Below, in pieces: positions 1 to 64,000 of a DNA stretch of 64,000 bases. Origin of the DNA: a bacterium (GTDB taxonomy: Bacteria; Hinthialibacterota; Hinthialibacteria; Hinthialibacterales; Hinthialibacteraceae); assembly GCA_963662285.2 (NCBI GenBank), contig CAXXMV010000008.1:1536001-1600000 (forward strand). Reading direction: 5' to 3'. Under the pieces are notes generated by a model that was given only the letters and a program-made list of their open reading frames with translations, ran no database searches and was not told the DNA's origin. A program made the position numbers and the translations under genes. The first letter of the stretch is position 1. Every line of letters begins with the position of its first letter.

Positions 1-1
1 T

Positions 2-484
2 CTAGAATATGAGTTGCGCGTCAATCCGGTATGGCCCATGCCCCACCTCAAATTCATATTAAATGAGTTGCAGCAATCGCCTATGATGATGGGGATCATC
101 TCAAACGCCCAATTCTACACGCCATCCTTATTTAAAATCTTTGCAGGAGGACAACCCGAAACTATAGGTTTTCAAGAGCCGCTCTGCATCTGGTCGTACC
201 TCTGCGGCGAGGGCAAACCATCGCTTCGCCTGTTCCAAATGGTTAGCGACCGCCTGCAAAAACAATGCAATATATCCCCCCAGGAAACCGTATTTATCGG
301 CAATGATATGCTCAATGATATCTGGACGGCGTCACAAGTAGGCTTCCGCACCATACTATTCGCCGGAGACCAACGCTCCCTGCGCTTAAGAGAAGACGAC
401 CCGCGTTGCGCCTCGCTCAAACCAGACAGGATAATCTGCGATCTGGCCGATATATGTAGAATTTTGCCAGATATCACCCCTTAA
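2..484 (+). CDS. HAD-superfamily hydrolase, 5'-truncated by the window edge
   Basis: Frame is open from base 2 (LEYELRVNPVWPMP). HAD motifs IISNAQ, GEGKPS and FIGNDMLNDI are present. Confidence 0.85.
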   Translation, partial: LEYELRVNPVWPMPHLKFILNELQQSPMMMGIISNAQFYTPSLFKIFAGGQPETIGFQEPLCIWSYLCGEGKPSLRLFQMVSDRLQKQCNISPQETVFIGNDMLNDIWTASQVGFRTILFAGDQRSLRLREDDPRCASLKPDRIICDLADICRILPDITP

Positions 485-1022
485 CATATCGATAGATATG
501 CGTCCCATCTTTGGCTTCCGGCTGAATAGTAGGCAATGGAAAGGTATTGGCGATCACTCGGCATCCAGGTTTCAGTTGGGGCCACAGTTCGCGTTCAAAC
601 CGGGGAAGATAGCGTTTTTCCAAGTACATAAAGACTACATCCGCGTCTCGCAGGTCTGCTTTCCAATAACTCTGATAATAGATTACGCCACCGCCCATTA
701 ACCGGGCGATCACATAAAGGTATACCGATAACTCATAACCGATTGCCTTGGCGCCAGCCTGAGCCGCCGCTCTGATAAAACGCCCGTCGCCGCAGCCCAG
801 GTCAACCACCGTCTCACCCGGCTGCAATCGAGCCAGCGCCACCATACGCTTTAAGGTTTCCCGGTCCGTAGGCAGATAGGGCGATCCAGTAAACATAGCG
901 TAAACCGAGGGAACTGTGCATATTATCAGAGGTACCAGCAACCATGCTGAATGGAAGCCAAACTGGTTAGCCAGAGTGCCCGCCGCCAAAACCACTATAA
1001 TCAATACAATATACTCAACCAC
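474..1022 (-). CDS. Membrane-anchored class I SAM-dependent methyltransferase
   Basis: Two N-terminal hydrophobic helices, GSPYLPT, SAM motif I VVDLGCGDGR, and LKPGCRVIAN. Confidence 0.85.
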   Translation of the reverse strand: MVEYIVLIIVVLAAGTLANQFGFHSAWLLVPLIICTVPSVYAMFTGSPYLPTDRETLKRMVALARLQPGETVVDLGCGDGRFIRAAAQAGAKAIGYELSVYLYVIARLMGGGVIYYQSYWKADLRDADVVFMYLEKRYLPRFERELWPQLKPGCRVIANTFPLPTIQPEAKDGTHIYRYVKG

Positions 1023-1122
1023 AATTTCTTCACTTTCAGCGTCGTTTTACCTATCAATTACTCTTTTAAATAGTGTAAAATGGAAAAAATGTAAATTGCA
1101 CCATCCATAGAGGAGAATAAAA

Positions 1123-2403
1123 ATGAAATCCAATAATTCAAATCGCCGCGAATTCATAAAGCATAGCATCAAAACCGGCGCTGTGATCAGCTCTTTGAGC
1201 GGCGCCATGAGCGTCAGTTCTTATTCACGCATTATCGGCGCCAACGATACGGTTCGCATCGGTATGATCGGAACCGGGGGACGCAACCGCTGGCATGTGG
1301 GATGGCTGCACCGCGTTTCATCTGTAGAGAAACTATCGGTAGTGGCGGGTTGCGACATCTGGTCGGAAAACCGCGAACATGGCGCCAATGAGATCAAAAA
1401 CCGCTTTGATAATGAACCCAAGATGTTCAAGAATTACCATGAACTATTGGCTCAGCCGGATATCGACGCGGTGGTCATCGCCACCCCGGATCACCAGCAC
1501 TGCACCATGCTGATGGATGCGGTTAAAGCGGGCAAAGACGCCTATGTTGAAAAACCGATTGGCATGAAACTTGACGAATTGAACGCCGCCGCTGACGTGG
1601 TTAAGAGTTCTGACCGTATCGTACAGAACGGTTCCCAGGGACGCAGCAGCGCTGGCGCCGCAGCAGCCAAGGAATTCATGCAATCAGGCAAACTGGGCAA
1701 ACTACTGCGCGTCGAAGAGAGCCGCAGCCATTACATTCCATACTGGAACCACTATCCCAAACCTAAAAAAGAGTCGGACACCGATTGGCAAGCATTCTTG
1801 TTCAATAGACCATATCGTCCATTTAATGCAGATCAACACGCCAGTTGGATGGGATACCGCGACTTCTCGTCCGGCACGGTCGGCGGCTGGATGAGCCATC
1901 TCAGCGATTTCATCCATTACCTGACCGACTGCGGTTTCCCGGTGACCGCAACATCCCAGGGCGGTATCTATGCCACTACATCCGAGCCGCAACGCACCTG
2001 CACCGATACGGTTACCGCCATCCTGCATTACGCTGAAGGCTTCACTACCCTGTTCACCACCCATTTCGGCAATGCTTTTAATGATTACACCATCTTTTTC
2101 TGCGAAAAAGGAACCATGGTCGTCAATGACCCGGATGGCAACACCAACGGCATCGGGGCGCGCATCCTGGGCGATGGCAGCGATCATGCTGAGAAAATCA
2201 AGAACGCTATTGAACTGGATAATACCACCGAAGAGGATCACATGACCAACTGGATACGCTGCATCAAGTCGCGCAAACAACCCAACGCCCACATGGGTTA
2301 TGGCTATATGCAGGGCGTAGCCTGCATCCTGGCCGACCGCGCTTATGAAGAGGGATGCAATATGAAATTCGATGCCGCAAACAGAGAAATAATACCAGCA
2401 TAA
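1123..2403 (+). CDS. Tat-exported Gfo/Idh/MocA oxidoreductase
   Basis: NRREFIK twin-arginine signal, IGMIGTGGR, IATPDHQH and YVEKP; AGGAG RBS. Confidence 0.9.
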   Translation: MKSNNSNRREFIKHSIKTGAVISSLSGAMSVSSYSRIIGANDTVRIGMIGTGGRNRWHVGWLHRVSSVEKLSVVAGCDIWSENREHGANEIKNRFDNEPKMFKNYHELLAQPDIDAVVIATPDHQHCTMLMDAVKAGKDAYVEKPIGMKLDELNAAADVVKSSDRIVQNGSQGRSSAGAAAAKEFMQSGKLGKLLRVEESRSHYIPYWNHYPKPKKESDTDWQAFLFNRPYRPFNADQHASWMGYRDFSSGTVGGWMSHLSDFIHYLTDCGFPVTATSQGGIYATTSEPQRTCTDTVTAILHYAEGFTTLFTTHFGNAFNDYTIFFCEKGTMVVNDPDGNTNGIGARILGDGSDHAEKIKNAIELDNTTEEDHMTNWIRCIKSRKQPNAHMGYGYMQGVACILADRAYEEGCNMKFDAANREIIPA

Positions 2404-2421
2404 CCAAATGAGGTATAGATA

Positions 2422-3630
2422 ATGAGTCAAAGGCAAAAGCGGCGCGGTTTCCTTAAAAACGCGTCCGCCGCAATGGGGTTGCTAATTGTCAAGCCGCAGT
2501 CAGTACGCGGCAGTTCGGCTAATTCGAGAATCGAACTGGGTATTATCGGCTGCGGGGGCCGTGGATTTTTTATCAGTAAAAAATTCATAGAGAATGTGGG
2601 GCCGGATATCAAACTGGTATCAGCCCATGATTATTTCTCCAACCGTTTGGAGAGATTTCAAAACATATTTGATATTCCAGCCAATCATTCTTTCACGGGA
2701 TTAAACGGCTACAAAGAGATACTGAGTTCCAAGGTGGACGGCGTTATAATCACCAGCCCACCCTATTTTCACCCACAGCATACAGCTGACGCAGTAGAGG
2801 CGGGCAAGCATATCTGGTTGTGCAAACCTGTGGCCATCGACGTCCCCGGCAGTATGAGCATCAAAGAAAGCGGGCGTAAAGCCAAAGGCAAATCGACATT
2901 GCTAGTCGATTTTCAAACCCGCAACAGCCCTTTCTTTATCGAAGCGGTGAAGCGGGTGCAAGAAAGCGCCATTGGAAAACAGGTCTGCGGCCAGGCCTTC
3001 AACCATTTCCCCTGCGGCGGTTTAGCTCCCACTGACGGCATGTCGCCCTATGCGGCGCGTTTGCGCAATTGGGGAACAGATCCGGTTATATCCGGCGACG
3101 TAATCGTCGAGCAGGCGGTTCATGCTATGGACGTGGCCAACTGGTTCGTTGGCTCTCACCCAACCAAAGCTTTTGGAACCGGCGGCCTTAAAGCCAGACT
3201 GAACGCCGGGAAGAACTGGGATCATTTCCTGGTCACCTATTTCTACGGCGATGGCCCCAAGATCGAACTCAATTGCGCCCAATTCACTAAAGGCTACGAA
3301 GACCTGGGCGCCCGGATATACGGTCAAATTGGCGTGGTAGACGCCCACTACCGCTCATCCGTCTGGGGAACCGGACCAATTGAGATCACCGGCGAGAACG
3401 CCTGGGAAGGGACGCAGCTCGACAACACCTGGGATATCGGGGTCAACAACAACTGCCGCGATTTCGTCGACAGCATCCGTAGCGGCGATTATATCAATCA
3501 CGCCGATTATGCAGCGGACAGCACATTAACTGCTATCCTGGGTCGTGAAGCATCCTATCGCGAAGAGGTACTGACCTGGGACGACATGATAAAAGAGAAC
3601 AAAAAACTGGAGATCGAAGCAGAATCCTAA
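2422..3630 (+). CDS. Tat-exported Gfo/Idh/MocA oxidoreductase
   Basis: KRRGFLK signal, LGIIGCGGRG, ITSPPYFH, LCKPVA and EQAVHAMD. Confidence 0.9.
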   Translation: MSQRQKRRGFLKNASAAMGLLIVKPQSVRGSSANSRIELGIIGCGGRGFFISKKFIENVGPDIKLVSAHDYFSNRLERFQNIFDIPANHSFTGLNGYKEILSSKVDGVIITSPPYFHPQHTADAVEAGKHIWLCKPVAIDVPGSMSIKESGRKAKGKSTLLVDFQTRNSPFFIEAVKRVQESAIGKQVCGQAFNHFPCGGLAPTDGMSPYAARLRNWGTDPVISGDVIVEQAVHAMDVANWFVGSHPTKAFGTGGLKARLNAGKNWDHFLVTYFYGDGPKIELNCAQFTKGYEDLGARIYGQIGVVDAHYRSSVWGTGPIEITGENAWEGTQLDNTWDIGVNNNCRDFVDSIRSGDYINHADYAADSTLTAILGREASYREEVLTWDDMIKENKKLEIEAES

Positions 3631-3688
3631 AAACGGTAGTTCGATTATTGTTATAACGTTAATTGGAAAATCAAAGGTTTTCGATAAC

Positions 3689-3829
3689 AACCCCCTCTTG
3701 AATTCTCCCCCAAACTTGGGGGAGAGGGGTGTTGGAGATATAAGCAGTTATATTGTAGTTCCTATGTTATACAAAACACTATGGTTTAGCATCCCTCTCC
3801 CAAGATTGGGAGAGGTTAGGTGAGGGTTG
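3689..3829. repeat. Inverted pair of BoxC-like purine/pyrimidine hairpins
   Basis: CCCCCTCTTGAATTCTCCCCCAAACTTGGGGGAGAG (3691-3726) faces CCCTCTCCCAAGATTGGGAGAGGTTAGGTGAGGG (3793-3826). The same family occurs inside both MITEs and, degenerate, at 35704-35737. Confidence 0.75.
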
Positions 3830-3921
3830 ATATCAACAATCTTGGTAGAAGGTTGCAAATGACGTAGAACAGATATCAATAAATCATCCGGCGTTTATAT
3901 AATCCTAAAGGAGAGTTCAAT

Positions 3922-4761
3922 ATGCCAGGCATCGGTTATCACACAGACGCTTTCAACAGCAGTAACTGGAGTTTTGAGCAATGTCTATCTTGGGCGAAGG
4001 ATCACGATCTGAAGTTCATCGAATGCGGCGTGATAGATGGATCGGCCTATCTCCAGGCGCTGGGATTCTTTCCCCATTTATCATTGCTGGAAGACCCTAT
4101 CCTATGGCGTAAGAAGATGGATGAATATGGCGTACGTTTCAGCCAACTGGACGCCGCTTTTCCATTGAATGTGATGGATGGCCTGACTATTGGCGTACAG
4201 TATATATTAAACGCTATACGCTGGGCTAAATTGACGGGATGCCCCTGCATTGATACCACGGACGCAGCATGCAAACCAGAAGGCCAAAGCGACCTGGATG
4301 GTATGCATATTCTTAAAGCCGCTTATAGAGAAATCCTCAAAGTGGCGGAAGCATACGATATTAAAATCAACATTGAACCGCATGGTTATTTCACCACCAA
4401 ACCAAAGTTCATCGACGAACTGATGGAGGAATTTAAAAGCCCCTGCTTCGGTCTAAACATGGACACTGGCAATACATTTATCTCTGGACAGGACCCAGTG
4501 GCCTATCTGGATCAATTCAAAGACCGGGTCAATCACGTTCACGTTAAGGACGTCAGCCAGGAACTGGCCGAAGCGCTTAAAGGCAACGCCACTGGAATCG
4601 CCATGAGTCAAAGCCCGGTCGGCGGCGGCGTCAACGCCGACAACATCAGCCAATGCATCAAAATCCTGGTTGATAATGGATACGACGGCGTATTCAGCCT
4701 GGAATGCGAAGGCGTAGTACTTGAACAATCAGTATCCTGGATCAAAGGTCAGTTATCTTAA
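3922..4761 (+). CDS. Sugar phosphate isomerase/epimerase (xylose isomerase-like TIM barrel)
   Basis: Metal-binding motifs INIEPHG, NMDTGN, HVHVKD and FSLECE; AAGGAG RBS. Confidence 0.9.
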   Translation: MPGIGYHTDAFNSSNWSFEQCLSWAKDHDLKFIECGVIDGSAYLQALGFFPHLSLLEDPILWRKKMDEYGVRFSQLDAAFPLNVMDGLTIGVQYILNAIRWAKLTGCPCIDTTDAACKPEGQSDLDGMHILKAAYREILKVAEAYDIKINIEPHGYFTTKPKFIDELMEEFKSPCFGLNMDTGNTFISGQDPVAYLDQFKDRVNHVHVKDVSQELAEALKGNATGIAMSQSPVGGGVNADNISQCIKILVDNGYDGVFSLECEGVVLEQSVSWIKGQLS

Positions 4762-4771
4762 ACTTAATTTC

Positions 4772-4800
4772 GTAGGGTGTGTCGCGCTTTTTGACCCACC
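4772..4800 (+). repeat. GTAG-type REP hairpin, degenerate
   Basis: GTAGGGTGTGTCGCGCTTTTTGACCCACC lies just after a stop codon and resembles the copies at 29497, 36726 and 37881. Confidence 0.65.
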
Positions 4801-4846
4801 GGAACAAGCTGAACTGTTACCATAGAATAAACTTAGGAGAATTATT

Positions 4847-5602
4847 ATGTTCCGCTTAACGAGACTGATATTATTAATAGCCTGCTTAGCTCTGCCCTTA
4901 TCACTGCAAGCCGCCGATGAGAAGCCTATCCGCATGTTGATTTCCGGCGGCGGCGAATGGCATCCCTACGGCCAAGGTTCCGGCGCTTTCATAGACGCAG
5001 TGCGCAAAAAAGGCAACATTTTATGCTCTTACTCAGAAGACATCCGCTCCCTGCGGAAAGACCATCTCAAACATTTCGATGTATTGGTCATCTACAATGG
5101 AGTCTACTACAAAGGTGAAGGTGAAGAACAAAAAACGCCGACGCCCAAAGGCATCCCGGAAAGCATCACCGAATTCGTCAAAAACGGCGGCGGGTTGATC
5201 TGCGTGCATTCCGGTATGGCGTCCTTTTCCGATTGGCCTGGCTATTTTGACCTGATCGGCGGCGTTTGGGTCTGGGGAACCTCAACCCACGACGCCTATG
5301 GAACTCTCAAAAGCAACGTAGTCTCCGACCACCCCATCGTCAAAGGGTTGCCCAAAACTTTTGAATTTCAGGACGAGTTCTATCACACCCTAAAACTACA
5401 ACCCGGCATCAAGGTACTGATCGAATCAACCCATGAAAAGAATGGCGAGACCGTAACCGAACCTCTAGCCTGGGTTGCAAAAGACACCCCCGAAGAACGG
5501 GTGGCGGTTATCCTTCATGGCCACGACATGGGTTCATGGGGCGACCCCAATATGCAGCAATTGATGACCCAGGCTGTAGAATGGGCCGGGCGCAGGCGGT
5601 AA
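4847..5602 (+). CDS. Secreted ThuA-like (class I glutamine amidotransferase-like) protein
   Basis: Signal peptide, FVKNGGGLICVHS, DHPIVKGLP, DEFY and LHGHD. Confidence 0.85.
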   Translation: MFRLTRLILLIACLALPLSLQAADEKPIRMLISGGGEWHPYGQGSGAFIDAVRKKGNILCSYSEDIRSLRKDHLKHFDVLVIYNGVYYKGEGEEQKTPTPKGIPESITEFVKNGGGLICVHSGMASFSDWPGYFDLIGGVWVWGTSTHDAYGTLKSNVVSDHPIVKGLPKTFEFQDEFYHTLKLQPGIKVLIESTHEKNGETVTEPLAWVAKDTPEERVAVILHGHDMGSWGDPNMQQLMTQAVEWAGRRR

Positions 5603-5626
5603 GCATTGCTATATGTGGATAATCCT

Positions 5627-5659
5627 AAACGGGGCGTATTAGTGCGTCCCGTTTTTTTT
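5627..5659 (+). terminator. Rho-independent terminator
   Basis: AAACGGGGCGTA-TTAG-TGCGTCCCGTTT stem followed by a T run. Confidence 0.7.
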
Positions 5660-5680
5660 CTAATAAATGAGGGAGAGAAC

Positions 5681-6973
5681 ATGCGTTCTAGATTAACCGA
5701 TGAACAAATCAGCCATGTTTTTATTCGGGCGCTTCAGGATATTAATTTAGTCGAGTCGGATGATACCGCATTGATTTTTTATGATCAATCATATCTCGAA
5801 GAACGAATTAAAAATTTAGTTTTGCAATTCCCAAAAACCACATTACACAGTATCGCAATAAAAGCAAATCCACTTGTTAAAATACTAAAACAAATTGAGA
5901 AATTAGGCGTGGGTTTAGAAGCGGCTACGTTACCAGAACTATATTTAGCGGAAAAATCGGGTTTTACATCTGACCGTATTGTTTTCGATTCACCAACAAA
6001 AACTATAGAAGAGATAAAATACGCCTTGAATTTTGGTTGTCATATAAATGCTGATTCTTTGTATGAACTTCACCGGATTGATGAATTACTAAAAAATTGT
6101 AAGAGTAAAAGTACAATCGGCATACGAATAAATCCACAAGTTGGAACTGGAGTTATTGAATCAACAAGCGTCGCCGGGGAATATTCAAAATTTGGCGCGC
6201 CTATAAGAGAGAATCGTGAAGAGTTGATTGATAAATTTTTAGAATATGATTGGCTTACAGGAGTTCATCTTCATATAGGTTCTCAGGGATGTTCTGTTGA
6301 AATGTTATTAAGTGGGATTGAAATTGTTTTGGATTTTGCAAAAGAAGTAAATGATATTATAGAAAGAAAAAAAACCGGGCGGAAAATTTCGATTTTTGAC
6401 ATAGGCGGCGGGTTGCCGGTTTCTTATCATAGAGATGACGAAACAGTTAGATTATCCCTTTATGTCAAAGAAATGCGTAATCAATTTAAAGAACTTTTCA
6501 GTAATGATTTTAGATTAATAACTGAATTCGGAAGATATATACATGCGAATACCGGTTGGGTGGCAAGTAAAGTTGAATACGTCAAGAGAGATTCAAATGT
6601 AAATACAGTTATGATCCATGTTGGTGCGGACTTGTTTCTACGTAAATGTTATAGACCGGAAGATTGGCATCATGAAATTTTGGTTGTTGATGATAACGGG
6701 AAAATTAAGAGTGGTAAAGATGATAATAAATATGTAATAGCCGGCCCTCTATGCTTTGCAGGAGATATAATCGCTAAAGATATTGAATTGCCTGTGGTAG
6801 AGCAAGGAGATTATATAATAATACAAGACGCAGGAGCATACACTTTGAGCATGTGGTCAAGATATAATAGCCGACAAATTCCTAAAGTAATCGGGTATAT
6901 TGAAGACGGTGAGAAATTTGAGATAATCAGGGAACGAGAGAGTCTTGATAACATTATGGACTTTTGGTCATAG
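5681..6973 (+). CDS. Fold-type III PLP-dependent decarboxylase (diaminopimelate/ornithine decarboxylase-like)
   Basis: AIKANP (PLP lysine), HLHIGSQ, DIGGGL, TEFGRY, GPLCFAGD and DAGAY. Start moved to ATG 5681 after GAGGGAG. Visibly AT-rich compared with its neighbours. Confidence 0.85.
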   Translation: MRSRLTDEQISHVFIRALQDINLVESDDTALIFYDQSYLEERIKNLVLQFPKTTLHSIAIKANPLVKILKQIEKLGVGLEAATLPELYLAEKSGFTSDRIVFDSPTKTIEEIKYALNFGCHINADSLYELHRIDELLKNCKSKSTIGIRINPQVGTGVIESTSVAGEYSKFGAPIRENREELIDKFLEYDWLTGVHLHIGSQGCSVEMLLSGIEIVLDFAKEVNDIIERKKTGRKISIFDIGGGLPVSYHRDDETVRLSLYVKEMRNQFKELFSNDFRLITEFGRYIHANTGWVASKVEYVKRDSNVNTVMIHVGADLFLRKCYRPEDWHHEILVVDDNGKIKSGKDDNKYVIAGPLCFAGDIIAKDIELPVVEQGDYIIIQDAGAYTLSMWSRYNSRQIPKVIGYIEDGEKFEIIRERESLDNIMDFWS

Positions 6974-7156
6974 GTATATGCGTCATTATAAATAAGACTC
7001 AATTAAAATAAATCGGTGGGTGAATAATAGTAAAAATATGTTAAATCTGAGAGGTGCAAAAACACCTATACCGACAATTACAACCACATCACTTTATGTT
7101 AATATAAAGCAATCAATTTACTGCCAATTAATAATGCAAATACGGAGGATGAAACT

Positions 7157-8524
7157 ATGTCTCTCGACGCCATTTATCCCGCTACTGGAGAAACGATTAA
7201 AACATACCCTGAGATGCAACCAGAAGAGGTTAAATCCATCCTGCAGCAGTCGCAAGACGCTTTTGATGGGTGGCGCAAGACTTCATTCACCGAGCGCGCG
7301 GCCTGTCTGAAAAAAGCCGCGCAGATACTCGAAGATAATGCGGAAAAATACGCCCAACTCATGACTCAGGAGATGGGCAAGACCATAAACGAAGGCATCG
7401 CCGAAGCCAAAAAATGCGCCTGGGTATGCACCTATTACGCCAACAATGCAGCGGCGTTTCTGGCCAACGAAAGAATATCAACCGACGCGGGTAATAGTTT
7501 CGTCTCTTTCCAGCCTATTGGAGTTGTGCTGGCCGTAATGCCTTGGAATTTCCCCTTCTGGCAGGTATTCCGTTTCGCCGCTCCAGCGCTAATGGCGGGT
7601 AACATCGGCGTATTGAAACACGCTTCCAATGTTCCAGGATGCGCCTTGGCTATAGAAGAGATACTGCATCATGCGGGGATTCCGCAAAACGTTTTTCGCA
7701 CCCTGCTGGTGGGCAGCGCGCAGGTTGAAGCCATTATCGAGAATCCCATAGTCAAAGCCGTTACCCTGACCGGCAGCACTCCAGCCGGAAAAGCCGTCGC
7801 CCAAACCGCTGGCCGTATGCTCAAGAAATCCGTGCTCGAACTGGGGGGCAGCGATCCCTATGTAATACTGCAAGACGCTGATCTTGATCTGGCCGCGTCC
7901 ACCTGCGTCACCAGCCGCCTTATCAACTGCGGACAAAGCTGCATCGCCGCCAAAAGATTTATCGTCGTCGAACCTATCGCCCAAGCATTTACCGACAAAT
8001 TCGTTGAAAAAATGGCGCAGGTTAAAAGCGGCGATCCCATGCTGTCTGAGACCCAGATTGGCCCTATGGCGCGGCATGACTTACGCGATGAACTACACCA
8101 GCAAGTGCTCGCCAGCATTGAGGCAGGCGCTCAATGCATCCTGGGCGGTGAATTACCTCAAGGCCCTGGAGCATTCTATCCCCCCACAGTTTTAACTAAC
8201 GTCAAACCGGGTATGCCTGCTTATGATGAAGAGATATTCGGTCCTGTGGCCTCGATCATAACCGCCAGGGATGAAGACGACGCCATTCGCATCGCCAATG
8301 ATTCCATCTTCGGCCTGGGCGCCGCAGTCTTCACCCAAGACATAGCCAAAGGCGAACGTTTGGCCGCTGAATCAATTGAAGCGGGATGCTGCTTTGTAAA
8401 CTCGTTCGTCAAATCCGACCCCCGCTTGCCATTCGGAGGCGTCAAAGAAAGCGGATACGGCCGCGAATTATCCCATTACGGCATCAAGGAATTCGTCAAT
8501 ATCAAAACGGTTTACATCAAATAA
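7157..8524 (+). CDS. NAD(P)-dependent succinate-semialdehyde dehydrogenase-like aldehyde dehydrogenase
   Basis: MPWNFPFWQ, LKHAS, LTGSTPAG, LELGGSD, GQSCIAAKR, EEIFGP and PFGGVKESGYGRE. Confidence 0.92.
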   Translation: MSLDAIYPATGETIKTYPEMQPEEVKSILQQSQDAFDGWRKTSFTERAACLKKAAQILEDNAEKYAQLMTQEMGKTINEGIAEAKKCAWVCTYYANNAAAFLANERISTDAGNSFVSFQPIGVVLAVMPWNFPFWQVFRFAAPALMAGNIGVLKHASNVPGCALAIEEILHHAGIPQNVFRTLLVGSAQVEAIIENPIVKAVTLTGSTPAGKAVAQTAGRMLKKSVLELGGSDPYVILQDADLDLAASTCVTSRLINCGQSCIAAKRFIVVEPIAQAFTDKFVEKMAQVKSGDPMLSETQIGPMARHDLRDELHQQVLASIEAGAQCILGGELPQGPGAFYPPTVLTNVKPGMPAYDEEIFGPVASIITARDEDDAIRIANDSIFGLGAAVFTQDIAKGERLAAESIEAGCCFVNSFVKSDPRLPFGGVKESGYGRELSHYGIKEFVNIKTVYIK

Positions 8525-8557
8525 AGCACCGTAGTACAACGACATCGGGAGATGAAT

Positions 8558-8606
8558 GGGCGCCAAGGGCAAGACCGCATCGCGGTCAGCCCTTGATGAA
8601 ACCACC
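8558..8606 (+). repeat. Family-A bulged hairpin repeat, branched-loop variant
   Basis: GGGCGCCAAGGGCAA-GACCGCATCGCGGTC-AGCCCTTGATGAAACCACC. Confidence 0.85.
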
Positions 8607-8626
8607 TAATATATGGAGATAGACCC

Positions 8627-10075
8627 ATGAACAACAAGTTAAACCGCCGCGACTGCTTAAAATATCTGGGACTCTCTACAGCGGGCTTGATGCAATCCCC
8701 GTTTTCATACGCCAGCGCAACAGACGCCGCTAAAAAATGGAATTTCGTCTTCATCTTAGTAGACGACATGGGTTGGAGCGATTTAGCCTGCTATGGCGCC
8801 GATCTGCATGAGACACCCAATATCGACAAGTTTGCGGGAGAGTGTATGCGCTTCACGGACGCCTACGCCGCCAGCCCGGTATGTACTCCCACCCGCGCCT
8901 CCATCATGACTGGCAAATACCCGGCCCGTTTGCACATGACGGTGTGGCGCGAAGAGACTCTCAGGCCGCCCAAGAAAAACCGCAAACTCATTCCACCTCA
9001 TGCAGTGAGCGATCTTCCCCACCAGGAAATCACCATCGCCGAGGCGCTGCAATCCGCTGGCTATCAAACCGCCCACATCGGCAAATGGCACCTAGGGGGC
9101 GCAGAACATTACCCGGAAACCCAGGGTTTCGACGTCAACATCGGCGGAACGCTGTGGGGGGCGCCGAATACCTATTTCTATCCCTACAGCGGTTCAGAAT
9201 ATTACGGTCATCACCGCTATGTGCCCGGTCTGGCCTTTGGAGAAAAAGGCGAGTACCTCACCGACCGCCTTACCACCGAAGCCATGAATCTGATAGACAA
9301 GATGCAGCATAAACCATTCATGCTCCACCTGGCTTATCATACGGTTCATTCGCCCATCGAAGGCAAGCCGGAATTGGTAGAGTATTATCAGAAAAAACTT
9401 AAAGAAGGCCTGAACCATAAAAGCGCAACCTACGCGGCTATGGTGCATTCATTAGATGAAAACGTAGGGCGCCTGCTAGGCAAGATCGATGAACTTAATA
9501 TCGCTGATAATACCGTAGTCATCCTGTTTTCTGACAACGGTGGAGTAAGCACTGAAATCAGAGGAAAATTCGTAACCAGCAACCACCCGCTGCGCTCCGG
9601 CAAAGGATCACTTTATGAAGGCGGCATCCGCGAGCCATTACTAATCAAATGGCCTGGAGTAACCAAGCCGGGCAGCGTCTGTCATGAGCCGGTATGTTCA
9701 ACAGATTTTTATCCCACCATGCTGGATATCACCGGATCATCAGGTGACTCAAACCATAACCCGGATGGCATCAGCATCTCCCCGCTGCTCAAGAATCCCG
9801 CCAGCCAACTGCCGCGCAAAGAATTGTATTGGCATTTCCCGCATTACTATTCCACCACATCCCCTGTAAGCGCAGTGCGTCAGGGAGATTGGAAACTTTT
9901 GGAATATTACGAAGACGGCCACCTTGAACTATACAACCTAAAAGAAGACCTTGGAGAAACAAACAATCTTGCGGAAAATAATCCTACCAAAGCCGTCGAA
10001 TTACAGACGCTGCTATCCAACTGGCGTAAAAATGTTAACGCCCAGCTGCCAGTGGTTAATCAGGATCAACAATAA
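8627..10075 (+). CDS. Tat-exported formylglycine-dependent (S1) sulfatase
   Basis: NRRDCLK signal, ILVDDMG, catalytic CTPTRASIMTG, GKWHLG, FSDNG and GKGSLYEGGIR. Confidence 0.95.
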   Translation: MNNKLNRRDCLKYLGLSTAGLMQSPFSYASATDAAKKWNFVFILVDDMGWSDLACYGADLHETPNIDKFAGECMRFTDAYAASPVCTPTRASIMTGKYPARLHMTVWREETLRPPKKNRKLIPPHAVSDLPHQEITIAEALQSAGYQTAHIGKWHLGGAEHYPETQGFDVNIGGTLWGAPNTYFYPYSGSEYYGHHRYVPGLAFGEKGEYLTDRLTTEAMNLIDKMQHKPFMLHLAYHTVHSPIEGKPELVEYYQKKLKEGLNHKSATYAAMVHSLDENVGRLLGKIDELNIADNTVVILFSDNGGVSTEIRGKFVTSNHPLRSGKGSLYEGGIREPLLIKWPGVTKPGSVCHEPVCSTDFYPTMLDITGSSGDSNHNPDGISISPLLKNPASQLPRKELYWHFPHYYSTTSPVSAVRQGDWKLLEYYEDGHLELYNLKEDLGETNNLAENNPTKAVELQTLLSNWRKNVNAQLPVVNQDQQ

Positions 10076-10088
10076 ACGAAAGAATGCT

Positions 10089-12881
10089 TTAATCAATAAT
10101 AATCGTACGTTTGAAAGAAGTACGCATGTTATGTCGCGGCGAATCGTCGGATGCAATTGCGTAAAATGTATGTGCGCCTATGGGTGGACGATGGAGCCAA
10201 ACAAACGGAGGCTGACTTTTTGCGCCGAGCGACTGCTGATCGCAATATAACTCGATTTGCTGAATGCCGCTTTGGTCGGCTGCGTTTACGTCTATCTCAA
10301 TCAGCTTATCTTCCCGGACCTTCGCGGAACGTATCTCCACCGATGGGGCAATGTGATCTTCAGTGGTTTGGCATTGAAAAAAGATCGGCTTATCGATTTT
10401 GTAAGTAAAACGTTGTTTATTCTCTACTTTTTTAATGATGTTTTTATTTTGATCCAACAACGTGATAGATTTTAAATCGGGTTCAACGAAATAAAAATCT
10501 ACGGTTGATGGCTGATTTTGCAGCGGTGATAGTTGATACTCATTTCCTGATAATTTAAGAGCATGAATTGTCGAATCATCGGCGACACTCAGATAGAGTT
10601 GGATTTTATCACTGAATGATTCCAATGCGTTTTGATGAATGGATATAATGCTTTTGTTGCCCATGACTATAGCGTTTTGCGCAACAACCGGGGCGCCCTC
10701 TTTGAAGGAGAGTTCCAGCATCGCATCAGTATTGCTCGCTTGCATGTTACTCAAGGCGATAAAACGAATAGAGGGATGGTTTGCATGTTCAGCAACGATT
10801 CCCTTCCAGCCATCAGGTAATTCAAGATTATAGGATCGAGTTCGTTTTGATATTTCATCAATGCGTTGTTGCGAGGTATCGGTATAAATGGCTAACGCCA
10901 GATCGTGAGCGGTTTCATTATTAAGAATCTCCTGATCCTTGATCGGGGAAACGAATACTCCATCGCAAAGATCGCGGTATTCCGGTTTACGCGCCCAGTT
11001 GTAACCGGGGGATCGATCCAAAACGATGTTTTGTTGCTCGCCATAAACCACCATAGCCATTGAATCATTGACGCTCCACCATGATGAGCGCCGTTCCTCT
11101 GGTTCGCCTAATATTGTTGAACCAAGTTCATCTGAATAATTTCGATCTCCGGTTAAGCCGTCTCTAACATAAAAATAAACCGGCAATCCAGACCATGTCA
11201 TCCGCATATCTTGTTTGGCCTTAAATTGCGAAAAGAAAATAGTCGGCCCATCATCGAAAGAGAAGAATGAATAGTAACGATCTCCCTGCGGTGCGTTGGC
11301 TACGCCTGATGTGTTAAAACCTGTATCACTGTAATTGTAGGTGAACAGTGTTTCCGGTCTTACTGGTTTAATTGGTTTTCCATCTCTATCAGTGAAGGTA
11401 TACGAACCCATCAGCGACATGGGATGAGCATAAATCAAAGGCTCATCTGTCCCAAAAGGATATACCAAGCCGCACAGCCCGGTTCCGTAATAAGATGAAT
11501 GCGGTCTGTGTGATGAGATGCTTCCCCAGGCGAAAGATGAAAGATGATCTGATGTGCGGTGAATCAGGTTTTGCTGAGATCGATAATGATACGAACCTTC
11601 CAAACTGGCCAGCGCTTCATCCAATGCAACAGGAGCGCATCGTGGACCTCTAAGTTTATGCATCAGATAGGCCATGCCCGCTTTAGCCCATGAGTTGCGG
11701 TGATAATCGTATTGCCGGACGGCTTGCGATTGCCTCTTTAATAATAGCGCCGCTTGCTCTTCCAATCTTGCAGCCACGGGGTCTTGCTTGATCACTGCGC
11801 CATAACAATAAGCCAATAGACCGGCGCCGTAATAGGCGTCGTATTCATTACCGTGGGGCGAGAATGGTTCGCCGATAGGAAGGAATAGAGTTTTGACCCA
11901 TTGCATCACTCCGTCATAGCCATTTCCCGCATAGTTGAAGGTTTCGGGGATTCCTTTGCCTGTCAGTTGACCGAGTATTTCAATGTAACTGCGTCCTTCA
12001 AACACTAAATCGCTGGCATACCATATATTGAGCCAGCCATGATGGTCTCCGGCGTAGTCTTGATAAAGATTCCAGCCTTGCGCCCATTCACTGATGGGGC
12101 GCCCTTCAGCCATAACGGGATTGGCGAAATCGTGCATAGTAGAGACCATATCGATTCCATTGCCCGCAATTATGTCCCAATATAATTGCCCATCACTACG
12201 GTGAGGCAGCAAATAAGCGGCGCCCATAGTGCTGGAGAGGTCTTGTTTGACTTCATCATGATTACCGCCCTGGGGAACTTCCCAGTGCTGAACCAATCTT
12301 TCCTGGGGAGCGCCGCCGATCATAACGTATTCAATCAGCGATTTGGTCTCATCATCCAACTGCGGCCATAGTTTGGCAGCGGCCATAGTTAACCAACCGA
12401 CTTCATCCGCGCGCCAGGAGAATCTCCGGCGCCATTTATCGCCATCCCTGAAATCATCCCGCGTGTTGGGCAGATAGGCATAGGGCGCATCGACGTATGT
12501 ACTGGTCAAACAGCACCACCGCAACGATTGAATGGTGCGCTGCAAGAGAGTTTCGCGCGGGATATTCTGCTTACCAAAGGTCTTCTTATCAGTTTCAGTA
12601 AGCAAAATCGAATTACAAAACTGAATCATCCCGTTGCCGGGAATCACGATAATAGTAGCGTAAGGTTCGTCGCGCCAATTGGGGTATTTCCTGAAGTCAT
12701 AAAAACCGGCGTTGGGAATGCGCGATGAATCATCCACCCATAATGGTTCGAATACATCTACAGACGATTCAACTATACTTAAATAAAACCCCATCAATTC
12801 ATCTTCAGTCATTGAACTGGCAGACTGGCTGGCGCAAACAATCGAAAAACAACATAGTAGAACGAGCGACATTTTTTTCAT
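10089..12881 (-). CDS. Large secreted hypothetical protein with a C-terminal Ig-like domain
   Basis: Signal peptide MKKMSLVLLCCFSIVCA after a CAGGAG RBS. The C-terminus (APSVEI..AADQSGIQQIELY..GAHTFYAIASD) looks like a bacterial Ig fold. The core was not recognised. Confidence 0.7.
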   Translation of the reverse strand: MKKMSLVLLCCFSIVCASQSASSMTEDELMGFYLSIVESSVDVFEPLWVDDSSRIPNAGFYDFRKYPNWRDEPYATIIVIPGNGMIQFCNSILLTETDKKTFGKQNIPRETLLQRTIQSLRWCCLTSTYVDAPYAYLPNTRDDFRDGDKWRRRFSWRADEVGWLTMAAAKLWPQLDDETKSLIEYVMIGGAPQERLVQHWEVPQGGNHDEVKQDLSSTMGAAYLLPHRSDGQLYWDIIAGNGIDMVSTMHDFANPVMAEGRPISEWAQGWNLYQDYAGDHHGWLNIWYASDLVFEGRSYIEILGQLTGKGIPETFNYAGNGYDGVMQWVKTLFLPIGEPFSPHGNEYDAYYGAGLLAYCYGAVIKQDPVAARLEEQAALLLKRQSQAVRQYDYHRNSWAKAGMAYLMHKLRGPRCAPVALDEALASLEGSYHYRSQQNLIHRTSDHLSSFAWGSISSHRPHSSYYGTGLCGLVYPFGTDEPLIYAHPMSLMGSYTFTDRDGKPIKPVRPETLFTYNYSDTGFNTSGVANAPQGDRYYSFFSFDDGPTIFFSQFKAKQDMRMTWSGLPVYFYVRDGLTGDRNYSDELGSTILGEPEERRSSWWSVNDSMAMVVYGEQQNIVLDRSPGYNWARKPEYRDLCDGVFVSPIKDQEILNNETAHDLALAIYTDTSQQRIDEISKRTRSYNLELPDGWKGIVAEHANHPSIRFIALSNMQASNTDAMLELSFKEGAPVVAQNAIVMGNKSIISIHQNALESFSDKIQLYLSVADDSTIHALKLSGNEYQLSPLQNQPSTVDFYFVEPDLKSITLLDQNKNIIKKVENKQRFTYKIDKPIFFQCQTTEDHIAPSVEIRSAKVREDKLIEIDVNAADQSGIQQIELYCDQQSLGAKSQPPFVWLHRPPIGAHTFYAIASDDSPRHNMRTSFKRTIIID

Positions 12882-13069
12882 TGATGAACTCCTGATTGTA
12901 TTCAAATAGAAGGAGAATTGCCTATATCCTTGTTTGTTTAGAGTGATTTATACAATAACAAACACACACATTTTTGATAACCGCTCTTTAATATATTGAC
13001 GTGAATTAATTATTATACATATCTCTAATATATCTCCATACGTTAAACGCGTTGCGTTATAATAAAATC

Positions 13070-13351
13070 ATGATACAATCATTCAGTTGTAAAGAAACAG
13101 AGAAAATATTTCATCGAGAAATTTCGATGAAATTTCCGGCAACAATACAACGTGCCGCTTTACGTAAATTACGCATGCTAAACCGGGCGCAAAACTTGAA
13201 TGATTTATTAGCTCCTCCCGGAAACCGACTTGAAGCATTAAAAGGAAGCCGAAAAGGTCAATACAGTATACGAATCAATGATCAATGGCGCATTTGTTTT
13301 AACTGGGATAAAACAGATTGTTATAACGTCAAAATTGTTGATTATCATTAA
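13070..13351 (+). CDS. higB: HigB (RelE/ParE-family) toxin
   Basis: MIQSFSCKETEKIF, PPGNRLEALKG and YSIRINDQWRICF. ATG is 7 nt after TATAAT (13058-13063). Confidence 0.92.
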   Translation: MIQSFSCKETEKIFHREISMKFPATIQRAALRKLRMLNRAQNLNDLLAPPGNRLEALKGSRKGQYSIRINDQWRICFNWDKTDCYNVKIVDYH

Positions 13352-13489
13352 AGACAAAACGGTAAAAATTCAAAAACTGTTTTTATGACAACAATAATTA
13401 GTGGATATTCATAAGACTTATATACAAGATATAGCGTGAGTTTCGTCTTTCATTCACTTTTTGCCGACTTAGCATTAAAGGATTCAACC

Positions 13490-13807
13490 ATGCCCCCTAA
13501 AAAAATGCCTCCGATTCACCCCGGCGAGATACTTTTGGAAGAGTTTTTGAAGCCGATAGAGCTTAGCCAGAACCGCTTGGCTTTGGATATTCGGGTTCCG
13601 GCCCGGCGGATCAACGAGATCGTGTTGGGGCGAAGACGGGTTACGCCGGATACGGCATTGCGATTGGCGCGGTATTTCAACACATCACCCCAATTCTGGC
13701 TTGGCTTGCAAATGGATTACGACCTGGACGCCGCCGAAGACAAACTCGCTGGGACGATTGAGAAAGAAATTCAACCCCTTCCGTCTGCATTGGGACGCGC
13801 AGTATAA
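13490..13807 (+). CDS. higA: HigA antitoxin (XRE HTH)
   Basis: PIHPGEILLEEFL, RINEIV, TPDTALRLARYF and FWLGLQ. Start moved to ATG 13490 after AAGGA. Confidence 0.92.
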   Translation: MPPKKMPPIHPGEILLEEFLKPIELSQNRLALDIRVPARRINEIVLGRRRVTPDTALRLARYFNTSPQFWLGLQMDYDLDAAEDKLAGTIEKEIQPLPSALGRAV

Positions 13808-13958
13808 AAATTATTAATCGTATTAATCGTATTGATCATTGCTTCTTTATGAGCGTGATTATTGGTTTGGGTGGAATCTTCATTCCTGCTCCCAAATAGA
13901 ATCCCGGTTAAGTGGTTTTGTTTCCCTTGATGTGGATGCCTATAATCGAAAGTTATAA

Positions 13959-13999
13959 CATCAAGGGCTGACCGCTTCGCGGTCTTGCCCTTGATGCCA
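13959..13999 (-). repeat. Family-A hairpin repeat with a GCGAAGC loop
   Basis: Minus strand reads GGCATCAAGGGCAA-GACCGCGAAGCGGTC-AGCCCTTGATG. Confidence 0.85.
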
Positions 14000-14089
14000 A
14001 CATAACACCCACTTAAACGGAAGAAACCAGACCTACCGGTAATACCACCAAACATATCTGAATAACTTTGTTTGAGATGTTCTTAATGA

Positions 14090-16135
14090 TTATTTTCTCA
14101 ATCCGATCCGGTTAAAGGGAATCTCTTTGAAACCTAACTTAAATGCTGGCGAATCGGGTTTCAAATTAAAATTCTGTTTTTCGGCATCTACAAAATGCGG
14201 GTCTTGATCGATCATATTATCTTCTAATTTAATGAACTCACGGGCTTCTTTATATATTCCATCCCATTTGCCGCCCCAGCTGATATTACGCACGATGGTA
14301 TTGCCTATCGGGGCTTTGGGATTTTCGTTGAGAATATTGATCAATTCAGGATAACGTTCGCTGTAAGGCGGTTTGTTATAGGCGATGCCCGATATGGTGT
14401 CTTTCTCATTCGCTTCCTTGATCCATCCGTCCGCATGATCCGCACACCAACCCAAGGCTCTGGCGTCGATATGCAAAGCCGGATCGCAATCCACGAAGAT
14501 ATTATTTTCAACCGTACAATCCCTGCCGCCGCCTATAAAGGCCGCCCGCGTCACCTTATAGAAAACATTACCATACATGGTTGCAGATGCGAACATGTCA
14601 TCCAGATAGACTCCAACGCACCCGCGATCCTCGAATCCTGTGATGTGATGCAGGTAGTTGTAGCGGATCATGTGACCGCGCATGGTCCAGTTGCGTCCGG
14701 CGTACATGGCGCCTGCGTCATTTGATTCCATGCAGACATGATGCATTTCGTTGAACTCGAATATATGATCGTTGCCGCCGAACATGATGCCGATATGAGG
14801 AGCGGTATGGATCAGGTTATGCGATGCCCGGTTGCCTACGCCGTAGATAGAAATACCAGGGGTATACATACGGTTGATCCGTCCATAGTGGTGGATATGG
14901 TTGTTATCGGCGTATAGGCCGCCGGGAGTCAGCGTAGTGCGGTCTCCACCAGTGAGGGATATCCCCCCGCCGCCGGTGCGATAGACTTCGCATCCGGTAA
15001 CGCAGTGTTCGAGTCCCGATAGAGAAGCGCCGCCGGCGCCGGTATTCCTGATAACGCATCCGGATAGTTGAATGCCTTTCCCGCCTTTGGCCGTGAAAGC
15101 CGTACTACGCGACGCTTCCAGGGTGAAACCGTTAAAGGTAACGTAAGACGCATCATTGATTACTACCAGGTTGGGAATAATAGACATGACGGTATTGGCG
15201 TCATCAATTGATTCCGGCGGCCAGAAATAAAGAACGCCCTGCTCACGGTCGATATACCACTCTCCGGGCGAGTCCAATTCACTGAGCATATTGAACGCGT
15301 AATACCACTGACCTTTACGGTATCCATAGCCATGATAAGGCTTCTTCAGCGATATAATGGAATTGGCGGCGTCAATCGATTCGATGGGCTGGCGTTGATC
15401 CGACCAGTCCCAGAACCAATAGCCATGCAGCCAGGGGTCTGACTCCTTAATCCAGCGCGTGGGACGTTCGCCGTCGTATTTGAATTTCCCGGTTTTGCTG
15501 CCCTTATTGCCGTGAATTTGATGTCCATCCTCTACCACAAGATCAGCTATTTTCACAAAGCCCTCATTAGGCCAACGTGATAAAGTCATCGGTTTATCAT
15601 TGAAGAACAGTTCAGCGCCGCCTTTATCGGCTTGACCATAATCGGTGATGCCCAGTGATTTCAAGTCTGCGCTCACCACGCATCCCCGCGCTTTTTCATC
15701 CAGCCGCTTTAATGTCTCAGTATCCGAGACTATCTTAAATCCAGTAATCAGCGAGCCGCCAACCAGACGCGCATTCTCTCCAGGATATGACGTATAAATA
15801 ATTGGAGAGTTCTCCAAACCTGAATCGTCTTTGTTCAATTCAAATGGTTTATCGAGGTAATAGATGCCTTCACGCACGATAACCTTTACGCCCCGGACCG
15901 GAAATGATTTCTCTTCCTTCATTGCGCGTATTTCATCCCGCGCCCGTTCCAATGTGGCGAACGGGCCATCGGTTTTAGCATCGTTAGGCTCTGGCAGCCG
16001 TCCTTGCCACGAATCATTTCCAGTTTGTGAAACATACAAATTAACCTGACTCAAATCAGGGCAGGCGGGCGCTGAACATAGCGCTATCAATAAACCGATA
16101 AATACCGTCCATACAATATTTTTATCATTAATCAT
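14090..16135 (-). CDS. Secreted right-handed parallel beta-helix protein (GH141-like architecture)
   Basis: YVSQTGNDSWQG..DGPFATLERAR, LSRWPNEG, ELDSPGEWY and DAGAMY..GVYLDD beta-helix repeats. Start moved to ATG 16135. Confidence 0.8.
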   Translation of the reverse strand: MINDKNIVWTVFIGLLIALCSAPACPDLSQVNLYVSQTGNDSWQGRLPEPNDAKTDGPFATLERARDEIRAMKEEKSFPVRGVKVIVREGIYYLDKPFELNKDDSGLENSPIIYTSYPGENARLVGGSLITGFKIVSDTETLKRLDEKARGCVVSADLKSLGITDYGQADKGGAELFFNDKPMTLSRWPNEGFVKIADLVVEDGHQIHGNKGSKTGKFKYDGERPTRWIKESDPWLHGYWFWDWSDQRQPIESIDAANSIISLKKPYHGYGYRKGQWYYAFNMLSELDSPGEWYIDREQGVLYFWPPESIDDANTVMSIIPNLVVINDASYVTFNGFTLEASRSTAFTAKGGKGIQLSGCVIRNTGAGGASLSGLEHCVTGCEVYRTGGGGISLTGGDRTTLTPGGLYADNNHIHHYGRINRMYTPGISIYGVGNRASHNLIHTAPHIGIMFGGNDHIFEFNEMHHVCMESNDAGAMYAGRNWTMRGHMIRYNYLHHITGFEDRGCVGVYLDDMFASATMYGNVFYKVTRAAFIGGGRDCTVENNIFVDCDPALHIDARALGWCADHADGWIKEANEKDTISGIAYNKPPYSERYPELINILNENPKAPIGNTIVRNISWGGKWDGIYKEAREFIKLEDNMIDQDPHFVDAEKQNFNLKPDSPAFKLGFKEIPFNRIGLRK

Positions 16136-16267
16136 GTTGTCACCTCTCAATTTGATTTATTCAACTATAGAGCGCAGAGTGAGGGGAATATCCCCAATCA
16201 CTTACGTTAATAAAATTAAGGGCGCCCGTTTTCGTACCGATATTCGTTGTTCGGAGCAGCCACTTTT

Positions 16268-17584
16268 TTATGGTTTATGATCGGGATTAACCGCTGTTCG
16301 TTTTCTCATTGCGCGTTGTAGGTCTTCCTTATTTTTGCGTGCATCAATGTAGTCGGCCTCCCAGAAGAGGATTTGGCTGGCGCCCAGTTGGTCGGCTACA
16401 TCGAATTCGCGGTGTACGTCCTCAATCGAATTCGGAACCCAGGCGTACAACCACACGTCTACTTTGCCTTCCGTCTCTTCCTTGAGCGCCTTGTAGGCCA
16501 GTTCGGATGAGCCGCCGTTCATGTAATAGCCAGCTGCTACTATCGAATCCACTAATCCTTCCTGCGCCCAGGTTCTGACGTCGAGCAGCATCCCGCGCAG
16601 GTTCCCGTCGATTTTGTTGTTTAATCCGCGATATCCCCAAGGCTGCATAACCATTGCGCTGATGGAAATCCCCGGCCGTTTCTGGGTCGCCAGCGTGCGG
16701 ACTTCGCGCATGAATTGCGTATGCGGTCTCGCGCGAAGCCGCACCCAGCGTTCGTCTCCATTGGGAATCGAATGTGGATCAACGCCGTATCGTTCGGTGA
16801 ATTCGCGCACTAGAGGTTCTTCATAGCCCCGGTCGGCTACGCCCTCCGCATCGTTCTGCGGGTCGTCGCGCACGTCGCCTGTGCGAATCCAATCCAGAAA
16901 TAAGCCGTCTACGTCATAATTGTCGAGAATCTCGGCGACGATGCCGAGTTTATAGGTTATCACTTCCGGGAACGCGAAACTCTGCTGGCTGCGGTAGAAA
17001 TCACCATTCCGTTTACGCCAGCGTGTCTCTTTGTGCTGTTTGCTGAATCGGCTTTCCAATCCCCAGCCGTGGTCGTCCTCGTTGATTGATAACCATGCAT
17101 GGATCTCCAGCCCGATCTGGTGGCCATACTTCACCGCTTCGCGTAATGTGTCAAATTTGCTGTAGTCGTTGCGTTCTAATTTATCGAGCAAGGTCTGGCG
17201 ATCTTCGGCTGATTTACCGCCAGTAAACCGCTCCGTCAATTTCACATCTTCCGGCGCGATGGGATGCCAGAAATTGTCGTTGTCCCATTTGCCTTGGGGT
17301 TCCATCAACTTACTGTTGTATAGCGACCGGCCGCCATCCAGCGCACGCCAGTATACCCGCGTCCAACCGCAAGCCTTGCAGGCATCCAGCATGCGCCGCA
17401 CTCCTGCAGCGCCCCATTCCACCCCATCGCGCATCATCCAGTCTGGATGGGTTAGTGGTGCGCTCAGTACAAGCTCTCTCGGCGGTGGTTCGACGGTATT
17501 TTCTTCCGCGTTAACCAGAGTAATAAAGCAGAGGAATGCTCCCGCAATAATCCACATCGCCCAGGAATTTCTAAATTTCAACAT
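16268..17584 (-). CDS. Secreted glycosyl hydrolase-like 10 (DUF187-type) TIM-barrel protein
   Basis: Signal peptide, GHQIGLEIHAW and YDVDGLFLDWIR. Confidence 0.7.
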   Translation of the reverse strand: MLKFRNSWAMWIIAGAFLCFITLVNAEENTVEPPPRELVLSAPLTHPDWMMRDGVEWGAAGVRRMLDACKACGWTRVYWRALDGGRSLYNSKLMEPQGKWDNDNFWHPIAPEDVKLTERFTGGKSAEDRQTLLDKLERNDYSKFDTLREAVKYGHQIGLEIHAWLSINEDDHGWGLESRFSKQHKETRWRKRNGDFYRSQQSFAFPEVITYKLGIVAEILDNYDVDGLFLDWIRTGDVRDDPQNDAEGVADRGYEEPLVREFTERYGVDPHSIPNGDERWVRLRARPHTQFMREVRTLATQKRPGISISAMVMQPWGYRGLNNKIDGNLRGMLLDVRTWAQEGLVDSIVAAGYYMNGGSSELAYKALKEETEGKVDVWLYAWVPNSIEDVHREFDVADQLGASQILFWEADYIDARKNKEDLQRAMRKRTAVNPDHKP

Positions 17585-17603
17585 TTTATGCGCTCCGAGA
17601 ATA

Positions 17604-17705
17604 GTTTTTTTTGTTGGTTGACGTTATTGGATTAACGTAGGTGTATTCAAGGGTAGAAAATACACTACCCTTGGCGCCCGTTTTGATCTTGCCCTTGGCG
17701 CCCAT
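17604..17705 (-). repeat. Family-A hairpin with a 44-bp flank (inverted copy at 21515-21588), plus a half copy
   Basis: TCAAGGGTAG-AAAATACA-CTACCCTTGGCGCCC at 17647-17679 has a compensatory T-A pair. Half copy TCTTGCCCTTGGCGCCCAT at 17687-17705. Confidence 0.85.
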
Positions 17706-17734
17706 CTTATGTTGTGTAGATTTTGTTGCTTTTA

Positions 17735-18901
17735 TTAATCCGTTTTATCGAATTGGGGAATCTTCAACGATTCGCCATCTTTGAGTGCGGAATTGTGGGC
17801 GATAATTCCCGGGACGGTCATAGCCAACGCCTCATAAACATTGACCAGAGGTTCCCGATCTTCGAGGATGGCGGTGATGAATTCGTTGGATAACTGGCCA
17901 TGAGAGCCGCCGTGTCCACCAGGAGGAACTGCTGGCGGCAGGGCTGGACGCGTGATATCGGGCAATGATTGCATTTGACCATGATAGTCGACGCCTTCCA
18001 TCCAGCCGCGTTCGCCGAAGACCCGGCCTCTTTCCGCAACCAGACCTGATATGCCCTTGCACATCAGTATGCGCGATGAGCCGCCTTCACTGGTTTTAAA
18101 CAGCGCCACTTCATCGGTGAAGGTATTGTTGTATTTATTAGCGCCCGGTTTGTAGGCATCGTAACCAGCGTTTGAACCGCTGCATGATACTGAGGTGAAA
18201 CGTCCGCCCGTCACTCCGATGTAGTAAGCAGCAGAGTGGGTGGGATACCAGAGCGGCGGCGAGCCTTTGCGCCATTCTTTGTATGAGCCAAGCGTTGTTG
18301 GACCGTAATGGTAATACTCGCCTTCCGAATAGATCAGTTTACCGAATCCCCCGGCTTTATATATTTGGCGCATGGCGTAACAATCCGGCCGGAAGCAACT
18401 GGTTTCCGCCATCATGTATTTTTTGCCGCTCTTCTGCACGGCTTCCACTAAACGGCCTGCGTCTTCCAGCGATCCAAAGACCGCAGGCACCGCTGTCATG
18501 ACATGTTTGCCATGATTGAGTACTGTGATGCAGTGTCGGGCATGACTTGGCGCATCCGTCGCTACAAAGACGGCTTCGATCTTTGGATCTTTGACCAACT
18601 CTTCCAACGAGTCATAAGATTTACCGCAACGGCATCGCTCCATTAATTCTTCGCGTCGTTCTGCTATCAAATCGCTGACCGCGATGACCTCGACGTTGGG
18701 GTGATCCTGGAATCCGAATTGGGCGCCGAACTTGCATACTCCATAACCGACGATGCCAACCCTGATTTTACGGTCGGAAGTCGGCGTCCATATTTTCTCC
18801 TCAGCGTTTGCTGTGACCGTCGATAAACTGTGCGCAACCGCCGCTCCAAGAGTAACTGTTCCCATTGTTCCAAAAAAGTCGCGTCTTTCCATCGGTTTCA
18901 T
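17735..18901 (-). CDS. Tat-exported Gfo/Idh/MocA oxidoreductase
   Basis: ERRDFFG signal, VGIVGYG, VATDAPSH, YSEGEYYH, YPTHS and GGHGGSH. Confidence 0.9.
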   Translation of the reverse strand: MKPMERRDFFGTMGTVTLGAAVAHSLSTVTANAEEKIWTPTSDRKIRVGIVGYGVCKFGAQFGFQDHPNVEVIAVSDLIAERREELMERCRCGKSYDSLEELVKDPKIEAVFVATDAPSHARHCITVLNHGKHVMTAVPAVFGSLEDAGRLVEAVQKSGKKYMMAETSCFRPDCYAMRQIYKAGGFGKLIYSEGEYYHYGPTTLGSYKEWRKGSPPLWYPTHSAAYYIGVTGGRFTSVSCSGSNAGYDAYKPGANKYNNTFTDEVALFKTSEGGSSRILMCKGISGLVAERGRVFGERGWMEGVDYHGQMQSLPDITRPALPPAVPPGGHGGSHGQLSNEFITAILEDREPLVNVYEALAMTVPGIIAHNSALKDGESLKIPQFDKTD

Positions 18902-19205
18902 ATTAAACTCCTTCTTATATACAATAAAAATAGGGAAATTATTTTAAAACATTAATGATAAAACTACTCTATCAAAATAATCTTAAAAGGTAGAGAGCGC
19001 CAAATCAATTAGAACGATTAATTGTTGAAAATGGGTAAATCGTAGGGATCATATTTTATGTTAGGCTAGATGTTTGAATCATTCAATAAGTATTATAAAC
19101 CACTTGTGCGGCGCTATTGATTTCTGTTATAACAGGATGAGTGGGCTAAAGACGAATTGCAGGCGCCAAAACCATTTGATATCTTTTTGAAAATATGGAG
19201 ACAAC

Positions 19206-21464
19206 ATGAATACTAAGCGAATGATAAATATAACTACTGTGTTATTCGCATTATTGTTGCTGGCGATAACGAATAATACCGCAGCGGATTCAAGCGATCC
19301 TCTGGAACAATATAACGTTGTATGGGATGCGCCAAGTAAGGATCATAATGGTTCCATGCCTATCGGTAATGGCGATATAGGTATGAACGTCTGGGTTGAG
19401 CCGGATGGTGAGATAGTCATGCTGCTCTCTAAAACCGATGCCTGGAGTGAAAATGGCCGCTTGCTCAAACTAGGTAGGGTACGCATTAAACTGTCTCCCA
19501 ATCCTATAGTAGAAGGCGCTCCATTCAAACAGGTCTTACGGTTGCGTCAGGGAGAAATCGTCATTGATGCAGGTGAGGGGGATAAGGCTGTAATTATTAA
19601 AATCTGGATCGACGCCAATCATCCCGTGGTGCGCGTTGAAGCCGGTAGCGCCGCTCCATTTACGGTGCAGGCGTCGTTGGATATGTGGCGCACCGAACGC
19701 CGCCAATTGCTCGACAAGGAACTCAACAGCGCCTATGGATTGCAAAGCGCTCCATTTCCAGTTTACGTCTATCCCGACGCAATCATCAGCGACCGGGATA
19801 ATCAAATCGTCTGGTATCACCGCAATGAAACATCTATCTGGCAAAACAATCTAACCCACCAGAAAATGGATGGATTTATCCAGCAATCAACTGATCCGCT
19901 TTTGAATCTAACCTTTGGCGCTTGCATCACCGGAACCGGATTAGTCAGTAAAACTCCAACAACCTTACAATCAGACAAAACATACAAGCATCATGTTCTT
20001 TCGGTTTATCCACTTTGCGCGCAAACAGAGACCGCTGATATTTGGCAAAAGCAATTGGATAAAAATATTTCCAGTTATAGTTCAGATAATATAAAAAAAG
20101 ACCGCGACGGTCATCAGGCATGGTGGAATGAATTTTGGAACCGCAGTTGGATTCGTATTTCGGGAGCGCATGAAACCGAAGCCGTCAACCGGGGTTATGT
20201 CTTACAACGCTGGATCAGCGCCTGCGCCGGACGGGGCGCCTATCCCATCAAGTTCAACGGCACGATTTTTACTGTCGATGGCGATGGATTTGATGCTGAT
20301 TACCGCAGGTGGGGCGGGCCGTATTGGTGGCAGAACACCCGGTTGCCCTATTGGCCCATGCTGGCCAGCGGCGATTTCGATATGATGACTCCACTGTTCC
20401 GCATGTACCGGGATATGCTTCCTCTGGAGGAGTACCGCACCAGGCAATGGTTCAAGCATTCAGGGGCGTTCATCGGTGAAACAGTCTATTTCTGGGGGAT
20501 GTATAACAATGAGAACTATGGCTGGAAACGCGATAAAGATATGCCGGTTGGCCAATTGGTGAACCGCTATATCTGCCGTGAATACACCGCTTCGCTTGAG
20601 TTACTGGCTATGATGCTTGATTACTATGACTATATTGAAGACGACCAATTTTTGCAGGACAGTCTTCTTCCGATGTGCGACTCTCTGTTGAAATTCTGGG
20701 ATGAACATTATGCCAACGATGAAAACGGCAAGATGAAAATGTATCCGGCGCAGGCGCTGGAAACATTGCAGGACGCTGAAAACCCGGCTACTGATATCGC
20801 CGGGCTGCAATGGGTGCTGCAACATTTACTTACCATCAATAAAGATAAAACCGGGTTGGAACGACTGGCTTTCTGGAAAGGTCTGCTTGATAAGACGCCT
20901 CCATTGCCGATGGGCGAGAAGGATGGCAAAAAGTATATTCTGGGCGCAAGTAAGATAATCGGCGGGCGCGGCAATTCAGAAAATCCCGAACTATATACCG
21001 TTTTTCCCTTCAGGCTGTTCGGCGTCGGTAAGCCGGATATTGCAACCGGGCGTCTCACCTTCGATCTGCGCGAGGTTCAAGGTAAAAACGGTTGGCGGCA
21101 GGATGATACGCAAGCCGCATTTCTGGGATTAACCGAAACCGCCGCCAGTTATCTCGTTGAAAGGGCCAACGACAAAGATAAAGGCAGCAGGTTTCCCGCC
21201 TTTTGGGGGCCGAATTTTGATTGGATACCAGACCAGGATCATGGAGGCAATTTGCTGATGGCGTTGCAAACCATGCTGCTTCAGGCTGATGATGGCAAGA
21301 TTCATCTTATGCCTGCCTGGCCCAAAGAGTGGGACGTTGATTTCAAATTGCATGCGCCGTATAAAACCGTGCTTCAAGGTTCCATTAAAAACGGTAAAAT
21401 TGAAAACCTGAAAGTTTATCCACCGGAACGCCGCAAGGATGTGATCATCGTGACAGCCCGGTAG
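19206..21464 (+). CDS. Secreted GH95-like glycoside hydrolase (DUF5703 N-terminus)
   Basis: SMPIGNGDIG, KFNGTIF, WWQNTRLPYW, ENPELY, PDQDHGG and PAWPKEW. Confidence 0.8.
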   Translation: MNTKRMINITTVLFALLLLAITNNTAADSSDPLEQYNVVWDAPSKDHNGSMPIGNGDIGMNVWVEPDGEIVMLLSKTDAWSENGRLLKLGRVRIKLSPNPIVEGAPFKQVLRLRQGEIVIDAGEGDKAVIIKIWIDANHPVVRVEAGSAAPFTVQASLDMWRTERRQLLDKELNSAYGLQSAPFPVYVYPDAIISDRDNQIVWYHRNETSIWQNNLTHQKMDGFIQQSTDPLLNLTFGACITGTGLVSKTPTTLQSDKTYKHHVLSVYPLCAQTETADIWQKQLDKNISSYSSDNIKKDRDGHQAWWNEFWNRSWIRISGAHETEAVNRGYVLQRWISACAGRGAYPIKFNGTIFTVDGDGFDADYRRWGGPYWWQNTRLPYWPMLASGDFDMMTPLFRMYRDMLPLEEYRTRQWFKHSGAFIGETVYFWGMYNNENYGWKRDKDMPVGQLVNRYICREYTASLELLAMMLDYYDYIEDDQFLQDSLLPMCDSLLKFWDEHYANDENGKMKMYPAQALETLQDAENPATDIAGLQWVLQHLLTINKDKTGLERLAFWKGLLDKTPPLPMGEKDGKKYILGASKIIGGRGNSENPELYTVFPFRLFGVGKPDIATGRLTFDLREVQGKNGWRQDDTQAAFLGLTETAASYLVERANDKDKGSRFPAFWGPNFDWIPDQDHGGNLLMALQTMLLQADDGKIHLMPAWPKEWDVDFKLHAPYKTVLQGSIKNGKIENLKVYPPERRKDVIIVTAR

Positions 21465-21502
21465 ATAAGCCTATTGTTTTTAGAATCATCCTAACTTTAT
21501 AT

Positions 21503-21588
21503 TGGGTGGTTTGATCAAGGGCAGTCCTTTTTTTTCTGCCCTTGACTACACCTACGTTAATCCAATAACGTCTACCAACAAAAAAACA
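21503..21588 (+). repeat. Family-A hairpin with a conserved flank
   Basis: TGGGTGGTTTGATCAAGGGCAG-loop-CTGCCCTTGA followed by CTACACCTACGTTAATCCAATAACGTCTACCAAC. Confidence 0.85.
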
Positions 21589-21620
21589 TAGGATAAAACT
21601 GTAGGGGCGTCCTTCATGGG

Positions 21621-21820
21621 CAATGTCATTAAGTTAGACGAGTTGTCACCTCTCCCGCCGGGTGTAAAGGCCTGGGACATGGGAGAGGGCTAGGGTGAGG
21701 GGTAAATAAGGATCACTTAAGCTATTGATATAGCTGGGTGGCAAGGGCAAGAGCGCATTGCGCTCAGCCCTTGATCAAGCCACCACTGATAGGATGAAAT
21801 TCCTTAACTTAATTACATTG
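21621..21820. mobile_element. 200-bp MITE with IS4-like ends, inserted in a GTAG REP
   Basis: TIRs CAATGTCATTAAGTTA and TAACTTAATTACATTG match 15/16. Perfect 10-bp direct repeat CCTTCATGGG at 21611-21620 and 21821-21830. Confidence 0.88.
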
Positions 21821-21911
21821 CCTTCATGGGCGCCCAATATGACAAACTACAACAAATACCAAAAACTCCAAAGCGGAAGCCAAGGGCAACCCATTTCTTA
21901 TTCATAAATAA

Positions 21912-24900
21912 TCAAAACGATAAACGCAATGATATATTTCCCGTATTATGCTTCAAATTGATCAACAGAGCCTTCTGATCAACAAGATAACGCCATCCCT
22001 GCTGTTCAAATAATGTATCAAGTTTATCCAAAGCGCCGCTTGATTCGATAGCAACCTCGCTCGGAGGCTCATCAACCGGAGCAATAAGTATTGCCGTGTT
22101 GCGTCCCTTTTTGGATTGAACGGAAAATTCAAGATATTTCTCTGATAATGCATTATTGGTTATATCAGCGTTGGCGCTTATGCGGATTTTATCGACGCCA
22201 GCTTGACCGGGAAAAACGGTTCGGATATTCAAACTGTTGCCTTGCAGCGCATGAAGGTTAGTCATGATGTTTTCAGGATTAATCCACGCGCCATTGGCCC
22301 TGGTAAAATATTCACCGTAACTATCCGGCAGCGTACCGATGTATTCACCCTCAGTCATTTGCTGAAGCATGGCGGAATTAACAATTCCGGTAGCGATCTT
22401 CAACCAGGGATATGAATCATCAAATGGCGCCAGTTCCTGCAAGGCGTACGAATAAACCAACCCGCACCACTGCACCGGAACGCCTAACCAAGTGTGATGA
22501 AAAAACGTAGTACCAAAAATCGGGATAGTAGCATAACGCTGTAATGGACGATCCTCCAGATTCCATAAATAATGAAAAGGTATACCGCTTTTCGCCCAAT
22601 AAACCGCCTTATCAAGATACTTACGGTTCCCGGTTATTTGAAATGCATCAAGGTTCGCTCGCGCTCCATGAGCCGATACCAGGATATCCGCCGCCGCTAT
22701 GGGACACTCCCATCCCTGCGCTCCACGGGGGACGCTGCGTCGGTTCAAGGCTTCTAATGCTTTTAGCCCGCTTCGGGTGACTGCATCATCGCCTGTGATT
22801 AACGCCAGACGCATCAGAAACATTGCATTGGGTGAGATGGTTCCAGAAACTACCTGCCCCTCACCACCCAGCATCTGGCGATCTTTAGAAGGATGAAATC
22901 CCCATCCACCTTCAGGATTCTGCGACGCCCGCATACTAGAAGCCTGACGCATCCATTGAGGTAAAAGCGCTTCGGTCACTCCCCAATAGAAAGCAGGCTC
23001 AAACCGCATTACATGACATCCAGCGGGAGAACCTAAACCTGCGACGCCTTGAGTTTCAAGTATGTGTTTATGAACCAGCTGAGAACGCTGGCGTGCTGTC
23101 TGCTGATCTGCACCGCCTGGATTCAGAAAAACATCCAGATCAAGCAACGCCAACATTCCACCGGAACTAAGCGCACTCCATCCGGCGCAATGCCCCCAAC
23201 CCTTGGCGTCTTCATTCCAGCATGTATGTAAATAAGCCTGGCGGCTAAGTTGAATTTCCTCCGCATAACTCCTTGGCGCAGGCATAGGATCAGGAAAAGG
23301 ATTGCCGCCATAATGATTCTTGCCATAAATCTGCAACCATGCATCCAATGCGTCATTGGGATCATCGCTTTTCGATAAATACAACACGCTACCGATAGTA
23401 ACCGGGCGCTCCTGTTGCATGATGTATGGTTCAAAAGCCATGTCGTGGTTTTCCAAAGTAAAATCTGGAACATTCGGGATGAACAATCCGAAGAGACTAT
23501 TCTCTTGTCCATAGAGCCGGTTAGGAACGGCAAACTTAAGCGAATAACCACGCCGCCCTGGCGCCCATTCCAGATTAGCAGGCCACAACAGCGAAATGAG
23601 ATTTCCTTGATGAGTCAGCGACATATATGGAATGGTGTTCTTGTATGGATGCGGGATATACTGGTCGCGCACCGGAGGATGAGCGACGGCATCACTGGAA
23701 GAGACCGCATCCCGGTCCAGATATTCGATGCCCGGCAATACCGCCATATCTTTCGCACCGCCAAACGAGGCTTCCCCGATATACATTTCCGGTCCGGAGA
23801 AATAGAGCAAACGGCCTCCATTTGATGTAAGATAGTATTGATAACGAAAAGCGTCTGGAAGATTACTCAGTTTTTCTATAGAGCCGGTAAAGTTCCATTC
23901 ACGTCCATCCCGGTCAATAATTGTTTTGCTGAAACCAAGTCTTGAGATATTGTCGCTATCACCTTGAAACTGCAATTTATCCACCATAACCGGGTACAAA
24001 CCTATTGAACCATCGTTATGAAGTATCTTGATCAACGATAAATAAGGCATAACCGCCAGTTGAGACTTGTTTTGATCAAGGATCAACGCCGAACCATAAC
24101 CCATTTTGGTTTGAAAGAGACTGATTGAAAACTTATCACCTTCGATGACAACCTTATTTTTATCTGCTGAATCGCTGACAATGGTTATGAGTGATTGCAA
24201 CGCTCCAGCGGATTTATTGGATTCATCCCGGTCGCCCGATTCCCATTGGCACGAAACGCTCTTCATGCATTCTTCATTTATTTTTATATCCCAGGAGGCT
24301 TCCCCTCTTTCAAAAGGCGGGATGATAAGCGTCTTGGTTTGGGGAGCGTCATCATTGCCGTCCAGCCCAGTCAACGAAAGTTTCACCATTCCTTCAGCGT
24401 CTCCCTCATTGCGGTAACATGCCGTCAACTGAAAGGCTTGGCCGGGATTCGCTATAGGCTTATTAGGGTGAAAGAATACCGGTTTAATGATTGCCCCGGC
24501 GCGGTCGATGATCTTAAAGGAAGCAAGCCTGATTTTCGCCTTAGCATCAGTTGGATCAAGCCGCAAACGGATTATTTCACCCTTCCATTCGACATGGTTG
24601 GACAAAATCATGGTATATGAATGAAATTGGCCATCTGTACTCAAAGGCAGTTTTTTGCTTTTTCCCTCAGTGAAATTCGGATCATCCCTGGTCGCCCAAA
24701 AAAGTTGCAGCTGGGCGCCGCTGGTAACACTCATCTCAAAAACTATGGCTGCGTATTTTGCTGCATCAAAGTTCAACGCATTACTTTGAATATATGGATC
24801 AGCAGCGGTGGATTCAAATTGAAGGCCCCGCTGCGTCTGTTGTAATTGGCTTACATCATGCGCAGGGCGCCAATCCGAGGTCTGATTCAGATTACGCAAG

Positions 24901-24968
24901 ACATCCAGCGCCATGATGTTCATAGTTAATCCCAGAGTAAGAATAGCAACGAGGGTTATACGTTTCAT
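21912..24968 (-). CDS. Large secreted hypothetical protein (CBM-like N-terminus, probable alpha/alpha-barrel C-terminus)
   Basis: Signal peptide; QLFWAT..WKGEIIRLRLDP beta-sandwich; C-terminal QNPEGGWGF, VPRGAQGWE and YLDKAVYWA. Confidence 0.7.
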   Translation of the reverse strand: MKRITLVAILTLGLTMNIMALDVLRNLNQTSDWRPAHDVSQLQQTQRGLQFESTAADPYIQSNALNFDAAKYAAIVFEMSVTSGAQLQLFWATRDDPNFTEGKSKKLPLSTDGQFHSYTMILSNHVEWKGEIIRLRLDPTDAKAKIRLASFKIIDRAGAIIKPVFFHPNKPIANPGQAFQLTACYRNEGDAEGMVKLSLTGLDGNDDAPQTKTLIIPPFERGEASWDIKINEECMKSVSCQWESGDRDESNKSAGALQSLITIVSDSADKNKVVIEGDKFSISLFQTKMGYGSALILDQNKSQLAVMPYLSLIKILHNDGSIGLYPVMVDKLQFQGDSDNISRLGFSKTIIDRDGREWNFTGSIEKLSNLPDAFRYQYYLTSNGGRLLYFSGPEMYIGEASFGGAKDMAVLPGIEYLDRDAVSSSDAVAHPPVRDQYIPHPYKNTIPYMSLTHQGNLISLLWPANLEWAPGRRGYSLKFAVPNRLYGQENSLFGLFIPNVPDFTLENHDMAFEPYIMQQERPVTIGSVLYLSKSDDPNDALDAWLQIYGKNHYGGNPFPDPMPAPRSYAEEIQLSRQAYLHTCWNEDAKGWGHCAGWSALSSGGMLALLDLDVFLNPGGADQQTARQRSQLVHKHILETQGVAGLGSPAGCHVMRFEPAFYWGVTEALLPQWMRQASSMRASQNPEGGWGFHPSKDRQMLGGEGQVVSGTISPNAMFLMRLALITGDDAVTRSGLKALEALNRRSVPRGAQGWECPIAAADILVSAHGARANLDAFQITGNRKYLDKAVYWAKSGIPFHYLWNLEDRPLQRYATIPIFGTTFFHHTWLGVPVQWCGLVYSYALQELAPFDDSYPWLKIATGIVNSAMLQQMTEGEYIGTLPDSYGEYFTRANGAWINPENIMTNLHALQGNSLNIRTVFPGQAGVDKIRISANADITNNALSEKYLEFSVQSKKGRNTAILIAPVDEPPSEVAIESSGALDKLDTLFEQQGWRYLVDQKALLINLKHNTGNISLRLSF

Positions 24969-25313
24969 GCTGATCTCCTGTATACTTTTTAGTGATGATA
25001 CATAATATCATTTTTTCTTAAGCGGATAAGAACGTTATTATGCATATCTCTCTGATTTTGCATGGCGAATTTGAATCCCCATACAACGAAAGATCTTGAA
25101 TATTTGAGATTTACCTGTAAATTGGATAGCTTATAAAAGATGGACTATTTTATTGATATTATGTTCAATAAAAAAATTCTGGTTTCCTTTTTGCATTTTA
25201 TGTTTTGATAAAAATCATTATTTATATTCACGTATTCCCCGAATAAATGTATAATTATATTCCTGTTATGGATGTAGGGTCGCTAAAATAATATTATTAA
25301 TGAGGTCAGTTGG

Positions 25314-26591
25314 ATGTTATCAAAATATCGCGGCGATTTTTCGTCAAAAACTCTGGAAGATAGTTTAAAAAAAGTTCTTGATACCCGTCAAGAAGAAGAG
25401 ACTAAATTTAGAGCCAAGCATGTATATAAATGGACTATCATGTTTTGCGACGCCTCCCGGACTCTAAAAAAAGCCACAGATATCAGTGAAGAAAAACTCA
25501 AAGAACTCACGGCTGAGTATCGGGAAGTTATTACAAAGATAGCAAACAAATATGATCCTCCATATACCGCATCCGGCGATGGACCACAGTTGGTGATTTG
25601 CTTTGATTCTCCTGAAACTGCGGCCAACGCAGCCATAGAAATCCAGAAAGAACTCAAAGATTGGCGTTACCGTGATGATGGCGGCGCCTATTTCCGCCCG
25701 TCAATCGGTTTGAATTCGGGAGATTTCGTTATCAAAGATGATGACCTGAAACAATCCAACGCCTGCAACCTTGGCAAACGAGTCGAAACCCAAGCCAACA
25801 AAGCCCAGATTTTCTTATCGTATTCAACATATGAAGAACTTAAATCATACAGTAATTATAAAATTGCGTTTGAAAAAGAAGCTCTTCTCAAAAATATTCC
25901 TGATCCGCAAAATATTTACAATTTATCCTGGCAGTCATCAACCATTACAGATGTAGCGAAAAAAAATAATACAGACGATAAAGACGAATCACACTCTACC
26001 CCCTCTCCATCCGGGATTTTGGAAGAATTGGATGATAAAGTAAATATTGCTGAAAAATTCATGGGCATATTGATCTGCGACGTTGCTGGTTCTACCAAGA
26101 AATTCTGGAACCTGGGAGACCGCGAAGGCAATTTACTTATCGATATTTTCCGTAAAGAAGTTTTTATAATCTTAAAGAAATATAAGGCGGTGCATATCGA
26201 AATCCGCGAAGGGGATATGATCGTCGCTTGCTTCTCTCTTGATAAACCGATTTTGAATGTTATGGCTGGTATAGAAATTCAAAAGAACTTTTTCAGAAGA
26301 AATGTCGGCCTGGGCAGCAGAAACCGGGAAAAGATCGAATCGTCAATTGGTCTTCATGTCGGCAATTTCGCCGTAAGTAATAGCGAGATTGTTCCTAATA
26401 TGGATTTCTTTACCGCTAAAGGAATGCAGGATATGGCTGGCGCCAATGATATCTGCATCTCGGAAGAAATGGCCAACATGATTAAAGAATACACTCACAT
26501 GCCATTGGTTGAATCAGGAGAAACCACAGTAAAAGGAAAAGACGAACCACTTAAAATCTTCAATTTAGAGTGGTATAAATCTTCCAAATAA
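25314..26591 (+). CDS. Soluble protein with two tandem class III nucleotide cyclase domains
   Basis: Domain 1: IMFCDAS..SIGLNSG..NLGKRVE..QIFLS..LLKNI. Domain 2: LICDVAGST..EGDMI..SIGLHVG..DICIS..VKGK. Confidence 0.85.
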   Translation: MLSKYRGDFSSKTLEDSLKKVLDTRQEEETKFRAKHVYKWTIMFCDASRTLKKATDISEEKLKELTAEYREVITKIANKYDPPYTASGDGPQLVICFDSPETAANAAIEIQKELKDWRYRDDGGAYFRPSIGLNSGDFVIKDDDLKQSNACNLGKRVETQANKAQIFLSYSTYEELKSYSNYKIAFEKEALLKNIPDPQNIYNLSWQSSTITDVAKKNNTDDKDESHSTPSPSGILEELDDKVNIAEKFMGILICDVAGSTKKFWNLGDREGNLLIDIFRKEVFIILKKYKAVHIEIREGDMIVACFSLDKPILNVMAGIEIQKNFFRRNVGLGSRNREKIESSIGLHVGNFAVSNSEIVPNMDFFTAKGMQDMAGANDICISEEMANMIKEYTHMPLVESGETTVKGKDEPLKIFNLEWYKSSK

Positions 26592-26732
26592 AAAAATATT
26601 TCCTGTAAAACAACCGAGAGTATAAGAACTGACTGCGATCTTTTTAATATCACAACATCATCCGCCTTAGATATTACATCGCGTCGTTTCTTTTACATCC
26701 ACGCTCTTATGCAAAACTGGAGATTATCAAAC

Positions 26733-26993
26733 ATGGACGAATCTGCAAATACAGATAATTTCACTCAAAGCGTCATCAGCCGGATCAATCCCCAAATATA
26801 TTCAACATTATCCTCGGAACAGATTGAGGCATTGGCGCAAGCAGTATATTCATGCCGCCCCACCAAAAAACACTTAATAAATTTCCGGGGTTTTATACCT
26901 TTTTTCAAATCACGCTATTATTTCGTCTTCCTTTTCGGGCGCGACCGGCGCGCTGAGTCGCATGAGGTGCAGCATAACATGAGAAATTTATAA
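26733..26993 (+). CDS. Small conserved hypothetical protein, possibly C-terminally truncated
   Basis: The motif HLINFRGFIP..RYYFVFLFGRDRR resembles a small-protein family that I recall continuing into a membrane helix, which is absent here. Confidence 0.5.
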   Translation: MDESANTDNFTQSVISRINPQIYSTLSSEQIEALAQAVYSCRPTKKHLINFRGFIPFFKSRYYFVFLFGRDRRAESHEVQHNMRNL

Positions 26994-27108
26994 CGCCGAA
27001 TCCGGCGTCTTCAATCCCCCAATACTCTTTCTTTTCAATGTCAACTTAATGAACTGTATAAACAAACAGAACAGTTTACATAAAAAAAACGTGATTTCGA
27101 GAACCGTT

Positions 27109-28665
27109 CTATTGCAAGCCTTCAACCAAATCCTCACTTATTATGGTGGGACACCAGTATTTTTCTATATGCTCAATCACCAGTTGAGTTCCTGCGTCGT
27201 GAGAGACCTGCGGAGAATCTTTGGGGTCATACATTGCATCGGTTAAGTCGCGCACCAGGATGCATTTTTTGCCCCAGCGCGTCATCTGCCGGATGGCGAA
27301 TGAACGTCCCAGGATGCACATGTTGGTATGCACTCCCATGATGAGCAGGGTATCAATGCCTTCCTGCTCGATAAAGTTATATACTTCACGGCCATTATCA
27401 GATATACCGTCATATTTCCCAATGTCGATATGCTTGCTCTGCCGGGTCCAGGCGTGATACCAGGGCGTTTCGTCGGTATCGCAGCCACCATCTGAATCAT
27501 CGATGGGCAGCGGATGGGTTGGTATATCCAAGGCTTCCGGCAATGGGAAGACCCGCGCCAGTTGCATCCTGCGGCGTTGCGGCCAATCGAGGTAAAAACT
27601 CAGGGTATCGGACGGCGCGTGGATGATCTGGATGCCTCTATCGCGGGCTGCATTAACCACTTTGTTCATCTTCTGGGCGATGACTTCGCACCGCTCAGTG
27701 GCGCCGTTGCACCAATGCTTGTCCCACATATCGCAAATGATTATAGCCGTTTTGGCGACAGGCGTCTCTTGTTCAAAATTAATTTCCTCCCACTGATCCT
27801 TTTGTTCGGTGGACTCTTCACGGCTGCGTAATTTCAACTGAAGCGTTCCCTTGGGACGAGTGCGCTTTTCCGGGATTTCCAATTCGCTTCGCTCGACTTC
27901 ACATTGAGACGTCCAATACAGCGCATTGGCCAGCATGCGTTTGAATGAAGCGTTTTCGAAATCCTCCACGCCTCCCAGTTGAGTATAAAATACCCGGCCT
28001 CCATTAATGGTTCGCGTCCAGGCGGCGGGTTGCGGCTCTTTTTGCGTGGGGATTGTTGCGGTCATCAGCAAGTCGGCGTCATCAGAGATCGGCCCGGTTT
28101 TGTAGAGGCTGTAGCGGGAATACAAGGTTCCGATCCCGTCCAGTATGGGATGAGAATTTTTAGATTTTATGGTATTGGCTTCCATAGTAGGACCATTACC
28201 GAAATGGTTATGATAATTGCCGCCCAGAATTTCTTTATCGAACTCCAGCCAGTTCTGGAAACCATGACTGGCGGTGCGCACCGCAACAATGGCATTACCT
28301 GATTTACAATAATTCTTCACCATTTCCAGTTGTTCACCATCAATCAGCAAACGGCGGGTGAAAAATAACGCCGCATCGCAATCCTCCAACGCTTCCAATC
28401 CGGGCAACTGCTCGAATCCAATCGCTTTAAGCAAAGTGCATTCGATATTGTAATTACTCTCCAGATAGGTTTTGAATGCTGTAAGCGACGCATCAGAGTT
28501 ATACTCAGCCGATCCTGAAACCAGACAAACGCGCAGTGGTGGAGTTTCGAAATCAGCGTTTATAGAATTTACTGGCAAAAAATAAAAAACTATCAGAGCC
28601 GCTATAGCAAGAAGGAAATTACATTGGATGCTCGATAAAACTGAATTCCCGGCCTCATATTTCAT
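27109..28665 (-). CDS. Secreted ThuA-like plus isochorismatase/cysteine hydrolase fusion
   Basis: RTASHGF..GRVFYTQLG (ThuA), then IICDMWD, IHAPSD, MGVHTNMC and LVRDLTD. Confidence 0.85.
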   Translation of the reverse strand: MKYEAGNSVLSSIQCNFLLAIAALIVFYFLPVNSINADFETPPLRVCLVSGSAEYNSDASLTAFKTYLESNYNIECTLLKAIGFEQLPGLEALEDCDAALFFTRRLLIDGEQLEMVKNYCKSGNAIVAVRTASHGFQNWLEFDKEILGGNYHNHFGNGPTMEANTIKSKNSHPILDGIGTLYSRYSLYKTGPISDDADLLMTATIPTQKEPQPAAWTRTINGGRVFYTQLGGVEDFENASFKRMLANALYWTSQCEVERSELEIPEKRTRPKGTLQLKLRSREESTEQKDQWEEINFEQETPVAKTAIIICDMWDKHWCNGATERCEVIAQKMNKVVNAARDRGIQIIHAPSDTLSFYLDWPQRRRMQLARVFPLPEALDIPTHPLPIDDSDGGCDTDETPWYHAWTRQSKHIDIGKYDGISDNGREVYNFIEQEGIDTLLIMGVHTNMCILGRSFAIRQMTRWGKKCILVRDLTDAMYDPKDSPQVSHDAGTQLVIEHIEKYWCPTIISEDLVEGLQ

Positions 28666-28753
28666 GGTATTTCCACCCCTATCTATTATTATATAATTCC
28701 AAATCTTCGTCTCAAACTAAATCAATAGATTTTATGTTAATATAAAAAAGTTC

Positions 28754-29401
28754 CTAGGTTCCACCAACGACCGGAGAACAATTTACGCCGCCGCCGAAAC
28801 GCATTATATCGCCGTTGCTCATAACGCCGTTGGAAATTGCATATATTTTAAATCGGGTATTCAATAATCCGCGGCTCCATTCCAGCGGCCAGGCTCGTCC
28901 CCCGTCGTAATCCTTGTCTGGTCCTTTGGATGCCAGGCAGTATCCTTGAACTTTCTTATTTTCTCTATCAGGGCGCACTAGGTATTGTTTCAACGTATCT
29001 CCATAATAACCATCATAATTAGCGTATTCATACCAAGGTCCAGGAATTATTGATACAGGTATATTGACCGTAGTAGAAATATTTTCATTATTCTTCAGGA
29101 TATAATCGATATCCATAAAAGGATCATTGTAATCAGCGCTGGAAAGATATGAGACAGGGGTAGTCAACTCGATCAAATGGGTTTCGCTGCATTCAAACAA
29201 TTTAGGCCAGGGATGAAATTTGTAATCCATTTTGTATTGTTCGATAGCAAGAGCAATGGCGTTATGATCGGTATGGACGCGGGCTACCTTGGCGCGAATC
29301 AGCGCATCATAAAACCGGGGAACTGCTATGGCGGCCAGTATTCCAATAATGGCGACTACAATTAACAATTCAATAAGCGTAAAACCAGCCCGATGCTTCA
29401 T
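28754..29401 (-). CDS. Type IV pilin/pseudopilin-like protein with a prepilin cleavage site
   Basis: MKHRAG|FTLIELLIVVAIIGILAAIAVP. Start moved to ATG 29401 after AAGGAG. Confidence 0.9.
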   Translation of the reverse strand: MKHRAGFTLIELLIVVAIIGILAAIAVPRFYDALIRAKVARVHTDHNAIALAIEQYKMDYKFHPWPKLFECSETHLIELTTPVSYLSSADYNDPFMDIDYILKNNENISTTVNIPVSIIPGPWYEYANYDGYYGDTLKQYLVRPDRENKKVQGYCLASKGPDKDYDGGRAWPLEWSRGLLNTRFKIYAISNGVMSNGDIMRFGGGVNCSPVVGGT

Positions 29402-29496
29402 GATTTCTCCTTGCAACATTAGAAGCAGTATCAGATTGGATATCTCACTTACAAAATAGAACGATTCTCCTATCACATCGGTAATGGTGAAACATA

Positions 29497-29529
29497 GTGG
29501 GATACGCTGACGCTTTTAGCCCACCCTAC
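29497..29529 (-). repeat. GTAG-type REP hairpin
   Basis: Minus strand reads GTAGGGTGGGCTAAAAGCGTCAGCGTATCCCAC, close to the copy at 36726. Confidence 0.8.
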
Positions 29530-29546
29530 CTGCTTGATGCGCAAAC

Positions 29547-30266
29547 TTATTGCACTAAACCTTTATTAGACATGTAAATATCGCCCGACGATTTCAATCC
29601 ATTAGAAGCGCTAAAAGTGATTTTATACGCTTGATCATGCGCATAACTCCAGGCTTGTTGATCAATACGATCCGGCCCCAAACTCGTCATCGTATAAATC
29701 GTTCCGCTGGGTTTCCAAATGGCTCGAGGAGATTCCACCCCGCCGTACGGACCAGCGTACTGAAAAAAAGCCATGCTTTTGGGATGCATACCACGAGTGG
29801 CCGAGGAACCAAAATAGGGGTCCAAGGGGATTGATGAAATGTAGGCAACCGGCGTGGTCAATTTCGAGTAGGATAAATATTCATTCTGTGAAACGCCGCT
29901 CACTCCCGGCACGCCGCCACTGTCGTAATCGGGAACGTAGGAGTTGAAATCCAATCGATACATCTCCATTGCGCTGTTCAACGCTTTCAAATCGGCGTAG
30001 GTGCGCGCCACTTGAGCTCTCATCTGCGCATTCAAAAAATTAGGTACGGCAATGGCCGCCAAAATCCCGATAATCGCAACCACGATCAGCAACTCGATTA
30101 GCGTGAAACCTTTCTTTTCAAAAAATCCTTTTCGCCAACGGTAAATCACGGTTGGTTTCAGATTATTTTCTTCGCATTTATCAGATACAAGAATATGGTT
30201 AATCAAATGACTTCGTATGAGAGTCACCTTCTCTTGCGGGGAATAATGCCTATGGATTGTCTTCAT
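29547..30266 (-). CDS. Pilin-like protein whose leader is an IS3 OrfA HTH fragment
   Basis: Residues 1-51 resemble IS3 OrfA, followed in frame by KG|FTLIELLIVVAIIGILAAIAVPNFLNAQ; GGAGG RBS. Confidence 0.85.
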   Translation of the reverse strand: MKTIHRHYSPQEKVTLIRSHLINHILVSDKCEENNLKPTVIYRWRKGFFEKKGFTLIELLIVVAIIGILAAIAVPNFLNAQMRAQVARTYADLKALNSAMEMYRLDFNSYVPDYDSGGVPGVSGVSQNEYLSYSKLTTPVAYISSIPLDPYFGSSATRGMHPKSMAFFQYAGPYGGVESPRAIWKPSGTIYTMTSLGPDRIDQQAWSYAHDQAYKITFSASNGLKSSGDIYMSNKGLVQ

Positions 30267-30386
30267 TTGGATTTCCTCCGTTTAACTATACGAGAACGAT
30301 TCTCAATATTGCGTGCGTTAATACTGGTTTTGTTAACAGCAATAACTTAAACGATGGATAATATCATTTCCAACTTAGACAATACA
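30114..30386 (-). mobile_element. IS3-family left-end remnant (putative IRL plus 5' part of orfA)
   Basis: RHYSPQEKVTLIRSHL..VSDKCEENNLKPTVIYRWRKGFFE fits the IS3 OrfA HTH pattern. TGTATTGTCTAAGTTGGAAATG starting at 30386 is a TG-initiated candidate end. Confidence 0.7.
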
Positions 30387-30416
30387 AGCCTACCTGGCTA
30401 GGGTGGCATCAAGGGC

Positions 30417-30508
30417 CAATGTCATTAAGTTAACTGTGTTGTCCCCTCTCCCGCCGGGAGAGGATTAGGGTGAGGGTTATTTACAAAACAACTTAGTTAA
30501 TGACATTG
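30417..30508. mobile_element. 92-bp MITE with IS4-like ends
   Basis: Perfect 12-bp TIR CAATGTCATTAA / TTAATGACATTG. Perfect 10-bp direct repeat CATCAAGGGC at 30407-30416 and 30509-30518. Confidence 0.9.
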
Positions 30509-30514
30509 CATCAA

Positions 30515-30539
30515 GGGCGCCCACGAGGAGCGCTCCTAC
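30515..30539 (-). repeat. GTAG-type REP hairpin
   Basis: Minus strand reads GTAGGAGCGCTCCTCGTGGGCGCCC. Confidence 0.75.
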
Positions 30540-30586
30540 GTGATTTATATCAATACTCACAATCCATAGAGAGTTCTTGCATCACT

Positions 30587-32480
30587 CTATTCTACAGATT
30601 TAGCGGCGAAAATCTCCTTGAAATAATCTGCTTTATCTTCATTGCGGATCAAGTCGATATATTTCGGGCCTCCGCTGTATTCGACCATAACCGTTTTAAA
30701 GAGGTCGCCTGAAAGAAGCAGTAATTCGATTTTACGCGTTGCTACACTGTCGGCGATAGCGTCTTTGAGGCGGTTGAGGCTGAATTTGCGGTTGTCTACG
30801 CCGATGATTTTAGCGTCTTCAAACAGCCCCGCTTTATCCGCCGCGCCGCCTGGAATAATTCCGGTTATGGTTCCATTGTCAGATACTTTCATACCCAGTG
30901 AGGAGAGCGACGGGTCTTTATCATAATCGGTCGGCTCATTGGCATAGACGATGCGGTATCCAAGACGGTCAAGCACGGTCAAGGGTAAATCATCATGCCA
31001 GCCGCGCACACCGGTCTTCGATCAGGGCTTTCCAATCGTAGGACATCACTTGATTGAGTAAGTCAATGACATCCTCTTCCGTGAATCCCACCCGGTTTTT
31101 AGAACTGTCATACCGCCCCAGAAACTTACGAACGAAATCATCCAGACATAGTTCGCCATCGCTCTCATCCCGCAGAATGCCGTCAATTTCATACCACAGC
31201 AGGGCGCCTTCGAAATAGTAATCCTGCGCCCGGTTGAGCCGCGACCAATATTTCCCCCAGCGGCGCCGTAGGTATGAGGATGACGCGGTATCTTCGAGAT
31301 TGGTGGATCGCCGTCCTTTTTGCTGCATCAACGAGACGATGGTTTTGCCTACGCCGACCCATTCATCCTGCAAACCGCCTTCGAATGAGCTGCGTTCGGC
31401 GGTCTTAAAAAGACCGGAACGCGCCGTCAGAACCACGCCCAGGCATTGATCGAGACCTTCATAAACCCAAAGCAGCCTTGTGTCCTTGGGGGTGTTATGA
31501 TCGGGCGTGACCATCCCCGCCGGGCGGTGATATTTACCGCACCAGCGGTGTCCATATTCGTGGGCTAACAGATGCCCGGTCACGCGCAGATTTTCGAAGT
31601 CGAGTCCACGTTCACCAACAGCATTGAGACTGGATCGTAGATGCTCTAAACCGAGGAAAGGGAAACTATCGCTGAGAATAAGCAGAAAATGATAATCGTA
31701 ATTGTGCTCGGTTCCATATAGAGCCATAGCCTGGCTGACCAGGGTTTTGAATTTATCAACTGTTTCCGGTTCGGGGTGGATGGCTTGTTTTGATTCGGAA
31801 ATCAAATGCAGGTAATGGGGCGTCCCGTTTTCGGGGGTTATATCATACTTGTTGTAATACTCTCCGCAGATCAACGGACTATCAACCAGCTCGCGGTAAG
31901 ATATCCGCTCAAAAACTGGATGTGATGCAGTATCATCTTTAGCGATCAGCGAGGAAGCCCATTGCCATTGGTCTGGTAATTTGAGTGTGAGATCGACATC
32001 AACATCGCTGATGTCATGACCGGATGGATAGAGCAGGCAGGTGTTCCAGCAAATAACGCCGATTTGAGAGGTTCCATGCGAATCGACGCCTAACGAATTA
32101 GCGTTGGCTTGATTGCAAATATAGGTTGTCTCGACCACCATCCGTTTGGCGTTTTTAGGGACCTGGGCGATGAAATGAAAAACATTATGGGGGTCGCGAT
32201 GCCATGAGACCGGTTTTCCATCAAGCGTTTTGACGCTTATTTCGGCGAGATTCTGAATGGGGCTGGTGGGGCCGTGTACGCCCTCAAGCCATTGCGGGTA
32301 ATAGAAATCAAACTGCCCCTGCGACACGCCGTAGGTGGTGGAGGCTTTGAGCAACCCACGGGGCAGATCGATTGCATCGACCTCAGCCGTGATAACCACA
32401 GCATTGGATATTGACGGCAGCAGAAAAATAGTAAGTAATATGGAGATAATCAGATAGCGGTTATTACGAATCAATTTCAT
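30587..32480 (-). pseudogene. M61 glycyl aminopeptidase with a C-terminal PDZ domain, split by one +1 frameshift near 31010 (possibly an assembly error)
   Basis: ELVDSP, GLEH, LLAHEYGHRWCGK and LWVYEG. Removing one base joins EDR to VRGWHDDLP..GIIPGGAADKAGL (PDZ). Confidence 0.8.
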
Positions 32481-32648
32481 GGCTTCAGGTTCCTTGTCAT
32501 TTAGATCATGGAGATTGCTATTACCATATGATAGTAACATAATTCAGTTCAGGAGATAATTGATGTGATCATCATATTTTAATTATTGAAACGCAAAAAG
32601 AGTTCTCCTTAAGCGAGCCTGTGCTGAATACGCAGGAAGGGATTTAAC

Positions 32649-34131
32649 ATGAAAACAGGTTATTCTTTATTATTGGCGACTGGATTGATTTTTGTCTTTG
32701 CTTTACTCCCATTGGCCGGGGAGGAAATCAATCCAGACTCTCGAATCAATGTGAGCGGCGTGTTTCCCCATTTGGCTATGGTGGCTGATCATACGCCTCG
32801 CACTGAAGCGGGAACCGGCGCCATGGTTCCCTGGGCGAACCGATTGTGGATTATTACCTATGTAGCGCACATGAAAGGCACCGGCTCTGGAACCGGGTTA
32901 TATGAAATAGACGAAAACCTGAATATGCACAAGCGGCCGGAAAGCGTGGTTGGAACCTACGCCAACCGCATGATTCACACCGAAAGCCAGCAGTTGATTA
33001 TCGGTCCCCATATCATTGATACCGAAGGCAATGTGCACACGATAGACGGAGTGAAAGACCACCGCTTGACCGTGACCATGCGGCATCTGACCGATCCGGC
33101 GCATAAGGTTTATTTTCTGGCTATGGAAGGACAACTGTTTGAGGTCGATGTTCATACCCTGCAAACCACGCTGCTCTTCAATCTGCTGGATGAATTAAAG
33201 GTTCCCAAAGACGCTAAACCCCATTTCAAAGGTGGTTTCACGGCGCATGGGCGCGTATTCGTGGCTAATAATACATACGATGAACGGGATTATAACAAAT
33301 CATGGAGCGCGGGACGTCTGGGCGCGTGGGATGGAAAGACGTGGACTGTGATTGATGATAATCCCTATACCGAAGTTTGGTGCCCCACGATCATTTGGTA
33401 ATGCTGTTTTCGCCACTGGCTGGGATAACGCTTCGGTTATACTCAAAGTGCTTACGCATGGAAAATGGTCTACCTATCGTTTACCCAAAGCCAGCCATAC
33501 CTTCGATCAGACCAGTTGCACAGAATGGATGCGTATCCGCGAAGTGGAAACCGAACGGGCCTTGATGGATTGTCATGGCATGTTTTACGAAGTTCCTTAC
33601 CATGCCTATGATGGGAAAATTTGGGGCATTCGACCTATATCGACGCATCTGCGCGTGATCCCGGATTTCTGCTCGTGGCGCGGCATGTTGGTGTTAGGCG
33701 GAAACCAGTCTACTCCTATGTCATTCGGAACGGATAGAAACTTAGTCGCCGGGCAACCGCAAGCCGGTTTATGGTTTGGCAAGACGGACGACTTATGGAG
33801 TTTTGGTAAACCTTCTGGCAGTGGAGGCGTTTGGCGTGACCTCTTCAGTGAAAAAGGGCGAACATTCCGATCCATTCCTGATGCGGGGATTTGATAAAAA
33901 AGTTGTGCATTTTAAGGCTGACTCAGATCAAGTTCCAGCCTTAGATAGAGCTCCAATTTTTACTATTGAAGTAGACTTTATGGGTAATGGAACCTGGGTT
34001 CCCTAATAAAACTATTCCAGTTTTCGACGGTTATGCTTTTCACGCTTTCCCTGATGGTTTCAGCGCCGAATGGGTGCGCATAACCGCAAGGCAGGATTGC
34101 GTGGCTACCGTCTAATTTCATGTATTCGTAA
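32649..34131 (+). pseudogene. Secreted conserved hypothetical protein broken by 3-4 single-base insertions (possibly assembly errors)
   Basis: Track ORFs 32649-33401, 33352-33894 and 33776-34006 plus frame 34008-34115 join when one base is removed at about 33378, 33841 and 34005, and probably 34114. Confidence 0.75.
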
Positions 34132-34220
34132 ACAGGGCTTTGGAATAATAAATACTGAACATACTTTGAAGAACAGTTCTCACCAGTATAATAAGCGAAA
34201 GCAAAGAAAGGGATTTATAC

Positions 34221-35688
34221 ATGAAACGTTTAGCATCTTTCACATTATTAATATTTTTAGTTGTTTTTTTCCGTTATGGATAGCCGCGCTGATATGAGTT
34301 TAGCGTATGTTGATTTATTTGACGGTAAAAGCCTGGATGGTTGGAAAGCCAACGAGAACCCCGGTTCTTTCATTGTACGCGACGGAATGCTGATCTGCGA
34401 AGGCCCCCGCTCCCATCTGTTTTATGATGGGGATGTTGAGGGCGCGGAATTTAAGAATTTTGAGTTGGTTGCTGAAGTGATGGCTACCCCCGGAGCTAAT
34501 TCGGGCATCTATTTTCATACCCGGTACCAGGAAGAAGGATGGCCTACCAAAGGTTATGAAGTGCAGATCAACAACACTCATCGCGGCGAGGGAGAATACC
34601 GCGAACTGAAAAAGACCGGCAGCCTCTATTCGGTGCGCAATGTTTATAAGTCAATCGTAAAAGATAATGAGTGGTTCACGCTGCGCATCAGCGTTATCGG
34701 CGATAAAATTACCATCTTAGTAAATGATGTTATAGTCATGTATTACACTGAACCCAAGGTTCCGGTTCGTTCAAAAGAAAAAACTGAACGAATACTCTCC
34801 AGCGGAACTTTCGCCATCCAATGTCATGATCCAAACAGCAAGGTTTATTTCAAAAGCATCAAAGTGGCGCCCATACCTGATAGCAAAAACAACAAAACAT
34901 ATGATTTCAGTTCCATAATTGTTGATGACCGCTATAAACAAATCCAGCAACTACAGGAAGGCAACTTTCCCCTGGTTGATTTCCACGTTCATCTCAAGGG
35001 TGGTCTTACGATTGAAGACGCCATTTTTAATTCATTTAAAGTCGGCATCAATTACGGCGTTGCGCCGAATTGCGGAGTAGGCTTCCCTATTACTGATGAT
35101 GCCGGGATAGACCAGTTCATCGAAAGCATGAAAGGCAAGCCGGTGTTTTTGGGGATGCAGGCTGAAGGCCGCGAGTGGGTCAATATGTTTTCCAAGGAAG
35201 CCATAGCCAAGTTCGACTACGTCTTCAGCGACTCGCTGACATTCACCGACGATAAGGGACGCCGCATGAGATTATGGATGAAAGATGAAGTCTTTGTTGA
35301 TGACAAACAGGACTTCATGGATATGTACGTGCGGAGCATCGAGTCTGTCATCAGCAATGAGCCAATCGATATTTTCGTTAATCCCACTTTCCTGCCGGAA
35401 TGCATTGCTGAAGAATATGACGAACTGTGGACCGAAGAGCGGATGATGAAAATAATCGATGCGGCGGTCAAACATAACGTGGCCATCGAAATCAACGCCC
35501 GCTATAAAATCCCCAGCGTCAAATTCATAAAACTGGCCAAAAAAGCGGGCTGTAAGTTTGCTATGGGAACCAACAACATGACTCCCGAACTGGGGCGGTT
35601 GGAATACAGCCTGGATATGGTCAAAGAATGCGGTCTGACCTGGGATGATATGTTCATGCCGAAATCAGCAGGGTGGATAGAGAAATAG
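34221..35688 (+). CDS. DUF1080 (3-keto-disaccharide hydrolase-like) plus PHP-domain protein; signal peptide frameshifted at a T7 run
   Basis: LFDGKSLDGW, ANSGIYFH, GYEVQI and AIQCHD, then DFHVHLKG and AIEINAR. ATG 34221 (MKRLASFTLLIFLVVF) joins the main frame if T7 at 34264-34270 is T6. Confidence 0.8.
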
Positions 35689-35795
35689 TATTAGTAAATT
35701 TAGCCCTCACCCTAGCCTTTTATCGCGCGGATAGGGCGCTTTGTTATACGACATTTATGATTAGTAAGAGTACTATAACGAAAAGGAGTATAACC

Positions 35796-36692
35796 ATGAC
35801 AAGAATGATTGCATCAACAATAGTATTTCTCGCATTAGTCATCGCTTTGCCCGTTGCCGGAGTGTGTGAAGATATCATCGCTCCCGGCGCCAAAGTTGAA
35901 AAACTGGCGGGTGATTTCAAATTCACCGAAGGTCCGGCGGTCGACTCGAAGGGTAATGTGTTTTTTACCGACCAACCCAATGACCGGATATTGAAATGGA
36001 GTGTTGATGGTAAACTGACAACCTTTCTACAGCCCTGCGGCCGATCCAATGGCCTCTTTTTTGATAAGCAGGATAACCTGCTTTCCTGCGCTGATAATAA
36101 AAATGAACTTTGGTCGATTGACCCCAGCGGCAAGGAGACTGTCCTGGTCAAAAACTATCAGGGTAAACTGTTAAACGGCCCCAACGATTTATGGATCAGG
36201 CCTGACGGCGGCATCTATTTCACCGACCCATTCTACAAACGCCCCTATTGGGATCGTGGTCCAGTCGAGCAAGACGGCCAATGCGTCTATTTCTATAAAC
36301 CATGCTGTAAGAAATTTATCCGCGTTATAGATGATTTTGAGACGCCTAATGGAATTATCGGGACGCCGGATGGCAAGACGCTTTATGTCTCCGATATCAG
36401 AGGCAAGAAAACCTACTCTTACAGCATCACAATGGATGGAACGCTGACTGACAAAAAGTTATTCTGCGAACTGGGATCAGACGGCATGACCATAGATAAT
36501 GAGGGCAATGTCTATCTAACCGGCAAAGGCGTCACCGTTTTCAACAAAGCAGGCCAACAAATATCTCATATCGATGTTGCAGAAAATTGGACCGCCAATG
36601 TGTGCTTCGGCGGGAAAGATATGAAAACGCTGTTCATCACCGCCAGCACAGGTTTCTATAGCATTAAGATGCGGGTTAATGGAGTTCGATAA
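35796..36692 (+). CDS. SMP-30/gluconolactonase/LRE family protein
   Basis: FTEGPA, FTDQP, SNGL, NGPND, PNGI, SDGMTID and ANVCFGG. Start moved to ATG 35796 after AAGGAG. Confidence 0.92.
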   Translation: MTRMIASTIVFLALVIALPVAGVCEDIIAPGAKVEKLAGDFKFTEGPAVDSKGNVFFTDQPNDRILKWSVDGKLTTFLQPCGRSNGLFFDKQDNLLSCADNKNELWSIDPSGKETVLVKNYQGKLLNGPNDLWIRPDGGIYFTDPFYKRPYWDRGPVEQDGQCVYFYKPCCKKFIRVIDDFETPNGIIGTPDGKTLYVSDIRGKKTYSYSITMDGTLTDKKLFCELGSDGMTIDNEGNVYLTGKGVTVFNKAGQQISHIDVAENWTANVCFGGKDMKTLFITASTGFYSIKMRVNGVR

Positions 36693-36702
36693 TTAGTTAA
36701 AA

Positions 36703-36764
36703 GTAGGGTGGATTAAAAGTATTCGGTAGGGTGGGCTAAAAGCCGCGAAGCGGCGTAGCCCACC
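36703..36764 (+). repeat. GTAG REP, one partial and one full copy
   Basis: GTAGGGTGGATTAAAAG, then GTAGGGTGGGCTAAAAGCCGCGAAGCGGCGTAGCCCACC. A degenerate copy lies at 37017-37044. Confidence 0.8.
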
Positions 36765-36774
36765 ATGATATATG

Positions 36775-37108
36775 ATAAACCTTAAAAAAAGTGAGGATTA
36801 TTACCATGAATCGTCGAGAATTCTCAGCTATGGGTGCCAAGGGCAGTGTTCTTTCTGCCCTTGACGAACAACTATAGAGAAAGGGAATAGTCCTTATGAT
36901 TCTGTCTCCTGCGTGTAAAGTTAATAAAAATATAGAAATTTATAAAGTGAACTCAATCAAGGGCAGAAAATACACTGCCCTTGGCGCCCGATATTATCCT
37001 ATCCTAAGTTAAAAAAGGTGGGTTAAAAGCGAAGCGTAGCCACCATGATTAAAAATAAACCTTAAAAAAAGTGAGGATTATTACCATGAATCGTCGAGAA
37101 TTCTCAGC
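36775..37108 (+). repeat. Perfect 54-bp direct repeat (36775-36828 and 37055-37108) that duplicates an RBS and gene start
   Basis: ATAAACCTTAAAAAAAGTGAGGATTATTACCATGAATCGTCGAGAATTCTCAGC occurs twice, 280 bp apart. Confidence 0.95.
36832..36989. mobile_element. REPIN-like inverted doublet of family-A hairpins
   Basis: Hairpins at 36832-36864 (+) and 36957-36989 (-). The AT-rich spacer is homologous to that of 55557-55780. Confidence 0.8.
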
Positions 37109-37871
37109 CGCAGCAGCTGCAGCAACGGTCGTCGGCATATCTTCTGCAAATGCCTCCACCAATAAAACTGATCAACAGTACATAGAGTTACGGCATTATC
37201 AAAGCCTGTATGGATCAAAAAAGGGATTGCTGGATCAATTCCTGCAAGAGGCCGCTATCCCTGCTTTGAAAAGATTGGGAATTGGGCCGATCGGCGTTTT
37301 TTCGGTTAAATATGGAACATCCAGCCCGTCCGTATATGTGTTGATGCCCCATGATTCATGCGAATCGGCGCTGAACGTTAACCGTAAACTGTTGGATGAC
37401 AAGCAGTTTCTTAAAGATGGAGCGAATTTCCTCAACGCTTCGTTATCTGATCCTTCTTACATGAGGATGGAAAGCAGGCTGATGAAAGCCTTCAGCCACA
37501 TGCCTAAAGTAGAGGTTCCAGAAGCAGTTAAAGGGAAAAGTTCCCGCATTTTTGAAATGCGCACCTACGAAAGCCATAGCGAAATAATGTCCAAGAAAAA
37601 GATTGAAATGTTCAATGAGGGCGGCGAAATCGCAGTATTCCGCAAGACTGGTTTACACCCGGTCTTCTTCGGAGAATCGCTATTCGGTCCGCAATTACCC
37701 AATCTGACTTATATGCTGAGTTTTGAAGATATGGAGACCCGCGATAAGAATTGGAAGCAGTTCGTCAGTTCACCGGAATGGAAAGAACTAAGCGGAAAGC
37801 CGGAATATAAAGATACTGTATCGAATATATCGGATATTATCCTGCAACCTAAAGGTTATTCTCAGATATAG
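37086..37871 (+). CDS. Tat-exported tandem NIPSNAP-domain protein
   Basis: MNRREFS signal, YIELRHY, IFEMRTYES, PNLTYML and NWKQFVSSPEW. Confidence 0.88.
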   Translation: MNRREFSAAAAAATVVGISSANASTNKTDQQYIELRHYQSLYGSKKGLLDQFLQEAAIPALKRLGIGPIGVFSVKYGTSSPSVYVLMPHDSCESALNVNRKLLDDKQFLKDGANFLNASLSDPSYMRMESRLMKAFSHMPKVEVPEAVKGKSSRIFEMRTYESHSEIMSKKKIEMFNEGGEIAVFRKTGLHPVFFGESLFGPQLPNLTYMLSFEDMETRDKNWKQFVSSPEWKELSGKPEYKDTVSNISDIILQPKGYSQI

Positions 37872-37880
37872 TGGTTTTGA

Positions 37881-37907
37881 TGGGTCGATAAAGCCGACCT
37901 ATCCTAC
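37881..37907 (-). repeat. GTAG-type REP hairpin, degenerate
   Basis: Minus strand reads GTAGGATAGGTCGGCTTTATCGACCCA. Confidence 0.6.
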
Positions 37908-37923
37908 GCATAAGATAAGGCGG

Positions 37924-38039
37924 ACTGGGTGACAAGGGCAAGAGCGCATTGCGCTCAGCCCTTGATCAAACCACTAACGATAGGGTGAAAATTCCTTAAC
38001 TTAATGACATTACCTTTCATAGGCGCCCTGCCGGGCGCA
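37924..38039 (+). mobile_element. One-ended MITE fragment (family-A hairpin plus IS4-like right end) between 15-bp direct repeats
   Basis: 37925-38028 aligns with 21734-21835. CATAAGATAAGGCGG occurs at 37909-37923 and 38040-38054. Confidence 0.8.
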
Positions 38040-38047
38040 CATAAGAT

Positions 38048-38079
38048 AAGGCGGTGGATCAAACGATCCACCGCCTTTT
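38048..38079. terminator. Terminator between convergent genes
   Basis: Perfect 13-bp stem AAGGCGGTGGATC-AAAC-GATCCACCGCCTT followed by TT. Confidence 0.85.
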
Positions 38080-38122
38080 AATTACTGAATAATAAATAAT
38101 CACTGAGGATTATTATTATAAT

Positions 38123-39448
38123 TTATCGAAGCAGTTCCCATGAAGCTGCGGATGAAGCCGGGCCATGGAATACTTCAAAATCATCTGAGAATACAACATT
38201 GCCAGCTGCATCAGAGATAACGACGTTATCAATAGCAACAATCTCACCAGCGCGAGTTGAAGGAGTGATGCCTGCAAAACCATCAGCGCGGTTCTGTGGA
38301 TCCGGGAAATCCCAAGCAGTCATGGCGAAATCATCAATTGAACCAGTAACAGTAGTTCCATCAGAAGCCATGCTGAATGCATATTGAGTTCCAACTGCCC
38401 ATTCAAACTCTTCCTTTACGGCGCCCCAAGCGCGATTGTCGTTCAAAAATTCAACGCGATTAAGTTCTTGATGAAGAAGAAGGCAAATACCGCGATCATT
38501 AGCGCCATCAGGAGCAGTTCCATCAGGCTGAATGTGCAATGCCAGGCCGGCGCGGCTATGATCATGAGTAGGATCGCTCCAGCTCAACATAGTAACGTCA
38601 GCAGAGATGCTTCCACCGCCAACCAATGCTTCGCCATACCACATATGTTTAGGATCGGCGCCATTAGTAGCGATTCCATATAGTTGACCATCATTAACTA
38701 CATAATAACCGGCGTTGCCGGCAACCCAGTCGCTGCTTGTGCCCAATGCGGCGGGAGCTTCGCCTGTACCTTCAAAGTCGTCGGAGAATACAACTGTTCC
38801 GCCAACGGAAACTTCAAAATTATCGAAGTATACAACTTCTCCCAGATTAGTACTGGCCGTAACGCCTGCGAATCCAGTCGTACGTTCTTCAGGATTAACA
38901 AAAGCCCATTCGGCTACATCGATCATATCGGCTGCATTATCTCTGTTTGTGACTGAACCGGTAATAGTATCGCCGCTAAAAGTGATTACAAATGTATACC
39001 AGGTACGGGTTGTCCATGCAAAAGGCGTCGCCGGACCCCAACCACGCAAGTCGTTCAAAAACTCAACGTTGTCATACATCGCGTTTTCATCGTGAAATAA
39101 CAGATTGACGCCGCGATCATGAGCGCCATCAACAGCTGTTCCATTTGGCTGAAGGCGTCCAACGATGCCAGCGCGGCTTGGATCGCCGCCCTTCCATGTC
39201 AACATGTTGACGTCGCATTTAACGGTGTAATCGCTTCCAAAATCCTGGTCGACCCAGGCATGTTTGGGATCGCCGCCGCTGATTGATGCTCCGCACATAA
39301 CGCGGTTGCCATCATCTTCAACGATGATATATTGTCCATATTCACCAACTTGCCAATCATTTCCCAACTTGTAATGAATTCCAGCGAAAGCGGCGCTTGA
39401 GAAAGCAACGCAAATCACCAAAGTCATTAATGCTAAACGTTTACTCAT
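38123..39448 (-). CDS. Secreted protein with two tandem lectin-like beta-sandwich repeats and a short Trp-containing tail
   Basis: Signal peptide. DPKH.W, SRAG, QP.GTA.DGA.DRG, VEFLND.R.WG, GFAG.T.ST and VVFSDDFE each occur twice. Ends SSAASWELLR. Confidence 0.8.
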   Translation of the reverse strand: MSKRLALMTLVICVAFSSAAFAGIHYKLGNDWQVGEYGQYIIVEDDGNRVMCGASISGGDPKHAWVDQDFGSDYTVKCDVNMLTWKGGDPSRAGIVGRLQPNGTAVDGAHDRGVNLLFHDENAMYDNVEFLNDLRGWGPATPFAWTTRTWYTFVITFSGDTITGSVTNRDNAADMIDVAEWAFVNPEERTTGFAGVTASTNLGEVVYFDNFEVSVGGTVVFSDDFEGTGEAPAALGTSSDWVAGNAGYYVVNDGQLYGIATNGADPKHMWYGEALVGGGSISADVTMLSWSDPTHDHSRAGLALHIQPDGTAPDGANDRGICLLLHQELNRVEFLNDNRAWGAVKEEFEWAVGTQYAFSMASDGTTVTGSIDDFAMTAWDFPDPQNRADGFAGITPSTRAGEIVAIDNVVISDAAGNVVFSDDFEVFHGPASSAASWELLR

Positions 39449-40095
39449 GTGAAAATACTCCTTTCAAAATAAAAAAACATAGTTATGGGAAATATAATTT
39501 CCCTTTAATCCCCAAAAAAAACAGATAGAGCATCTACTACTGAATACAACTACGTAATATAAGGTAAACGATTTATGAAAGGAAATGTAGGATTATATGC
39601 AAGCAGAGACATGCGCCGCCCTAAAATCACTTTATATGATTTTATCGTAAGCATATCTCCAAAGCATTCTCATTCCCAAACATGCTTCCCTTTTCATAAT
39701 AATCAAGGTAAACATCTTAAAACGCAAAAACCTCCCAGGTTTTCTCGTTTTCAATAGATTTATAAGTAAAAGCAAATAATACCCGTATAAATTCAAGATA
39801 TCAAATATTAACAGTTTAATACAATAAATCATAATTGGGGTAAATGTCAAGTGAAAATACCCTATTTTATCGGTCATAGGATTGATGGAAAAACGGATAA
39901 ATTTGACTCGAAACGTTATTTAAATAAAAATTTTTAACGAATGCCTTACATTAACGTTCCCGTAAGTATTAAAAAATACGTACTACGTACTTTTTTTCTA
40001 ATAACTCTCTAGTTCGCTATATGAAAAAAAAGCAAAAAATTAGCATTTTCGATGACCAAACGTGATAATAAAAGAATGTTTGTTTGATAATCGAC

Positions 40096-40641
40096 CTATA
40101 CGCTAGAGCGATTAATCTTGCCGTCGTATACGATATCGCCCTTACTGGTTAAACCGTTAGAGGATTGATAATAAAAGGGGGGATCAATCCCGTTAACAGC
40201 GCGGTCGGGTCCGAAACTTTGCAGCCAATAGCGGCTAACCTGCTGAACCATCTTATTCTTGCGGCTTACCATAATGACTTCACCCCAATAGACGAACGAT
40301 TCATCATAATAATTCTCGGGAGGCCGAATCCCTTTTTGAAAGGGGTCTTTAATAGAACTTGAAATATACGATGTAGGAGTGGTGAGGGGACGATACGCCG
40401 CAATACACGATATGCCCGATTCATATAGAGGGATGGGTGGATAGGCATTATGATCAAGACGATACAAGGTAATTGCAGTAGATATAGTCCGGAAATCCGC
40501 GCTGACGCGTGCGATTTTGGCTCGCACTTGCGCATGAAGGAAATTGGGCAAGGCAATTGCAGCGAGGATGCTTATAATCGCTACCACTACCAGTAGTTCA
40601 ATTAGAGTAAATGCTTTTTGGTTAATTCTCAGAGATATCAT
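40096..40641 (-). CDS. Type IV pilin/pseudopilin-like protein
   Basis: QKA|FTLIELLVVVAIISILAAIALPNFL, LTTPTSY, SFGPD and SNGLTSKGDI. Confidence 0.9.
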   Translation of the reverse strand: MISLRINQKAFTLIELLVVVAIISILAAIALPNFLHAQVRAKIARVSADFRTISTAITLYRLDHNAYPPIPLYESGISCIAAYRPLTTPTSYISSSIKDPFQKGIRPPENYYDESFVYWGEVIMVSRKNKMVQQVSRYWLQSFGPDRAVNGIDPPFYYQSSNGLTSKGDIVYDGKINRSSV

Positions 40642-41120
40642 TACTCCACTCCTACTTCATAAACTAATGAATCAAGGGATATTTTCAAATAATGGCGCTT
40701 TGAATAAATCCTGTTCTTTCAAAAAGTTATAAATGTAAGGATGCATCTTGATATGCTGGGGAGAATATAACAATAAAATTTTTTCGTCCATCAGGTGAAT
40801 AGATATAAATCTGCTCTGCTCCATATGTTTTCAGCTAGCGCTTACGATTGAATTAATTTTGTATTTTCCGCCCAATATGTAATCGTAAGTATTAAAAATG
40901 AATATTTCTGTAATCCAAATCATAAATAAAGTTTAAAAAACAATAATACTATTCGATTTCAATAATTATTGCATTTGTTTATTTAAAAAAAATGCTATTT
41001 CCACACAAAAATAAGTAACTAAATATTAAGTACTTACCTATGATTCAACCATTATAAAATATTCTTTCATAAATACTAAACATCTTAGATACCCCCCCCC
41101 AAAAATGCCCCAACGAATAA

Positions 41121-41136
41121 TGGCATTTTAATTGCG
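41121..41136 (+). promoter_or_regulatory. Sigma54 -24/-12 promoter
   Basis: TGGCATTTTAATTGCG has exact GG-N10-GC spacing, 90 bp before the porin ATG. Confidence 0.7.
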
Positions 41137-41226
41137 AAATCAGGGATTGAATAAAATATCTGCTATAGTGATTTATAAACAAATCATTATAAATAATAAA
41201 AGAAAGAAAAAGGGGATCAGAGATCT

Positions 41227-42030
41227 ATGTTTATTCGAAAAAACCTTAATCAATTGATTATCAAAGGATTTTTAGTCCTAAGCGCAGCCTTGTTGTTCAC
41301 CATTCCTACGCATGCAGTAGATATAGGCGGTGAAACAATCGGTATAACGGCTGATTTTACTTACGGCTCCAAATATATGTGGCATGGTTATGATATTTTA
41401 GATGACCATGCGGCTTTTCAACCAAGCCTTACATTTGATTACAAGGGATTTTTCGCTGGCGTATGGGGCTCGTGGGCTGAGTCATCCGGTTATGAAGATT
41501 TAACTGAAGTCGATCTGTTCGCCGGTTATGGAAGAAGTTTGTTTGCAGATGACTGGTATGCGCTGGACGCTGTATTTTCCTATACCTATTTCATTTATCC
41601 TAATATCAACAATGATGCAGATGCCCAGGAAGTGCTGCTGGGATTTTCCATGCCCAACCTGCTGCCTATCGGTGAATCGGCTCTGATTCCAAGTTACTCA
41701 ATTTATTATGATTGGGCTGGCGTGCAGAGCAGCGACAAGATCGACAATGGATGGTTTCAAGTTTGGGGATTAAGTTATAGCCTGCCGGTTCCCGCCCTGA
41801 TTCCAAGCCAGGAAGAACAAGCAATAGATCTATCTTGGGATATTACCTATAACGATGGCGTATTTGGTTCTGATTCCTGTTGGAGCCACTCAACTATTGG
41901 CGTATCAACCACTTTCGAATGGCGTAATCTTTATTTTACTCCAGCGGTAAACTACCAGTTTTCGTTTGATGACAGCGTCAACGACGAAGATGAATTGTAT
42001 GCGCTTCTAAGCGTAGGCATTGCTTTTTGA
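41227..42030 (+). CDS. Outer-membrane beta-barrel, TorF/Gcw_chp-like putative porin
   Basis: Signal peptide, SKYMWHG..AFQPSL..GVWGS..EVDLFAGY, alternating beta strands and a terminal Phe (SVGIAF). Confidence 0.75.
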   Translation: MFIRKNLNQLIIKGFLVLSAALLFTIPTHAVDIGGETIGITADFTYGSKYMWHGYDILDDHAAFQPSLTFDYKGFFAGVWGSWAESSGYEDLTEVDLFAGYGRSLFADDWYALDAVFSYTYFIYPNINNDADAQEVLLGFSMPNLLPIGESALIPSYSIYYDWAGVQSSDKIDNGWFQVWGLSYSLPVPALIPSQEEQAIDLSWDITYNDGVFGSDSCWSHSTIGVSTTFEWRNLYFTPAVNYQFSFDDSVNDEDELYALLSVGIAF

Positions 42031-42129
42031 TATAACTGATAAGTCGGCAAAAAGTGGTTAATCAAATTTTGATTCACTAAAACATAAGACATTAAATAGA
42101 AACGAAATAAAGATAACTGGAGATTTACT

Positions 42130-44199
42130 ATGAAGATTAAATCCATTCAGGTCAAAATCGCGTTTTGGGGTGGAATTTGCATTTTGAGTTCGATTGCTCT
42201 CGTAGCCATTTTTTCAATCATTACATTCCGGTCAGCTTCGATTACAGGAGCGCAGGAGCAAGCGACGGTTATCGCCAAAGTGGAAGCCTCCTCAATTCAG
42301 GCGGAAATTGAAAGCGCTCTAAATTCGGCGCGAACTCTGGCGACATCGTTAACCGTCCAAAAAATCAGTGAGCAGAATCCACTAACCCGTGAAACGGTTG
42401 ACGGAATGCTGCGTCTGGTAGCCGAGCAAAATCCCAGTTTTCTGGGAGTCTACACCCTGTGGGAACCCAATGCATTCGATGGAAAAGATAGCGAGTTCAT
42501 AGATAAACCCGGCCATGATAGTACCGGACGTTATATTCCCTACTGGTGCCGTGACGAAAAAGGAAACATTGGCGTCGATCCACTGGCCGACTACGAAGTA
42601 TCCGGTGCGGGAGACTATTATCAAATTCCCAAGAAATCGAAAAAAGCAGCTTTGCTTAATCCCTATCTGTATAATGTTCAAGGCAAAGACACTCTGCTGA
42701 CATCTCTGGTTGTTCCGATAATTCATGAGGGAGTTTTTTACGGCATCGCCGGAGTGGATATTGGATTAACTTTTCTACAATCACGCGCTGATCAATTGGA
42801 TATCTATAACAAAACCGGAAGATTGACGTTGATCGCCAATGACGGGACGCTGGCCGGCATCACCGGAAAACCGGAACTGGTCGGTAAAACCATGAAAGAT
42901 GTTGGCGATGGATTTGAGCAGAATCTCTCCAAAGTGCAACAAGGCGAAACAAGCGTTGAATTTGTAAATGGAAACCTGGAAGTTTTCATGCCTTTGAGAG
43001 TAGGCAAAACAACAACCCCCTGGTCGGTTGTGGTTCATATCCCAGAGGATATTATTACCGCCCAAGCCACAGCCATGATGTGGAAACAATTGGGTTTATG
43101 CATTGTCTTTCTTGGCGGTTCCTTGATTTTATTGTGGTTTATCGCGAAAAACATTGCAACACCAATAAAGAAAGCCGCACATTTTGCCCAGGTTGTCGCC
43201 AATGGAGATTTGACTCAACAGATTCACATTGATCAAGAAGACGAAGTGGGTCAGTTAGCAAAAGCATTGAATACGATGAGCCAGAATTTGAGCCATATCA
43301 TGTCGGGTATTCAATTGGCGGCCGAACAAGTCGCCGCCAGTTCAGAACAACTATCGGCTTCGTCGCAAAGTCTGTCGCAAGCGGCCACTGAACAAGCCAG
43401 CAACCTGGAAGAGACCTCAGCTTCCATTGAGGAACTGACCGCCTCGGTCGAACAGAATGCCAGCAATGCCGCTCAAGCAGATGGCGTGACGCGAACAGCA
43501 GCCAAAGAGGCCAATGAAGGTGGAAATGCTGTAACTGAAACAGTCGAAGCGATGAAGCAAATCGCTACTCAAATTTCAATCATCGACGATATCTCCGATC
43601 AAACCAACCTACTGGCATTAAACGCTGCCATTGAAGCGGCGCGCGCTGGTGAAATGGGTAAAGGCTTTGCCGTAGTGGCCGTTGAAGTTCGTAAATTAGC
43701 GGAACGAAGCCAGGAAGCTTCCAAAGAGATCAGTGAACTGGCTAAAAATAGCGTGATTCAGGCCGAAAACGCTGGTAAATTGATTCAAAAAGTTGTTCCT
43801 GCCATTCAAAACGCATCGGAATTGGTTCAGGAAATCTCATCCAGTTCCACCGAACAGTCGCATGGCGCCGAACAAATCCGTGCAGCTATTACCCAACTTG
43901 ATCAGGTTACCCAGCAAAACTCCGCCACCAGTGAAGAATCCGCTTCAGCCAGTGAAGAACTATCTGCTCAAGCGCAATCCCTGCAGGAAATGGTTAGCCA
44001 GTTCAAAATTAACTCATCAAATTCATCAAAACCTTCTATTAGAGGAATCAGAAAACCTACGCCAAAACCACGGGTTGCCCTACAACAACCACAACGGTCA
44101 CAACAATGGGAAAACCGCTTGCTGCCTGGTTATCAGTCGCAAAGAAATGATATTCATGCAGAATTCGATGATGATCATGAAAAATTTCGAGATTTCTAA
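42130..44199 (+). CDS. Methyl-accepting chemotaxis protein (dCache, HAMP, MA domain)
   Basis: Two TM helices, WEPNAFDG dCache, DEVGQLA HAMP and [27 protein letters not shown]. Confidence 0.95.
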
Positions 44200-44236
44200 A
44201 GCGATTCACAATAAAATCTCTGCTTAGAATCATATC

Positions 44237-44282
44237 TAGCCTTCAAAAAGCCTATCTATACAGGCTTTTGAAGGCTATTTTT
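44237..44282 (+). terminator. Rho-independent terminator
   Basis: TAGCCTTCAAAAAGCCT..AGGCTTTTGAAGGCTA followed by TTTTT. Confidence 0.75.
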
Positions 44283-44376
44283 GTAAGATAATCTTTCTCA
44301 TACAAGTTCATGCATATTGAAAGCGCTATAATGAGGAATAAACTGATAGACAAGTATACCTAAGGAGCCTAGCGCA

Positions 44377-45366
44377 ATGAATTCAACAGACAATATCCTC
44401 ATCATCGGAGGAGCAGGTTACATCGGCAGCGTCGCGGTTGAGACACTTATTAATAGTGGATACCAGGTCATAGTATTTGATAATCTAGAAAAAGGTCACC
44501 GCGATGCGGTGCACCCATCAGCCCGGTTTATTGAAGGCGACCTGCGGGATGCAGCGGTGGTTGAATCAGTTTTTAGTTCTAACCAAATTCAAGCGGTAAT
44601 GCATTTCGGCGCCTACAGTCTAGTGGGCGAATCGATGATTGATCCGGACAAATATTTTTCAAATAACGTGGTTGGCGGCCATATTCTACTGAATGCAATG
44701 CGCGATCATGAAGTGGGACGTATTGTATTCTCCTCTACCGCCGCCACTTATGGCCAACCCAAAGAGTCTCCCATTAAAGAAGAGAGCCGCACCGAACCGA
44801 TCAATCCTTATGGACGCTCTAAACTGGCTTTTGAATTTATGCTTAAGAGTTATGAAGAAGCCTATGGCATCAAACACGCCGTGCTGCGTTATTTCAACGC
44901 CGCCGGGGCCAGTGAAGCGTTTGGCGAAGATCATGATCCCGAAACCCATATCATCCCTCTGACTCTGCAAGTGGCTTTAGGCCAAAGAGAGCATATCGGC
45001 ATCTTCGGGACGGATTTTGACACCCCCGACGGTTCCTGCGTACGCGACTATATTCATATCCGCGACCTGGCCGAAGCTCACCGCCTGGCTTTGGAATATA
45101 TCAGAGATCAATCCATAACCTGCAATCTGGGCAACGGGCTGGGCTTCTCGGTTCGTGAAGTTATAGAAACCTGCCGCGAAGTCTCCGGCCATCCCATTCC
45201 CGCCGTAGAGACGGATAGACGACCCGGCGATCCGGCGCATTTGACCGCATCAGCGGATAGAGCGCGAAAGAATCTTAAATGGGAACCTCAGATTCCTGAA
45301 TTGAAAGATATCGTTGAATCAGCATGGCAGTGGCATAAAAAGCATCCTAATGGATATAAAGCTTAA
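44377..45366 (+). CDS. galE: UDP-glucose 4-epimerase
   Basis: GGAGYIGS, FSSTAATYG, YGRSK, LRYFNAAG and DGSCVRDYIH. Confidence 0.95.
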   Translation: MNSTDNILIIGGAGYIGSVAVETLINSGYQVIVFDNLEKGHRDAVHPSARFIEGDLRDAAVVESVFSSNQIQAVMHFGAYSLVGESMIDPDKYFSNNVVGGHILLNAMRDHEVGRIVFSSTAATYGQPKESPIKEESRTEPINPYGRSKLAFEFMLKSYEEAYGIKHAVLRYFNAAGASEAFGEDHDPETHIIPLTLQVALGQREHIGIFGTDFDTPDGSCVRDYIHIRDLAEAHRLALEYIRDQSITCNLGNGLGFSVREVIETCREVSGHPIPAVETDRRPGDPAHLTASADRARKNLKWEPQIPELKDIVESAWQWHKKHPNGYKA

Positions 45367-45412
45367 GTAAAACTATTCCTTAAAAGAATACACGCAATCA
45401 AAAGTGATATCA

Positions 45413-45452
45413 TCAAGGGCTGACCGCATTGCGGTCTTGCCCTTGGCACCCA
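45413..45452 (-). repeat. Family-A hairpin between galE and galT
   Basis: TCAAGGGCT-GACCGCATTGCGGTC-TTGCCCTTGGCACCCA. Confidence 0.85.
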
Positions 45453-45490
45453 TATCCTGATGGATATAAGGCGTAAGGCGAACTGACATA

Positions 45491-46543
45491 ATGACCAACT
45501 TTCAATCCAGTGAGCATCCACACCGTAGATGGAATCCATTATTAGAAGAATGGGTATTGGTTTCACCTCATCGCGCCAAGCGCCCCTGGTCGGGCAAAGT
45601 TGAAGCAGTCCAGTCTCAAAACTTGCCGGAATTTGATGAAGAGTGCTATCTTTGTCCGGGCAACACCCGTGCAGGCGGTAAACAGAATCCTGATTACCAA
45701 TCGACCTTTGTGTTTGATAATGATTTCGCCGCTCTGCTGCCCGATTCTCCAGCGGCGCCGGAAATAACCAATTGCAACGGGATTATCCGCCAACAACCGG
45801 AAACCGGATTATGCCGGGTGATTTGCTTTTCTCCCAAACATAACCTGACTATGGCGCAGATGAGTCTGGCCGAAATTATCGGAGTGATTGATGTCTGGAG
45901 CAAACAGTTCACCGAAATTGGCGCTCGTGAAGATATCTCAAGCGTGACCATTTTTGAGAATCGCGGCGATATTATGGGGTGCAGCAATCCTCATCCCCAC
46001 GGCCAAATCTGGGCCAACCGATCGATACCCAATATTCAGTTACAAGAATTAAATACCCAGCAATCATATTTTATGCAACATAATTCACCCATGTTAATAG
46101 ATTATGTGGAATGGGAAATTGAGCAAAAGGTTCGCATTGTTATTGAGAACGATCATTTTGTCGCCCTGGTTCCACACTGGGCGGTGTGGCCCTTCGAGAC
46201 CATGATTTTACCGCGCCGCGCCATGCAGTCGATTACTGAATTAACCAATGAGGAAAAGAACTCATGGGCTGATATCATAAAACAATTATTGATCCGTTAC
46301 GATAACTTATTCGAGATATCGTTTCCCTATTCGATGGGAATGCACCAGAAACCGACTGATGGACAGGATCATCCAGGGCTGGTTTTTCATCAACACTTTT
46401 TCCCTCCCCTATTGCGCTCGGCGACCATCAAGAAATTCCAGGTGGGCTACGAAATGTCCGGCGAGCCGCAACGCGACATCACAGCCGAACAGGCAGCGGA
46501 ACGGCTGCGAGAATTACCTTCAGTGCATTACAAAAATCGATAG
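45491..46543 (+). CDS. galT: Galactose-1-phosphate uridylyltransferase
   Basis: HRRWNPL, CYLCPGN, FDNDF and catalytic MGCSNPHPHGQ. Confidence 0.96.
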   Translation: MTNFQSSEHPHRRWNPLLEEWVLVSPHRAKRPWSGKVEAVQSQNLPEFDEECYLCPGNTRAGGKQNPDYQSTFVFDNDFAALLPDSPAAPEITNCNGIIRQQPETGLCRVICFSPKHNLTMAQMSLAEIIGVIDVWSKQFTEIGAREDISSVTIFENRGDIMGCSNPHPHGQIWANRSIPNIQLQELNTQQSYFMQHNSPMLIDYVEWEIEQKVRIVIENDHFVALVPHWAVWPFETMILPRRAMQSITELTNEEKNSWADIIKQLLIRYDNLFEISFPYSMGMHQKPTDGQDHPGLVFHQHFFPPLLRSATIKKFQVGYEMSGEPQRDITAEQAAERLRELPSVHYKNR

Positions 46544-46594
46544 ATGAGGATGTCCAACTTCGAGTCGATGCGTCCGGCAAAGTTTACGAAAATA

Positions 46595-46628
46595 AAGAGG
46601 GTGCAGCAAGATTATACTGCACCCTCTT
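46595..46628. terminator. Terminator between convergent galT and glnK
   Basis: 12-bp stem AAGAGGGTGCAG..CTGCACCCTCTT. Confidence 0.8.
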
Positions 46629-46659
46629 AGTACGAAAGCATCCATTACTGGAGAATGGT

Positions 46660-47028
<369 letters not shown>

Positions 47029-47073
47029 CTATCGCCATATTTACTGACTGACAGAGGTTAAGTCGCTCAATGC

Positions 47074-48462
47074 TTATCGAGCCATGACGGTGAAGTCGGA
47101 GTAAGCCGACGCGGCGTGTTCGCCAAAGTCCAAGCCTTCCATCTCTTCCTGTTCGGTGACTCTTAAACCAATTGTTTTGTCGATTACTTTGAAGAGTATG
47201 TAGCATGTACCGAATGTCCAGACGAAGCATGCGCCGATTCCGATCAACTGAGCGAATACTTGAGTTAGTCCACCGCCAAAGAATAGACCGTTGACGCCGC
47301 CGAATGATTCTTGCGCGAACAGTCCGGCCGCCAATGTTCCCCAGGCGCCGCAGACGCCATGTACTGAAACCGCGCCCACTGGATCGTCTACGCCTATGTT
47401 TTCCCAGGCGATGACGGAGATAACAACGATGATGCCGGCGAGAAATCCAATGATGATTGATGAAATAGGACTAACGTTTGCGCAACCAGCCGTGATAGCA
47501 ACCAATCCGGCCAAAGCGCCGTTTAGCGTCATGCCTGCGTCAGGCTTCCCGAATTTGATCCAGGCGGTAAGTAATGCGCCGATCGCGCCTGCTGCTGCTG
47601 CCAGGTTTGTAGTGACTGCAATAATCGCCAGGTCGCCGCCAACAGTTGTTGTACTGCCCGGATTAAATCCAAACCAACCCAACCAAAGGATGAAAACGCC
47701 CAATGCTGCGATGGGGATGTTGTGTCCGGGAATAACTTGCGGCTTACCGCTGGATGAATACTTACCAAGACGTGGACCAAGAACAATGGCGCCAGCCAAA
47801 CCAGCCCAGCCGCCAACTGAGTGAACTACTGTCGAACCGGCGAAATCGATGAATCCAACATCCAGCACGCCTTCCAACCAACCTTCGCCAGCGAACAGGC
47901 TGCCCCATGCCCAGGAACCGAATATGGGATAGATCAATGCTGAAATCACCACTGAGTAGACCAGATAGGCGTGGAATTTTGTTCTTTCCGCAACCGCGCC
48001 GGATACGATGGTCGCCGCTGTAGCGGCGAACACAACCTGGAATATCCAAAAGGCGTAGGTCCAATAGTTATGTGAACCGTCTGCATTGAACATATATCCT
48101 GACAGGAAGAAACCATCAGTCCCGAACCACCCGGTAGTAGTGGTTCCAAACATGATGCCAAATCCAACCATAAAGAAGATTATTGATCCTATGCAGACAT
48201 CAAGAAGATTCTTCATGATAATATTTACTGCATTCTTGGCTCGTGTAAAACCGCATTCCACCATGGCGAAACCAGCCTGCATGAAGAAGACCAGAAATGC
48301 CGCAATACAAGTCCAGAGAATATTACCGTCATCCTGCGTGACGTATGTTGGGCCTTCCTGGGCGTCTTGAGCGAACGCCGTTACATCTAATCCGGCTGCT
48401 AAAATTAATACTGCTAATATCAGAATACTTATGCCCTTGCGGCTTTTAATAAAGGAATACAT
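47074..48462 (-). CDS. amtB: Ammonium transporter
   Basis: FFMQAGF, SGAVAER, DFAGSTVVHSVGG, GWFGFNPGS and DDPVGAVSVHG. Confidence 0.96.
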   Translation of the reverse strand: MYSFIKSRKGISILILAVLILAAGLDVTAFAQDAQEGPTYVTQDDGNILWTCIAAFLVFFMQAGFAMVECGFTRAKNAVNIIMKNLLDVCIGSIIFFMVGFGIMFGTTTTGWFGTDGFFLSGYMFNADGSHNYWTYAFWIFQVVFAATAATIVSGAVAERTKFHAYLVYSVVISALIYPIFGSWAWGSLFAGEGWLEGVLDVGFIDFAGSTVVHSVGGWAGLAGAIVLGPRLGKYSSSGKPQVIPGHNIPIAALGVFILWLGWFGFNPGSTTTVGGDLAIIAVTTNLAAAAGAIGALLTAWIKFGKPDAGMTLNGALAGLVAITAGCANVSPISSIIIGFLAGIIVVISVIAWENIGVDDPVGAVSVHGVCGAWGTLAAGLFAQESFGGVNGLFFGGGLTQVFAQLIGIGACFVWTFGTCYILFKVIDKTIGLRVTEQEEMEGLDFGEHAASAYSDFTVMAR

Positions 48463-48606
48463 AGGTGAAACTCCTTTCGCAACTTCGGCGGAAAAATCGG
48501 TTACGGTTACTTATGCGATTGCTGGATCAAACAAGAGTGCTCTTCTAACTCCCGGGAAAGCTTAGTAGAGAGCCTTGAATTGATTTCTAACTTTGTTTTC
48601 TTTAAG

Positions 48607-48622
48607 TGCAATCGCTATGCCA
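48607..48622 (-). promoter_or_regulatory. Sigma54 -24/-12 promoter of amtB-glnK
   Basis: Minus strand reads TGGCATAGCGATTGCA, with exact GG-N10-GC spacing. Confidence 0.85.
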
Positions 48623-48726
48623 AAAGGGATTGCACGCACAAAAACAATGCGTAACTGCAAGGAGTTTAATAGTTTGCGAATATTGATAGGTACTGGAATT
48701 ATGCAGTGTTTGAAAAATGAACTTTG

Positions 48727-48750
48727 TTGACTGTCTGAATAATCAGTCAA
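48727..48750. promoter_or_regulatory. Candidate enhancer (UAS) palindrome
   Basis: TTGACTG-N10-CAGTCAA, about 105-130 bp upstream of the -24 box. Confidence 0.45.
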
Positions 48751-48821
48751 ACTGTTCAGATCGAGGCAGGAAATATTGCTGTACAATTTTCGATATAAGC
48801 TATGTTGGAATTTAACAATTA

Positions 48822-49055
48822 CTACTCCCGATCACCAGTTTCATCATTGATATATTGGAATACCTCTTCAATGGAAACATTGAATATCCTGGAGATTTTG
48901 AAAGCCAGCGTAAGCGACGGCGAATAACGATCCGCTTCGATGGCGATGATGGTTTGCCGCGTAACTCCCGCCCTCTCAGCCAGCTGCTGCTGAGTCATCT
49001 CACCATTCTCAAAACGCAGCCGCCTGACCTGGTTCTGCAAGTTGTTACGCGACAT
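48822..49055 (-). CDS. XRE/Cro-C1 HTH transcriptional regulator
   Basis: MTQQQLAERAGVTRQTIIAIEADRYSPSLTLAFKI. Start moved to ATG 49055. Confidence 0.9.
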   Translation of the reverse strand: MSRNNLQNQVRRLRFENGEMTQQQLAERAGVTRQTIIAIEADRYSPSLTLAFKISRIFNVSIEEVFQYINDETGDRE

Positions 49056-49506
49056 GTGCTCCACCCATTCTCTCTTGAATCAAACAACTGATAACATGAA
49101 CCAACTGAAATAACACCACCCACCCGACGAATATCAACGGTATAACATTGACTGAAACCGAACCGTTCGACCCCACCATTCTCCATGCCACAAACCAAGC
49201 CGCCAGAAAATAAAACCAGCATACGCTGTGAGCCATAAAAATGGCGTTCTTGAATATAACCAGATCACGTTCATCCATCTGCACTGGCACATTCTTAAAT
49301 CTCTTCTTAAAAACAATAGGCGCAAACCACTGAAAAAAAGGAATCGACCACATAATACTGGTAGCGGCCAGCCATACCACAATCGAAAACAAAGTCTTCT
49401 CACACAATCCATCCCAATAAACCGCCGAAGCCACAACCGAACCTAAAACCAGTGCGCTGAGAATAACAATCATAGCTCCAATATAACTCTCATATTCCTT
49501 CTTCAT
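49045..49506 (-). CDS. Four-TM membrane protein with a DERD motif (DUF2178-like), coupled to the XRE gene
   Basis: Hydrophobic helices and MDERDLVI; GGAGG RBS; overlaps the HTH gene start. Confidence 0.7.
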   Translation of the reverse strand: MKKEYESYIGAMIVILSALVLGSVVASAVYWDGLCEKTLFSIVVWLAATSIMWSIPFFQWFAPIVFKKRFKNVPVQMDERDLVIFKNAIFMAHSVCWFYFLAAWFVAWRMVGSNGSVSVNVIPLIFVGWVVLFQLVHVISCLIQERMGGAHVA

Positions 49507-49557
49507 GATTGATGCCTCCAATACTGAATTTACTATCATTTCCAATTCAAAATATAT

Positions 49558-49598
49558 AGTAATGTATATTTTACATAATGTCTAGTATTTTTTACATT
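49558..49598. promoter_or_regulatory. Tandem ATGT..ACAT palindromes, probable XRE operator
   Basis: ATGTATATTTTACAT and AATGTCTAGTATTTTTTACATT lie about 55-90 bp upstream of the operon. Confidence 0.5.
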
Positions 49599-49836
49599 TT
49601 ATTTTGGGGGAATTGTATGAGGGATTTGGTGGTAGATTTGAAAAAAATCATGAATTTGAATGTAATTATGAGTAGGGATTAGTTTGATTGGATAAACAAA
49701 TGATAAATTCATATTTTCTGGATTTTTATTATTACTTTGCTTTTTATGTCGGATTGACGCTAAGTAAATCGCTCCACACTTCATCGAAAAGAAACTGGAT
49801 CAAGACGGATTTTTCATTTATCGGTATTGCTGCAAT

Positions 49837-50466
49837 TTATTCATAACTAATTTTACACATCTTTTGAATATCATCTTTAATATTATCCATGTACATAAAA
49901 GGTAAAGAATAATATCCCAATATTCGCTTCTTACTTGAAGATGTCTTCCGTTTAAACATATGCTCATCAAACAAAAACTTATCTGTATAAGGCTCGCATA
50001 CAGATAAGTCTAATATTTCAGCACTTCTTTTCATTTTTTGATCATAAGAATGCAACTCATGAGCCCCAATATCCAAAGCAGTAGCTATATGAATTGCGTC
50101 GGCAGGTTTTAGTGTTGGGATTTCTTTGTTTTTTAATGTTTTTCTTAATACATCTCTTGCTTTAATGGTAATAAATTGGTGAACATCAACTAACTTTATC
50201 GGGCTTGATAACGGATTCCAGAGACTATTGATTTTATCTAAACTTTCATCGGTTAATTTTACTTTGTCGACACTCAAGTATGCGACCTCGGTCATACTAA
50301 AGACTGAAGTATAAATCTCTATGCGTCCGTTTTCTGCCTCCTCTAATAATGTGGCAATTATTGGTGCTCTTTCAGAATAACATTCTTCTTCATCATCAAG
50401 TAAAGAGACAAATACATTTGAATCCCAATAAAATCGAGGAATATTATTATTGCTTTTTTTAGGCAT
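49837..50466 (-). CDS. PIN-domain (VapC-like) ribonuclease
   Basis: FYWDSNVF, TSVFSMTEV, PADAIHIATA and HSYD: all four acidic residues are present. Confidence 0.88.
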   Translation of the reverse strand: MPKKSNNNIPRFYWDSNVFVSLLDDEEECYSERAPIIATLLEEAENGRIEIYTSVFSMTEVAYLSVDKVKLTDESLDKINSLWNPLSSPIKLVDVHQFITIKARDVLRKTLKNKEIPTLKPADAIHIATALDIGAHELHSYDQKMKRSAEILDLSVCEPYTDKFLFDEHMFKRKTSSSKKRILGYYSLPFMYMDNIKDDIQKMCKISYE

Positions 50467-51229
50467 CTCTTATTTTTCTAATGGCCCCCTCTGGAGATTT
50501 TCCTTCCAACAAGCCAGAAGCACATCCAATAGCATCCCTCCAATTACCGGCATCTTTAATTATTTCAATTTTTTTCACGTCTTTAATACTTGTAGGCAAT
50601 CCACTTTCAGAGTCTCTTGTAACAAGTCCCTGCACAATAGCAATCTCTCCCCAAGAATCTCTCATTACATCCTTAAAAGAAGAATTCAAAAAACAATTAA
50701 CTACGTTGTTTCTCAACAATTCAAGCATGGTAATTTTATAATTTGGGTATCTGAATATATTTTGCACACGGCCTTGTATTGCACCAAAAGATTCCAGAGG
50801 GATAACTTTATTTTGTTGAGATTTGAGTATATCAAAATAATTCTTATCCAAAGAATGGGTTGTTTTTTCTGTACTAAAATTGATAGATTTAATACTCCCA
50901 TTAATCAAACCGGTGATACCAACGACAGGTTTTCGCAGGTCTTCCTCAATATCGTTTATTTTCCCAGTCTGCGCATTTTCCCCTATTTTTTCAAATTCAT
51001 TTACAATCTGATTTATGATAAAAATATCATCTTCTGTAGAAGGTTCACCCTCAATTGTCGCAAGTGCACTACCGGCTTTTAATTCTCTTATAATCCAATT
51101 GATAGGAGTGGCGCTTACGTATTTTTTATTCAGAGAGTGAATTAATTTTTTAAATTCCTGCATTGCTATAGAGAAATCATCAAGGCTGACCTCTCCATTC
51201 AATTCTATGGTTAATTTATTATTACTCAT
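50459..51229 (-). CDS. Hypothetical 256-aa protein translationally coupled to the PIN gene
   Basis: AT-rich. Its stop overlaps the PIN start by 8 nt. WIIRELKAGSA and a beta-rich C-terminal half. Start at ATG 51229 after AGGA; track start 51277 is also possible. Confidence 0.75.
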   Translation of the reverse strand: MSNNKLTIELNGEVSLDDFSIAMQEFKKLIHSLNKKYVSATPINWIIRELKAGSALATIEGEPSTEDDIFIINQIVNEFEKIGENAQTGKINDIEEDLRKPVVGITGLINGSIKSINFSTEKTTHSLDKNYFDILKSQQNKVIPLESFGAIQGRVQNIFRYPNYKITMLELLRNNVVNCFLNSSFKDVMRDSWGEIAIVQGLVTRDSESGLPTSIKDVKKIEIIKDAGNWRDAIGCASGLLEGKSPEGAIRKIRDA

Positions 51230-51752
51230 TTTTCCTATTTCGTGTGGCATTTCTTTACTCTTTTGCCTTCTAAACACTTAATGGCAAATTAGGTTCGTTT
51301 AAAATCTTCTACTTTGCAAGTAATGTATTTTAAAAGTAAAAAATGCATAATATATTTACATATATCCTGTAGAAACACGCAGAAATATATCGTTAAAATC
51401 AAGTTTCTCAAATCCAACAGTGTTCATCTGCGAATCGCACCTGATATGATCTTTTCTACCATGATTTACAACATCATGTCTAGAGAATTCCCATACAATT
51501 TCCAAATAAACACTAAATTAATCTATTATAATTATAGCGTTTTTCCTAACTCAATTCCACATTATCTACTCAAGATTCTTCCATACTACGTTTAACACAG
51601 ATGTATATAATGAACAGATTTGTCAAGTATTTAATTATTTTTTAAAAAATTCACTCACAGAAATAGTTCAACTTTGCTCTATGCTTCTATGCTATATATA
51701 CATATTATTGTTAGTATATAATAATTCAAAATAATGATGTGGGGAGATTAAA

Positions 51753-52910
51753 ATGAGAATCAGGGGTTTATTTAGAACGTTGGTTGTTTTTTCAATATGC
51801 TTATTCGCATTCAGCGCTTGGGCGCAACATGAAGCATCGCGCTTTGCGTCTTTTCATGCCGACTGGCCGGAGACGCTGGAACTTGATATTAATATCATCG
51901 TATCGGGTGAAGCGGGCGCCTTTACCGTGTCTGAGACTCCTCCAGTTGGATGGGAGGTCAGTAGGATTCTTTCCAGCGGTGATTATGTGGATGGCGTTAT
52001 CAGCTGGGAATCTTCTATTCGCAGAGCGGGTTTGAATAAAACACTGACATACACATTAACTCTACCCAGTCTTGATGCAGCAGTAGGCGTCTTTGAGGGA
52101 TATGTCAACGATGTGAAAATCGGCGGCTTTCAAATCTTTACGCCGGGCAAAGTGAATCCCGACATTCAAACGCCGATTAAATCAGGTTTGAATTATAACT
52201 ATTTGGTCTACTTGCCCCCATCCTATGAAATACAGGATGAGCCTATGCCGCTGATGTTCTTTCTACATGGCGCCGGGGAACGCGGATCGAATATGGAGTT
52301 AGTGAAAGTTCATGGTCCTCCCAAAATAGTGGAAAATCCATCAATGAAAAAATCACTTTTCGGCGACGCCGAGTTTCCCTTTATCCTGGTTTCTCCTCAA
52401 TGTCCAGCAGGAGGATGGTGGGAGAACGAACCTCTGCTTAAAGTGGTTAATGAAGTTCTGGAAAACTATGCCGTAGACCTATCAAAAATTTATATCACTG
52501 GCGTAAGCATGGGTGGATTCGGCAGTTGGAGTTTTGCCAGCGAACATCCTGAACTGATTGCAGCGGCGCTTCCAATTGCTGGAGGTGGAGATGTATTTAA
52601 TTGGTCAATTAAATCATACGCATCAAATGTGGATAATCTCAAAGCCGCCGACGCCAATAATCTGGTTGATATTCCGGTCTGGGCTTTTCATGGCGATAGC
52701 GACACAGTCGTTCCGATTGAACTTGATCAGGAAATTGTCGATCAAATTACAGAATTGGGCGGCGACGTTCAGTTTAAAGTCTATCCCGGAGCGGGTCATG
52801 TTGACTCATGGACGCAAACTTATAATAATCCTGACATCTATCCCTGGTTATTATCAAAGCAAAAAGGATCGACCGATTCTTATATAAATAATTGGTCAAT
52901 GTTTAAGTAA
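51753..52910 (+). CDS. Secreted alpha/beta-hydrolase (esterase/peptidase) with an N-terminal beta-sandwich and a Trp-containing tail
   Basis: FLHGAGERG, VSPQCP, ITGVSMGG (GxSxG), AFHGDSD and YPGAGH. Ends SYINNWSMFK. Confidence 0.88.
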   Translation: MRIRGLFRTLVVFSICLFAFSAWAQHEASRFASFHADWPETLELDINIIVSGEAGAFTVSETPPVGWEVSRILSSGDYVDGVISWESSIRRAGLNKTLTYTLTLPSLDAAVGVFEGYVNDVKIGGFQIFTPGKVNPDIQTPIKSGLNYNYLVYLPPSYEIQDEPMPLMFFLHGAGERGSNMELVKVHGPPKIVENPSMKKSLFGDAEFPFILVSPQCPAGGWWENEPLLKVVNEVLENYAVDLSKIYITGVSMGGFGSWSFASEHPELIAAALPIAGGGDVFNWSIKSYASNVDNLKAADANNLVDIPVWAFHGDSDTVVPIELDQEIVDQITELGGDVQFKVYPGAGHVDSWTQTYNNPDIYPWLLSKQKGSTDSYINNWSMFK

Positions 52911-52935
52911 ACGGGCTTTATGCAAGTACATTACG

Positions 52936-52970
52936 CGGTGGGCTTGATTAGAAATTCAGCCCACCGTTTT
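52936..52970 (+). terminator. Hairpin terminator, possibly REP-derived
   Basis: CGGTGGGCT..AGCCCACCG followed by TTTT. Confidence 0.6.
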
Positions 52971-52998
52971 ATTTCTAATTCTATCGGAGGAACATCAA

Positions 52999-55479
52999 GT
53001 GAAACGCTATTATATTTTATTGTTAGTTATTTTCTCGTTAGTCTGCGCTTACCAGAGCGGCGCCGCGCAATCTCAACCAATCGGCGGTCAAGCTTTGGAT
53101 TTGAATGATTCCAGTAATACGGTTGAATGGAACGCCCGATGGATTCAACACCCCATGTTCCGTAATATTCCCTTCCGCTATCAATACCGCAAGGATAAGG
53201 AAGCGGATGTATCGGGATATGAAGAGAAAGACCCCAGGAACATTCATACTCTGTTCCGTAAGGTTTTTGAATTAGGCGACCAAAAGATCAAAAGCGCTAA
53301 ATTGTTTATTACCGCTGATGATGTTTATAAACTCTATCTCAATGAGGAGTTCATCGGTCTGGGTCCGGCGCCCGGTTATCTGTTCGCCTATCCCTATAAC
53401 GCCTGGGATGTAACTGAGGCGTTGCAATCCGGTAAACTCAATTGCCTCGCAGTTCATGTTTATTATCAGGGGCTGGTCAACCGCGTATGGGGCAGCGGCG
53501 ATAACCTGCAAGGCTTGTTGGCGCAACTGGAAATCACTTATCAGAACGGGGAAACCGAAACCATCATTTCAGATGGGTCATGGAAATATCATCAAACCAA
53601 CGCTTATGATTCAGACCGGACTCTGGGTTACAAAACCCAATTCGCGGAAGATATTGACCTGCATCAGATAATGCCTGATTGGAAAACGGTTTCCTTTGAT
53701 GATGGGGATTGGGAAAAACCATTCGTGCGCGGCAATCCCACTCCGGGGCAGTATACCCTGGCCCCGCAGATCACTCCGCCATTGGCTTATGAAAAAGTTT
53801 GGCCCGAAAAAATTATTAAAACTGGTGAAGGCAGATACTTCATCGATTTTGGAACCGAATTGACCGGAACCACCTGTTTCCTCGTTTCAGGATCAGACGG
53901 GCATAAAGTGGAAATCCGCCACGGTGAAGAACTCATCAAAGAAAATGAAGTGCGCTTTGAAATGCGCGCTAGCTGCAAATATCAGGAGTTCATAACGCTG
54001 GCTGGACGTCAAAATGACCTGATCGAGTTTTTTGATTATAAAGGCTTCCGTTACGTCGAAGTGTTGAACTGGCCGGAAGAACTGAATAAAGATAACGTAT
54101 GGGTGCTCAACCGTCATTATCCCTTCCCCCAAGAGGCTTGCTCGTTCACCTCGTCCAACGATCTATTAAACCGCATCTGGCAGCTATGTGAAAATGGCGC
54201 CAAGCAGGGCGCGCAGGATACTTACCTCGATTGCCCTACGAGAGAAAAAGGCGGCTACCTGGGCGACGCTTACGTTACAGGTCAATCGCACCTCTATCTA
54301 ACCGGGGACGCGCTGGTTCTCAAAAAGACCTTGCAAGATTTCGCCTATTCGGCCCGCCTCTGTCCCGGTTTGATGGCTGTGGCGCCGGGTAATTTCATGC
54401 AGGAAATCGCCGACTATTCCCTGCTCTGGCCTATTATCGTTGAGCGCTATTATCTGTGGAGCGGCGATGAGCAATTCGTGCAATCAATGATCCCCATTTT
54501 GGACGGCCTGCTTGAGTGGTTTGCGCAATATGAGAATGAAACTGGTCTACTGGAAGCCGTCCCGGAAAAATGGAACCTGGTTGATTGGCCCAGCAACCTA
54601 CGCGACAACTATGATTTCGATGATAAAAAGATCGAGGGCGTTAACACGGTACTTAATCATTTCTACTATGGATGCTTACGGAGTTCCACCTGGTTATACC
54701 AATACACCGAAAAATCAACGAAAGCGCTCTCTACTAATAACAAAGCAACCCGACTAAAACAATCCATGCAGGATCAATTGATGAATCCAGCCACGGGCTT
54801 ATTCGTCGACTCGGCGGGGTCATCTCATTCGGCGTTGCATTCCAACGCCCTGTCTCCCATGTTCGGCGTTGCGCCAAAAGACGGGACTGATAAGCTGCTT
54901 GCGTTCCTGAGAAAGAAACGCATGGTCTGCGGAGTATATTTCGCCTCGTTCCTGCTCGAAGGTTTATACAATGCCGCTGAGGTTGATCTGGCTTATGATT
55001 TAATCACCTGTAAGGATATACATTCCTGGAACACCATGCTTGAGGCGGGCGCCACGACCTGCATGGAAGCCTGGGGACCCGAACAGAAATGGAACACCAG
55101 TTGGTGCCACCCCTGGAGCAGCTGCCCCATCTTCATCGTGGCGGGCGAACTAATGGGATTAAAACCGGGTAAACCAGGATGGGCGGAAATCGATTTTTCT
55201 CCCAAGCCACCCAAAGACCTGGAATCAGCTGAGTTGACTATCACAACTCCCAAGGGCGCGATAACAACCTCGTTCACGCAAACGGATAATGAGATCGTAT
55301 ATAAACTACTGGTTCCCGAAGGCAGCGCAGCCAATGTTACCTTCATAAATGCCAAGAGCATCATGCTTGATGGCAATCCAGTTAAGGCCAAGCAGCGTAT
55401 AGCCTCCGCTTCAGTCATATATAGTAAACTACCCATGCGCCTTCAGCCCGGCGAACATACCCTGAAGGTTTATCGTTAG
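52999..55479 (+). CDS. GH78 alpha-L-rhamnosidase-like protein
   Basis: ITADDVYKLYLN, FIDFG, GFRYVEV, DCPTREKGGYLGD, GATTCMEAW and SWCHPWS. Confidence 0.9.
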   Translation: MKRYYILLLVIFSLVCAYQSGAAQSQPIGGQALDLNDSSNTVEWNARWIQHPMFRNIPFRYQYRKDKEADVSGYEEKDPRNIHTLFRKVFELGDQKIKSAKLFITADDVYKLYLNEEFIGLGPAPGYLFAYPYNAWDVTEALQSGKLNCLAVHVYYQGLVNRVWGSGDNLQGLLAQLEITYQNGETETIISDGSWKYHQTNAYDSDRTLGYKTQFAEDIDLHQIMPDWKTVSFDDGDWEKPFVRGNPTPGQYTLAPQITPPLAYEKVWPEKIIKTGEGRYFIDFGTELTGTTCFLVSGSDGHKVEIRHGEELIKENEVRFEMRASCKYQEFITLAGRQNDLIEFFDYKGFRYVEVLNWPEELNKDNVWVLNRHYPFPQEACSFTSSNDLLNRIWQLCENGAKQGAQDTYLDCPTREKGGYLGDAYVTGQSHLYLTGDALVLKKTLQDFAYSARLCPGLMAVAPGNFMQEIADYSLLWPIIVERYYLWSGDEQFVQSMIPILDGLLEWFAQYENETGLLEAVPEKWNLVDWPSNLRDNYDFDDKKIEGVNTVLNHFYYGCLRSSTWLYQYTEKSTKALSTNNKATRLKQSMQDQLMNPATGLFVDSAGSSHSALHSNALSPMFGVAPKDGTDKLLAFLRKKRMVCGVYFASFLLEGLYNAAEVDLAYDLITCKDIHSWNTMLEAGATTCMEAWGPEQKWNTSWCHPWSSCPIFIVAGELMGLKPGKPGWAEIDFSPKPPKDLESAELTITTPKGAITTSFTQTDNEIVYKLLVPEGSAANVTFINAKSIMLDGNPVKAKQRIASASVIYSKLPMRLQPGEHTLKVYR

Positions 55480-55556
55480 AGCTAACATGACAGTTCAGTT
55501 ATATGAAGACTATGCTTTATACAAAGTGATTATTAGAATTTTTATAAGGATTTGTC

Positions 55557-55780
55557 GGGTGGCAAGGGCAGTGTATTTTCTGCCCTTGATTCAATTCACC
55601 TATTTCATTTCAATAATTTTTATCAATGTTTCACTAAGAACACAGAATCATAATTAATAGTATCGATATTGTGATTCAAGCGTCTACAATTCACTATAAA
55701 AGGATAAATAATCATAAGAATTATTCCTTTAATACACAGTATTTAAGTCAAGGGCAGAAAGGACACTGCCCTTGGCACCC
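55557..55780. mobile_element. REPIN-like inverted doublet of family-A hairpins
   Basis: GGGTGGCAAGGGCAGTGTATTTTCTGCCCTTGA (55557-55589) and TCAAGGGCAGAAAGGACACTGCCCTTGGCACCC (55748-55780). Confidence 0.8.
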
Positions 55781-55926
55781 ACATAGTCTTTAATCAAAAC
55801 AAAACTTGTGGGTAAAGATCAGAGGCTTGGGGGAGGGATAACGCACTTCAATTGTCTGACCTATTATGATCGAACATGGTAATATACATTACGTGAAGCA
55901 ATCAAATAGATTAAGGATACATTACT

Positions 55927-57699
55927 ATGACCAGCATCAGACTTGCATTATTAACAACCATCGCGCTTGTCACGGTGAGTCATACAGGAGTTGCGCAAGA
56001 AGCCAAGCAGCTTAATAAAGTGTGGGATACCTTCAGCGACTGCTGGACGGCGACGGATAGTCTTGGGCGGCCTGTCGCCGATCACGCCATCACTGGCGAC
56101 GTGCGACCAGAAAAAACCGTGGCTCTTTTCTATTACATCTGGCATGGTCAACATACCACCCGGCTTTATGATATAGCCAAGATTCTTAAGCAAAATCCAG
56201 AGGAGCCAGTTTGGGGCCCGGTTCACGCCTTTCATCATTGGTCAGAGCCGCTCTATGGATATTACCGGGCCGATGATGAATACGTAGTGCGGAAGAATGC
56301 GCAGATGCTGGCCGACGCTGGCGTCGACGCTATCTTTTTCGACGTCACCAACGCGCTTCCCTACACCGAGATTTACATGAACCTGTGCCGCATCTATGCG
56401 GATATCAGAAAACAAGGCGGGCGCACGCCGCAGATCGCCTTCCTTACCAATACCAGTTCGGGCAAGACGGTTCAATCGATCTATGAAGACCTATACGCCA
56501 AGGGGCTGTACCGTGACCTATGGTTTTATTGGAAGGGTAAACCGATAATCCTGGCTAAATCCGAAGAGATGACCGAAGAACAGCGGGAATTTTTCACCAT
56601 CCGCCGTTCTTGGGCCTGGCAACCGGGACAGGATCAATGGCCCTGGCTGGAACATTATCCCCAAAAAGGCGGTTGGAGCGAGAGTCCTGATAAAATAGAA
56701 CAAATGGTTGTCGAAACCGCCCAGCATCCCCTCAACCACAATGATGGTCTGGGGCTGGGCAAAAGTTTTCACAATGGCGTTCAACCGGCGCCGGGCAACT
56801 ATCAAAGCGAAAAGGGTTATTGCTTCGCGGAACAATGGAAACGCGCCCTTGAGGTTGACCCTGAGTTGATCTTCATCACCCAATGGAACGAATGGATCGC
56901 CATGCGCTTTCTGGCCGATAAGCCCATGATGCTGGCCGGCAAGCAATTGCAGTCGGGCGATTCGTATTTCGTCGATTTATTCAGCATGGAATTCAACCGC
57001 GATATCGAACCGATGAAGGGCGGCTATCAGGATAACTATTATTACCAGATGGTTGACGGCATCCGAAGGTTTAAGGGAACGCGCAAGCAAGCGCCGCCAT
57101 CCGCAGCCAAGACCATCGACTTGAAAGATTTTTCAACGTGGAGCAACGTGCAACCCGAATACCGCGATGATATGGGCGACACCTATCACCGTGATCATCC
57201 CGGCTATGGCGAGCTGCATTACACCAATACTACGGGACGCAATGATTTCAAGATAGCCAAAGCCGCCCGCGACAATGACAACATCTATTTTTATATAGAA
57301 ACGGTTGAGCCTATTTCTCCAAAAACGGGAACCAATTGGATGACGCTCTTGGTTCAATTGGACGATTTGACCAAACCATCCTGGGAGGGATGGCATTACC
57401 TGGTTCAACCATCTAGCGACGCCAGCGATTCTCCATTAGCGCTTTATAAATCAAAGGGTGGATGGAATTGGGAAAAGGTTGGCGACATTACCTATCATCT
57501 AAATAAAGAACGCATGTCGCTAAGCATTCCACGTAGTATGTTAAGTATTCATAATGATATCAACATCCGATTCAAGTGGTCGGATAACATGCAGGAACAT
57601 GATCCACTGGATTGGATACTGAACGGCGATACAGCGCCCAATGGACGGTTTCAATACCGGTATGCAACAACAGCTACTATAAAGAAAGCCCAAAATTAA
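55927..57699 (+). CDS. Secreted GH99/GH71-like glycoside hydrolase with a C-terminal beta domain
   Basis: VALFYYIWH, EPLYGYY, DAGVDAIFFD and ITQWNEW. The family assignment is inference. Confidence 0.7.
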   Translation: MTSIRLALLTTIALVTVSHTGVAQEAKQLNKVWDTFSDCWTATDSLGRPVADHAITGDVRPEKTVALFYYIWHGQHTTRLYDIAKILKQNPEEPVWGPVHAFHHWSEPLYGYYRADDEYVVRKNAQMLADAGVDAIFFDVTNALPYTEIYMNLCRIYADIRKQGGRTPQIAFLTNTSSGKTVQSIYEDLYAKGLYRDLWFYWKGKPIILAKSEEMTEEQREFFTIRRSWAWQPGQDQWPWLEHYPQKGGWSESPDKIEQMVVETAQHPLNHNDGLGLGKSFHNGVQPAPGNYQSEKGYCFAEQWKRALEVDPELIFITQWNEWIAMRFLADKPMMLAGKQLQSGDSYFVDLFSMEFNRDIEPMKGGYQDNYYYQMVDGIRRFKGTRKQAPPSAAKTIDLKDFSTWSNVQPEYRDDMGDTYHRDHPGYGELHYTNTTGRNDFKIAKAARDNDNIYFYIETVEPISPKTGTNWMTLLVQLDDLTKPSWEGWHYLVQPSSDASDSPLALYKSKGGWNWEKVGDITYHLNKERMSLSIPRSMLSIHNDINIRFKWSDNMQEHDPLDWILNGDTAPNGRFQYRYATTATIKKAQN

Positions 57700-57730
57700 T
57701 TTATAGATATCAATAGATTCGGAGAAAATC

Positions 57731-60700
57731 ATGAATAAAACATCCTTCGCGAAACATCTTTGTTTAAGCATCTCTCTCTTGTTTATCCTATCATATCAGA
57801 GCCATGCGCAATCATCCGTCAGCGATTTGTCCATCGATTCACTGCAATGTGAATACCTGACCAATCCATGCGGTATTGATGAGACGGCGCCCCGGCTTAG
57901 TTGGATAGTGAAATCTGAAACCAGGGGGCAGAAGCAGACCGCTTATCAAATTCTGGTCGCATCAAATCCCGACATACTGGCATCAGATAAGGGAGACTTG
58001 TGGGACAGCCGCAAGATAGAGAGCAGCGAAACCGTGAATATTGTTTATTGCGGTAAAAATCTGCTTTCGCGTAAGGTCTGCTATTGGAAAGTGCGCGCCT
58101 GGGATAAGGATAGCCGCGCCTCTTCGTGGAGCAAGCCAGCGCAATGGTCTATGGGTCTCCTTCAGCCAAACGATTGGAAAGCGGAGTGGATCAGTTTCAA
58201 AGACGATGCGCCCATCCAAGCGACTCCACAGAATATGGAACTTCCCCCCGCCCGCTATTACCGCAAATCCTTTTCACTCAATAAAACAATACAACGCGCC
58301 ACTATCTATTCAACGGCGCTTGGAATTTACGAACTGCAAATCAATGGTGAACGCATCACCCGGCAAATGTTCACTCCCGGATGGTCTGATTATAACCAAC
58401 GGGTTTACTACAACACGTTTGACGTAACCGGGATGATCAAAAGAGGAAAGAACGCACTGGGCGCCATCGTGGCGGATGGCTGGTACAGTGGATACCTGGG
58501 CTACGCCCTGCTGGTTGGCTATGGCCCCGACAAATGCGGACGTTACATCTATGGCAAGACGCCCAGTTTGATGACCCAGTTGGAAATTGAATATCAGGAT
58601 GGCTCAAAGTCTATCATCAAAACCGATAAAACCTGGAAAGTAAGCACTGGCCCCATTGTTCATTCCGACATGCTGATGGGTGAAACCTATGACGCGCGTC
58701 TGGAACAAAAAGGTTGGAGCACATCAGAATACAGCGATATTACCTGGGATAACGCTATCAGGGCGGAGGAAAACGGCAGTCTCAAAAAGACATTCTACGA
58801 TCAAGGCGGGGCGCGTGAAATTGACTTGGGTTTCAGCACTCCAAAAAAAATCCAAGCCTATCCTTCCGTTCCAATACAACCTACTGAATTAATTAATCCG
58901 GTTGAAATCACCGAACAGGCGCCCGGCGTTTATATTTTCAACCTGGGTCAAAACTTTTCCGGCGTCGTACGAATTAAAGTCCACGGCGAGGAAGGTTCTA
59001 AAATCCAAATCCGTCATGGTGAAATGCTGCATCCCGATGGCCGCCTGATGACCGAAAACCTGCGCAAAGCCAAAGCGACTGACGAATATATTCTGCGGGG
59101 CGATGAAGGCTATGAAACCTGGATGCCGCGCTTCACCTATCATGGATTCCAATTCGTCGAGTTGACCGGACTGACTGAAAAACCAACCCTCGAAACTGTC
59201 ACCGGCATCGTCATCCATTCCGACACGCCGATGGTCAGTTCGTTTGAATGTTCCGACCCCATGGTAAATAAACTTTTCAAAAACATCACCTGGACCCAAC
59301 GCGCTAATTTCTTCGAGATTCCCACCGACTGCCCGCAACGCGATGAGCGGTTCGGCTGGACTGGCGATGCTCAGATCTACGTACGCGCCGCCTGCTATAA
59401 CGCCGACGCCGCCGCCTTCTACACCAAGTGGCTCGACGACCTGGAAGAAGCGCAGTTGCCCAATGGCGCCTATCCCGATTACGCGCCTTATCCCATGATG
59501 CATGGCAAACCGCAGCGGGGATTCGCCACGGCCTGGATGGACGCGGGAATCATCTGCCCCTACACCGTTTATAAAGTCTACAACGACCTGCGCGTCATCG
59601 AACGGCATTACGACTCAATGCAACGCTTTATGCAATTCCGTCAGACCAACAGCCCCGACTACCTGGGCGTCAATATCGGTAATGGCTGGGGCGACTGGCT
59701 GTCGCTGGATCAGAACACGCCCATTGAATATATCGACACGGTATATTTCGCCAACAGCGCCAAATTGATGTCTGAAATGGCCGCCGCTATTGGTAAAACA
59801 GATGACGCCGAAACTTACCAAAAGTTATTCCAAAACATCAAAAACGCTTTCCAGGAAAAATATATCGATGCGGAAGGCAAACTGACCATCGACAACCAAA
59901 CCACCTACGCCATCGCGCTTGACGTGGACCTGATTCCCGACAAATTCCGCCAATCAGCGGCGGATCGGCTGGTTGAACTGATCGAGCAAAACGAAACCCG
60001 CATGAGCACCGGATTCCTGGGAACCCGTCCGCTATTGCCCGTGCTTACAGATACAGGTCATAACGACCTGGCCGTACAACTGCTGCAAAGCCGCCGCTTC
60101 CCATCATGGGGCTATGAAGTAGCCAACGGCGCGACGTCGATCTGGGAACGTTGGAATAGTTATACCAAAGACAAGGGGTTCTTCAGCGTCTCCATGAATT
60201 CATTCAGCCACTATTCATTCGGCGCGGTATGCGAGTGGATGTTCCGCGACCTGGCCGGGATCGACGCGCAAGAGGGCGGGTTTAAAAATATCATCATCAA
60301 ACCTAATCCCCCCACGCCGGGATCAAATCCAGAGCACAAAGCGATCAACTGGGTCAAAGCGCAATACAAATCAAACCGGGGTCTGATCAAAACCCAATGG
60401 AAACTAGAAGCCGACCAGTTTCAACTGGACGTTGCGATTCCCGCCAACACTCAGGCGACGGTCTATTTACCTGCTGTTGCGCTAAACAAAGTTATGGTCA
60501 ACGATAAAAACGTAGATAAAGCCGATGGAGTAAGCGTGACAGGTATGGAGGAGGATCGGACCATACTGACCATCGAATCTGGACAGTACCGCTTCGAATC
60601 AACCATGAATGTTAGTGCTCCAAAGAAAACAACATCACTGTTCCAAGGCAAGCCGTATAAAGGCGGAGATACTTTCGCCGATACATGGGTCGCCACCGAC

Positions 60701-62359
60701 GACCTGGGTAGAAAAGCGCCCGACGCAGCCCAATGCGGCCCCGTAAAAAAAGATAAATGGGTGGGAATCTTCTATTGGACATGGCACACGCCAGGACGCG
60801 GCGGCCCCTACGATAACACCAAGATACTGGCGACCGCCAAGGATGGCGCAGTAGAATGGCCGCCCACACAAGGCTCGCATCACTGGGGCGAACCGGAACT
60901 GGGTTACTACCTGATGACCGATCCCTTTGTCATCCGCAAACACGCCAGCATGTTAGTCGACGCCGGGGTTGATGTTGTATTATTCGACACCACCAATCCA
61001 CCCTTCACCTGGAAGGATCAATACGAAGCCTTGTGCCGCGAGTATACCGCCATGCGTCAAGAAGGCGCCCGGACGCCTCAGATCGGTTTCATCGGCCCCT
61101 TTGGCAATCCATGTCCAGTAACCGATATCCTGTGGAAGGATTTGTATAAACCGGGCAAATGGAAAGACCTGTGGTTCGAGTGGGATGGTAAGCCATTTAT
61201 ATTAGCGAACAAAGAATATATCAAAGATAAAGAGATGTTGGATTTCTTCACCTTCCGCCGCCCCATGCCTGATTACTGGATCGGACCCAGCGGGCCGGAT
61301 CAATGGAGTTGGCTGGAAGTGCATCCTCAGCACGTTTTCAAAAACAGCCAGGGCGAAACGGAGCAAATGAGCGTCGGCGTCGCCCAAAACGCCATACCTA
61401 ACACCCCCGGCCCTGCCCCCATGAGCCACAAAATCGGCGCCATGGGACGCAGCTGGAGCAACGGCAAAAAAGATCCGCGCCAGGATGCGGTAAACCTGGG
61501 ACTCAATTTCGACGAACAATGGAACCGCGTCATGGAAGTAAACCCAAAGTTCGTCTTCGTAACGGGATGGAACGAATGGATCGCAGGCCGTTATTATAAA
61601 TGGTCCAAATACACCGATGGTGATTGCTACTATCCCGGCGGCATGTTCGTTGATCAATACAATCATGAATACAGCCGCGATTGCGAACCAATGCGCAGCG
61701 GACATACCGACAACTACTACTATCAACTGGCCAGCTGGATTCGGCGCTACAAAGGCGTCAGAGAACAACCTACAGCCCAAGGTTCGAGCGAAATAACCAT
61801 CGATGGTTGCTTTAATGACTGGAGCAAGGTTACTCCAGAGTTCCACGACGCAATCGGCGATACCAGCCACCGCGACCATCCGGGATACGGAGAACTGGTT
61901 TACCAGAATGATACCGGCCGCAACGATTTTGTAATTAGCAAGGCGGCCTATGATGAGAACAACATGTATTTCTTCGCGCAGACTTTGGAAAACATCACGC
62001 CCCATACAGACCCGTTCTGGATGCTGCTACTGCTTGACGCGGATCAAGACGCCAGCACTGGCTGGTTAGGCTATGATTTCATCATCAATCTCGAAACGCT
62101 GAGTTCAACCAAAACCACCATAAAAAAATGGAGCAATGGAAACTGGCAAAATGCTGGGGAAACCTCATATAATGTCAATGGCAACGGTTTGGAATTATCC
62201 ATCCCCCGATCCATGATCGGCATGACTGGAGTAACACCGTCACTAGATTTTCATTGGGCGGATAACATCCAGAGTTTCGCTGATGTATCAGAACTGGGCG
62301 TCAATGGAGACAGCGCCCCCAACCGGAGATGGAACTACCGCTATCAAACAGCGCAATAA
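57731..62359 (+). CDS. Fusion of GH78 alpha-L-rhamnosidase and a GH99-like hydrolase
   Basis: FNLGQNFSG, FTYHGFQF, PTDCPQRDERFGWTGD, GATSIWERW and NSFSHY. From about 60670 it is a full paralog of 55927-57699. Confidence 0.9.
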   Translation: MNKTSFAKHLCLSISLLFILSYQSHAQSSVSDLSIDSLQCEYLTNPCGIDETAPRLSWIVKSETRGQKQTAYQILVASNPDILASDKGDLWDSRKIESSETVNIVYCGKNLLSRKVCYWKVRAWDKDSRASSWSKPAQWSMGLLQPNDWKAEWISFKDDAPIQATPQNMELPPARYYRKSFSLNKTIQRATIYSTALGIYELQINGERITRQMFTPGWSDYNQRVYYNTFDVTGMIKRGKNALGAIVADGWYSGYLGYALLVGYGPDKCGRYIYGKTPSLMTQLEIEYQDGSKSIIKTDKTWKVSTGPIVHSDMLMGETYDARLEQKGWSTSEYSDITWDNAIRAEENGSLKKTFYDQGGAREIDLGFSTPKKIQAYPSVPIQPTELINPVEITEQAPGVYIFNLGQNFSGVVRIKVHGEEGSKIQIRHGEMLHPDGRLMTENLRKAKATDEYILRGDEGYETWMPRFTYHGFQFVELTGLTEKPTLETVTGIVIHSDTPMVSSFECSDPMVNKLFKNITWTQRANFFEIPTDCPQRDERFGWTGDAQIYVRAACYNADAAAFYTKWLDDLEEAQLPNGAYPDYAPYPMMHGKPQRGFATAWMDAGIICPYTVYKVYNDLRVIERHYDSMQRFMQFRQTNSPDYLGVNIGNGWGDWLSLDQNTPIEYIDTVYFANSAKLMSEMAAAIGKTDDAETYQKLFQNIKNAFQEKYIDAEGKLTIDNQTTYAIALDVDLIPDKFRQSAADRLVELIEQNETRMSTGFLGTRPLLPVLTDTGHNDLAVQLLQSRRFPSWGYEVANGATSIWERWNSYTKDKGFFSVSMNSFSHYSFGAVCEWMFRDLAGIDAQEGGFKNIIIKPNPPTPGSNPEHKAINWVKAQYKSNRGLIKTQWKLEADQFQLDVAIPANTQATVYLPAVALNKVMVNDKNVDKADGVSVTGMEEDRTILTIESGQYRFESTMNVSAPKKTTSLFQGKPYKGGDTFADTWVATDDLGRKAPDAAQCGPVKKDKWVGIFYWTWHTPGRGGPYDNTKILATAKDGAVEWPPTQGSHHWGEPELGYYLMTDPFVIRKHASMLVDAGVDVVLFDTTNPPFTWKDQYEALCREYTAMRQEGARTPQIGFIGPFGNPCPVTDILWKDLYKPGKWKDLWFEWDGKPFILANKEYIKDKEMLDFFTFRRPMPDYWIGPSGPDQWSWLEVHPQHVFKNSQGETEQMSVGVAQNAIPNTPGPAPMSHKIGAMGRSWSNGKKDPRQDAVNLGLNFDEQWNRVMEVNPKFVFVTGWNEWIAGRYYKWSKYTDGDCYYPGGMFVDQYNHEYSRDCEPMRSGHTDNYYYQLASWIRRYKGVREQPTAQGSSEITIDGCFNDWSKVTPEFHDAIGDTSHRDHPGYGELVYQNDTGRNDFVISKAAYDENNMYFFAQTLENITPHTDPFWMLLLLDADQDASTGWLGYDFIINLETLSSTKTTIKKWSNGNWQNAGETSYNVNGNGLELSIPRSMIGMTGVTPSLDFHWADNIQSFADVSELGVNGDSAPNRRWNYRYQTAQ

Positions 62360-62363
62360 TAAC

Positions 62364-62448
62364 GTAGGGCGCGCCCCTTGTGGGCGCCCGGAATACGCAT
62401 CAACCACGGGTGAAAGCATAATCGGGTAACCACAAGGGTTACCCCTAC
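62364..62448. repeat. Inverted GTAG-REP doublet (REPIN-like)
   Basis: GTAGGGCGCGCCCCTTGTGGGCGCCC..GGGTAACCACAAGGGTTACCCCTAC. Confidence 0.85.
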
Positions 62449-62480
62449 ATTTGATGATCATTCCTGGTAGTTAGACACGA

Positions 62481-62525
62481 TGGGTGCCAAGGGCAGTGTA
62501 TTTTCTGCCCTTGATCAAGCCACCC
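62481..62525 (+). repeat. Family-A bulged hairpin
   Basis: TGGGTGCCAAGGGCAGTGTATTTTCTGCCCTTGATCAAGCCACCC. Confidence 0.88.
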
Positions 62526-62628
62526 AATATAAGGTGAACTGAAAACGTTTTCAACAATTTTATTTTATGTCGGGTATTTAACATTGTTTTTAACATATCA
62601 AGCAATCTAAACTATACGGAGTCTTTCC

Positions 62629-64000
62629 ATGAAATTTCCTTTCGAGCAGGTTGAGTCGCGTCTTAAAGAATTTTCGCAACGTCAATACTACTATTCACGC
62701 ATCGAGCGCTGCCAGAATATCCGAATCGCTAATGACGACATCGGCGATCCATTCGACTTTGCCGTAAAAAACGGCCAATGGAAAAAGTTCAGCGCCGGTC
62801 AAAAATGGCCTGATATAGATTCATATTACTGGCTGCAAGCGCAGGTCTGCACGCCTGACGATTTCCCCAAGGCGCCGCTGCTATTATTGATGCGGCTTTC
62901 AAAAGACCTGACCCTGCATACTCCTGAGGGCATGGTATACGTCGATGGAAAGATGCGTCATGGCATCGACCGTATGCATGACGTGGTGCGGCTCAGCGAG
63001 TCAGCTGTCGCAAACCAGAAATATCAGATAGCCGTGCGGGTCTATTCCGGCTCGCCCATGATTGACCTGCGGCCCGCATCCGTCCAGCCCGCCCAATTGG
63101 AGGAATGCGCTGTGGCTTCGTTGAATCAGGCGGCCTATGATTTTTATCATCAAGCCCGAACCATGCATCAAGCCATTGCCACCATGCCCGATGATTCCTA
63201 CATTCGCGGTCAGCTGCTGGGTTTATTGGTCGAAGCCTTCAACCGAATTGATTATTGCTACCCCCGCTCAGACGAGTTCTATGCATCAATCACCAAATCC
63301 TTGCGCTTGCTGAAAAGTGAACTAAAAAAGATCGACGTCCCGCCTTTACCCGAAACCGTAACCGGGGTGGGACATTCCCATATCGACGTAGCCTGGTTAT
63401 GGCCGCTAAGCCGCACCCGCGAAAAATCAGCCCATACTTTCTCCACCGTACTCGACTTAATGGAACGCTATCCCGACTATAAATTCGTGCAAAGCCAGGC
63501 TCAGCTCTATGAATACATCAAACAGGATGAGCCGGGGCTTTATAAAAAGATCAAGCAAAAAATCAAAAACGGCCAATGGGAAGCCGAAGGCGGCATGTGG
63601 GTTGAAGCCGACTGCAACCTCACCTCCGGCGAATCGCTGGTCCGGCAGTTCTTGTATGGCCAGCGATTCTTTGAAGATGAACTGGGCGTCAAATGCAAGA
63701 CCCTGTGGCTGCCGGATGTTTTCGGCTACAGCTGGGCGCTGCCCCAGATTCTCAAAGGCGCCGAAATCGAAAACTTCGTCACCTCAAAAATTTCCTGGAA
63801 CCAATACAACCAGATGCCCTTCGATCTGTTCCGCTGGCGCGGCATGGATGGCAGCGAAGTGCTGACCAGTTTCCTGACCGCGCCCTGCCACCAATGGTTC
63901 TACACTTACAACGGCTTGATGGAACCCGGTGAAATCAAGGGAACCTGGCAGAATTTCAAACCAAAATCGCTGCACAACGAAGTGCTGCTATCCTATGGAT
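62629..64000 (+). CDS. GH38 alpha-mannosidase, 3'-truncated by the window edge (absent from the ORF track)
   Basis: Manual translation from ATG 62629 after GGAG gives GHSHIDVAWLWP, GGMWVEADCN, GESLVRQFLYG and WLPDVFGYS. Confidence 0.95.
   Translation, partial: MKFPFEQVESRLKEFSQRQYYYSRIERCQNIRIANDDIGDPFDFAVKNGQWKKFSAGQKWPDIDSYYWLQAQVCTPDDFPKAPLLLLMRLSKDLTLHTPEGMVYVDGKMRHGIDRMHDVVRLSESAVANQKYQIAVRVYSGSPMIDLRPASVQPAQLEECAVASLNQAAYDFYHQARTMHQAIATMPDDSYIRGQLLGLLVEAFNRIDYCYPRSDEFYASITKSLRLLKSELKKIDVPPLPETVTGVGHSHIDVAWLWPLSRTREKSAHTFSTVLDLMERYPDYKFVQSQAQLYEYIKQDEPGLYKKIKQKIKNGQWEAEGGMWVEADCNLTSGESLVRQFLYGQRFFEDELGVKCKTLWLPDVFGYSWALPQILKGAEIENFVTSKISWNQYNQMPFDLFRWRGMDGSEVLTSFLTAPCHQWFYTYNGLMEPGEIKGTWQNFKPKSLHNEVLLSYG

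Follow-up and report, generated by a model that had tools for sequence, protein, structure and literature searches.

Probable IS4-type MITEs among the hairpin repeats of a Hinthialibacterota genome

Two short elements within hairpin repeats

The window (the whole stretch of DNA analyzed, 64,000 nucleotides from a bacterium of the Hinthialibacterota) contains two short elements, the putative composite MITE E1 (200 bp; 21621–21820, plus strand) and the putative MITE E2 (92 bp; 30417–30508, plus strand), which carry a common terminal inverted repeat and are flanked by different perfect 10-bp duplications, as an earlier note on this DNA had described. The ends of E1 (CAATGTCATTAAGTTA and, on the opposite strand, CAATGTAATTAAGTTA) match at 15 of 16 positions, and exact direct repeats of CCTTCATGGG flank the element at 21611–21620 and 21821–21830. 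E2 has a perfect 12-nt repeat at both ends, with exact direct repeats of CATCAAGGGC at 30407–30416 and 30509–30518. Both elements are gene-less and lack a transposase, and their DNA folds have energies of -42.3 kcal/mol (z -7.3) for E1 and -17.6 kcal/mol (z -4.9) for E2; this small size is typical of MITEs, as is the abundance of the ends, of which there are 120 genome-wide.

Comparison with the ends of insertion sequences (ISs) assigns E1 an IRR-type end (21621–21636), after which comes ACGAGTTGT, similar to the 3' end of the transposase coding sequence, and an IRL-type end (21805–21820), and assigns E2 an IRR-type end (30417–30432) and a variant IRL-type end with AAC for AAG (30493–30508). 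Between the ends of E1 lie a BoxC-like hairpin (21647–21702), a degenerate remnant of an IRL-type end (21703–21721), a family-A hairpin (21734–21784), and a tail (21785–21804), and E2 contains a BoxC-like hairpin with a GGGTGAGGG arm (30441–30476). The hairpin previously seen in both elements is indeed common to them and reads CCCTCTCCC-loop-GGGAGAGGG; "BoxC-like" is only a handle for the CCCTCTCCC hairpin and implies no established kinship to E. coli BoxC. E1 had further been credited with a whole family-A hairpin, which is complete, and with a 21-nt loop insert, which is present (21663–21683, plus strand) but is identical at 21/21 positions to the first 21 nt of an IS481-like element and is a remnant of that separate element. 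The IS481-like insertion sequence (1.5 kb, 18 copies in the genome) lands in hairpin loops too, and a stand-alone 21-nt remnant of it is also found at C2:88599.

E1 interrupts a GTAG REP, the left half of which (21601–21620, plus strand) comprises GTAG, the first arm, the loop, and the initial 3 nt of arm two, and the right half of which (21821–21835, plus strand) comprises the second copy of the duplication, followed by the rest of the second arm. Such repeats are putative members of the GTAG-tagged REPs, a class defined by a GTAG tetranucleotide ahead of a short GC-rich palindrome, by high copy number, and by an accompanying REP-associated tyrosine transposase gene. Removal of E1 together with one repeat copy yields GTAGGGGCGTCCTTCATGGGCGCCC, restoring a GTAG REP as the earlier note had proposed: the sequence fits the pattern of this repeat in the genome (35 intact strict copies, 17 of them with the commonest loop, TTCAT; approximately 112 hairpins when GTAG is not required) and its 25 letters stand intact, with similar flanks, at paralogous positions, among them C2:345074 and C8:778949, both on the minus strand. 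The first copy of the E2 duplication (30407–30416, plus strand) lies within a family-A-like arm, GGTGGCATCAAGGGC, which overlaps a reverse-oriented GTAG REP (30515–30539), and the second copy runs into this repeat (30509–30539, minus strand), so that E2 occupies the family-A/REP junction at which it had been placed. In two sequencing runs, available as contigs only, the filled form alone was seen. Each element occurs only once at full length, other matches covering at most 140/200 nt for E1 and 72/92 nt for E2, and the case that either architecture moved as a whole comes from its own duplication.

A third site carries a single end. The 88-nt unit at 37925–38012 (minus strand) consists of an IRL-type end, TAATGTCATTAAGTTA, a 27-nt tail, and a family-A hairpin, and its tip adjoins a REP half (38013–38028, plus strand; CC, loop TTTCAT, arm AGGCGCCC), the junction falling where E1 interrupts the loop. 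This unit has neither a mate end nor a duplication, and we rejected its end at 38012 as that of an insertion sequence, assigning it instead to a one-ended unit beside half a REP. A match to the end at 39419 lies within an open reading frame, looks like chance, and was likewise rejected.

The terminal repeat across the genome and its targets

Most of the 120 ends in the genome stand alone (84 unpaired, about two thirds). A genome-wide scan for pairs of ends with duplications of 9 to 12 bp, in which only exact or 1-mismatch cases were counted because flanks derived from two similar REP halves may look like imperfect duplications, recovered only 6 elements, of 92 to 740 bp, with duplications of 10 to 11 bp. 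Of the 120 ends, 110 stand outside any end-to-end pair with a duplication. The family is an old one in this genome, where pairwise identity has a median of 83% among the IRL units and 60% in the other end class. The IRL units (end, tail, and family-A hairpin) number 67 and are conserved as one unit; all of them share one inner limit, which coincides with the outer boundary of the family-A hairpin and beyond which the DNA is unrelated and shows no duplication. Simple decay does not predict such a fixed inner boundary in the 67 one-ended 88-nt units. Some units, C2:819720 and C2:819918 among them, stand in tandem arrays, and array periods range from 198 to 236 bp.

The targets are strongly biased to hairpin repeats. 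Flanks of 61 of the 120 ends fall into four hairpin-repeat classes, the largest being REP arm plus loop (35 flanks), where the cut always falls at one fixed point of the loop and the orientation is mostly the same, followed by three other classes with 10, 8, and 8 flanks. Since tandem arrays contribute some of the units, these counts are partly interdependent. The junction 14-mer is repeated at least 3 times at 40/120 ends compared to 33/300 random non-coding and 15/300 random genomic sites. Orientation was counted for 30 ends beside REP halves: 21 of the 23 IRL units lie by the distal arm, with C4:127569 and C8:1008637 (the latter from a reading of its flank) by the GTAG arm, and the remaining 7 ends are all found beside the GTAG-side arm, which in two cases has TTAG in place of GTAG; the script's own label marked 4 of the 30 as GTAG-side.

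Full-length relatives and the parent transposase

Full-length ISs with these ends are present in many phyla. They are 1.4 to 1.65 kb long, carry CAATGTCATTAA(G/C)TTAAG at both ends, produce 10-bp duplications, and encode a transposase of 425 to 480 aa of the DDE/YREK type that passes the NCBIfam model transpos_IS4_1 (full-length homologues, 396 to 483 aa). Among 80 loci encoding transposase relatives, 63 have both ends (each matching CAATGTCATTAAGTTA with at most 5 mismatches, 1.2 to 2.2 kb apart), mostly spaced by 1385 to 1650 bp, with one pair at 2186 bp, and 19 of these 63 are flanked by an exact 10-bp duplication. An IS4 element with the same ends, on which the earlier note had made its reading depend, thus exists; within the clade itself, remnants alone were found. 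The terminal repeats of E1 and E2 match those of this autonomous IS, the subterminal bases also agree with its left and right ends, and the flanking duplications have its length.

The parent IS fits the IS4 subgroup. Proteins P0002, P0004, and P0005 score 192.7, 183.4, and 189 bits against NF033592 (transpos_IS4_1; cut-off 115), and a 223-aa fragment alone reaches 75.5 bits, below the cut-off. An alignment of 10 full-length homologues (A1) has invariant D126, D201, and E310, with spacers of 75 and 109, and an invariant Y303-x2-R306-x3-E310-x6-K317. The end, CAATGTCATTAAGTTAAG, has AATG at positions 2–5 and TTA at positions 14–16. The IS4 family is characterized by D(60–110)D(100–150)E spacing, as set out in the relevant part of PMC2266710, and Table 1 of that paper gives for the IS4 subgroup lengths of 1400 to 1650 bp, ends of the form -AATR--------WTW, the YREK signature, and duplications of 10 to 13 bp. 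The elements described here agree with the subgroup in DDE spacing, YREK, the curated model, ends, size, and duplication length, which is 10, 11, or 12 bp among the MITE copies.

Within the clade, G011, a genome of the same family, contains two truncated transposase copies reading ...YHERWGIEENFKTMK..., which carries the YREK signature, with the stop codon within TAACTTAATGACATTG, inside the repeat. The genome under study has one remnant (C8:1342613–1342866), which abuts such an end and shows 41% identity over residues 146–220. A protein-fragment search of this genome and 26 genomes of its order found no intact transposase with these ends, and other DDE_Tnp_1 genes here have different ends where these can be defined (for example, ACACTAGTGTCCGG with an 8-bp duplication at C1:527323–528832). 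That only a remnant was found here, and no transposase able to act in trans, points to past rather than present activity.

The exact 16-mer end was found in 12 of the 31 genomes searched, and the reversed control in none. A recent burst took place in G019, which belongs to another family: 31 of 32 complete copies have duplications. Of these, 28 are 10 bp long (20 exact, 8 with 1 mismatch), two are 11 bp, and one is 12 bp; the remaining copy has none. The median pairwise identity in G019 is 97.9%, and approximately 19 of the 32 targets lie in one repeat. In G013 and G014, 4 of the 5 complete copies examined have duplications, one with a mismatch. The expectation that other copies would carry duplications is thus borne out in relatives, whereas this genome offers only its 6 elements; the expectation of non-random targets holds both here and in G019. 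The inner parts differ by genus and are always local hairpin repeats, in which sense they can be called cargo, as previously suggested, and the hairpin family that serves as target in G013 forms the inner part in both G014 and G019. G013, G014, and G019 have contigs that begin inside MITEs.

Several known systems invite comparison. E. coli IS4 and its subgroup share with the parent IS the pattern of the ends, the length of 1.4 to 1.65 kb, the single reading frame, the DDE spacing, and YREK; E. coli InsG and P0002 share only 24% identity (E 7e-21). The IS4 inverted repeat given in the earlier note is correct: one end of the K-12 record has TAATGCCGATCAGTTAAG, which agrees with the 38012 end in 14 of 18 positions. 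Duplications are 10 to 12 bp here and 12 bp for the E. coli IS4 copy, the end starts with C here and with T in E. coli IS4, and the window elements would be non-autonomous derivatives, whereas E. coli IS4 is the insertion sequence itself. The nearest named relative found, although a closer one may exist, is the ISPa1635 family (RefSeq plasmid annotation; 1636 bp, approximately 40% protein identity), a different clade with ends beginning CAATGTCATCAAC. Non-autonomous IS4-family derivatives with IS ends and foreign DNA inside are known as IS231/MIC231 cassettes in the Bacillus cereus group, which belong to a different subgroup and carry genes rather than hairpin repeats as passengers. The Nezha and Chunjie MITEs likewise have ends in common with an IS, flanking duplications, and a strongly folding inner part, but were dated by orthologous empty sites, and the sections of PMC3184786 that treat them describe no REP targeting.

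Insertion into REPs has precedents as well. All 10 of 10 copies of ISRm22, an IS4-family element of Sinorhizobium meliloti, lie in REPs at the palindrome axis, according to the relevant part of PMC1525189; together with ISPsy8, ISPa11, ISPpu9/10, IS1397, and IS621, it resembles the present elements in inserting at a fixed point near the axis, such that the joined halves restore the REP (PMC1525189 and PMC3184786, in the portions covering these elements). As those portions describe them, such REP-seeking ISs are autonomous and produce 3- or 6-bp duplications or none, whereas the elements here are MITEs with 10-bp duplications. Here, unlike for ISRm22-type ISs, several unrelated repeat families are targeted, and the inserts themselves are made of such repeats.

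Origin of the elements and their meaning

We consider it highly probable that an IS4-subgroup IS gave rise to E1 and E2 as non-autonomous derivatives (MITEs), which were mobilized in trans and biased to hairpin targets, and the layered system of DDE-mobilized MITEs targeting REP-like hairpins that had been envisaged earlier draws support from the parent IS, the G019 duplications, and the target bias. The parent IS has one frame, encoding a DDE/YREK transposase, with the stop codon within the right end. Acting in trans, the transposase would bind both ends, excise the element, and join it to the target with a 10-bp stagger (sometimes 11 to 12 bp), this stagger giving rise to the direct repeats. 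The preferred targets are palindromic or otherwise structured repeats: GTAG REPs (around the loop, mostly in one orientation), BoxC-like hairpin arms, the family-A hairpin boundary, and a CCCCCTCTAACT-type C-rich repeat. Through the clustering of hairpin repeats, insertions would land beside or within one another, and any two outward-facing ends could then move jointly with the intervening DNA. E1 may have formed in this way from a 92-bp-type MITE with a decayed inner end and an adjacent family-A hairpin/IRL-end unit, moving whole into the REP loop. As the family is old and no intact transposase was found here, E1 and E2 would be fossils of past activity. In this account the ends, the duplications, the parent IS, and the biases in target and orientation are observed, whereas mobilization in trans, the way the inner hairpins were gained, and the cause of the target preference are inferred.

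A bolder version, which we regard as possible but rather doubtful, is that the transposase of this clade recognizes DNA shape (extruded hairpins, mirror repeats) and inserts into loops in a set orientation, that the MITEs rebuild their inner part from abundant host hairpins, with element and target families co-amplifying across genera, and that the one-ended units arise by an undescribed process, either one-ended or hairpin recombination.

It is improbable that the terminal repeat is instead one module of a BIME-like palindromic mosaic, spread by recombination, slippage, or a REP-associated tyrosine transposase, with the window duplications as by-products of the joining of similar REP halves. 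The solitary ends, the fixed inner boundary of the 88-nt IRL unit, the tandem arrays, microhomologies between REP arms and family-A ends, and the Y1 transposase genes of this genome (6 matches, three with RAYT-like open frames of approximately 190 aa) would all suit such a mosaic. However, full-length IS4-subgroup elements from many phyla have an identical end, the duplication of E2 and that at C6:941687 (GATAACGGGC) are not REP loops, near-identical IRL units (98.9%) adjoin different targets precisely at the CAATG tip, and the G019 copies carry their 10- to 12-bp duplications. Equally slight is the probability that E1 and E2 are true IS4-type MITEs whose inner hairpins were inserted later rather than carried. 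Elements do enter such loops: an IS481-like element lies in the BoxC-like loop of the MITE at C6:673197–674797, its 21-nt remnant is present in E1, and a ~450-bp element with a remnant of a Y1 transposase motif lies in the loop at C6:941687–942230 and at least 6 other places. Yet the 32 G019 copies have the same inner hairpin at different sites with duplications, which means that the hairpin moved with the ends, and the IRL tail and family-A hairpin are kept together in all 67 units. Chance origin of the terminal and direct repeats, for which the density of GC-rich palindromes in the region might speak, is refuted by 6 matches to the 12-mer end (at most 1 mismatch) in the window against 0.63 expected, with 6 reached in 0 of 100 shuffles, by its 67 exact occurrences in the genome, and by exact 10-bp repeats directly at both tips in 3 of the 18 nearest pairs.

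Interpreted as IS4-subgroup MITEs, E1 and E2 clearly exemplify an element type that is already known rather than a new one, and knowledge of how IS4-family elements move is unchanged. The reading supplies a clean annotation, open to checking, for some of the numerous small repeats of this genome and its relatives, with the responsible transposase clade named, and MITE repeats of this sort break short-read assemblies. One IS4-subgroup lineage has the same 16- to 18-nt ends across phyla, with miniature derivatives that would be rebuilt from local hairpins in each genus. Unrelated mobile elements land in hairpin repeats here, namely the IS4-type MITEs, the 18-copy IS481-like element, and the 450-bp element, and these landing sites agree with the view of REP-like repeats as safe havens where mobile DNA can settle.

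Two MITEs in the window and their target sites

Inspection of the sequence confirmed both elements that the earlier note had placed in the window (C8:1536001-1600000): E1, a composite MITE of 200 bp (21621-21820), the ends of which agree at 15 of 16 positions and are flanked by exact 10-bp direct repeats (CCTTCATGGG), and E2, a 92-bp MITE (30417-30508) whose ends form a perfect inverted repeat of 12 nt; the direct repeats flanking it (CATCAAGGGC) are again exact. When 1 mismatch is allowed, the window contains 6 instances of the 12-mer end, where 0.63 would be expected, and 6 was reached in none of 100 shuffles. Beyond the ends of E1 and E2, the match at 38001-38012 is real; that at 39419, which falls within a reading frame, appears to be a chance match. 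The IS4 inverted repeat cited in the earlier note is correct according to the Escherichia coli K-12 record, and the 38012 end agrees with it at 14 of 18 positions. Single-strand folding of both elements is far above that of shuffles (z of -7.3 for E1 and -4.9 for E2), and no Rfam family reached the threshold across window positions 21000-39000.

Removal of E1 with one repeat copy does restore, as had been proposed, a 25-nt sequence fitting the GTAG REP of this genome, a palindromic repeat with 35 strict copies, the commonest loop of which is TTCAT (17/35). The identical 25 letters, with similar flanks, are intact at paralogous places in the genome, which serve here as paralogous counterparts of an empty site. 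The sequencing reads, available as contigs from 2 runs of one sample in one study, contain filled sites only: E2 is bridged without difference, the contigs break within the family-A hairpin of E1, and no joint skipping E1 or E2 was found in this one sample, where rare ones could escape.

Farther along the window, a 69-nt direct repeat (36760-36828 and 37040-37108; 94% identical, 280 nt apart) copies the start of the gene at 37071-37871 (ribosome-binding region and first 12 codons), and 2 family-A hairpins lie between its copies. A block of hairpin repeats thus appears to have entered this region with a long duplication of the gene start.

Ends, one-ended units and targets in the genome and its relatives

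When 2 mismatches are allowed, 120 copies of the 16-mer end are counted in the genome (contigs are numbered with the prefix C). In 67 cases a 27-nt tail comes next, then a family-A hairpin, the whole forming an 88-nt unit with a left-type end (IRL unit); 41 ends continue into a BoxC-like hairpin of 2 subtypes, and 12 are of other kinds. An exact 10-bp duplication flanks only 3 of the 18 nearest plus/minus end pairs. A relaxed pair scan, which tolerated 5 mismatches in each end, a separation of 6 kb, and 1 mismatch in duplications of 9-12 bp, recovered 6 elements, of 92, 173, 180, 200, 544, and 740 bp, and a few further end pairs have duplications with 2 mismatches. BLAST found no second full-length copy of E1 or E2 in the genome; the family-A core yielded about 205 matches, about 55 of them reaching the end, and the BoxC-like core about 95, with 24 reaching one end and 5 the other. 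From the census of pairs and these matches, the family in this genome consists mostly of fragments. MITE-end units also form tandem arrays with periods of 198-236 bp (C2:1477390-1478011, C2:819720-819933, C8:889961-890181, C8:918823-919074, and C8:937832-937901), and one tandem array, with an 18-nt period, is built of the MITE end itself.

The tip of the 67 IRL units is a true transposon junction, with units that are 98.9% alike abutting different targets. Inward, all 67 extend as far as the outer family-A hairpin boundary and no farther, with unrelated DNA beyond, and inspection revealed no second end, duplication, or other REP half. Our best guess, a conjecture, is that these units arose when the hairpin within a MITE recombined with one of the approximately 370 free family-A hairpins of the genome, which would produce deletions or inversions ending exactly at the family-A boundary. 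A few reciprocal units, in which a right-type (IRR) end joins a family-A hairpin, are present (e.g., C3:139509).

The claim that the targets are nonrandom and biased toward hairpins holds across the genome, with 61 of the 120 flanks falling into 4 repeat classes: 35 consist of a REP arm, the loop, and 2-3 nt, the cut position being constant, 10 of the C-rich CCCCCTCTAACT repeat, 8 of BoxC-like arms, and 8 of the family-A boundary; the other 59 include several variants of these classes. The junction 14-mer (an 11-mer is too short to inform) is repeated at least 3 times at 40 of the 120 ends, compared with 33 of 300 for random noncoding positions and 15 of 300 for positions drawn at random from the genome. 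Cut REPs draw on the same range of loops as intact ones, and their outer flanks differ; most of these insertions are therefore separate events. Insertion orientation relative to the REP is biased. Among 30 REP-flanked ends, 23 are IRL units, 21 of which are flanked by the arm far from GTAG (exceptions, C4:127569 and C8:1008637), and the other 7 all adjoin the arm on the GTAG side, where TTAG replaces GTAG in two cases; the orientation at C8:1008637 is a manual flank reading, and the script label gives only 4 GTAG-side ends.

The exact 16-mer end was detected in 12 of 31 genomes, spanning 2 families of the order (reversed control, 0). G019, a genome from another family, contains 101 ends with up to 1 mismatch; of the 32 complete copies examined there (137-144 bp), 31 bear a duplication (10 bp exact, 20; 10 bp with one mismatch, 8; 11 bp, 2; 12 bp, 1; absent, 1), so that the expected duplications do accompany other copies, to be set beside only 6 elements by the relaxed scan in the genome under study. 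Median pairwise identity is 97.9% among the G019 copies versus 83% among the IRL units and 60% in the other class of the genome under study. About 19 of the 32 restored targets in G019 are a single repeat, CAACCCCCTCCTAACCTCCCCC...GGGGGAGG. This preferred target (loci L105-L148) includes the purine/pyrimidine mirror repeat GGGGGAGGTTAGGAGGGGG alongside a CCCCC-loop-GGGGG hairpin, and the duplication is centered on the TTA/TAA of the mirror repeat.

Two further relatives, G013 and G014, have variants of their own, with duplications. The inner part is a long GGGAGGGCGAGGCTCCCGCCGAGCC hairpin in G019 and G014, a BoxC-like or C-rich hairpin in G013, and BoxC-like and family-A hairpins in the genome under study; in G013, 2 copies lie inside the hairpin family that forms the inner part elsewhere. 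Many contigs of these 3 relatives (L153-L166) start 20-95 nt within a MITE, indicating that these repeats break short-read assemblies.

Parent insertion sequence and transposase

No fitting transposase was found between any pair of ends in the genome under study. The pair at C6:673197-674797 (1601 bp) encloses an IS481-like element and that at C2:862109-864576 (2468 bp) ordinary genes, and neither is a full-length element. An inverted-repeat search at 5 DDE_Tnp_1 loci gave no usable ends; the two-copy element at C1:527323-528832 alone could be bounded, and was rejected as the parent because its ends differ. Its 395-aa transposase is related to the pieces of a fragmented IS4-family transposase (L005, C8:1133848-1137291), with 3 DDE_Tnp_1 pieces in different frames.

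The genome does itself retain a transposase remnant, directly adjacent to the end at C8:1342851-1342866. In G011, a member of the same family, 2 DDE_Tnp_1 matches adjoin ends; a truncated gene there has its last codons and stop within the end and the motif YHERWGIEENFKTMK farther upstream, and the transposase fragment matches NF033592 and PF01609. A search of 26 genomes of the order with the 223-aa fragment gave only truncated or weak matches, in 4 genomes. One contig each in G011 and another relative, G001, begins just within an IS-type left end, and hence the full-length element may be unassembled there. Subterminal bases of the MITE ends also agree with both IS ends: the end class on the family-A side resembles this left end (TTAAGGAATTT versus TTAAGAAATTT in G011 and G001), and the other end of E1 keeps ACGAGTTGT, resembling the last codons of the transposase gene, ACGAGTCTGT.

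Public data contain many full-length homologues (396-483 aa); the best match, of 437 aa, is 90% identical, and the curated IS4 model accepts 3 of the homologues. In an alignment of 10 of them, both the DDE triad (spacers, 75 and 109) and the YREK signature are present. Scanning of species-representative genomes yielded 80 loci in many phyla, 63 of which have both ends (each matching CAATGTCATTAAGTTA with up to 5 mismatches) 1.2-2.2 kb apart, mostly at 1385-1650 bp; 19 of the 63 are flanked by an exact 10-bp duplication. The autonomous IS4 with these ends sought in the earlier note thus exists in many phyla, with paired ends and a DDE/YREK transposase, although the clade itself yielded remnants only. 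In 3 full-length copies from other phyla (L053, L068, and L070), the outer 13-nt flanks are inverted instead of direct repeats; either the element sits in the center of a palindrome without duplication or the flanks have been exchanged.

The paired-end loci match the IS4 subgroup as characterized in Table 1 of PMC2266710, namely, 1400-1650 bp in length, ends of the form -AATR--------WTW, YREK, and duplications of 10-13 bp. The E. coli K-12 IS4 copy has a 12-bp duplication, and its transposase, InsG, is 24% identical to the full-length homologue P0002 (E value, 7e-21). Among named elements, the closest relative found is the ISPa1635 family, with about 40% identity and ends beginning CAATGTCATCAAC.

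Other mobile layers and the place of the MITEs

The 21-nt loop insert described in E1 is present (21663-21683); it matches the first 21 nt of the IS481-like element at every position and is thereby a piece of another mobile element. This element (1.5 kb, with a 388-aa integrase-type reading frame; e.g., C6:673220-674789) has 18 copies at 99-100% identity and, judging from this near-uniformity, was probably active recently. Of 19 of its ends examined, 12 lie in BoxC-like hairpins, mostly in the loop, and 4 in C-rich hairpin loops; the same 21-nt remnant is also present on its own at C2:88599. An element of about 450 bp likewise occupies BoxC-like hairpin loops, at no fewer than 7 places, including L012 (C6:941400-942500, positions about 330-790), C2:1611794, C6:848934, C6:1147088, C6:1212924, C8:251596, and C8:968591. 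This element bears inverted repeats of its own (CTACTCTCCGTACACA...), hairpins in its interior, and a remnant, MPDHVHILLT, resembling a Y1 (HUH) transposase motif; the genome has 6 Y1 transposase matches.

MITEs, REP-seeking insertion sequences, and IS4-family cassettes are already known. A passage of PMC1525189 describes ISRm22, an IS4-family element inserting into REPs at the palindrome axis, and part of PMC2266710 calls target conservation in some IS4-subgroup members "Spectacular." Our literature search did not find a description of IS4-subgroup MITEs targeting REPs, nor of the present combination with its spread across genera, which does not prove absence. The interpretation put forward in the earlier note, that the elements are IS4-subgroup MITEs that prefer hairpin-repeat targets and are themselves made of hairpin repeats, is supported. 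Since no intact transposase was found in the genome under study, its MITEs are fossils.
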